Part shown: positions 1-45,413 of the stretch, in pieces | Layout of the letters: the number at the start of each line of letters is the position of its first letter | How positions within the stretch are numbered: position 1 is the first letter of the stretch | Notes under the pieces: model-generated | What the model saw: the letters and a program-made list of their open reading frames with translations, nothing else | Told to the model about the DNA's origin: nothing | The model's database searches: none | Position numbers and translations under genes: made by a program | IMG/VR virus record: IMGVR_UViG_2522572021_000012 | From: a virus | Taxonomy: Duplodnaviria > Heunggongvirae > Uroviricota > Caudoviricetes | Reading direction: 5' to 3' (one strand) | Length of the DNA stretch: 45,413 nucleotides

Positions 1-1173
1 TCAGGCCTTATGGTGGAAATAATCACTCAGGCGAGAAAACATGCTGCCTTCCCCGACAGATTCCAGGGTAACCAGCGGCCAGTGCGCCACCTGTTTATCA
101 CGGTCGTAAAGTTCAATTTCCCCTACCCGCTGATGGGCGCTAATTGGCGCGGTGAGCTCTTTACCATTAAGGGTATATTTGGCTTTGATATGTGGAATTT
201 CGGCTTTCGGTAGCACCATCCAGAACTCTTGTTCCGTTCCCAGGGCGATATTTTCTTTATCACCATACCAGATGCGTTCCGTACCGACCTTTTTCCTACG
301 GTGCAAAATTTGCACCGTAGTAAAGTTTTGTTGCCCCCAACGCAGTAATTTTTTTGCCTCTTCCTCACGACCTTTTGCGCTGTCAGCACCCATTACCACT
401 GCAATGAGGCGACGCTGCCCGTCTACAGCCGAAGCAATAAGATTAAACCCGGCACCAGAAGTATGGCCCGTTTTCAGGCCGTCAACATTCATGGTCTTAT
501 CCCACAATAACCCGTTACGGTTTTGCTGGGTGATACCGTTCCAGGTGAGACTTTTCTCACTGTACATATGATAAAACTCGGGCTCGCCGTGGATGATAGC
601 GCGAGAAAGCACGGCTAAATCATAAGCCGAGCTATGCTGGCCAGGTGCATCCAGACCATGCACTGTTTCAAAATGCGTATCCTTGAGATGCAGCTTCTCG
701 GCATAGTTGTTCATCATTTCAACAAACTGCCGTTGCCCACCGGCAATATAGTCAGCCAGAGCAACACAAGCGTCATTTCCGGAATCCACAATTAAACCAC
801 GGCTTAAATCACGTACCGATACGCGATCGCCCTCTTTCAAAAACATCAGTGAAGAACCGACAAACACCGGATTATCTTTCGCCCACGCATCGCGCCCCAC
901 GGTGACAATATCGTCTGGCGTAATGCGATGACTATCGATAGCGCGATCCACGACATAACCCGTCATCAGCTTTGTCAGGCTGGCGGGATTGCGCTGTTGA
1001 TGCTCATTACCCGCGGTGAGGATCTGTCCGGTGGTGTAATCCATCAGTACCCAGGACCCGGCATGAATCTCTGGAGGCTGAGGTGAAAAAGGAATGTTTT
1101 CCGCCGCAAAACCAGACGATAAGTTAAAAACGAACAAAGAAGCAGCAATAATAAGACGGCGTTTCAACAGCAA
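1..1173 (-). CDS. dacD: D-alanyl-D-alanine carboxypeptidase (low-MW penicillin-binding protein, PBP6b type)
   Basis: 390-aa ORF with N-terminal signal peptide and SxxK (SLTK), SGN and KTG motifs; recognised as DacD-like; host gene flanking the prophage. Confidence 0.85.
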   Translation of the reverse strand: MLLKRRLIIAASLFVFNLSSGFAAENIPFSPQPPEIHAGSWVLMDYTTGQILTAGNEHQQRNPASLTKLMTGYVVDRAIDSHRITPDDIVTVGRDAWAKDNPVFVGSSLMFLKEGDRVSVRDLSRGLIVDSGNDACVALADYIAGGQRQFVEMMNNYAEKLHLKDTHFETVHGLDAPGQHSSAYDLAVLSRAIIHGEPEFYHMYSEKSLTWNGITQQNRNGLLWDKTMNVDGLKTGHTSGAGFNLIASAVDGQRRLIAVVMGADSAKGREEEAKKLLRWGQQNFTTVQILHRRKKVGTERIWYGDKENIALGTEQEFWMVLPKAEIPHIKAKYTLNGKELTAPISAHQRVGEIELYDRDKQVAHWPLVTLESVGEGSMFSRLSDYFHHKA

Positions 1174-1651
1174 ACCCTCAGGAGTTTCAAATAGCTGTTC
1201 TTTTTACGGAAATACTTATGAACTGGCTGGAATAAAGTGCAAGAAAATGTGACTACCCTCTCATTTTTATCTGACATGATCTGTTGCCACTCGCTGTCAA
1301 ATGGTTGCGCTAAAGCTGATTAGCACGGTGATATTTGATACTCTGGCAAACAGCAGAAATAACGGATTTAACCTAATGATGAATGACGGTAAGCAACAAT
1401 CTACCTTTTTGTTTCACGATTACGCGAAACACCCCTGAGAACCGCCATGAACAAGGGTTTCATGATTTGTGATTTTAGTTTGGTACGCAATTTGGTACAC
1501 AACACAATTTTCACTTCAGCGGGTAGTCATCAAACTCACCATAACGAGCATCGTTAATGATGTATGTGATCACCACAAACATCACATCTGGACTAGTTCC
1601 GTTTTCATGCGCAGGTATTTGTTCACGCCTCCCTTTCTGCAAATCCTAAAG

Positions 1652-1753
1652 ATGAGATTTAAAGGTGAGGAACTGGCGCAATATAATTTGTGGCTGGATT
1701 ATCTGGACGCACTGGAACTGGTCGATACCTCCAGTGCTCCAGATATTGAATGA
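1652..1753 (+). pseudogene. 3' remnant of a second tail-fibre assembly (Tfa/U'-type) gene, convergent with the intact tfa
   Basis: Last ~30 codons (LWLDYLDALELVDTSSAPDIE) mirror the C-terminus of the adjacent Tfa (LDYIDAVTATDTSTAPDV); the rest of ORF 1469-1753 is not fibre-like. Confidence 0.5.
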
Positions 1754-1754
1754 C

Positions 1755-2348
1755 CTACGCCTCCGGCAGTTCAGGCCAGATGACATCCGGCGCGGTGCTG
1801 GTATCTGTTGCCGTCACCGCGTCAATGTAATCCAGCACAGCGTTAAGTCTGGTTGTTTCTGCCTGCGTCAGTTTACGTCCGGCCTGTAATTTCAGCTGAA
1901 TCAGACTAATGGAAGCCATTGCTGCATCAATCAGTGACTGGCGCTGTGCTTCTGCCGCTTCTACTGCGGCACCGTGTTGTGCCTCAGTATCTGTCACCCA
2001 TTTCTCACCATCCCATTTATCATATGGCGTTAACGGTGAAAGCGTGACATAACCGTTTTTGATGGCACCGATATAATCCACTGTAACAGCAGCACCATTT
2101 TCGATTGAGTAAACAGTCTCATTGCGATGGTCTTCTTCATGGCTCCATCCCTTACCTGTAAATACTGCCACTCTTCTCGGAATGTTTTCGCCAGGGTCAA
2201 TTCCAGTGGAACAGGCGGGCATACTTACGCCAGTATTAATATATTCATCAGACCAGCCCGTATACTCAGATGTTTCAGCATCATAATAAAAACAACGCAT
2301 ATCGCCCGGCACTGTAGCCAGCCCATTTTTATCAAAAACAGGTTTCAT
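1755..2348 (-). CDS. tail fibre assembly protein (Tfa/U-like)
   Basis: 197-aa ORF immediately downstream of the fibre gene; C-terminal TSTAPDVIWPELP tail typical of Tfa chaperones. Confidence 0.75.
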   Translation of the reverse strand: MKPVFDKNGLATVPGDMRCFYYDAETSEYTGWSDEYINTGVSMPACSTGIDPGENIPRRVAVFTGKGWSHEEDHRNETVYSIENGAAVTVDYIGAIKNGYVTLSPLTPYDKWDGEKWVTDTEAQHGAAVEAAEAQRQSLIDAAMASISLIQLKLQAGRKLTQAETTRLNAVLDYIDAVTATDTSTAPDVIWPELPEA

Positions 2349-3142
2349 TATTTAGCCCTCACCAGAAAGTTAAATGCGATGTTACGTGGTCTGACGGCTA
2401 TAAAATTCACACCATCACCCACTGAATTACTGGTGTAATGGTATCGAGAGAAAACCGGCTCGTGTGCTGATATTCCATCGTGATTAGCAATCGAATGGCC
2501 GGATCCCTCTGGATAATTACCTCCAAATTGCGATAAAGATGTTGCTGCCTGCCAGCTTAATAATGCTCGTCCACTGTCCGCCCCTCGCCCGTCATCCCAG
2601 ATACGAATGAAATCACCGCGGGCTTCAGGTAATACCAGCGAAGGAAACACTTTCGCCAGCACAGGGTAATCAGTGGCAGAGAATTTCGCCCCGTTGAACT
2701 TCAAAAACACCATACTGGACCAGCTGTCGATTACAGTATTTGGCATTGCAGCGGACGGCCAGAAGAACGGAACGCCAATAGCTGGAGCACCTTCTCCCAA
2801 ACCAAGGTTTTCGAGAGCCGTTTTCACCGTGCCATCCGATTTGATATCGCCAAACGGATTCTTGCGGCTCAGGTATTCAACAGCAAACCCCGATCCCAGC
2901 AATTCAACAAAACCGGGCAGATCACCATTATCAAGCACATCCCGTTGCGTTTTATCACTTACAAACTGGGCCAGAGCTGCAGCAATAAAGCTGGCCTGCC
3001 GAATAACCTTATTGACTTGCGCACTGGATGCTTTCCCTGCTGTAAATCCGGATATAAGCGCAGGCAACGCTTCCCATTCCTCCTGCGACATAACATTGGC
3101 ATTTCGATCAGTTGCAAACGCTTTAAAGTCATTTTTCGCCAT
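2348..3142 (-). CDS. tail fibre protein
   Basis: ORF 2348-3160; start placed at MAKNDFKAF (ATGA overlap with upstream stop); N-terminus resembles lambdoid side-tail-fibre proteins; followed by tfa. Confidence 0.65.
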
Positions 3143-3822
3143 CAGAGTAATACTCCCCATGCCCCTACATCAAAACCACTGATGAATTCGTTATCCATAT
3201 CAAAACCAAAAAATTTAGAGCCTTCCGATGGAGTTTCCACCGAAGGTGTTTCAATGCCCCCCGCCCATACCCCGGCGGCTTTTACTGTTAGATACCCCTG
3301 TTTAATTGCCGCAATTAACTCACGCGATACATCTGAAATATCAGTATCAGGAAAGACCCAGACCGATATCGTCATGTCCTGGTTATCGACTATCTGCATT
3401 CGCAGCCCGGATCCTGCTGTTGCCGCGTCAAGAATTGCCGGAAGCGAATCATTCCGTCCGTCCCAGTTATTAATCGCAATCTTCGCTTTAAGAATGACAC
3501 GATAAGTTTCATCGCTGAGATACATGTATCCTGAATCAGGATCGTATGGTCCCTGCCATACCCCCTGATCATATCCAAGCCCGTCGGTATCCCAGCTGAA
3601 ATAGACACCTGAGATAGGCTGGCTGACAACACGGCTACGTCCGATCCACAATCCAAGAATGTCAAGTTGCACACCAACCGCAGAGTCAATATCAAATGCA
3701 GTAATCAGCCCTCTGGTGGCAGCCGCAACATCAATAAGTGGCCGGGTCATCAGATCAACATGCGCAAGAAATTTAGGTTTGGTGGCGTGGTAGTTCGTGA
3801 TTAGTTCGGTGTATTTGCTCAT
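3142..3822 (-). CDS. baseplate/tail protein (gpI / XkdU position)
   Basis: 226-aa ORF between the baseplate J-like gene and the fibre gene; function from synteny only. Confidence 0.5.
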
Positions 3823-5018
3823 GACTCCACCGTTATAACGATATTTTCCGGGGTACAGGACGCAGATTCGTTGTATCTGATATCAATGTTTGATGACGAC
3901 AAAGCCCCCGGGGATTTCCCAATCGTCAGTTCCTGAATATCGTAATAGCGTGCATTCCCGCCACTCACCACGCCAAGATTCGCCGGTGAGTAAATGCGAC
4001 TTAAAAGGACCGAATCACCAATCATCAGACTATTGATATAGTCGGAAATAGCCTGCTGGATCTGCTGCCCTATCTGTGAGGTATAACCCGTAAAAACTTT
4101 TAATTTAATCCGGGCATAAACAGGCACATCACTGGAACGCGAGAATTTGATTACATGGGGATTGCCGTATTTATCCGGAACCGTAACGGATGTTGTACCG
4201 TGAGTGGCTGTCCCCTGGCCTTTATTTCCTCTGATAGCCTGAGCAATATCCGTCACATCACCGCCATCCACAATTACAGCAACAGAGTGTGGCGGTAACC
4301 CGTTACCGTCCTCCGAACCAGTATCATTTTCATAGAGTTTGTGGCGGGTTACACCGGTAACATTAGAAACAGCACCATCCAGTGCTTCAAATGGGGTTAT
4401 TGATGGCAACGCAACACTTTGCGACTGACGGATACGTAACTCCGCATCAGTTTCTGCCGGAGTGCCTACAGTAGCTGCAGCAGGATTGGTTACCGAAACC
4501 CAGCCACGGGTTGGCGTATTAATTTCAGTGATAGTTCCAGCCAGCGCCGCCACTGCACCACTGACAGAACATGTTGCGGTCGCCATCACTGTACCATCCA
4601 CGCCGACCACCACTGAAGCAGGCAAACGCCATATCACATTATTACTGTCTTTCACGCTGCCATTAATGATGGTTGTTCCGGCAGTTCCTGTAAGAAGCAA
4701 ATCAACCGTAGAGTTCGTCGCGCCTTTACGTGAAATACCATTTATTTTCACGTTACTGGTCAGTGCAGCCCCATAGCCGGTTGCCGGTGAAAAACAGTTG
4801 TAGACAGTTATCGCAGTGTTATTGGCATCATGAATCGCCAGCGCCATCAGAGCCACCATCTGGCCGTCTTTGCTGTCCGGTTCGAGGTAGGCATCACTGC
4901 CATAAATCTGCTGAAAATAGCTAATCAGGGTGCTGAGTATCGTCTGATAATCAGGCGCACTGATCCCCTCCGCGGTTACCTTTGCAGATAAACCGAGAGA
5001 ATCAAGGTTCAGAGCCAT
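3819..5018 (-). CDS. baseplate J-like protein
   Basis: 399-aa ORF in the conserved baseplate position, translationally coupled to neighbours; family recalled, not searched. Confidence 0.65.
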   Translation of the reverse strand: MALNLDSLGLSAKVTAEGISAPDYQTILSTLISYFQQIYGSDAYLEPDSKDGQMVALMALAIHDANNTAITVYNCFSPATGYGAALTSNVKINGISRKGATNSTVDLLLTGTAGTTIINGSVKDSNNVIWRLPASVVVGVDGTVMATATCSVSGAVAALAGTITEINTPTRGWVSVTNPAAATVGTPAETDAELRIRQSQSVALPSITPFEALDGAVSNVTGVTRHKLYENDTGSEDGNGLPPHSVAVIVDGGDVTDIAQAIRGNKGQGTATHGTTSVTVPDKYGNPHVIKFSRSSDVPVYARIKLKVFTGYTSQIGQQIQQAISDYINSLMIGDSVLLSRIYSPANLGVVSGGNARYYDIQELTIGKSPGALSSSNIDIRYNESASCTPENIVITVES

Positions 5019-5371
5019 TACGCCTCCGATGTAACAGTCGTTATTCCATAAAGAGTGTCGATTTCAGCGGAAAACATGACACGTCGGGTCGTGGTATCCA
5101 CCGTCGTATTGAAAGAGAGGATTGATTTAACGCCCCGCGTTTCCAGAATGCGTTTTCTGATCGCCAGGTTGTAAGTTTCCGGTTTTTGCCTGCCCAGCAC
5201 GGACTGGATCCACGGAGTCCCCTCGGTGGTGTCGAGAAACCATTGCCCATACCACAATTCGAATCGCGTTTTTACCGCCTGCGCCACGGCCTCCGGTGAG
5301 TTAATCAGCCAGGTGTCATCACCGCTGCCAAAGGTATAATCGCCATCGGCGTCTTCACGTCTGTATCGCAT
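5018..5371 (-). CDS. baseplate wedge protein (gp25/gpW position)
   Basis: 117-aa ORF between the spike-like and J-like genes; synteny. Confidence 0.5.
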   Translation of the reverse strand: MRYRREDADGDYTFGSGDDTWLINSPEAVAQAVKTRFELWYGQWFLDTTEGTPWIQSVLGRQKPETYNLAIRKRILETRGVKSILSFNTTVDTTTRRVMFSAEIDTLYGITTVTSEA

Positions 5372-6126
5372 CAGTTAGGCGCTCCTGTGTTACCGCCGCC
5401 GGTCTGTACTCCGCCGTGCGTGTGCGTCATCAGGCTCTTACCACCAGCTTTTACATCGTTAGTCACCGTGACAGGGCCAAGCATCGTCGCGGTGCCGCCG
5501 CTTTCGCCCATCCCCTGAGAGAGATTCCCGTTTATTGTCACGTTGCCGTTTAGCGTGATGGTGGGTGATGTGATCGTGGTTCCTCCTTCTGCTGTCGCCG
5601 TCAACGCGCCGGGAGTTTTAACCGTGATATTATGGCCTGCGGCCACTTCCACAAACGCAGCGCCATCATCAGTACGCAGCTGCGCGCCACTGGTGCTTAT
5701 TCCGCTTATTTTCTGCGCCTGAGACTGCGGCCCGACGATACAGAAAGCATCCGATAAATCATGCACCCGGTCGTCGACAGGCTCCTGCACCCCGCCGTTC
5801 TGCCACCAGAAATCGATGCAGCGGTCGGCGAAAATCACCAGGCATTCATCCCCGGCTTTAACCGGAAAAGTCAACGTACAGCCTCCACCGCGCGGAAATA
5901 CCACTGGCACATCCACCAGCAACGGGTAATTTTTGGTAATGCGGTTACCGTCGTTATCCTTTTCAACCGAACGGATAGCTGGCTGCACAACCGCCGTCAC
6001 CGCGTCGGGATCGAATGACTGAACAATGCCAGGCAAGGCGACACGGATCTGGTTCTTTGTTGTTTCCCGTTCAGATTTGAATGTTTCGGCAAGGTCGCCG
6101 CTGCGGGTCTGGTCAGATACTGCCAT
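5371..6126 (-). CDS. baseplate spike / gpV-like protein
   Basis: 251 aa; Gly/Thr-rich C-terminal repeats (TITSPTITLNGNVTINGNL) suggest a beta-helical spike; GGAG RBS upstream. Confidence 0.55.
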   Translation of the reverse strand: MAVSDQTRSGDLAETFKSERETTKNQIRVALPGIVQSFDPDAVTAVVQPAIRSVEKDNDGNRITKNYPLLVDVPVVFPRGGGCTLTFPVKAGDECLVIFADRCIDFWWQNGGVQEPVDDRVHDLSDAFCIVGPQSQAQKISGISTSGAQLRTDDGAAFVEVAAGHNITVKTPGALTATAEGGTTITSPTITLNGNVTINGNLSQGMGESGGTATMLGPVTVTNDVKAGGKSLMTHTHGGVQTGGGNTGAPN

Positions 6127-6141
6127 TTAGTAGGCTCCAGA

Positions 6142-6167
6142 AAGCAAAAAACCCGCCGGGTGGCGGG
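6142..6167 (-). terminator. rho-independent terminator downstream of the 79-aa moron gene
   Basis: Minus strand reads CCCGCCACCCGGCGGG (6-bp GC stem) followed by TTTTTTGCTTT, 19 nt after the stop at 6186. Confidence 0.6.
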
Positions 6168-6185
6168 TTCATTATTGAAGTTTCA

Positions 6186-6425
6186 TTACTGCTTGTTTGC
6201 TTCTAACGCTTCAGCTATTCGGCGAAGATACTCATTGTTTTTAAATGAAACCATGATGCACTCAAAAAATATTCGGCAAAATACAGCACATAACAAAAGC
6301 ACTAAAGCGCCAGCAGCCTTCCCATTAACAAACGTTATAATGGCGGCAACAACCAGAAGTAACATTGTGATGCCATACAGAACGTTGATGATTTTTGGAG
6401 TTATTAATTTATCAAATCCGAACAT
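6186..6425 (-). CDS. small two-helix membrane protein (moron inside the baseplate operon)
   Basis: 79 aa with two hydrophobic segments; own terminator downstream and possible -10 upstream; not a recognisable virion protein. Confidence 0.6.
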   Translation of the reverse strand: MFGFDKLITPKIINVLYGITMLLLVVAAIITFVNGKAAGALVLLLCAVFCRIFFECIMVSFKNNEYLRRIAEALEANKQ

Positions 6426-6462
6426 GCGACAAATTCCTTATCGTGAAAGTAGAAGTATCACA

Positions 6463-6468
6463 TTATAA
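6463..6468 (-). promoter_or_regulatory. candidate -10 hexamer (TATAAT) for the 79-aa moron gene
   Basis: Perfect TATAAT on the minus strand ~37 nt upstream of the ATG; -35 is weak (TTGTTG at 16-nt spacing). Confidence 0.25.
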
Positions 6469-6478
6469 TTACGAGTGA

Positions 6479-6820
6479 TTAATCAACAATCTTTTTGCAT
6501 GGAAAGGAACCGATGATTTTCGGCGCATCCATGCTGTTCTGCAGCAGTTGCACATTCAGGAATCGCGTTTCGGTACCAGGGCGACGAATGTATTCAAAGC
6601 CGTAGTTGTTACCGTCTTTGGCAGGCATAATCCCCATGTCTACTTTCAAACCATTGGTACCCAGTTCGGTGATTTTTTGAGAGGTAACTCTTTCACCGTT
6701 AATTGTCGATAACTCGCCCTGGTTTGCAACCATAGTGTAGCCACCGCATTTAACCGTGAAGCCATCCGCCCACACGCTGCACGCAGAAAAGACAGCTAAC
6801 AGAAAAATGATACCCCTCAT
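6479..6820 (-). CDS. secreted/periplasmic small protein with signal peptide (moron)
   Basis: 113 aa; N-terminal MRGIIFLLAVFSACSVWA signal sequence; two Cys in the mature part; AGGGGA RBS; sits between hub-like and spike-like genes. Confidence 0.6.
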   Translation of the reverse strand: MRGIIFLLAVFSACSVWADGFTVKCGGYTMVANQGELSTINGERVTSQKITELGTNGLKVDMGIMPAKDGNNYGFEYIRRPGTETRFLNVQLLQNSMDAPKIIGSFPCKKIVD

Positions 6821-6823
6821 TGC

Positions 6824-7885
6824 TCATCCCCTTTGCAAAGCCGATTGCGTATACAGATCCGCCGCGCCACGCGCTTCGCACATCATATCCATGTACCACG
6901 CCTGGCCCCTTGTATCGCCAGTGTACATAATCCCGCGCACAATATAAACGCCATCCGTTGCGATGCTGGCAGGTTGTGCTGTGGTGCCGCTGAGCGTGAT
7001 ATTTCCGTCTGTGTTCTGGTCGGTGATCTGCCCACCAGCCATCGCGATATCATTGTTCGACAGCGCGGTGCGGTACACGGAAGCCTGATCCAGCTGAATA
7101 AGCCCGTTAACCCGGATGTTCGGATTAATAAGAGCGCGGACGTTTACGCCGTTACCGATAGTCTGCTGCGGCATGCCGATAAGCCCGGTGGCGCTGTTGA
7201 GCACAATCGCGTCGTGAACATACTCGTTATTCGCCACCATCTGGCGCTGACCGTCCACAAATTGCCATGTTGCGCCACATTGTCCGGCCACGTTATCCAT
7301 AAGATGCCGTGTCATGCCGAACAGCACCCGCCCTCGAGGGTATACGGTAGCAGGCATTTCAGGTGTCAGTCCTTCGGTCGCGCCTTTGGCCTCAAAGTCT
7401 TTCATCAGCGCACGGTTCACATCTGCGACTGTGTAACCGGCAGCCAGCGTCTGTGAGGTTATACTGGTGGCAAATGCCAGATCAGTATCTGCTGCCTGAA
7501 TCAGGACGTAGGTATCAACCGGACTGTCTTTTCCTGTGACCGAGTAGCGAATTTCTCCGCTGAAAATCAGCCCGTAGTTGCGGCCATCACTCTGGCCCAC
7601 GTCCGCCGCGTCAACTTCACGCACAGTCCCGACGTCGCTTGCCGCCACCTCCGGCGCGATACCGTCGTAACCGGCAATCAGCCGCACTTTCGAAAACTCC
7701 TGCCCGGTAATTCGGTTCACAGTATCTGCCGAAAGGTTATAAATTTTGATAGTCCCTACCCGGGACGCGCTGCTGATGTTGAACCAGTCGATCGTAAAGG
7801 TGACTTTGAAATCACTTAGCTCAATTCCCTTACCGTTCCCGTCCACAAGCTGCAGCTCGAAATGTCTCATCCAGTTCTGTGACAT
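6824..7885 (-). CDS. baseplate hub-like tail protein
   Basis: 353-aa ORF in the hub position of PBSX/Mu-like contractile tail modules; synteny. Confidence 0.5.
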   Translation of the reverse strand: MSQNWMRHFELQLVDGNGKGIELSDFKVTFTIDWFNISSASRVGTIKIYNLSADTVNRITGQEFSKVRLIAGYDGIAPEVAASDVGTVREVDAADVGQSDGRNYGLIFSGEIRYSVTGKDSPVDTYVLIQAADTDLAFATSITSQTLAAGYTVADVNRALMKDFEAKGATEGLTPEMPATVYPRGRVLFGMTRHLMDNVAGQCGATWQFVDGQRQMVANNEYVHDAIVLNSATGLIGMPQQTIGNGVNVRALINPNIRVNGLIQLDQASVYRTALSNNDIAMAGGQITDQNTDGNITLSGTTAQPASIATDGVYIVRGIMYTGDTRGQAWYMDMMCEARGAADLYTQSALQRG

Positions 7886-7887
7886 GC

Positions 7888-8190
7888 TTACTCCGTTGAT
7901 ACCAGCAAATGACTGCGCCCGCCCAGGTCAGTTTTCGTGGGATAATCCTGTGTGTTGTCATCGCAGACCACCAACAGCTTAAAACCAAGTCCCATACAGG
8001 CGTACTGCGCCAGCAGATCAGCGCCAGTGACGAGAGGAATACCGGAGATTACCGGCTCTCCTCTGTCGTTCTGCAGGTCCATAATCCAGTAAGGATCGCG
8101 CCATATGATGCTAATCCGCCAGGTGACACCACCCAGGACGATGCTGAACTGCTGGTTGTCCGCTGTCAGCGGAATTTCCTGAATTGTCAT
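7888..8190 (-). CDS. small tail protein, hypothetical
   Basis: 100-aa ORF coupled between neighbours in the tail operon. Confidence 0.45.
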   Translation of the reverse strand: MTIQEIPLTADNQQFSIVLGGVTWRISIIWRDPYWIMDLQNDRGEPVISGIPLVTGADLLAQYACMGLGFKLLVVCDDNTQDYPTKTDLGGRSHLLVSTE

Positions 8191-8777
8191 TAGCCGCCTC
8201 CCAGTAATGACGCCACGTTACCCGTGATGCTTTTCAGCAGTGAAGTATCTGGAGGCTTTGTGGTTTTGTTACCGCTATTCTGTACCGCCGACGTGCTGGC
8301 CCCTTCCTTCATGTTGGTTTTATCCGCGACGGTAATCTGCTGTGTCCGGGAGATAATGACCTCCCTCAGGGTGAGGACGGCGGACAGGACGTTTTCGGTT
8401 GTCTTGTCCGTCGTCACTTCCAGCGCCCGGATCAACATGTTGCTGTACAGCCGTTTACCGGTTACCACATCGAAGGGGATACGGCTTTCCTGCAGATCCA
8501 GTAGCTCCTGATACGTCTGCTGAGGACTCAGGCCGAGCAGGCTGGTAGCCGTCAGATTACTGGCAAAATCCAGCAATGCGCCGCCACCGGCGAAACCAAC
8601 CTCCATCACCACTTCTGACGGTTTTTTATAGGCATGATCAGCGACAGCGGCCCCGACCTCTACCGGATGCTCTGTTATTTCAAGCATATCTGTATGCTTC
8701 TCTGAAATAACAACACTGGGAACAATCATTCCTATTTTTCTGCTCTGCTGATGAAAAAGTGTAGAGAGAATATCCAC
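8190..8777 (-). CDS. tail protein (XkdP position), hypothetical
   Basis: 195-aa ORF directly downstream of the tape measure gene. Confidence 0.45.
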   Translation of the reverse strand: MDILSTLFHQQSRKIGMIVPSVVISEKHTDMLEITEHPVEVGAAVADHAYKKPSEVVMEVGFAGGGALLDFASNLTATSLLGLSPQQTYQELLDLQESRIPFDVVTGKRLYSNMLIRALEVTTDKTTENVLSAVLTLREVIISRTQQITVADKTNMKEGASTSAVQNSGNKTTKPPDTSLLKSITGNVASLLGGG

Positions 8778-10786
8778 TAACCCACCCTCACCTGATTACT
8801 TCGCATGACCTGAGCATTTGCAGACTGTTGCCGACGTGCAACCTCATTACCGACAGCGTGCGGATCTCCGCCACCGTAAATGTGGTAAGTATTTTGCTGG
8901 TTAACCTCTGTCATTTTGCCACTAATTCCCGCCACGGCAGCCTTATTAATCAGCTCTCGAGAATAGATATTTCTTCCATTCTCATGCTGGATAATGCTGC
9001 TCATCAATGCTGACATGGTTTGCGGATCGCTCATATTCAGGGCAGCCCGGGGATCCACTCCCAGTCGTTGCGATACAGCCCTGATATACGCAGTTGTGTT
9101 GTTATTATCAGACGCAGGTGCCCAGGTAGAGATAATTTTCTCCACACTGTTTATTCCCCGTCCGGCGTACAGCATTAACTGACGAGCAAGAGCCCGTAAT
9201 CCATCAAAAGCAGTTTCAAATCTGGCAAATCGCCCGCCCGGGCGTTCAAGAGAAGCCCCTGCCTGACCAGCAAAATTAAGGTTTCCCGGATTGTTATTCC
9301 GTTCTCCTCGTTTCGTAGCCTGTGCATATTGTTCCGGCTCATCATCACCAAACCAGCCGCGTACCGTCCGGCCCACACTGCGGGGATCGAATCCCCAGTG
9401 CTCTTTAATCCAGTCGGCAGTACTGTTAGCGCTGTCTGTAACCATCGGCATCGCTGACGGATTTTCGCTGCCCTGATTAAGTATCTGTTTGCCGATGATG
9501 ACGGCATCAGCCCAGCGGCCATCTTTGATAGCGTTGAGCAGGTCGGCGATCATGTTCAGCATTTTGCTGAATTCGCCCATCTGGTCGATGAAGTTGCTGA
9601 AATCCCACTTCAGGGACCATGATTTGGGGTCAATATTGAGCAGTTTCGCCAGCGCTTTCGCCAGTTCATTAACAGACCCTTTCAGGTCACGAACCATCTT
9701 CAGCGCGGCATCGACCTCCGGCTTCCACTTGCCCCAGTCAATCAGGCTGTCGCCGCCTTCCTTCCAGGTCTGATAGTCCTCCCACAGAAGGGCAATCCCC
9801 GCCGCCAGCGCGGTAATGAGGCCAATCGGCGACATCCAGAACGTACTGTTCAGAATGCGCAGCGCAATCGTCAGCGCGCCAAACAGCGAGATGAGCTCCC
9901 GCGTTTGCTTATCCAGCGATTGCCACCAGGTGATAAGGCTGGATGTTCCCTCAATTAGCCTGAAGAACAGCCGCCCGATGATGTCTCCGATCGCCAGAAT
10001 GCCTTTTATGGCTTTCGTCAGGGTCTGCTCGATGCGCGGGAAGTTATCGAGGATGTGGCGGCGCAGTGTGTCCAGCGAACCCGCCAGACCACCAGCAAGA
10101 TTAGAGCCGATTTTGTCACGGGCCATGCCTGCCATCGCGCCGAACTCGCGCAGGGAGGTCATGAATTTGTTGGAGCTTCTGGCCGCCTCGTCAGCATTGA
10201 AGCCGATAGCTTTCGCCATTGCGCTGTACTGCCCGGAGAAATCACCCACACCCCGGCGCATCGCCATAAGGGTATTTTCGTCAATGCCTAGCATCTGCGC
10301 ATACTGGTTAGCCCGGTAATACGGCATGCCGCTGAGCTTCTGGCCTACACCTGTAAAAATAGCGGCCATGTCACGCATGTTACCGCTGGCATCCCGTGTC
10401 TGTACCCCCAGGCGATTCAGGAAGCCTTCCGCGCCGGGATTGTTACGAACAAACCGGGAGAGGCTTTCCAGAGAGGTTCGCGCCGCGTCCACGCTGCCGC
10501 CAACCTGCGAAACCGCATAGCCAATAGACTGAATTCCCTGGACTGTCGCGCCGGTGCGCTGTGACGCCCGGTAAAGATTATCCAGGCCGGAGGCGATCTT
10601 AGCCGTGAAGGCCACCACGGACAGCGCAGCTCCTTCAACGGCCAGTCCCATTTTGATGACATTTGCAGTTGTACCGGCGAGGACAGAACCGAACTTTTTC
10701 GCTCCTGCATCATCCACGCTGAAGCCAAGCGAGACGAGGAAATCTTTAATAGTTTCAGCGTTCATTATCCTCTCTCCATTTCTCAA
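8777..10786 (-). CDS. tail tape measure protein
   Basis: 669-aa Ala/Gly-rich ORF downstream of the chaperone; the chaperone frameshift extension ends at its start; alternative start MNAETIKD at 10765. Confidence 0.75.
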   Translation of the reverse strand: MRNGERIMNAETIKDFLVSLGFSVDDAGAKKFGSVLAGTTANVIKMGLAVEGAALSVVAFTAKIASGLDNLYRASQRTGATVQGIQSIGYAVSQVGGSVDAARTSLESLSRFVRNNPGAEGFLNRLGVQTRDASGNMRDMAAIFTGVGQKLSGMPYYRANQYAQMLGIDENTLMAMRRGVGDFSGQYSAMAKAIGFNADEAARSSNKFMTSLREFGAMAGMARDKIGSNLAGGLAGSLDTLRRHILDNFPRIEQTLTKAIKGILAIGDIIGRLFFRLIEGTSSLITWWQSLDKQTRELISLFGALTIALRILNSTFWMSPIGLITALAAGIALLWEDYQTWKEGGDSLIDWGKWKPEVDAALKMVRDLKGSVNELAKALAKLLNIDPKSWSLKWDFSNFIDQMGEFSKMLNMIADLLNAIKDGRWADAVIIGKQILNQGSENPSAMPMVTDSANSTADWIKEHWGFDPRSVGRTVRGWFGDDEPEQYAQATKRGERNNNPGNLNFAGQAGASLERPGGRFARFETAFDGLRALARQLMLYAGRGINSVEKIISTWAPASDNNNTTAYIRAVSQRLGVDPRAALNMSDPQTMSALMSSIIQHENGRNIYSRELINKAAVAGISGKMTEVNQQNTYHIYGGGDPHAVGNEVARRQQSANAQVMRSNQVRVG

Positions 10787-10994
10787 TGCGCCGCTGGTTA
10801 TCCGCTTTTACCGCCAGATGGTCATTCAAGAGAGCAATGTCGTACAAATCGACAGAGCCATCTTTAAGTGCTGTATAAGGAATTAACCCGGCGTCAACCG
10901 GATTGAGAAGGTAAGACAGCCCGTCCGGCAGGCTGTTAAACGTCAGCCCTGTTGCAGGCTCTGCGTCGTGCTGGTAAGGGGTGTAGGCAAAAAA
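10787..10994 (-). other. programmed -1 frameshift extension of the tail assembly chaperone (slippery heptamer TTTTTTG at 10988-10994)
   Basis: Zero-frame codons AAT TTT TTG lie 17 codons before the chaperone stop; the -1 frame stays open through the 10787-10942 gap and ends at a TGA overlapping the tape-measure start. Confidence 0.55.
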
Positions 10995-11395
10995 TTTCCC
11001 AGCGAATCGGCGACCACCCGCGCCACCAGATGCAGCATGACCAGCAAGTCAATATCATCAAACATCAGTTCGCCCTGGGTAAATACCGGAACCCATCCGT
11101 CCATATGACGCCGCGATACCACCGCAAGACAGGGATGAATAATCGCACTGGTGTCATCTTCGGTCAGGGAAGACAGTTCCTCAGCGATACGCGGGAGCAT
11201 GGTTTCAAACACCGGTTTTAACTGCTCGAATTTCACGGTGTCGATTTTGCCATCAGCAGGCAAACGGGAGCGAATGCTCCCGAAATCTGACATCATTCCT
11301 GCCAGCACCGGCAGAAGTTTGCGGGTCACTTTCAGCTGATCAAAAACGCTGAGTTTTGCCGCGCGATATTTCACGCCTTTGATTTCGAATTCCAT
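10943..11395 (-). CDS. tail assembly chaperone
   Basis: 150-aa ORF between tube and tape measure genes with a slippery site near its 3' end. Confidence 0.6.
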   Translation of the reverse strand: MEFEIKGVKYRAAKLSVFDQLKVTRKLLPVLAGMMSDFGSIRSRLPADGKIDTVKFEQLKPVFETMLPRIAEELSSLTEDDTSAIIHPCLAVVSRRHMDGWVPVFTQGELMFDDIDLLVMLHLVARVVADSLGNFLPTPLTSTTQSLQQG

Positions 11396-11398
11396 GTA

Positions 11399-11839
11399 TT
11401 AAAACTCCCCGAGAACCTGGTCAATCTTGCCGCAGTCAAACACCCACGGCATCGTATTACCGGTTTTAGCGTTGGCATTATCCGGTTGTTTCTGGAACGC
11501 AACACTGCGTGCCGTGATGATGTCGCCGCTGACCTTGTTTCGGATCACAATAACGTTATTCCCCCATGTGGCAGAAGACTGGCTCTGTGCGTTATACGCC
11601 AGCGACAATTTTTTATTTGTCGGTGATGTCTTCAGAAGGTTAACGGTAATCGTCCCGCTTTTATCTGCATGGAGACTGTGCATCACTTCGCCATCAGAAC
11701 CGATGGTCATGGTGTTTTTAGGGCCGCCCATCGCAACCACAATCCCCTCTTCAGAACTTGCAGAACCGTACCCGAGGTCAATCGAACCGGTCGGCCCGGT
11801 CAGCGTCGCAGTGACATCCATAAAAGAATAGGTAGACAT
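11399..11839 (-). CDS. tail tube protein
   Basis: 146-aa ORF immediately downstream of the sheath gene; synteny and size. Confidence 0.7.
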   Translation of the reverse strand: MSTYSFMDVTATLTGPTGSIDLGYGSASSEEGIVVAMGGPKNTMTIGSDGEVMHSLHADKSGTITVNLLKTSPTNKKLSLAYNAQSQSSATWGNNVIVIRNKVSGDIITARSVAFQKQPDNANAKTGNTMPWVFDCGKIDQVLGEF

Positions 11840-11849
11840 TCACTTCCCC

Positions 11850-12995
11850 TTAGCGAACAACGTTAATCTGTACGTCAGCGTAATGAACCGCGCCTGCAAG
11901 TTTTATTGCAGCCTGAATCACCGGAGCCTTACGGGCTTCACGTTCTGATTGTGCCTGTTCATCCAGCGGCTGGGCGTATACGTAATAACCTTTGGGCAGC
12001 GTGTCACCTGATGACAACTGGCCAAGGTCGCCCCCGTTCCATACGCCCGGAGCAATCAGTCCATTCTGAACGGCCTGATCCAGTGATTTTTCAACATTTG
12101 ATAACAGTCGGGTAATACCGGCTTCAGTCTGGGGAACTTTCGTGGTGCTGGTATAAAGCAGGTTATAGAGGTTGGTCTGCACATAATTCTGTAACCAGTC
12201 CAGGCCGTGGCGTTCATCAAAGAAATCGCCGTTAGCCATCACTCCCTGCTGGAGGATAGCTGTATCATTCTGGTAGTACACGAACACATTGCAGTTTTTT
12301 GCATCAAGTGCCGATGCCTGGCTGACTGTCAGTGTTTCATACCCGACACCCGGCTCCTGCTTAAACTTGAGCGTAATCGCGGTATTACTGCCATTGAAAT
12401 TAACCGTGAATGCCCGGCCAAATGCAGATAACGCAGCGTATTTATTACCCGATGAATATTGAATAAAACTGCGTGAATATCCGGCGGTTTTCAGTTTTGA
12501 TGCCAAATCATCGCTGGATGCAGTCTGCAGGCATTTCTCATCGCTTGTCGTAATCGCCAGAATACGGCTTACAGAAGAGGATTCGATCGCCGCAGCCACT
12601 TTCAGCCAGTCTGCATCCGGAATATCTGCATCGTCTGCAATCCCCAGCCCATACCATGAAGTATAATCAAGCATGGCATTCACAGCCTGCTCCAGCGTCT
12701 CAGGCGTGGCCTGTTCGCTGTCTCCCTTCGTTTTCACCCAACGACCAACAAAAACCTCCTGAGGTTTCGGTGATTGTGAGAAAAACACCTGCGCAGCTTT
12801 ATATTCTGGTGATTCCACGCCAAAATCTTTTCCAATATCTTCCGCGGCAGAATAACGGCGAATGCGCTCACTTACCGGAATGATTGTGGACGGGCCGAGA
12901 ATGAGTAATGCACCAAAATTTCGCCCTGATGCTGCACGCGGCGACATGATCACATCAACATTAACAACGTTTGATACAGGCAAGCCCTGTGCCAT
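11850..12995 (-). CDS. tail sheath protein
   Basis: 381-aa ORF at the head of the tail operon, followed by tube, chaperone and tape measure genes. Confidence 0.7.
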
Positions 12996-12998
12996 AGC

Positions 12999-13565
12999 TT
13001 AATCTCCGAAAAAGATGACTGGTGCTTCCACCAGCGATTTAATACCGTACTCGCGCACAACCTTCCGGCGCAGACGCACCGTCATATCGTAGCGGCGGAC
13101 CCATTGCTGATTAATAAGTTCAGGGAAGGGAGTCAGACCTGTGTAATCGCCAAGAGACAGCCCCAGCGCATTCAGTGCTGCATTGTTCTGCGGTACAGAT
13201 ATACCGTCACGAAACCGGGACGCATACACCATCCCCGCCGGACCATAAAACGAAGCCATACACTCAATCGTTTCATGCCGCCAGAGCTGAGAGCCATCAT
13301 CGGTCTGTCTGGTGAATGCCGGACTGTCATCACCTGACCATCCGATAACCCCAAACGCACACCAGTTCGTTTCAACCGGTAGCAGTGGCGGCTGCTCTTT
13401 CTGCCAGCGCGGACGAACCACCCCGGCAGACAGACCGGAAACGTTACGCATCCACTGGCTTAACAGCCTGTCGAGCGCTTCGTCATAATCCGGATCGCCA
13501 CTGGTTGGTATTAACCATCCGCGCTCTGTGCTGGTGTTATTGCTCAACCGGAATTCCCCCATCAA
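12999..13565 (-). CDS. virion protein (neck / tail completion position), hypothetical
   Basis: 188-aa ORF between head-tail joining genes and sheath. Confidence 0.45.
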   Translation of the reverse strand: MMGEFRLSNNTSTERGWLIPTSGDPDYDEALDRLLSQWMRNVSGLSAGVVRPRWQKEQPPLLPVETNWCAFGVIGWSGDDSPAFTRQTDDGSQLWRHETIECMASFYGPAGMVYASRFRDGISVPQNNAALNALGLSLGDYTGLTPFPELINQQWVRRYDMTVRLRRKVVREYGIKSLVEAPVIFFGD

Positions 13566-13926
13566 ACGGCATCAACTCACAATGCGCCTGAACGAATCCG
13601 GCACCATACGCTGTATACGGGTCGACGAAAGTCACACGATAATCACGGCCCTGATACGTCACGATATCTGCATCACGGCCAGTCTGCCCCTGTGTCAGCC
13701 GCTCAGTTGTCACGATAAGAATCGCGCCACTGATAACTTGCCCGGACTGCATACGGCGGTTCTCCAGGGAGCGGTCAACGGTAACAACTCCGGCAAACTG
13801 CGTTTTAACTTCGCTGTCACTGCCGATCCCGTCATCGTCCACCGTTTGCACGCGACGCGTTACCCACAGGTTGAAGTCGCAAAAATCGGGGTCAAAAAGC
13901 ACGTCTGTTACATCAAGAGTCGGCAT
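13537..13926 (-). CDS. head-tail joining protein, hypothetical
   Basis: 129-aa ORF in the connector region; synteny. Confidence 0.45.
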   Translation of the reverse strand: MPTLDVTDVLFDPDFCDFNLWVTRRVQTVDDDGIGSDSEVKTQFAGVVTVDRSLENRRMQSGQVISGAILIVTTERLTQGQTGRDADIVTYQGRDYRVTFVDPYTAYGAGFVQAHCELMPFDGGIPVEQ

Positions 13927-14467
13927 CTTTATCCCTCACTACATGGGTAATAGCTCTGCGGTACTGTCCGGTGTCAATTAGCGGTTTCACCAGATCGGTT
14001 CCGGGTGACTCGCCAGCAGCGCGTCGGGCAAGCTCAGCTTTCGCCCCTTTGCGCCCTCGACGTGCGCGGGCTTCAACAGTGCTGTCAGCAAGCGGCGTAA
14101 AGCCGGTAATAGTCATGTAACGCCTGACGCCATTAGCGGCCAGCGTTCCGGCGCGGTTGAGTGCTCTTTCCGCCCCCGCCGCATTTCCATCAAGCGCAGC
14201 CTGCGCCGCTGTTTTGAGCTGCGGCAACGTCTGTTCTTCTACCGATTTAACGCCGGGGACCAGGTGAGGTCGTGGCGGGATGTTCTGCTCTGGTGAGCCG
14301 TATTCGTTGAGGTAACCGATGCCCGCATTACCAAACGGAACATCATCCCGCCCGCTGTCTTCCGAAGGGATGCCGACCAGCACATCTTTTTTGGTTAACG
14401 ACCTGAGCGCATCCAGAATGGCCTTAGCGTTATCCACCCTCGTTGTTACACCGCTTTTGAAACTCAT
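13913..14467 (-). CDS. head-tail connector-type protein, hypothetical
   Basis: 184-aa ORF; synteny. Confidence 0.45.
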
Positions 14468-14871
14468 AGCTGGCGACCGCCTGCACCGAACATCGTGATC
14501 AACTGATAAAATTCAGCGCCATATCGGGTGTTATTCCAGAAACCTGCATCAGGATTCAGCGTCGCGCTGGTGTCATAGCTGACGCTTACCTTATCCACGG
14601 ACTTTGAGGACTGAACACCATTGGTTGAACCGCCCGGACCACCAGCCAGCATCGCTCTGCTGTCTGCCGCCCAGAGCGTCATGTAGTGCGCAACGAACAA
14701 TCCGGCAAAGTACGGAAACAACTTTTTGCCGGTGACGTTTTCACTCAGCAGTTCATCGGCCAGATTCAGACGGAACCCGATTTGGGCGTCGGGATATTTT
14801 GCCGGGTCAGCAAACTGCGGGAAGTCGCGGCGAAAATCACTTACCGCTGGCAGACTTTGATTCTTTGGCAT
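14464..14871 (-). CDS. head-tail adaptor-type protein, hypothetical
   Basis: ORF 14464-14955; start moved to MPKNQSL (14871) to reduce overlap with the upstream gene; 14883 is an alternative. Confidence 0.45.
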
Positions 14872-15205
14872 CTTTAGCCCCATTACCGCCAGTCCGGGCG
14901 GCAGTAATCTGCGCCTGCAGGCTGTCGTTCTGCTCCTGCAGTTTGAGCAATGCATCTTTCAGATCGGCAATCAGCTTATCTTTGTCGGCAATCTGCGCTT
15001 GCAGGCCGTCGATAATGGGTTGCAGATCATCGGTGTCGCTAATCACGCTTTCGGAAAGCTCAGAGTGCGCCTGGGTGAACCAGTGCGACGCGACCTCTTC
15101 CGGTACGTTATGCCGTCCCCGGCCAAACTCCTGTTTTGACTGATCGCCGAGCGTCAGCGTAAACGGGGTGTGAACATGGATGGTAACCAGCTTTTCTTTC
15201 GCCAT
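14837..15205 (-). CDS. coiled-coil protein downstream of the capsid gene, hypothetical
   Basis: ORF 14837-15436; start placed at MAKEKLV (15205) with AGGAAA RBS; C-terminal heptad-like region. Confidence 0.45.
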
Positions 15206-15245
15206 TTCAGTTTCCTTCAGGCCCCTTTCGGGGCCATTCTGGTTA

Positions 15246-16187
15246 TCAGATACCGTCCACATAGGACAGAGTTTCTTTATACACTGGCTCGACTGCACCC
15301 AGCTTGCCGTAGTAAGTGACGATCTGATACAGACCGCGATACTGCACCGGCACGCTCTGAAGCGGAACCAGCGGGTAGCGGACGTATTTTTTATCGTTGG
15401 TGTACGCAACCATGCGATCCTTATTCCCCACACCACGGCCTTTCAGCCATTTAACCGCGCGGATATTCAGCGGAACACCGTTCTGGTGATAGCTGATGGT
15501 GTTGGTCTGAAGGTACGTCAACAGGGACTGGTTACCCGCAGATGAAACGATGATGCTGGACAACAGAGCAAACTGCTCAGGCGGGATCAGCAAATCACGC
15601 GGAACCACAGAGTAACCGGAAGCGGCCCACGCATCAGACAGCACCTGGTTAATGCTTGCGCGGATTTCGTCCGGTGTTGAGGTTGCCCACGTTTTGGCAG
15701 CGTTGTTGACAGGCACGCCGTCCAGGGTAACAAGGCCTTTCAGGTTTAATGCGGAATCGCCAACATACACCTGCTCGTCGTTGTCCATCTGCCATTTGAG
15801 CTGCATCCCGTCATACTTCTGCGTATCGATCGGGCGTCCGACCTGCTGAGCAGCCTGCAATTCTATGACCGTCCAGCCAAGCTCCATCCCCCACAGGTTC
15901 AGCGGGTTACCGGATTTGCCGATATCCACGTTTACGCCAGCAATAGCGGTTGAGTCTTTGCCTACCCAGTTTTTGCCATTCGGATTTGCGCCAGTACCCG
16001 CAGCGGCGAAGCTGGTATTCGTCCAGCTGGAAATGTCATCTGCGATGGAGACATCTTCACGCAGTTGGATATCGCGGGTCCAGGTGTACCCCACCAGTGG
16101 CAGGTTCAGCGTCTGGTCGAGTCGTTCCAGCTCCCCGATGAGAAAGGCACCAGAGCTGTCAACGGTTGCCTGATCAAAAGTAATCAT
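15246..16187 (-). CDS. major capsid protein
   Basis: 313-aa ORF downstream of the protease/scaffold and small head protein genes; size and position as in Mu-like head modules. Confidence 0.75.
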   Translation of the reverse strand: MITFDQATVDSSGAFLIGELERLDQTLNLPLVGYTWTRDIQLREDVSIADDISSWTNTSFAAAGTGANPNGKNWVGKDSTAIAGVNVDIGKSGNPLNLWGMELGWTVIELQAAQQVGRPIDTQKYDGMQLKWQMDNDEQVYVGDSALNLKGLVTLDGVPVNNAAKTWATSTPDEIRASINQVLSDAWAASGYSVVPRDLLIPPEQFALLSSIIVSSAGNQSLLTYLQTNTISYHQNGVPLNIRAVKWLKGRGVGNKDRMVAYTNDKKYVRYPLVPLQSVPVQYRGLYQIVTYYGKLGAVEPVYKETLSYVDGI

Positions 16188-16198
16188 TCGTCTGTTCC

Positions 16199-16702
16199 TT
16201 AAATCTTCCAGGAAATTTCTGCATTGCCGTTAGCATCACCGGCACCTGTGAATTCAGCATTGGTCAGCACCACGTTTTTGCCACTGACTGACGTGGCCAT
16301 GAATCCACCCAGCGGCACTTTGATGGATTCATCAGTGGAGACGACAACGTATACCGGGTCGCCTTTTTTGATGGTGCTGGCATCAAAATCAGAACCGAGA
16401 TTAACGGTCACGTAGCCACGCTTCATTGCGTCGCCCGGGAAGTTCTTGCCACTCCCCACCTGGCGAACCATGTCCGGCTGCGAAGTGGTCGGATAAGGGC
16501 GCACATAGATCCCCTTCACCTTGTCTGCGGTATCACCATCTGCCAGCGGCACGAAAAAACCGTCATCATCGTATTTACCAGCCAGCCCATAGGCAGCGAA
16601 GGCGTTATCGGATTTAAGGACCACCGGTTCGACGGTTAAGTCCTGCGGGCGAGAGATAGCCCCGGCAATGCCAACAGGCATCCGGTACAGATATGCAGTC
16701 AT
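16199..16702 (-). CDS. head protein (decoration/stabilisation position), hypothetical
   Basis: 167-aa ORF between the protease/scaffold and capsid genes. Confidence 0.5.
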   Translation of the reverse strand: MTAYLYRMPVGIAGAISRPQDLTVEPVVLKSDNAFAAYGLAGKYDDDGFFVPLADGDTADKVKGIYVRPYPTTSQPDMVRQVGSGKNFPGDAMKRGYVTVNLGSDFDASTIKKGDPVYVVVSTDESIKVPLGGFMATSVSGKNVVLTNAEFTGAGDANGNAEISWKI

Positions 16703-16706
16703 TGGA

Positions 16707-17927
16707 TTATCCTTTGCGGTTAGACCAGAATTCGGCGTTTTGTTTGTTCAGGGAAGCGATGCTGGTCATGCCCATGTTTGGGCGCTGTGCATCGCCGGTG
16801 GTGGCGCGGGTGTTTCGCCCTTTGGCAATCTCAGACACGGCATTAAACGCCATGTTGACCGATTGTTTCGGTAATTTGCGGATATCCGCATCACCGACGA
16901 TCTGGCGAACCAGCGTTTTATCTGCGGAAGCCAGAACCTCGCGTTTGAACGCGGTCGGTTTCATCTTACGGCTCAGATCGATACCCGGAACGATAACTTC
17001 GGCACGCCAGGCTGAGTCACCAGTAATCGTGGTTTCCTCTTCATCGTCCTCGCCGTCACCGGTCGGATTATCGTCAGGCTTATTGTCGTTATCGCCCGTC
17101 GCATTTCCTTCCAGCTTAGCCAGCAGGGCTTTCAGTAATGTTTTGAGGTCATCATCACTGTCGCCGGTTGGACCTCCACCCATCTCTGGTGCTTTGTCCG
17201 GTAGTGGTTGCTGCGGGGACAGGTTGATGTTGAGATTAACGCCCTGCGGCAAATCTCCCTCATCTCCTGTAACCGATGCGGGAGCCGACTCCACCAGTTC
17301 GTTCATGGTGTCGGCATCTCCTGTCTTGATGGCTGCACGCATGCGGTTCCACCAGTTTTTCTTTTGATTTGCCATTGTGTCTCTGTCTCCAATTGCACAA
17401 CGATTTCCGGCTCTGCCTTTGGGGACAAGAGCCACATGGTTTCCGGTAATATCGACCTGCTCGGCTTTACCTGGCTCGGTCTGCTCGTACTCCGCGTCAT
17501 AACCGCACGACACTTCACGCAGGCCATCTTCGATAAGCTGAATGGCGTTTTCGTCTTTGACGATAAGGTCAGCCAGCATCAAATCAGACTGCTCACCCGT
17601 CCCGCGCCGGACATTCTGGAGGTGCCCGACAGCAAGCTCTTTCCAGTTCTCGGGATTTACCAGCCGCACATTCCCGTTTTCATCTTCAGGATGCAGGATC
17701 GTGATGCTCATCCCTTCGAATGAGGCGAGCGTGGCCGGATGGAATACCTGCTCAGGAGAACGCGTTACGACTATCTCACCGAGCTTGTCGGGTTTGAGGT
17801 TTGGCAGATCGGCAGCGCCGTAGAGCTGCTTACCCGTTCGACCTATCGGCACGTCTTTGCACAGCAGCGAGCCGTCAGCCAGCTGATAGCGGGTTTCCCC
17901 CAGCCGGGTATTGAAAAAATATTTCAT
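16707..17927 (-). CDS. prohead protease/scaffold-like protein
   Basis: 406 aa with a long acidic Asp/Glu/Gly-rich segment (GDSDDDL, DNKPDDNPTGDGEDDEEE); position matches Mu gpI-type protease-scaffold. Confidence 0.5.
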   Translation of the reverse strand: MKYFFNTRLGETRYQLADGSLLCKDVPIGRTGKQLYGAADLPNLKPDKLGEIVVTRSPEQVFHPATLASFEGMSITILHPEDENGNVRLVNPENWKELAVGHLQNVRRGTGEQSDLMLADLIVKDENAIQLIEDGLREVSCGYDAEYEQTEPGKAEQVDITGNHVALVPKGRAGNRCAIGDRDTMANQKKNWWNRMRAAIKTGDADTMNELVESAPASVTGDEGDLPQGVNLNINLSPQQPLPDKAPEMGGGPTGDSDDDLKTLLKALLAKLEGNATGDNDNKPDDNPTGDGEDDEEETTITGDSAWRAEVIVPGIDLSRKMKPTAFKREVLASADKTLVRQIVGDADIRKLPKQSVNMAFNAVSEIAKGRNTRATTGDAQRPNMGMTSIASLNKQNAEFWSNRKG

Positions 17928-17941
17928 GGTTTACCTGCGAT

Positions 17942-18715
17942 TCAGGCGAGATAAGAATGAGGGTTGGGAAAAACGATTTCTTTATAACAGCGACAATTCG
18001 GGAGCTCGCCAGCGTGACCGGTCATGCCATCAAGCGTTGGAGGTTTGCCCCATTCGACAAACTTACCTTCCATCTCCCGATGAGAATGCCTGACGTCGCC
18101 ATCTTCGGCTGTACGCCAGATATAACCATTCGAGCCGATTGACAGCGCACGCGCCTGATCGAGCGCGCCGGTTGCGCGTCCAAGCTCGGTACGGGCGATA
18201 AGGTTCGCTCGTGAGCGTGACACGTCACCGGACGCAGCTATCTCTTTCGCGAATGGCTCAGCGCGGCCACCAGACACAACGGCCTCGATGGCCTTGTTCT
18301 GAATGTCATACACCCGATCGGCGGCCTCAAGAGGCAGTGACTTGATGTACTTAATCTGCTCGGCAACGATGGATTTCATCACCTGGCCTACCGGGGCGCG
18401 GTCAACCATGTTGCGCAGCTCTGCGCTGATGTTCCGGCTGTGCTGACGCCACTGCTTTTCATTCTGGCGCGCTATGTCTGCGGTAAAGTTCTCAGCAACC
18501 TTCGTCGCCCAGGGGGTGATGATTTCGCTGTAGCGCTCCAGCGCATCCATTATTTCGGTGACACTGTCATTTGAACCATCGTAGCGACCATTTACGATAT
18601 CCCCGACCGCCCGCGCTATCTGCCGTAGGCTCGTTCGATATCGGATCTCCGCCTGGCGACTCTGGCGGTTTGTCGCCAAGTTCGCCGATGCCTGGCGGCG
18701 CTTCGTCTTCGGCAT
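17942..18715 (-). CDS. head morphogenesis protein (SPP1 gp7 / Mu F-like)
   Basis: 257-aa ORF after the portal gene; first ATG overlaps the portal gene by ~150 nt, alternative start near 18550. Confidence 0.65.
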   Translation of the reverse strand: MPKTKRRQASANLATNRQSRQAEIRYRTSLRQIARAVGDIVNGRYDGSNDSVTEIMDALERYSEIITPWATKVAENFTADIARQNEKQWRQHSRNISAELRNMVDRAPVGQVMKSIVAEQIKYIKSLPLEAADRVYDIQNKAIEAVVSGGRAEPFAKEIAASGDVSRSRANLIARTELGRATGALDQARALSIGSNGYIWRTAEDGDVRHSHREMEGKFVEWGKPPTLDGMTGHAGELPNCRCYKEIVFPNPHSYLA

Positions 18716-20033
18716 TCTCTATGTCCTCGTCGGTAATGGACGCCCCGATGCCGGTTACGTCAGAATTTTCGCGCAAATCAGTCATAGCGGCTTTCAGTGT
18801 CATCAGACCATCACCCAGCGCCGTACTGATTGCGTTGGTAGTGTTTACGGCCACCGTTGAGCGGTCAACGTCAGACATTTGCCATAGCGGGTTAAACTCA
18901 AACGTGAAATCGTCCGGCAGCGGCTTACCGAGTTCCGAGCGGTGCATAATGTCCAGTATCCGACGCATCGGCATCCGTAAGCGGCGTTCCTGCAACGAGC
19001 TCACCCGGTCGTAATAGTTGGCAAGGTCTGCATCGCCGGTAGAAAATCCCTTCGGGGACTGCCCGAAAAGGCGCACCAGCGGGATACCAACGGCACCGCT
19101 TATCTGCTCAGCGAACTGCGAAAGAATGTCATCCAGACCACTGAAGCTGTACTGGTGGGTTTCGAACTTATCCCGCGAGTCCATGAGCGTCATACCTTCA
19201 TTGCTCTGGAACTGGCGGATCAGGTCGATGTTCTTCAGCAATGCTTCGAACGCCGGGCCTCCAAGCGCGATAAGCTCGCGCAACTTCTCCACGCTATAGG
19301 TACGCAGATGCGCTTTATAGACCAGCTGCGCCGCGCCAACAGTAGCGCTATCGAACGCAGTAAGCCGATCCCAGATACGCTCTACAACCGACATTCCCCA
19401 TTCGTTTTCGGTCATCTTCTGCTGGAATGGCAGCGTAACGCCATCAAAGCGGATCAGGCGGCTGTGATGGATGCGCCAGGCCGGAATGCCCGTTGCGGTG
19501 GTCACCACGTCGTAAAACTCAGGCTTGCCGAGGTCCGGCCCCATCTCTTTAATGCGGCGTGTCAGCACCGGGTTAATCATCCAGCGGTCGAGCGGGAGAA
19601 TGCCCTTAAACTTGCCCTCGCCAATGGTTTCGAGTCGCAGCGGGGTCATTGGTGCTTGCCCCTCGATCATGATGAAACCCACCGCGCCGCCGTAGAGACG
19701 CGACCATTTCAGCACGTCATTCAGCGCATCCCAGATCTGCAACTCATCAAGTTGTGATTCGAGAATGCCGCGATCTTTTGCATCAATTTCCGAAGTGATG
19801 CGAATGCCTTTGCGGGTCATATCATCCGGGATAGCGTCGACCGCTTCGCCGATAACCCACGATCCGCGATATGACCATTCCACCAGCATGCGGTTACGAC
19901 TGGTGAAATTAGCCCGGTAGGTGGATGCTGAGTGCTGGTTAGGTGTCTGCATTCCCACGCGGGCGACAAAGTTCTCATAGCCATCAGCGGTGGCCTGTGC
20001 CGTTCGCCGCGTGGCTTGTTTGTTTCGTGCCAT
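18567..20033 (-). CDS. portal protein
   Basis: 488-aa ORF directly downstream of the terminase large subunit (ATGA overlap); acidic C-terminus. Confidence 0.75.
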   Translation of the reverse strand: MARNKQATRRTAQATADGYENFVARVGMQTPNQHSASTYRANFTSRNRMLVEWSYRGSWVIGEAVDAIPDDMTRKGIRITSEIDAKDRGILESQLDELQIWDALNDVLKWSRLYGGAVGFIMIEGQAPMTPLRLETIGEGKFKGILPLDRWMINPVLTRRIKEMGPDLGKPEFYDVVTTATGIPAWRIHHSRLIRFDGVTLPFQQKMTENEWGMSVVERIWDRLTAFDSATVGAAQLVYKAHLRTYSVEKLRELIALGGPAFEALLKNIDLIRQFQSNEGMTLMDSRDKFETHQYSFSGLDDILSQFAEQISGAVGIPLVRLFGQSPKGFSTGDADLANYYDRVSSLQERRLRMPMRRILDIMHRSELGKPLPDDFTFEFNPLWQMSDVDRSTVAVNTTNAISTALGDGLMTLKAAMTDLRENSDVTGIGASITDEDIENAEDEAPPGIGELGDKPPESPGGDPISNEPTADSAGGRGYRKWSLRWFK

Positions 20034-21661
20034 CAGGCCTGTCTCCCTAGCAGCTCCCAGATGTTCAGGGCTGAATTCATTGGCGCGTAGCTGATCATCA
20101 CCGAGTCGGCAAGGTTTGGCGACCGGGTTCCATCAGGCTGTTTATCAATAACGATTTTTCCCACACCATTAATGGAATAGGTCGGCTGCGAAAGCTCGAT
20201 GATGAGTTTATCTTTGAGTGCCATGCTACTGCTGATTGAGATGATTTCGTCCGGGTTGTAAGCCATACCTTCAACCACGGCACGCCAGGTGTTCTGGAAA
20301 AGTTTACGTAACCGCCACCAGCTCTGGGCTTTGGCGTTAGCGAAGAAGTCCTTGTTCAGACGTGCGGCTTGCCCGTTGTCCCCGCGAACAGCTTCATCAT
20401 CCGGATCAAATACCGCGCCACTACCTCGAAACGGTGTGGCAAGTATTGACGGTCGACGCGCAGCGTTACGCAGTTCGTTGATAGCGCGTGCATCGCCGCG
20501 AACGCCAGCGCCCAGCCCGTCCTCGTCAAAGCGAAACTCTTCGAGGTTGTCCTGTTCGCAAAAGCCGAAAACCTTCTCGACGGACTGATAAATGTCGCTG
20601 CCCACACCGGACCATTCCCGCACATTTTCCAGGAGGAAGCCATGACGGGTGGAAAAGGCATTTTTGTCCCTGCCTTCGTCGGCGACATCCATCGCGCCAA
20701 GTCGTTTGCCTGTTGGCTGGATACCCAGTTTGATATGCGCATCAACGGCAGCCTGTACCCATTCGGATGGAATCAGGACGCCTTCCGCTGATGCGCTGTA
20801 GTTCAGATCAAGTTCCTGTGCCACCACCACCGGATTATCGATTTTCTCGCATTCCCTGCGATACCACTCTTCATCCTTGCGAGGATCATCCCGCCAGTGG
20901 AATGTGAATACCGGTATCTTCCCGCCATGACGCTTCTGAGCGAACGGGTTCGCCATGCCGTTAACTGAACTCAGGTCAATACGGCAACGCGTCGTTTGTG
21001 ACAACGCCGCATCAATCAGCAGAGGACGCTGAAGGAATGCAGCCTCATCAACCAGATAAAGCGTGGTACGGTCACCACGTCCGATATTGTCGCCAGCCTC
21101 GCCTTTGATAACCGCGCCAGTATCTGGAAACTCAACGCGCATATACGGCGCATGCTTCTTCTCGTCCCACGAACCACGAAACTCGATGGGCAGTGTTTCC
21201 ACGAACTTTCGCGCCTTCCAGAACAGCGCCTTCGGGTCACCGGTGCTGTCGACGTATTCCTCTTTACGGGAGCCGAAACCGATAACCATTTCTTTGTTGA
21301 AGAGACAAAGCGAGCAGGCCAGCCCGATCGCGGTCCAACTGAGCCCCATTTCGCGGCTCTTTTCGGTGATGCCGTTCTCCAGTCGTTCGCGCCGCTCCAT
21401 GATCCAGTGAATCCACTCTTCCTGTTTCGGGAACAGCAGAAAAGGGATGGTGACCGGCAGGCCATAATCGATGTTACGCGGGTCAGTCGTCATACCCCAG
21501 TCGATGATGAACTGTGCCGGGTTGGTGCGGTAAAACTGCTTTAGCGCTGGCAGCATTTCAGGGTTCTGGCGAATGCGCTGTAAGCGCTCCATCCGCCATT
21601 CAAAAACCATCTGGTAATCAGGGTTTCTGAAATCGAATTCAAACGGGAGAGGCATGATCAC
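20033..21661 (-). CDS. terminase large subunit
   Basis: 542-aa ORF coupled to the upstream small-subunit candidate and downstream portal; recognised as TerL-like. Confidence 0.8.
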
Positions 21662-22131
21662 CCCATCATCTTGCGGTAAATCTCTGCGGCCTGATCTGCG
21701 GTGAGGTTGGTCGTCTCGGTCTTGATTGGGCCGCCATCCTTGCCAGTGCTTTCAACCTTCAGCTTATTGGTGTAAGCGTCGCCAACCTCTTTCGCGGCCT
21801 GTTCAATCAGCTGCGCCGTCAGGGAGAAGTTTTTCATCCCCTCGGTTTTGGTTGCCATGCGGTCAAGCACGCGGAGGCGATATGATTTGTTCGCGATCGG
21901 AATGTCGCTGGTTTCGGTCAGGAACCGTTCGCGCGTCGCGTGGAACATCTCGATCCACTTTTTGGCGAGCGTCTTACCGCTGGCCTTCGTGGGGTCGTGA
22001 GATTCAGCCTGCTGGCGGGTGATCTTGATCCCGAATTCTTTTTGGACAGCCTCGACCACCTGCGATGGCGTGTCATAGCACGCAAGCGACTGAATGATGA
22101 AGGCTTTCACATCAGATTTTAATGCAGCCAT
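21658..22131 (-). CDS. terminase small subunit candidate
   Basis: 157-aa ORF overlapping the TerL start; assignment by position. Confidence 0.5.
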
Positions 22132-22162
22132 AAATCACCATTCGTCTTATACAGTCCAGTAT

Positions 22163-22783
22163 TTAAGCCAGTCGCAGCATGCACGTCCCGCACGCTCTGG
22201 CAATATCGAGATGAGCAACCTCCGCTGGCTGATTCGCCACATCAATCATTTCCTGCACGTCCCGGCTCGCACCGTAACGGCGAACCACGCCCACAAACTC
22301 TTCCACGTCATGGCCGCGCAGCTTCAGCTTTGGCTGCCCTTCCTGCGTGAACTTCGGCGCGCCAAATTCATCTGTCGCCTGGCAGATGTGATAAAGCTCG
22401 TGCTCTATCAGCGCGCAGAATTCCAGATCGGAACATTGCGAACAGTAATCGGCTGCCAGCGTGATGATGAACTGCGGCACCCTGCCGAACCATTCATACA
22501 TCTGCTGCTCCATCCGCGCTTTTTGCCAGCCTCCGGCACGCATTGCCACTTCTTCCGCCTGCCCAAGCACGGAACGCCCTTTCTTCTCGAAAGCGTTCGA
22601 CGCCCAGAGAAAGCACAGATCCGCTTCAAGCAAATGCTGGTGATCAGGGTTGTAGAGGTCACCCTCATCGCTCAGGATGTGCTGATTCAGCCACTCGCCA
22701 ACGTCACTGGCGGGCATTATGCTGATGTACGGCTTCGGGTCAGGTGGCATCGTAAAATGCGATGGTGGGTGTGGTCTGTTCAT
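22163..22783 (-). CDS. HExxH zinc-metallopeptidase-like protein with two CxxC pairs
   Basis: 206 aa; motifs CSQC, IEHELYH and C-terminal CGTC read directly; sits between spanin and terminase genes in the late operon. Confidence 0.6.
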   Translation of the reverse strand: MNRPHPPSHFTMPPDPKPYISIMPASDVGEWLNQHILSDEGDLYNPDHQHLLEADLCFLWASNAFEKKGRSVLGQAEEVAMRAGGWQKARMEQQMYEWFGRVPQFIITLAADYCSQCSDLEFCALIEHELYHICQATDEFGAPKFTQEGQPKLKLRGHDVEEFVGVVRRYGASRDVQEMIDVANQPAEVAHLDIARACGTCMLRLA

Positions 22784-22839
22784 GAATAATTCCAGTGCTC
22801 CATTATCGAAGCCCCTCAGTGTGAAGGGCTTCTGTAATG

Positions 22840-23025
22840 TCAGTCCCGGACGAACGTAACCTTTGTGGTTATCATTCGCCGTACAAGGCGCGTCGCTTCG
22901 CGTTGCATTTCATCAATTACTTTTGGTGTCAGCGGCTGACGCGCATATTTGCGCTCAATCTCTGCAAAAATCCCGTTCAGCGCCTCGCTGTCTGGTGGGG
23001 TAACTTCAACGTTTAATCGTGCCAT
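22840..23025 (-). CDS. small hypothetical protein (possible ribbon-helix-helix)
   Basis: ORF 22840-23112 trimmed to MARLNVEVTPP (61 aa); short, low support. Confidence 0.35.
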   Translation of the reverse strand: MARLNVEVTPPDSEALNGIFAEIERKYARQPLTPKVIDEMQREATRLVRRMITTKVTFVRD

Positions 23026-23284
23026 CGGTTTGTCCTGCCCTGTTGTTCTCGAAAGTCCTGATATCAGCCTTATCCCTGTTGCACTGCGCCAGCGCTGACA
23101 GCAACGCGACATTCAGATCAAGACTTGCTCCCCACGTAAACGGGTCGGGTAATTCTGGCTGGGGTGTTTCAGCCGTCAGGCTGGCTGGTAATGGAACTAC
23201 CGGAACCGGCACGTAGACCGTTCGCGTATTCGTGCAGCCGCTTAACTGCGCCAGCAGGGACAGGGCGATTAGTGCAATCATCAT
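23006..23284 (-). CDS. Rz1: o-spanin (Rz1-like outer-membrane lipoprotein)
   Basis: Start at MMIALIALSLLAQLSGC inside ORF 23006-23350; lipobox LSGC and proline-rich VYVPVPVVPLP; overlaps the 3' end of the i-spanin gene in another frame. Confidence 0.6.
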   Translation of the reverse strand: MMIALIALSLLAQLSGCTNTRTVYVPVPVVPLPASLTAETPQPELPDPFTWGASLDLNVALLSALAQCNRDKADIRTFENNRAGQTDGTIKR

Positions 23285-23561
23285 TCGCAACAGCAACCCG
23301 GATATCAGCCGAGGCTCCCGATGCGTCCAGTGCGATCTGCTCTTTTGCATGCTGGTTAGCCTCTATAACTGTATTGATGATTTGCAGTGATTGCAGAACG
23401 TTACGGGTAATGGCAGTTGCTGATTCAGCATTTCGTACAGCCTCATCAGCACGCTCCTTTTCGTGCTGATATTTGCTGTAGTAATGCCCAGCAGACCAGA
23501 TGAAGGAACCAATGACGGTAACAACGAAGGCAACAATAACCAGCCTATATCTCAGCTTCAT
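23169..23561 (-). CDS. Rz: i-spanin (Rz-like)
   Basis: 130 aa; N-terminal transmembrane helix then charged helical region; immediately downstream of the endolysin. Confidence 0.7.
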   Translation of the reverse strand: MKLRYRLVIVAFVVTVIGSFIWSAGHYYSKYQHEKERADEAVRNAESATAITRNVLQSLQIINTVIEANQHAKEQIALDASGASADIRVAVANDDCTNRPVPAGAVKRLHEYANGLRAGSGSSITSQPDG

Positions 23562-24021
23562 TTACTACCCCACCAGCTTTTTTAAATCGGGCAATCAGGT
23601 CACCGATTTTATGTTCATACTGACCGTAACCTGCACCAGGTAACGACGCCCAGATATTGCTGCAACGATCGATAGCCTGACGGATATCACCGCGATCAAT
23701 CATCGGTAAAGCGCCACGTTCTTTAATCTGCTGCAATGCCACTGCGTCCTGGCTTTTGGGGGAGAAGTCTTTCAGGCCAAGCTGCTTACGATAGGCATCC
23801 CACCAACGGGAAAGAAGCTGATAACGTCCGGCTGCTGTTGATTTGAGTTTGGGGTTTAGCGTGACAAGTTTGCGAGGGTGATCGGAGTAATCAGTGAATA
23901 GCTCTCCTCCTACAATGACGTCATAACCATGATTTCTGGTTTTCTGACGTCCGTTATCAGTTCCCTCTGACCATGCCAGCATATCGAGGAACGCCTTACG
24001 TTGATTATTGATTCCCACCAT
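23545..24021 (-). CDS. R: endolysin, lambda R-type lytic transglycosylase
   Basis: 158 aa, near-identical by eye to lambda R ([24 protein letters not shown]...). Confidence 0.9.
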
Positions 24022-24328
24022 CTTCTACTCCGGCTTTTTTAGCAGCGAAGCGTTTGATAAGCGAACCAATCGAGTCAGTACCGATGTAGCCGATGAACAC
24101 GCTCGTTATATAAGCGAGATTGCTACTTAGTCCGGCGAGGTCGAGAAGATCACGAATGAACCATGCGATAATGGCGCACATCGTTGCGTCGATTACTGTT
24201 TTTGTAAACGCACCGCCATTATATCTGCCGCGAAGGTACGCCATTGCAAACGCAAGGATTGCCCCGATGCCTTGTTCCTTTGCCGCGAGAATGGCGGCTA
24301 ACAGGTCATTTTTTTCTGGCATCTTCAT
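24005..24328 (-). CDS. S: class I holin, lambda S-type
   Basis: 107 aa beginning MKMPEK (dual-start motif), near-identical by eye to lambda S. Confidence 0.9.
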
Positions 24329-24570
24329 GTCTTACCCCCAATAAGGGGATTTGCTCTATTTAATTAGGAATATGGTCGGTTACTGATAGAACAAATCCAG
24401 GCTACTGTGTTTAGTAATCAGATTTGTTCGTGACCGATATGCACGGGCAAAACGGCAGGAGGTTGTTAGGGCAACCTCATGCCACCCGCTTTCACGAAGG
24501 TCATGCGTAGAATGCCGCAGCGTAACTATCACTGATGAATTCAGGATAGCCAGTGGCTACGGCTCAGTTA

Positions 24571-24646
24571 TGGTGCTGGTTAACGGACTTGAACCGTTAC
24601 CCATTCGCTTACAAGGCGACTGCTCTACCATTGGAGCTAAACCAGC
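24571..24646 (-). tRNA. tRNA, anticodon read as UGU (Thr)
   Basis: 76-nt cloverleaf: acceptor GCTGGTT/AACCAGC, D-stem GCTC/GAGC, anticodon loop CTTGTAA, T-loop TTCAAGT, 3' ACCA; folded by eye. Confidence 0.65.
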
Positions 24647-24651
24647 ATATT

Positions 24652-24726
24652 TGGCGGGACAGCGTGGACTCGAACCACGATAAGAAGGTTAACAGCCTTC
24701 CGTAATGACCTTTATACGACTGACCC
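24652..24726 (-). tRNA. tRNA-like gene, anticodon read as GUU (Asn), with acceptor-stem mismatch
   Basis: 75 nt: perfect anticodon stem GAAGG/CCTTC with loop CTGTTAA, T-arm CGTGG-TTCGAGT-CCACG, 3' GCCA; U4:U68 and one D-stem mismatch. Confidence 0.5.
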
Positions 24727-24789
24727 AAATAAAAAAAGCCACCGTTGCAACTTAAGAGTCACTAACGGCAGCTTACCTGCTAATTATGG

Positions 24790-25308
24790 CTAAATGGCTA
24801 ATTGCATGTCAAGACTTTTAACAGCAACATGCTTAACTTTCTCAACACGTTTACGCATTTTGAAAGCATTTTGCATTGGCTGGTACAAAACAAATAACGA
24901 CGCTTTCAGGATGTCGTCAATTTCGTTTCTACAGGTTGCCATTGAAGGTTTTCTCCATCCCTCGCCACCACGTCCACACATCTTGCGTGGCTTTGCAGTC
25001 GCGTGATAGTAGGATGCAATTGCTCGCTTAGATGAACCATGAGCGTAGTAGCTGAGGAGGATGCCAAAGGCTTTCTTGTCAATGTACATGACGGAATCGA
25101 CGACCTGAGAAATCAACATTCCATCATCATCATTACACATTGGCCTTGTCATAACTCTTCCCGGCTCTACGCTCTCCATGAACTTCGCTATTACGCTGCT
25201 CATGCGCTTTTCCAGACGACCTGAATAAACCCATGCGCCCCACAGTTCAAGCCAGCCATTCAGCCACTCATGCTGTTCTTTGGTGAGGTTTAGTTCTCTT
25301 ATGCCCAC
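24790..25308 (-). CDS. late-gene antiterminator Q-like protein (positional call)
   Basis: 172-aa ORF between the nin region and the tRNA/lysis genes, where lambdoid phages carry Q; sequence not matched to a Q family from memory. Confidence 0.5.
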
Positions 25309-25970
25309 GCGCCTTCTCCCTGTACCTGAATCAATGTGAGGTTTCCGCAGAACACTGCGCCGGTATCGATATACATCTGGTTGGCAAATTTGAGTGGTTT
25401 CACTGCTGGCGTATGACCAAAGATGAACGTGTCCGCGCCTTTGATTTCTTTCACGATCCCGTCTTGTGAGTTGCTGATTCGTTCGCGGTTCCAGATTACC
25501 TGCTGATGATCAACTGGCTTTCCAAACTCGTATTCGTCACAAGGATAATCGGCGTGGCAGATGACATATTTTTTATCTTTGCTCACCAGTTCGATGATTA
25601 ACGGAAGTTCATCTGCTTTATGGGCAAGAGCTTTAGCCAGAATTTCTTTGTCGTAATCGAGATTAAAGAACCAGCCACCGCCATTAAGCAGCCAGTGATT
25701 GACGTTTCCGCGCTCTGATAAGCCATCAATCATCATTTGCTCATGGTTTCCACGTACAGCTCTGAACCAGGGGAATGTGATTAATTCCAGGCATTCGACG
25801 TTCTCTGCACCGCGATCGACCAAATCGCCAACCGAGATAAGCAGGTCTTTTTGGGTGTCGAATCCTATCGTCTCCAGTTTTTTCATCAGGTTCGTGTAGC
25901 ATCCGTGCAGATCGCCAACTACCCAAATATTTCGGTATTTGCTGCCATCAATTCTTTCGTAATAGCGCAT
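25299..25970 (-). CDS. Ser/Thr protein phosphatase (lambda PPase / NinI-like)
   Basis: Start at [12 protein letters not shown] within ORF 25299-26045; GDLHG, GDLVDRG and GNHE metallophosphatase motifs; GGAG RBS. Confidence 0.85.
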
Positions 25971-26154
25971 CTCTTTCACTCCATCCACGATGAACCATAA
26001 GAACGTCGTTGACGATGGCGTGCATTTTCCCGTCTTTATCATCAACGTATTTTCTGACCGTGCCGCGACTACATTTCAGTCTGCGTGCTACTTCTGTCTG
26101 GTTTCCGTATGCTTCAACGAGCATGTCTGGAATGGTTTTTACTGAGAACGTCAT
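25948..26154 (-). CDS. ninH: NinH-like protein
   Basis: Start at [12 protein letters not shown] within ORF 25948-26196; ATGA coupling with the rusA stop; recognised as lambda NinH-like. Confidence 0.7.
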
Positions 26155-26546
26155 GCGGCCTCCAGTAGCTCTGTAATCATTGGCAAACTGCCGCATGTTT
26201 CAGTCACAACCAACAAAAGCATTCCGCCTTTAATCGCCTGATAGCGAATGACGCGCATATCGTCTATCTGACCGTCATCCAGCCAGAAGCCCGCACTGGT
26301 GAGTGCGTCAAAAACGGCTTTTGGCAGATTGTCCAAATCTCGTTTGCGGTTATCGGGAGGTGCTGCGTGGATGGTTATTCTGATGCGAGGTGTGATTTTG
26401 ATGTCTAGCTGTTGTTGCTGGATTAATTCGATTACTTCTTCTTGGTATCTCTTCCCCCAGTCGCTGATGTAGTGGATCCCTCTTGAGTGTCGCCAATATC
26501 GGTTGTTTGAAGGAGGCCACGGCAATTTTATTCGGTAGGTTTTCAT
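26151..26546 (-). CDS. rusA: Holliday-junction resolvase RusA
   Basis: 131 aa; recognised as RusA-like (DLDNLPKAVFDAL region). Confidence 0.8.
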   Translation of the reverse strand: MKTYRIKLPWPPSNNRYWRHSRGIHYISDWGKRYQEEVIELIQQQQLDIKITPRIRITIHAAPPDNRKRDLDNLPKAVFDALTSAGFWLDDGQIDDMRVIRYQAIKGGMLLLVVTETCGSLPMITELLEAA

Positions 26547-26833
26547 GACTTAATCTTCCCCTCCTTCAGCAGTATCGCCTGCGTCCTGATCACGCCTTCG
26601 AGGTGGTAAAGTCTGGCGTCTTTGTTGTCGAGAATCATTGTGCGTCGGTCGATTTCATCGTGACACGCGCTACAAGCCCATGCGCCGATCAGGTCGTCAG
26701 GCTTCATTCCAGTTCCGCAAATTCCAGCCATCCGGTAATGTGCCAGAACTGTAGTTTCAGGATTACCATTGCATACGCCGTAAATACGTACCTGGCATTC
26801 TCTGCCGCGTGCTTCTTTGCGTAGGTTAGCCAT
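26543..26833 (-). CDS. Cys-rich nin-region protein (YbcO/DUF1364-like)
   Basis: 96 aa with several Cys/His; upstream of rusA as in DLP12; family recalled. Confidence 0.55.
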   Translation of the reverse strand: MANLRKEARGRECQVRIYGVCNGNPETTVLAHYRMAGICGTGMKPDDLIGAWACSACHDEIDRRTMILDNKDARLYHLEGVIRTQAILLKEGKIKS

Positions 26834-27558
26834 TAAGCAGCCTCCCCGGTTACTTTCAGCATTCCGTTATCGAGCAGCTTTCTGGTCAGCCACTGTTGGC
26901 CACGTCCGGTGATTTTTGTAGTGAACGATATCTGTATTCCGTGATTTGTGTTGACCGCTGTTTCTTTCACTGTGAAATAGCCGCGATCCATATATTCCTG
27001 CATTGGCACATTGCGCCGGGAACCTGAAGCAATAAGGATTTTGTGATCGCGCATCAACGCAAACAGTTTGTTTGGACCAATTCCAACAACCTTTGCAAAG
27101 TTTCCAATCAAAATTCCGCTGGCCTCGCCAACGCGATCGGCAAACTCAACTTTAGGTGCGGCAATTGCGAGCTGGTTTTCCAGTTGCATTTTCTGCTCAG
27201 CAAGATCAGCAGCAAGGCGCAACGCTTCCGGTAGCGTTTTGGGGATATTAACCGCAGCTTCTTCAAGCTCTCGCCAGCGGTCAACAAGGCGAGCGGTGAA
27301 CTCTGGCGACAATTGGGCGACGACAATAATGCTGTCTCGCTTTCCTTGTTCGCCCTCGAAGACGTAGAAATAACGCTTCCCGGTAATAACACCTAAATCA
27401 TTGATTATGTTAGTGTGCTGCAATGCAGGAGGCTTGATAACGCCACGTTTCACCAATCTATCTATGGATACTTTTACATTGCTATGGCGGCTTTCTACCA
27501 ACTCAGCGATTTCAATGCTTGTCATTTTGATGGCGTTGCCATTTATTAACTCATTCAT
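26833..27558 (-). CDS. phage antirepressor-like protein
   Basis: 241-aa ORF recognised by eye as antirepressor-like (Rha/KilAC type); ATGA-coupled to ninF-like gene. Confidence 0.6.
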   Translation of the reverse strand: MNELINGNAIKMTSIEIAELVESRHSNVKVSIDRLVKRGVIKPPALQHTNIINDLGVITGKRYFYVFEGEQGKRDSIIVVAQLSPEFTARLVDRWRELEEAAVNIPKTLPEALRLAADLAEQKMQLENQLAIAAPKVEFADRVGEASGILIGNFAKVVGIGPNKLFALMRDHKILIASGSRRNVPMQEYMDRGYFTVKETAVNTNHGIQISFTTKITGRGQQWLTRKLLDNGMLKVTGEAA

Positions 27559-27721
27559 CGTCTTCTTCCTCGTACATTGAGCTATTCGGATCGCTCATCA
27601 GCTCTGCGCAGCAATCGGAGCACACGTGAACTTCCAGCATATGCAGCTTCTGACCGCAGTTAGCGCAAGTTAAAGCCCGCTCGACGCTTTCTTGTTCGTA
27701 ACTTCGATTTGGGTCAATCAC
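27551..27721 (-). CDS. NinF-like small Cys-rich protein (GTG start)
   Basis: Not in ORF track; frame reads (M)[59 protein letters not shown] overlap with ninE stop, ATGA overlap with antirepressor start. Confidence 0.5.
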
Positions 27722-27900
27722 CTTGTTTTCCTCGCACGTTCTCTAAGCCACCGGATATCCCACAGGTGAGCCGTGTAGTTGAAGGTTTTTACGTCAGATT
27801 CTTTTGGGATTGGCTTGCGTTTATTTCTGGAGCGCTTCGTTGGAAGGTATTTGCAGTTTTCACAGATGATGTCGGTAATACTTCGTCGCTGTCGCCTCAT
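27718..27900 (-). CDS. ninE: NinE-like protein
   Basis: Start at [20 protein letters not shown] within ORF 27718-27990 (60 aa); recognised as lambda NinE-like. Confidence 0.7.
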
Positions 27901-28424
27901 GCTGCCCTCCTGACGCCCTGCCCGATCGCCATCAATGCCGCTTTGGATACGGTAGTAAACATCCGTCGAGGACTGATGAACGGTCGCCAAATCAGCAGCA
28001 TGGAGCCTTTGCTGTTTCCCTTCTTCTCCAGCCCTGTCGATGGTTCGATAAAATTAATCCGTCCATCAGTGATAATGCGAACTTCGTCAACGCTCTCCAG
28101 AGCCTTGCTGAACCATCCGACTGACATATCCTCTGGCACAAGCATAACTACCGTCTGTCGCTGTTGTATGCACTGCTCAGCGGCTTTTTCCACCCACGGC
28201 CTGATATTGCTGTACGGTGGGTTATTCCAGATTGCACCGTGGCTTACCCACTCAGAATTGAGCGCGTCGTCGGCCTCAGTTAGCCAGTGAGCACACAGAG
28301 CATTTTTGTCGCTCGCTGCCGAATCCAGCCAGAATCCAAACTCAATATCCAGTGCATCAAAAAGCCAAAGCGGCGTTCGCCAGCAGTCCTTGTCGTGTGC
28401 TGGCGTATTTGATTTGATAGTCAT
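27897..28424 (-). CDS. DNA N6-adenine methyltransferase (phage Dam-like)
   Basis: Start at [15 protein letters not shown] within ORF 27897-28484; catalytic NPPY motif read directly; ATGA-coupled to ninB. Confidence 0.7.
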
Positions 28425-28861
28425 GCAGCCCGATCTCCCCATCGCGCTTTCCATTCGAGAGCCAGTCGCGCTTCGTCTGACCACTTAACGCCACGCTCTG
28501 TACCGAATGCCTGTATAAGCTCTAATAGCTCCGCAAATTCGTTTACACGCATCCTGCTGGTTGACTGGCCTATTACCACAAAGCCATTCCCGGCAAGGTT
28601 AGGAACAACATCCTGCTGCTTTAATGCTGCGGTAAACACACACTTCCAGCTTTCTGCATCCAGCCAGCGCCCATGCCATTCAACCTGACGAGAGACGTCA
28701 CCAAGGCAAGCCCAAAGCTTTCGATTCTGGTCTAAGCTGCGGTTGCGTTCCTGAATGGTTACTACGATTGGTTTGGTTGGGTCTGGAAGAATTTGCTGTA
28801 CCGCGTGAATAGCGTTTTGCTGATGTACTGGGGATCGAATTTCAAAGGTTAGTTTTTTCAT
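28421..28861 (-). CDS. ninB: recombination protein NinB
   Basis: 146 aa, near-identical by eye to lambda NinB (MKKLTFEIRSP...). Confidence 0.85.
   Translation of the reverse strand: MKKLTFEIRSPVHQQNAIHAVQQILPDPTKPIVVTIQERNRSLDQNRKLWACLGDVSRQVEWHGRWLDAESWKCVFTAALKQQDVVPNLAGNGFVVIGQSTSRMRVNEFAELLELIQAFGTERGVKWSDEARLALEWKARWGDRAA

Positions 28862-45413: not shown

Follow-up and report, generated by a model that had tools for sequence, protein, structure and literature searches.

The window (the whole stretch of DNA that was analysed, 45,413 nucleotides in length) derives from a SEN34-like (Brunovirus-type) temperate myovirus prophage of E. coli with lambda-type late control. Genes for a Q-family antiterminator and a lambda-type holin are present in the identical prophage of E. 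coli strain S51 (NZ_CP015995), and inducible relatives of the phage include vB_EcoM-606R2, SEN34 and YP3. The tape-measure protein of the phage carries a lytic transglycosylase (SLT) domain. Two small genes, here called orfA and orfB, are found inside the baseplate operon between the genes for a hub and a spike (Table 1). Both open reading frames, the signal peptide of the first product, the two-helix membrane protein encoded by the second, the TATAAT hexamer and the hairpin terminator, all listed in the initial annotation, were confirmed on the minus strand at the positions given in the table. Of 5426 complete E. coli genomes, 408 (~7.5%) carry the hub gene, with a DNA identity ranging from ~67 to 100% across all 408; 537 IMG/VR contigs are also hub-positive. 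The 3′ end of the gene (~110 nt) is almost invariant DNA among relatives (83 unique sequences). The GC content of the region drops to 0.36-0.42, compared with ~0.55 elsewhere, over orfB and its intergenic regions, with orfA lying outside this dip.

Table 1. Genes and sequence elements at the hub-spike junction (positions are those of the window)
Feature	Position	Strand	Description
Hub gene (353 aa)	6824..7885	-	Pfam E217_GP41 (E=1.8e-5; 24.6 bits, just under the 27-bit gathering cut-off); left anchor of the locus
orfA (113 aa)	6479..6820	-	Predicted exported protein, fixed in the phage family
orfA signal peptide, residues 1-18	6767..6820	-	Based on alignment and low pLDDT; predicted signal peptidase I cut after V-W-A18
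Promoter-like element of orfB	6462..6489	-	-35-like TTGTTG (6484-6489), 16-nt spacer, perfect -10 TATAAT (6462-6467)
orfB (79 aa)	6186..6425	-	DUF4282 predicted two-helix inner-membrane protein; moron cargo
Intrinsic terminator	6143..6170	-	CCCGCC-ACCC-GGCGGG hairpin (6149..6170) followed by T6; right boundary of the slot
Mobile segment	6135..6553	.	Last 75 nt of orfA, promoter region, orfB and terminator
Spike gene (251 aa)	5371..6126	-	gpV-type N-terminal domain PF18352 (1.4e-43) and Apex motif; right anchor

OrfB belongs to the DUF4282 family (PF14110), which it matches with 42.2 bits against a cut-off of 27, residues 2-71 aligning with profile positions 2-85 of 86; it also matches phrog_12129. 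AlphaFold models the protein as a helical hairpin (helices 10-33 and 37-78, pLDDT 87). The motifs LITPKI and R51..E55..FKNNEYLRRI are invariant among the homologues, and PF14110 was detected in 86 of the 87 homologues found, the exception being a 59-aa fragment. That orfB is not a real gene, and that the AT-rich spacer holds either nothing or the antisense open reading frame that is longer than orfB (6160..6468, plus strand, 102 aa), is extremely improbable, since orfB scores above the family gathering threshold, carries the Shine-Dalgarno sequence AAGGA (6435-6439) 9 nt 5′ of its ATG, is predicted with confidence to form the hairpin and has homologues at 45-99% identity that keep their length and invariant motifs while the DNA diverges.

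The composition of orfB sets it apart from the tail genes. It has a GC content of 0.371 and a GC3 of 0.375, and its codon adaptation of 0.630 is the lowest of the 14 tail-region genes. Its distribution is patchy: it occurs in 15-16 of 80 relatives collected by their hub gene (~20%), and its cassette in 86 of the 408 hub-positive complete E. coli genomes. Where present the cassette is highly conserved, being at least 99% identical in 79 of these 86 genomes across diverged backbones. The segment that moves is somewhat larger than orfB itself and is 98-99% identical in prophages whose hub protein is only 47% identical. In LWY24 and CDE6306 the resident orfA is divergent and is followed by a remnant of the window-type gene, 75 nt from its 3′ end.

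The distance between orfA and the spike gene varies from 67 to 1848 nt among relatives, and this space is a slot for alternative cargo. In the relatives L098 and L102 the slot is empty, orfB is absent and the hairpin is retained, so that the comparison with relatives lacking the insert, proposed in the initial annotation, bears out the insertion of orfB. Elsewhere the slot holds two-gene pairs encoding 243- and 142-aa or 256-276- and 123-131-aa proteins, a 192-aa protein with a YafO toxin (Pfam 1e-17), PD-Lambda-1 (PADLOC 1.4e-82), DUF2335, three-helix proteins or exported proteins. Toxin-type and weakly PycTM-like membrane proteins are also seen among the cargo. The hub-spike slot is a cargo hotspot for which no description was found in literature searches, and these likewise returned none of orfA or orfB.

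The slot is closed by the terminator; immediately after it comes GGAG (6135-6138), the ribosome-binding site of the spike gene. The hairpin with its T-run folds at -16.4 kcal/mol (z = -3.2); the pattern is unique in the window, with none expected, and ranked top among the terminators in 1200..21000. A hairpin and T-run no more than 90 nt from the spike start was found in 91 of 96 relatives, the two empty slots included, and variant hairpins occur in three of the remaining five. Because it is kept across cargo types and in empty slots, the terminator belongs to the slot and not to the cassette. The promoter-like element behaves differently: it moves together with the cassette and is 98-100% identical in 84 of the 86 cassette-positive E. 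coli genomes. Its TTGTTG overlaps the last codons of orfA and matches the -35 consensus at three of six positions, for which reason a consensus scan did not call the element, and the TATAAT lies 36 nt 5′ of the orfB ATG. On its own the hexamer is within chance, with nine occurrences in the window against ~15 expected. Of the TATAAT hexamer and terminator taken as a moron signature in the initial annotation, both do exist; the hexamer by itself is not beyond chance and the terminator is a property of the site.

The orfA gene presents the opposite picture. Its start lies 3 nt past the stop codon of the hub gene, whose 3′ end contains a Shine-Dalgarno-like GGGGA. The only promoter candidate detected for orfA, a weak 8-of-12 match, falls within this same invariant stretch of the hub gene. 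In the hub-anchored sample of 80 loci, which is unbiased with respect to orfA, a member of the orfA family directly follows the hub in 74. Where loci were collected through orfA itself, the gene starts 3-22 nt past the hub in all 80 from IMG/VR and in those genome loci that have kept a hub (L034, a truncated remnant that has lost its hub, stands outside this count). The same gene order spans Enterobacterales from Pantoea to Shimwellia; Klebsiella phage ST340-VIM1phi10.1 has a copy behind its hub that is only 26% identical, and in E. coli an allele of 32% identity likewise adjoins a hub. The composition of orfA (GC 0.465, GC3 0.526, codon adaptation 0.751) is like that of tail genes, as represented by the hub (0.549, 0.621 and 0.763, respectively).

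These contrasting distributions bear on the proposal in the initial annotation that both genes were acquired together as one two-gene moron, with products acting jointly as a toxin/immunity or two-part exclusion system. The genes are indeed adjacent and on the same strand between conserved tail genes with a terminator after them, and in ~50 E. coli genomes they occur together, arranged as in the window. Their distributions are nevertheless independent: ~80% of relatives, empty slots included, have orfA without orfB, and siphovirus-type and other prophages have DUF4282 genes but no orfA. When the cassette moves, it leaves orfA behind except for the 75-nt remnant, and the two genes differ in base composition and codon usage. 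A joint module is, on this evidence, highly improbable, and the functional pair suggested earlier does not hold. The moron designation survives for orfB (foreign composition, patchy occurrence, empty slots) and is lost for orfA, which is fixed behind the hub; the expected GC and codon contrast with tail genes was likewise found for orfB, while orfA matches them. Conservation across the phage family among the tail genes, which the initial annotation named as a finding that would speak against its reading, is what orfA shows as a constant neighbour of the hub.

The orfA product has the features of an exported protein. Its N-terminus comprises a positively charged n-region, a hydrophobic core that varies among homologues and an invariant Ala18 at position -1 in the alignment, and the AlphaFold model has low confidence for residues 1-18 (pLDDT below 50). 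The mature protein is modelled as an all-beta, eight-stranded beta-barrel (pLDDT 70). The precursor has three cysteines, and not two as given in the initial annotation: Cys25 and Cys108 are invariant and probably form a disulfide, while Cys14 is inside the signal peptide. The sequence FSAC around it resembles a lipobox, yet Cys14 is not conserved in the homologues and lies within the signal peptide, and therefore a lipoprotein reading was rejected. An exhaustive HMMER search returned 33 representatives and a profile search 597 clusters, all of them unannotated Enterobacterales proteins of ~110-120 aa. No Pfam family, MliC included, matched orfA at E values up to 1. The PliC/MliC/PhiA periplasmic peptidoglycan-hydrolase inhibitors were considered among the closest known systems; for membership of the PliC/MliC lysozyme-inhibitor family, neither an MliC profile match nor a specific structural match was found. 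PADLOC-DB 2.0, NCBIfam and sequence and profile searches of the PDB gave nothing useful for orfA or orfB. E217 gp42, encoded between hub gp41 and tip gp43, was considered as an analogue of orfA and discarded, being an unrelated 177-aa cytoplasmic protein that lacks a signal peptide.

A position so strictly maintained beside the hub could also mean that orfA has a structural or assembly role in the baseplate, with a hydrophobic N-terminus that inserts into a membrane or is buried in the hub instead of directing export. Conserved synteny within the baseplate gene set, the 3-nt gap that hints at coupled translation with the hub, a codon usage resembling that of tail genes and purifying selection (dN/dS 0.13 overall and 0.30 in residues 20-45, with no positive selection seen) are all compatible with such a role. 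It is nonetheless improbable. The N-terminus has canonical signal-peptide features, and the two invariant cysteines of the mature protein suit a periplasmic disulfide. In six of the 80 hub-anchored loci, whose hubs are 96-97% identical, orfA is replaced by an unrelated exported protein, either a 241-aa lipoprotein with a lipobox or a signal-peptide protein of ~154 aa, so that the gene after the hub encodes an exported protein in all 80. Among the products of the module, orfA is also the least conserved (its mean pairwise identity is 0.63, and the others have 0.69-0.88) and the one whose identity is least coupled to that of the hub. Finally, one genome contains an array of four diverged alleles. 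It is quite likely that orfA is non-structural and periplasmic, and very probably it lies outside the virion. A point against the favoured explanation is that co-variation of orfA alleles with tail modules gave no specific signal pointing to a partner among the N and C parts of the tape-measure protein, the Dit-like protein, plug, hub, spike, gpW, gpJ and gpI; the tape-measure C-terminal domain offered too few comparable sequences.

Taken as a whole, the junction is probably best explained as a two-tier accessory locus and not as a single two-gene moron; the two-tier anatomy itself, with orfB as mobile cargo, is very likely correct. The first tier would be orfA, fixed in the family, translated right behind the hub and exported through the Sec pathway; cleavage at Ala18 would release a ~95-residue barrel into the periplasm. 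The second tier would be the cargo slot, extending from the orfA stop codon to the conserved terminator before the spike and occupied here by the AT-rich orfB cassette. OrfB is predicted to be an N-in/C-in hairpin in the inner membrane, placing both its N- and C-terminal invariant motifs in the cytoplasm and the conserved Arg51/Glu55 pair in helix 2. In the lysogen a sigma-70 promoter with a perfect -10 and a weak -35 may give rise to a short orfB transcript, which the slot terminator would end, leaving the spike and later tail genes silent. During lytic growth Q-antiterminated late transcription would be expected to pass through the terminator.

Periplasmic proteins of this kind have precedents. 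T4 Spackle (Sp) and P1 Sim are periplasmic superinfection-exclusion proteins of myoviruses, and Spackle is helical. OrfA shares with them a small size, a signal peptide, an origin in a contractile-tailed phage and a predicted periplasmic location, the compartment where an incoming tail tip and its lytic domain act. It differs from both in having no sequence or specific fold similarity to them, its model being an all-beta barrel. Judged by location and compartment, orfA could conceivably be a periplasmic exclusion or immunity-type factor, a tentative assignment.

The allele array is found in Pseudescherichia vulneris NBRC 102420 (contig NZ_BBMZ01000043.1), where four diverged orfA alleles lie in tandem and copies 2-4 each come after a fragment duplicated from the upstream gene, from its conserved 3′ end. 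The pattern is the kind of footprint left by new cassettes that displace old ones through recombination, and it may simply be recombination history. It is the one example among ~180 loci, and no further tandem array was found in 160 IMG/VR loci. CDI and Rhs loci have orphan toxin/immunity arrays, which the P. vulneris locus resembles in its stacked diverged alleles with duplicated upstream 3′ fragments. It differs from them in being known from this single case and in having no toxin domain, because the duplicated hub fragments are conserved and not variable. A speculative and rather unlikely extension is that the post-hub position is a dedicated slot for exported proteins, with the orfA barrel, its usual occupant, acting in the periplasm as an allele-specific immunity or exclusion factor aimed at the device with which related contractile-tailed phages or tailocins puncture the cell. 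Alleles would then be swapped, and sometimes stacked, through recombination between the invariant end of the hub gene on one side and the conserved 3′ end of orfA or the terminator on the other, and the adjoining terminator-bounded slot would add defence cargo such as DUF4282.

For orfB, the known systems suggest an action at the membrane. HK97 gp15 is reportedly an inner-membrane superinfection-exclusion protein encoded by a moron inside the tail gene cluster. It acts on tape-measure-dependent DNA entry, and its gene lies before the tape-measure gene. Like orfB, gp15 is a small inner-membrane protein whose gene sits in the tail region of a temperate enterobacterial phage and is missing in close relatives. 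The likeness extends to the recurrent location of DUF4282 genes next to tape-measure genes: such a gene directly follows the tape-measure gene in Klebsiella siphovirus-type prophages, Edwardsiella phage GF-2 and E. coli CX08, while in Pantoea one sits after the lysis cassette. At each of these other moron sites a GC hairpin and T-run comes next, and the cassettes elsewhere have better -35/-10 pairs upstream than orfB has in the window. The differences are that no sequence similarity between orfB and gp15 was detected in PHROGs and Pfam scans and that the orfB site is the hub-spike junction. Scans of orfB with PHROGs, Pfam, NCBIfam and PADLOC revealed no homology to T4 Imm or HK97 gp15, only families of unknown function. 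From its location, orfB may perhaps be a membrane-level exclusion or defence factor; it would then act on the entry of DNA, as HK97 gp15 or T4 Imm do. The other possibility is that orfB disrupts the membrane as an effector of abortive infection or lysis timing and does not block the entry of phage DNA. The small size of orfB, its two membrane helices and the conserved Arg/Glu pair within the membrane would fit this role, as would the toxin-type and PycTM-like proteins that occupy the same slot elsewhere. Such an effector is nevertheless unlikely: orfB stands alone without a sensor partner, PADLOC gave no match, and genes for a holin, an endolysin and lysis are already present elsewhere in the prophage.

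The cargo tier has counterparts among morons and defence hotspots. Lambda lom and bor are said to exemplify the moron concept, and envelope-located products are typical of morons such as these. OrfB resembles them as an extra gene in a late operon with a promoter-like element, a terminator, deviant composition and patchy distribution. Unlike in the lambda-type morons, the terminator is fixed at the insertion site, common to all cargo and to empty sites, and is not carried by the moron. Defence hotspots have reportedly been described in P2 and P4 prophages and satellites. The hub-spike slot shares with these a fixed position between conserved phage genes and a range of alternative cargo, which includes the validated defence system PD-Lambda-1 and toxin-antitoxin-like pairs. 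It differs in belonging to the SEN34-like family, in lying inside the baseplate operon and in its boundaries, a conserved gene for an exported protein preceding the slot and a conserved terminator closing it.

About 7.5% of the complete E. coli genomes carry a prophage of this family, which is found widely across Enterobacterales. Its bounded slot is a source of defence candidates, among them DUF4282, several two-gene pairs and exported and membrane proteins, and telling the fixed orfA from the mobile orfB keeps orfA from being annotated as either a moron or a tail protein. If the rather unlikely reading of the post-hub position as a dedicated exported-protein slot were true, it would add a new, tail-directed class to the superinfection immunity of temperate myoviruses. 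More generally, the locus raises the question of how a temperate myovirus benefits from secreting a small, presumably disulfide-bonded barrel into the periplasm of its host, a question to which the stacked allele array offers a handle.

The two small genes between the baseplate hub and spike genes, orfA behind the hub and orfB ahead of the spike, had been read in the initial annotation as a single two-gene moron. The features it listed (ORFs, a hairpin with T-run, TATAAT) do exist at the locus. The observation therefore stands, but its parts were grouped wrongly: a family-conserved exported protein is neighbour to a DUF4282 moron, and the latter occupies a hotspot bounded by a terminator.

Features of the hub-to-spike interval
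Feature	Coordinates	Strand	Description
Hub	6824..7885	-	Pfam E217_GP41, E=1.8e-5, 24.6 bits, under the gathering cut-off of 27 bits
orfA, 113 aa	6479..6820	-	begins 3 nt past hub
AT-rich spacer, 53 nt		-	between orfA and orfB
orfB, 79 aa	6186..6425	-	Pfam DUF4282
Hairpin + T-run	6143..6170	-	between orfB and spike
Spike	5371..6126	-	gpV-type N-terminal spike domain (PF18352) and Apex motif (Pfam)

An identical sequence is part of a prophage of E. coli S51 at a site adjoining tRNA-Arg and intS; this prophage has a Q-family antiterminator and a lambda-type holin together with an SEN34 (Brunovirus)-type myovirus tail module. SEN34 has been described as combining myovirus morphology with a lambda-like genome (PMC5261728). 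Of 5426 complete E. coli genomes, 408 contain a hub homologue. Within the tape-measure protein, the C-terminal third (window 8777-9310 lies in this part) is itself a mosaic unit, aligning in only 5 of about 24 relatives despite N-terminal parts 52-95% identical. At the hub 3′ end (6830-6950), about 110 nt of DNA are nearly invariant, third codon positions included, in a sample of 83 unique sequences in which close relatives predominate; this stretch holds a weak promoter-like TTTATA-17-TACACT and might function as an anchor for recombination or as a regulatory element.

tblastn against phage genomes shows the hub to be followed directly by an orfA homologue in YP3 (96%), SEN34 (68%), Mulock (69%), the RCIP0034/GZ7/Wanchaivirus group (53%) and vB_EcoM-606R2 (62%), and Klebsiella phage ST340-VIM1phi10.1 has a 26%-identical copy at the same place. 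A one-genome-per-species scan yielded 19 loci with orfA, from Pantoea, Dryocola, Rosenbergiella, Citrobacter, Pseudescherichia, Raoultella, Enterobacter, Shimwellia and other genera, where the hub is its neighbour wherever a hub is present. The gap between the two genes is 6-22 nt in 80 IMG/VR loci. In a further sample of 80 loci, unbiased since it was collected by hub rather than by orfA, the family occupies the post-hub position in 74. The codon adaptation of orfA to the tail genes (0.751) and its GC3 (0.526) are typical of the module, and its dN/dS (0.13) is close to that of hub (0.10) and spike (0.16). By synteny, composition and selection orfA is thus a conserved family gene and not a moron; conservation across the phage family was the finding that the initial annotation itself had named as speaking against its proposal. 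In Salmonella phage SEN34 the deposited SEN34_20 (L003:2707-3048) is a 77-aa ORF; a full 113-aa orfA homologue with signal peptide begins right behind the hub, and the annotated start seems to be wrong.

Sequence features and models support export of the orfA product. The signal peptide originally described is present, but the precursor has three cysteines rather than two, one of them inside the signal peptide. Among homologues the N-terminus is hydrophobic and variable, the Ala at -1 is invariant, and so are Cys25 and Cys108, even in members about 25% identical. A lipoprotein is ruled out, as Cys14 is not conserved. The AlphaFold model (pLDDT 70.5) has eight beta-strands, the first of which contains Cys25 and the eighth Cys108. 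The family is narrow, with 33 representatives among 1.8 billion proteins and 597 clusters in a profile search; all members found are unannotated and from Enterobacterales.

Judging from sequence comparison, we think that orfA is accessory rather than structural. It is replaced in 6 of the 80 relatives, behind hubs 96-97% identical to that of the window, by a 241-aa lipoprotein (lipobox LTSC) or a signal-peptide protein of about 154 aa, so that every gene at the post-hub position encodes an exported protein. It also diverges more than any other gene of the module (pairwise identity averages 0.63 versus 0.69-0.88) and is the one least coupled to hub identity (rho 0.56 versus 0.65-0.87 for other full-length structural genes); 96%-identical hubs carry alleles just 57-76% identical to the window's. 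Its synonymous divergence, about twice that of the hub, fits allele exchange between lineages. In Pseudomonas phage E217, gp42 (L041:9595-10128) lies between hub gp41 and tail tip gp43 and is absent from the text of the published virion paper; this 177-aa cytoplasmic protein is unrelated to orfA and was rejected as its counterpart.

Pseudescherichia vulneris NBRC 102420 (NZ_BBMZ01000043.1, L027:300-3000) carries four diverged orfA-family genes in tandem from hub to spike, repeating about every 620 nt. The hub 3′ end is duplicated in part ahead of each of copies 2-4 (94-100% amino-acid identity), and a premature stop interrupts copy 2. This arrangement is similar to the orphan-module stacking of polymorphic toxin/immunity loci (orphan immunity arrays, CDI and Rhs), and is the main support, as a single case among about 180 loci, for a reading in which orfA alleles may carry specificity.

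The moron reading holds for orfB, which is mobile cargo. Its GC (0.371) and GC3 (0.375) are the region minimum, so the contrast with the tail genes applies to orfB but not to orfA. Its cassette occurs in 86 E. coli genomes, with at least 99% identity in 79; hub DNA identity ranges from about 67 to 100% over all hub-positive E. coli genomes. In E. coli LWY24 (L005:6291-6431), CDE6306 (L020:3786-3926) and TB06053 (L004) the cassette follows a resident orfA of divergent sequence, from which it is separated by 75 nt matching the 3′ end of the window-type orfA. Because the cassette brings this remnant, the mobile segment is roughly 6135..6553. Behind an unrelated gene for an exported protein of about 154 aa, 45 nt of the orfA 3′ end remain (L009:4437-4481). 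Such remnants are read as marks of past cassette exchange. DUF4282 genes are also found at other classical moron sites, in every case with a GC hairpin and T-run behind them: immediately after the tape-measure gene in siphovirus-type Klebsiella prophages, Edwardsiella phage GF-2 and E. coli CX08, and after the lysis cassette in Pantoea. In GF-2 (L011:4001-7200) an Arc-like/Arc-like/Ant block like the P22 immI region follows the DUF4282 gene, inserted within the tail module.

The orfB product matches DUF4282 at 42.2 bits (cut-off 27) and is modelled as a helical hairpin (pLDDT 87), whose charge distribution indicates a probable N-in/C-in topology. The membrane cores and short loop vary among homologues; the N-terminal LITPKI, Arg51, Glu55 and the C-terminal FKNNEYLRRI are invariant. 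An antisense ORF of 102 aa (6160-6468, +) is longer than orfB and probably spurious, arising from AT-rich sequence; automatic ORF pickers will favour it over orfB.

The slot from the orfA stop codon to the terminator forms a hotspot for cargo, in which defence-type and envelope proteins are enriched; literature searches found no description of it. Across 74 hub-anchored loci it holds DUF4282 (15), pairs of 243 aa and 142 aa, the small partner weakly HEPN-like (about 20), pairs of 256-276 aa and 123-131 aa (about 14), a 192-aa protein with a YafO toxin (9), three-helix membrane proteins (3), DUF2335 (2) and other cargo. Species-level loci add an exported OB-fold-like protein, an HExxH protein, small exported proteins and PD-Lambda-1, a validated defence system; it is matched by a 408-aa T5orf172 protein in Dryocola clanedunensis (L024:8339-9765; PADLOC E=1.4e-82). 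Two relatives (L098, L102) have empty slots of 67-68 nt, lacking orfB but retaining orfA.

The perfect TATAAT (6462..6467) is one of 9 in the window, where about 15 are expected; a consensus scan called no promoter there, the best -35 being just TTGTTG, so that taken alone it is weak promoter evidence. The hairpin (-16.4 kcal/mol, z = -3.2), unique in the window as a pattern, is the top terminator candidate of the ~20-kb structural region. In 91 of 96 relatives a CCCGC..GCGGG hairpin with T-run closely precedes the ribosome-binding site of the spike gene, and three of the other five have variants. Since it is kept whatever the cargo, empty slots included, the terminator is a property of the site and not the moron signature it was taken for. 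A strong intrinsic terminator is thus conserved mid-baseplate operon in the whole phage family, which implies that a transcript without antitermination stops at this point; orfA may be part of it.

No analysis run linked orfA or orfB to a tested function. Beyond the observed anatomy and distribution of the locus, cassette mobility and the orfB membrane hairpin, a working can be proposed. In the lysogen, a sigma-70 promoter within the cassette would drive orfB and the slot terminator would halt its transcript ahead of the spike; on induction, Q-modified late transcription would pass through. HK97 gp15 and T4 Imm act against DNA entry by incoming phages. By analogy, orfB may act at the inner membrane, possibly against such entry, given that its slot is a defence hotspot and that DUF4282 genes repeatedly adjoin tape-measure genes. 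The orfA product may work as a periplasmic factor of the exclusion or immunity type.

Follow-up and report, generated by a model that had tools for sequence, protein, structure and literature searches.

We analyzed a window of 45,413 nucleotides, the whole of the viral record IMGVR_UViG_2522572021_000012 (Caudoviricetes). The region that we queried was 100% identical to a lambdoid prophage of Escherichia coli O145:H28 strain RM12581. All late genes of the window lie on the minus strand. Read 5' to 3', the late region carries the genes for a holin, an endolysin, and Rz/Rz1, followed by a 61-aa open reading frame (ORF), a gene for a 206-aa putative metallopeptidase (referred to here as the zincin), a gene for a DUF2280 protein, and the gene for the large terminase subunit (TerL). 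An earlier note on this DNA had placed the 61-aa and 206-aa ORFs between the spanins and the terminase, and this placement was confirmed, with Rz/Rz1 upstream and DUF2280 and TerL downstream.

The Rz/Rz1 spanin genes (23006..23561, minus strand; PF23793 LysC, phrog_456, and phrog_214) close the lysis cassette and mark the upstream boundary of the region. The 61-aa ORF (22840..23025, minus strand; WP_025404379.1, phrog_12811), whose product begins MARLNVEVTPP, shares 20 nt with the end of the Rz1/LysC ORF. The zincin gene (WP_025404378.1) occupies positions 22163..22783 on the minus strand, with a stem-loop directly on its 5' side. The DUF2280 gene (21658..22131, minus strand) encodes a 157-aa protein that matches PF10045 with an E value of 5e-50, and its ORF shares a 4-nt overlap with that of TerL (20033..21661, minus strand; 542 aa). 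The TerL of the window is named 'bacteriophage TerL protein' in RefSeq and had no match in Pfam.

Conserved residues and predicted fold of the metallopeptidase

The 206-aa protein matched the Pfam family PF18894, 'putative phage metallopeptidase', with a score of 146.3 bits against a cutoff of 23.7 (E value of 7.3e-43) over profile positions 2 to 133 of 134. It is a full-length member whose sequence is no different from the rest of the family. The gene itself is not new, since its family is curated in Pfam and RefSeq already names its product 'putative metallopeptidase'. A word-indexed search returned 3487 PF18894 hits, and 884 representatives were found at E ≤ 1e-3 with 50% clustering. Relatives of the zincin were present in 144 phage records at 33 to 98% identity; the hosts include Acinetobacter, Pseudomonas, Klebsiella, Vibrio, Burkholderia, and Rhizobium, among others.

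The earlier note had reported the motifs CSQC, IEHELYH, and CGTC in this ORF, and translation confirmed all three together with their coordinates. The presumed catalytic zinc site is HELYH (22388..22402, minus strand), in which H128, E129, and H132 make up an HExxH motif. These three residues were invariant in 94 aligned homologues (33 to 97% identity) and 99 to 100% conserved in 130. A candidate third zinc ligand and an acid lie 26 residues past HExxH, in H158-D159-V-E161 (22301..22312, minus strand). In the homologue alignments H158 was invariant and D159 and E161 were conserved at about 90% or more, as were several structural residues; G171 was invariant family-wide. The catalytic metal would be held by H128 and H132 together with H158 (or D159/E161). 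The PF18894 match and the invariant HExxH bear out the proposal of the earlier note that this is a zincin-type metalloprotein, and the conservation of the motifs across homologues argues that they did not arise by chance.

A different picture emerged for the two cysteine pairs, which had been read as a split zinc ribbon. The C-terminal pair, C198-G-T-C201 (22181..22192, minus strand), is well conserved (C198, 98%; G199, 96%; C201, 89%; 130 homologues). In the first pair, C114-S-Q-C117 (22433..22444, minus strand), ∼20% of members have a Cys at C114 and ∼20% at C117; the two occur together in only 9 of 130, never alongside C133. The first CxxC is lineage specific and not a feature of the family. 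Judged by conservation, a better candidate partner for the C-terminal CxxC is H48-Q-H50 (22634..22642, minus strand), with H48 conserved at 98% and H50 at 95%. Seven homologues without any internal Cys still keep H48, H50, C198, and C201. The N-terminal HxH and the C-terminal CxxC may together form a second, structural metal site.

The zincin domain begins with a conserved R-P-x-P-P motif at residues 3 to 7 (22763..22777, minus strand; R3, 74%; P4, 91%; P6, 90%; P7, 88%). This segment was modeled with a pLDDT of about 95, and in long-form relatives it follows a helix-turn-helix (HTH) and a linker. The N terminus lacks any hydrophobic stretch, and we therefore rejected a secreted or membrane protease.

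The AlphaFold model of the zincin, built with 94 diverse homologues as input, reached a pLDDT of 95.3 and a pTM of 0.88, and fold comparison found the zincin core fold in it. The fold matches included the SprT domain of Spartan (6.8), BepA (6.2), a predicted zincin (6.0), YbeY (5.8), and Wss1 (5.3 and 4.9); these scores are modest, and each match spans ∼90 of the 206 residues. A Foldseek search of the PDB with the model returned nothing significant, and no relative of the zincin or of the DUF2280 protein was detected there by sequence or by profile. In a viral structure library the model matched only other PF18894 members. From the model, the protein appears to consist of a minimal zincin core that is extended at each end by elements specific to the family, and we predict it to be a soluble zinc hydrolase of the zincin fold.

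How does this protein compare with characterized zincins? Its identity to the minigluzincins (projannalysin, 4jix; proabylysin, 4jiu; and selecase, 4qhf) and to the M48/M56 catalytic cores is 12 to 15%. Unlike the minigluzincins, which are archaeal, it is a phage protein; it is also twice as large as they are, and its HxH and CxxC lie in parts added at the N and C termini. With SprT/Spartan and Wss1 (WLM) it would share an extra zinc-binding element and a link to DNA, the latter suggested by HTH fusions in its relatives and by the neighboring gene for a putative small terminase subunit (TerS). In the SprT and Wss1 families, however, the distance to the third ligand is shorter than the 26 residues to the candidate ligand of the zincin. 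Searches at E ≤ 0.1 with the Pfam models for SprT-like (PF10263), WLM/Wss1 (PF08325), HNH, and ImmA/IrrE (M78) proteins gave no match to the zincin. The suggestion of the earlier note that the protein stands nearer to SprT/Wss1 than to HNH nucleases appeared to hold at the level of the fold, and failed as a statement of family membership. An HNH nuclease was rejected on the lack of an HNH profile match and because the fold is that of a zincin and not beta-beta-alpha-Me. Neither NCBIfam nor PADLOC contained a model matching the zincin or the 61-aa ORF, and on the PADLOC result a defense gene was rejected for both.

The long-form members of the family offer a further indication of function. In ∼20 of 36 long-form representatives (240 to 330 aa), we found an N-terminal extension with a clear HTH pattern, scoring 23.0 bits against HTH_8 (Fis-type; cutoff, 22) and, just below its cutoff of 24.1, 23.9 bits against HTH_Tnp_1. 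A second group of long forms has a different HTH-like extension. Long forms still directly precede DUF2280 and TerL. Apart from the short HTH, a Pfam search of ten long-form relatives detected no catalytic or other known fusion partner, and a profile comparison of the long-form HTH with DUF2280 was negative. These fusions suggest that the enzyme acts on or at DNA. They may also account for a misleading label: phrog_513 and several GenBank records call zincin relatives 'transposase,' which probably stems from the HTH_Tnp_1-like N-terminal HTH of the long forms, absent from the 206-aa protein. We rejected a transposase identity, as PF18894 was the sole domain found and no transposase domain was detected.

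The same observations bear on the possibility that the zincin is not a protease, and instead serves the small terminase as a zinc-stabilized cofactor that binds DNA or acts as a scaffold, or else is a metal-dependent nuclease. The second conserved set of metal ligands (HxH plus CxxC) and the HTH fusions would fit such a protein. HK97-like phages, in which a gene for a small metal-binding HNH nuclease adjoins the terminase genes, provide a general precedent. Against this explanation, HExxH has an invariant catalytic Glu, by which peptidase-type zincins are recognized (the YbeY motif, by comparison, lacks this Glu), and the best fold matches are all peptidases. We regard a nonproteolytic function as improbable.

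Linkage of the zincin gene to DUF2280

We examined the neighbors of the zincin in other phages. Our first zincin-centered set (n = 85) consisted of the host record, Pseudomonas phage JBD44, Acinetobacter phage Acba_13, Vibrio phage Athena1, Pectobacterium phage ZF40, and 80 IMG/VR contigs with zincins of 80 to 99% identity. DUF2280 lay directly downstream of the zincin in all 85 loci, with a gap of ∼32 to 35 nt in close relatives. It was also the next gene in Rhizobium phage N28_2, after a gap of ∼280 nt, and it lay directly downstream in 12 of 15 divergent IMG/VR zincin loci. Among distant representatives examined singly, DUF2280 was downstream in six of seven, one of them with a single intervening gene.

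The reciprocal comparison gave the same result. With an Acinetobacter DUF2280 protein we retrieved 80 loci, and in all 74 that had enough upstream sequence to be testable the zincin was directly upstream. In the phage database, the genus counts of zincin and DUF2280 were essentially equal (Acinetobacter, 62 and 62; Pseudomonas, 44 and 44; Vibrio, 8 and 8; Burkholderia, 7 and 7). The zincin and DUF2280 genes form a two-gene cassette that is inherited as a unit, near-obligately, across temperate phages of Proteobacteria.

The genes on either side of this cassette are not constant. Genes upstream of the zincin vary freely among loci, and the TerL behind the cassette can be of the Terminase_3, the Terminase_6N/6C, or the lambda GpA type, or unclassified, as in the window. 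The cassette is therefore combined with at least four types of TerL and is independent of TerL type. These combinations also weigh against a nuclease, since both the cos-type (GpA) and the headful-type TerL proteins that accompany the cassette have nuclease domains of their own. The earlier note had taken the zincin for cargo at the lysis-terminase junction. Our data place it elsewhere: it is fixed in the packaging module, directly before DUF2280 and TerL in nearly all relatives. In this respect it resembles the HNH endonucleases found by HK97-like terminases, which are likewise encoded by a small metal-binding protein gene beside terS and terL that moves with the packaging module. The zincin differs from them in fold and chemistry, and in that it tracks the type of TerS and not the type of TerL.

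What is the DUF2280 protein? Its family-conserved part comprises the N-terminal 100 to 125 residues, and its C-terminal tail is variable. In the window protein, the tail (residues 119 to 157) shares 65% identity with that of a bona fide Terminase_2 (PF03592) TerS encoded on an E. coli contig, L106 (hhalign probability, 93.8%). The TerL gene that comes next on that contig encodes a protein with 98% identity to the TerL of the window. Exchangeable DNA-recognition domains on a tail matched to TerL are the expected signature of a small terminase, and these comparisons therefore argue that the DUF2280 protein is the TerS of this phage.

The same contig separates the zincin from its other neighbors. 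In L106 the 61-aa ORF is present and the zincin is absent; that is, the same TerL occurs with a Terminase_2-type TerS without the zincin. Because the small ORF and the TerL were kept while the zincin was lost, the zincin follows the DUF2280 domain and not TerL, the head genes, or the small ORF.

The association has exceptions in both directions. In 181 Salinibacter phage records and an IMG/VR contig (L114), a divergent DUF2280 (∼30% identity) is present and the zincin is not, and distant zincin homologues without a nearby DUF2280 were found in four loci (L086, L088, L090, and L091) and possibly in a fifth (L113), mostly in large phage genomes. The neighbors of the zincin in the four loci were not informative.

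A rival explanation of the zincin is that it is a late host-takeover or antidefense protease that cuts a host protein, its position before DUF2280 being a historical accident of a rarely recombining block. Both kinds of exception fit such a protease, and the zincin is located at the edge of a module, a place in which accessory genes tend to collect; a PF18894-domain gene is listed in one paper as an 'accessory gene' of unknown role. However, the linkage holds across different TerL families, upstream genes, and host classes. Recombination within the cassette does occur, as in locus L065, where the zincin is 97% identical and the DUF2280 protein 72% identical, yet the partner is still DUF2280. 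In addition, the zincin vanishes exactly when the type of the TerS N-terminal domain changes, it has no match in PADLOC, and its 45 to 73% identity across genera is unusually high for an accessory gene. We consider a host-directed protease unlikely, though less so than a protein without protease activity.

The 61-aa ORF and the hairpin upstream of the zincin gene

The 61-aa ORF has a plausible ribosome-binding site and was kept open, at 60 to 61 codons, in all 34 copies found. The dN/dS values were mostly below 1, and a copy with 58% identity showed 35 synonymous versus 32 nonsynonymous differences. By these measures it looks like a real gene under purifying selection. AlphaFold modeled its product with a pLDDT of 94.8 as beta(2-9)-alpha(13-26)-alpha(34-51)-beta(53-60), that is, with a start like that of a ribbon-helix-helix (RHH) protein and an extra C-terminal strand that lies outside the canonical RHH fold. 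No Pfam family, RHH and Xre included, was matched at E ≤ 0.1.

The distribution of this gene is narrow. Its family comprises 30 clusters, all from Enterobacteriaceae, and a single phage record. Of the 80 IMG/VR loci with zincins of 80 to 99% identity, about 37 had the small ORF, almost always together with one Rz1 allele. Among loci with a zincin at least 90% identical, about half lacked it, as did all distant loci examined. The 61-aa ORF is an unrelated, independent small gene at a mosaic junction and not a partner or regulator of the zincin.

These results bear directly on the earlier suggestion that the two ORFs form a regulator-metalloprotease pair. According to this suggestion, the pair would be cargo (a moron) in which an RHH regulator controls the metalloprotease, or in which an ImmA/IrrE-like protease acts on lysogeny or superinfection. 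The two genes do adjoin in the window, the junction is a known cargo site, and the small protein starts beta-alpha-alpha. There is also a general likeness to the pairs of ImmA/IrrE (M78) and an HTH repressor, in which the gene for a zincin protease lies beside that for a DNA-binding protein, a possible substrate. The distribution described above speaks against a pair: the small ORF is confined to enterobacterial sequences, is often missing beside the zincin, and in L106 adjoins the gene for a Terminase_2 TerS at a locus that has no zincin, and its 30 clusters compare with the thousands of hits and hundreds of representatives of PF18894 given above. The zincin and the small protein lack M78/ImmA, RHH, and Xre matches. 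Both genes lie in the Q-dependent late operon and not in the immunity region, and the zincin's neighbor in the cassette is a putative terminase subunit and not an Xre-type repressor. An ImmA/IrrE identity was also rejected on its own account, as the genes around the zincin are those for the spanins, the 61-aa ORF, and DUF2280/TerL, with no Xre-type repressor gene adjoining. The distribution data largely refute the cargo pair, which we regard as very improbable.

Between the 61-aa ORF and the zincin gene lies the stem-loop mentioned above (22791..22850, core at 22808-22832, minus strand), identified by its folding energy (dG of -31.8 kcal/mol; z of -6.3) and by its conservation in relatives. 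The hairpin stays with the zincin in about 60 close loci, whatever the upstream gene, and in several variants the stem is kept by compensatory changes (the L104 sequence was left out of account in this comparison). It has no U-tract and matched no Rfam family. In Vibrio phage Athena1, the same position is occupied by a canonical terminator, with a TATAAT after it. A scan of consensus promoters and terminators found sites to be no more numerous than in shuffled sequence. The hairpin is probably the boundary of the packaging transcription unit, in which case the packaging operon would start with the zincin.

A possible role at the start of packaging

Taken together, our comparisons lead us to propose that the zincin works with the DUF2280 protein at the start of packaging. 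In this proposal the zincin would act on DNA together with the DNA-recognition domain of DUF2280, most likely as a protease tethered to DNA, along the lines of SprT/Wss1. Its substrate might be TerS itself or, alternatively, proteins that occupy the DNA on which the terminase has to act. The N-terminal HTH of some relatives may be such a tether, built into the enzyme. Five observations point in this direction: the linkage within the cassette, its independence of TerL, the loss of the zincin where TerS changes, the intact catalytic motif, and the HTH fusions. We advance this role tentatively, with confidence slightly short of even.

Several considerations keep us from a firmer statement. Two genes can stay adjacent simply because they descend together, even if their products do not interact. 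The DUF2280 phages without the zincin (the Salinibacter records and L114) and the distant zincins without DUF2280 count against a packaging role, as do the modest scores of the fold matches. To our knowledge, no packaging system uses a protease in the manner proposed here, and we count this against the proposal as well.

A broader form of the proposal can be made for the whole family. The PF18894 proteins may be previously unrecognized terminase accessory factors, namely, DNA-tethered SprT-like proteases that are dedicated to the DUF2280-type TerS and that are needed to start or reset packaging, by processing TerS or by clearing the pac/cos region. We hold this broader form to be less likely than not. 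If it is true, the role of PF18894 would rank with that of the HNH proteins in HK97-like phages, with a different chemistry.

In the literature that we searched, there was no functional study of any PF18894 member, and we did not find the link of PF18894 to DUF2280/TerS, the swap of the TerS tail, or the HTH fusions of PF18894. Nor did we find there that PF18894 is tied almost one-to-one to the DUF2280-type TerS in temperate phages of Proteobacteria, whichever TerL they carry. Several cultivable phages have the cassette, so the idea is open to simple genetics. If the link is functional, a protease would be added to the accessory proteins of the terminase, and DUF2280 would gain a firm role as a small terminase. 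The labels 'transposase' and 'accessory gene' would then be corrected on hundreds of phage genomes, those of Acinetobacter, Pseudomonas, Klebsiella, and Burkholderia phages included.

The small and large terminases

Comparison of the small terminase of the prophage, a DUF2280 protein, with that of an Escherichia coli contig (L106) revealed that the two proteins share a similar C-terminal tail. The tail of the DUF2280 protein (residues 119 to 157; window 21658-21774, minus strand) shares 65% identity with that of its L106 counterpart, a Terminase_2-type small terminase (L106 3887-4438). The large terminase partnering this Terminase_2-type protein is 98% identical to that of the window. The two small terminases are a clear case in which the N-terminal DNA-binding domain has been swapped and the TerL-binding tail has been conserved. 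The large terminase of the window (542 aa; 20033-21661, minus strand) is named TerL by NCBI; it had no Pfam match at an E value of ≤0.001, and likewise none was obtained for the terminases of Vibrio Athena1 (545 aa) and of locus L098 (506 aa).

A shorter, divergent DUF2280 gene was found in 181 records of Salinibacter ruber phages (OR896xxx; e.g., L103 3576-3980), with the TerL and portal genes directly downstream and a gene encoding a hydrophobic 172-aa protein upstream. The gene for the PF18894 metallopeptidase (zincin) was absent from all 181 of these records.

Surroundings of the zincin gene

Directly 5' of the zincin gene lies a strong stem-loop (window 22791-22850, core 22808-22832, minus strand; dG -31.8, z -6.3). 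This structure is conserved in ∼60 related loci, irrespective of the upstream gene, and in some of its variants compensatory changes keep the stem. It lacks a U-tract and corresponds to no Rfam family. The packaging operon probably has its boundary at this stem-loop, which could act as an RNA-processing or stabilizing element.

In Acinetobacter phages (locus L003, 3553-4020, and many phage records), the zincin gene is overlapped at its start by a gene with an endonuclease annotation; TerL is thus preceded by three consecutive genes, for an endonuclease, the zincin, and DUF2280. The overlapping gene is annotated as a very-short-patch-repair endonuclease in the PhabP_R1 record, and it had no Pfam match. 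L106 lacks the zincin; its small ORF and its Terminase_2 gene are separated instead by a 204-aa ORF (3319-3933, minus strand), also with no Pfam match, which is on the opposite strand and overlaps the start of the Terminase_2 gene by 47 nt.

Variation within the PF18894 family

Zincin residues C114 and C117 (window 22433-22444) were compared with residue 133/134. Family-wide, the pair and C133 are mutually exclusive, with C133 present in 0 of 9 proteins carrying the pair versus 92 of 121. This exclusivity may reflect alternative builds of one cysteine-dependent site, or it may be the mere effect of one clade.

Among the 36 long-form proteins (representatives P0131-P0254, e.g., P0131, P0132, P0137, and P0243; loci L107, L108, and L110), ∼20 carry an N-terminal helix-turn-helix that scores near threshold for HTH_8 and HTH_Tnp_1, and a second group carries a different HTH-like extension. 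The N-terminal helix-turn-helix is probably the source of the widespread "transposase" misannotation.

State of the prophage

Two tRNA genes (24574-24646 and 24655-24726, minus strand; Thr and Asn in the RefSeq annotation) are placed between the Q antiterminator and holin genes. The early region carries two IS3-family insertions (about 34180-35393 and 38095-39308). Because one of them splits an anti-RecBCD gene, the prophage may be partly disabled, despite late genes that look intact.
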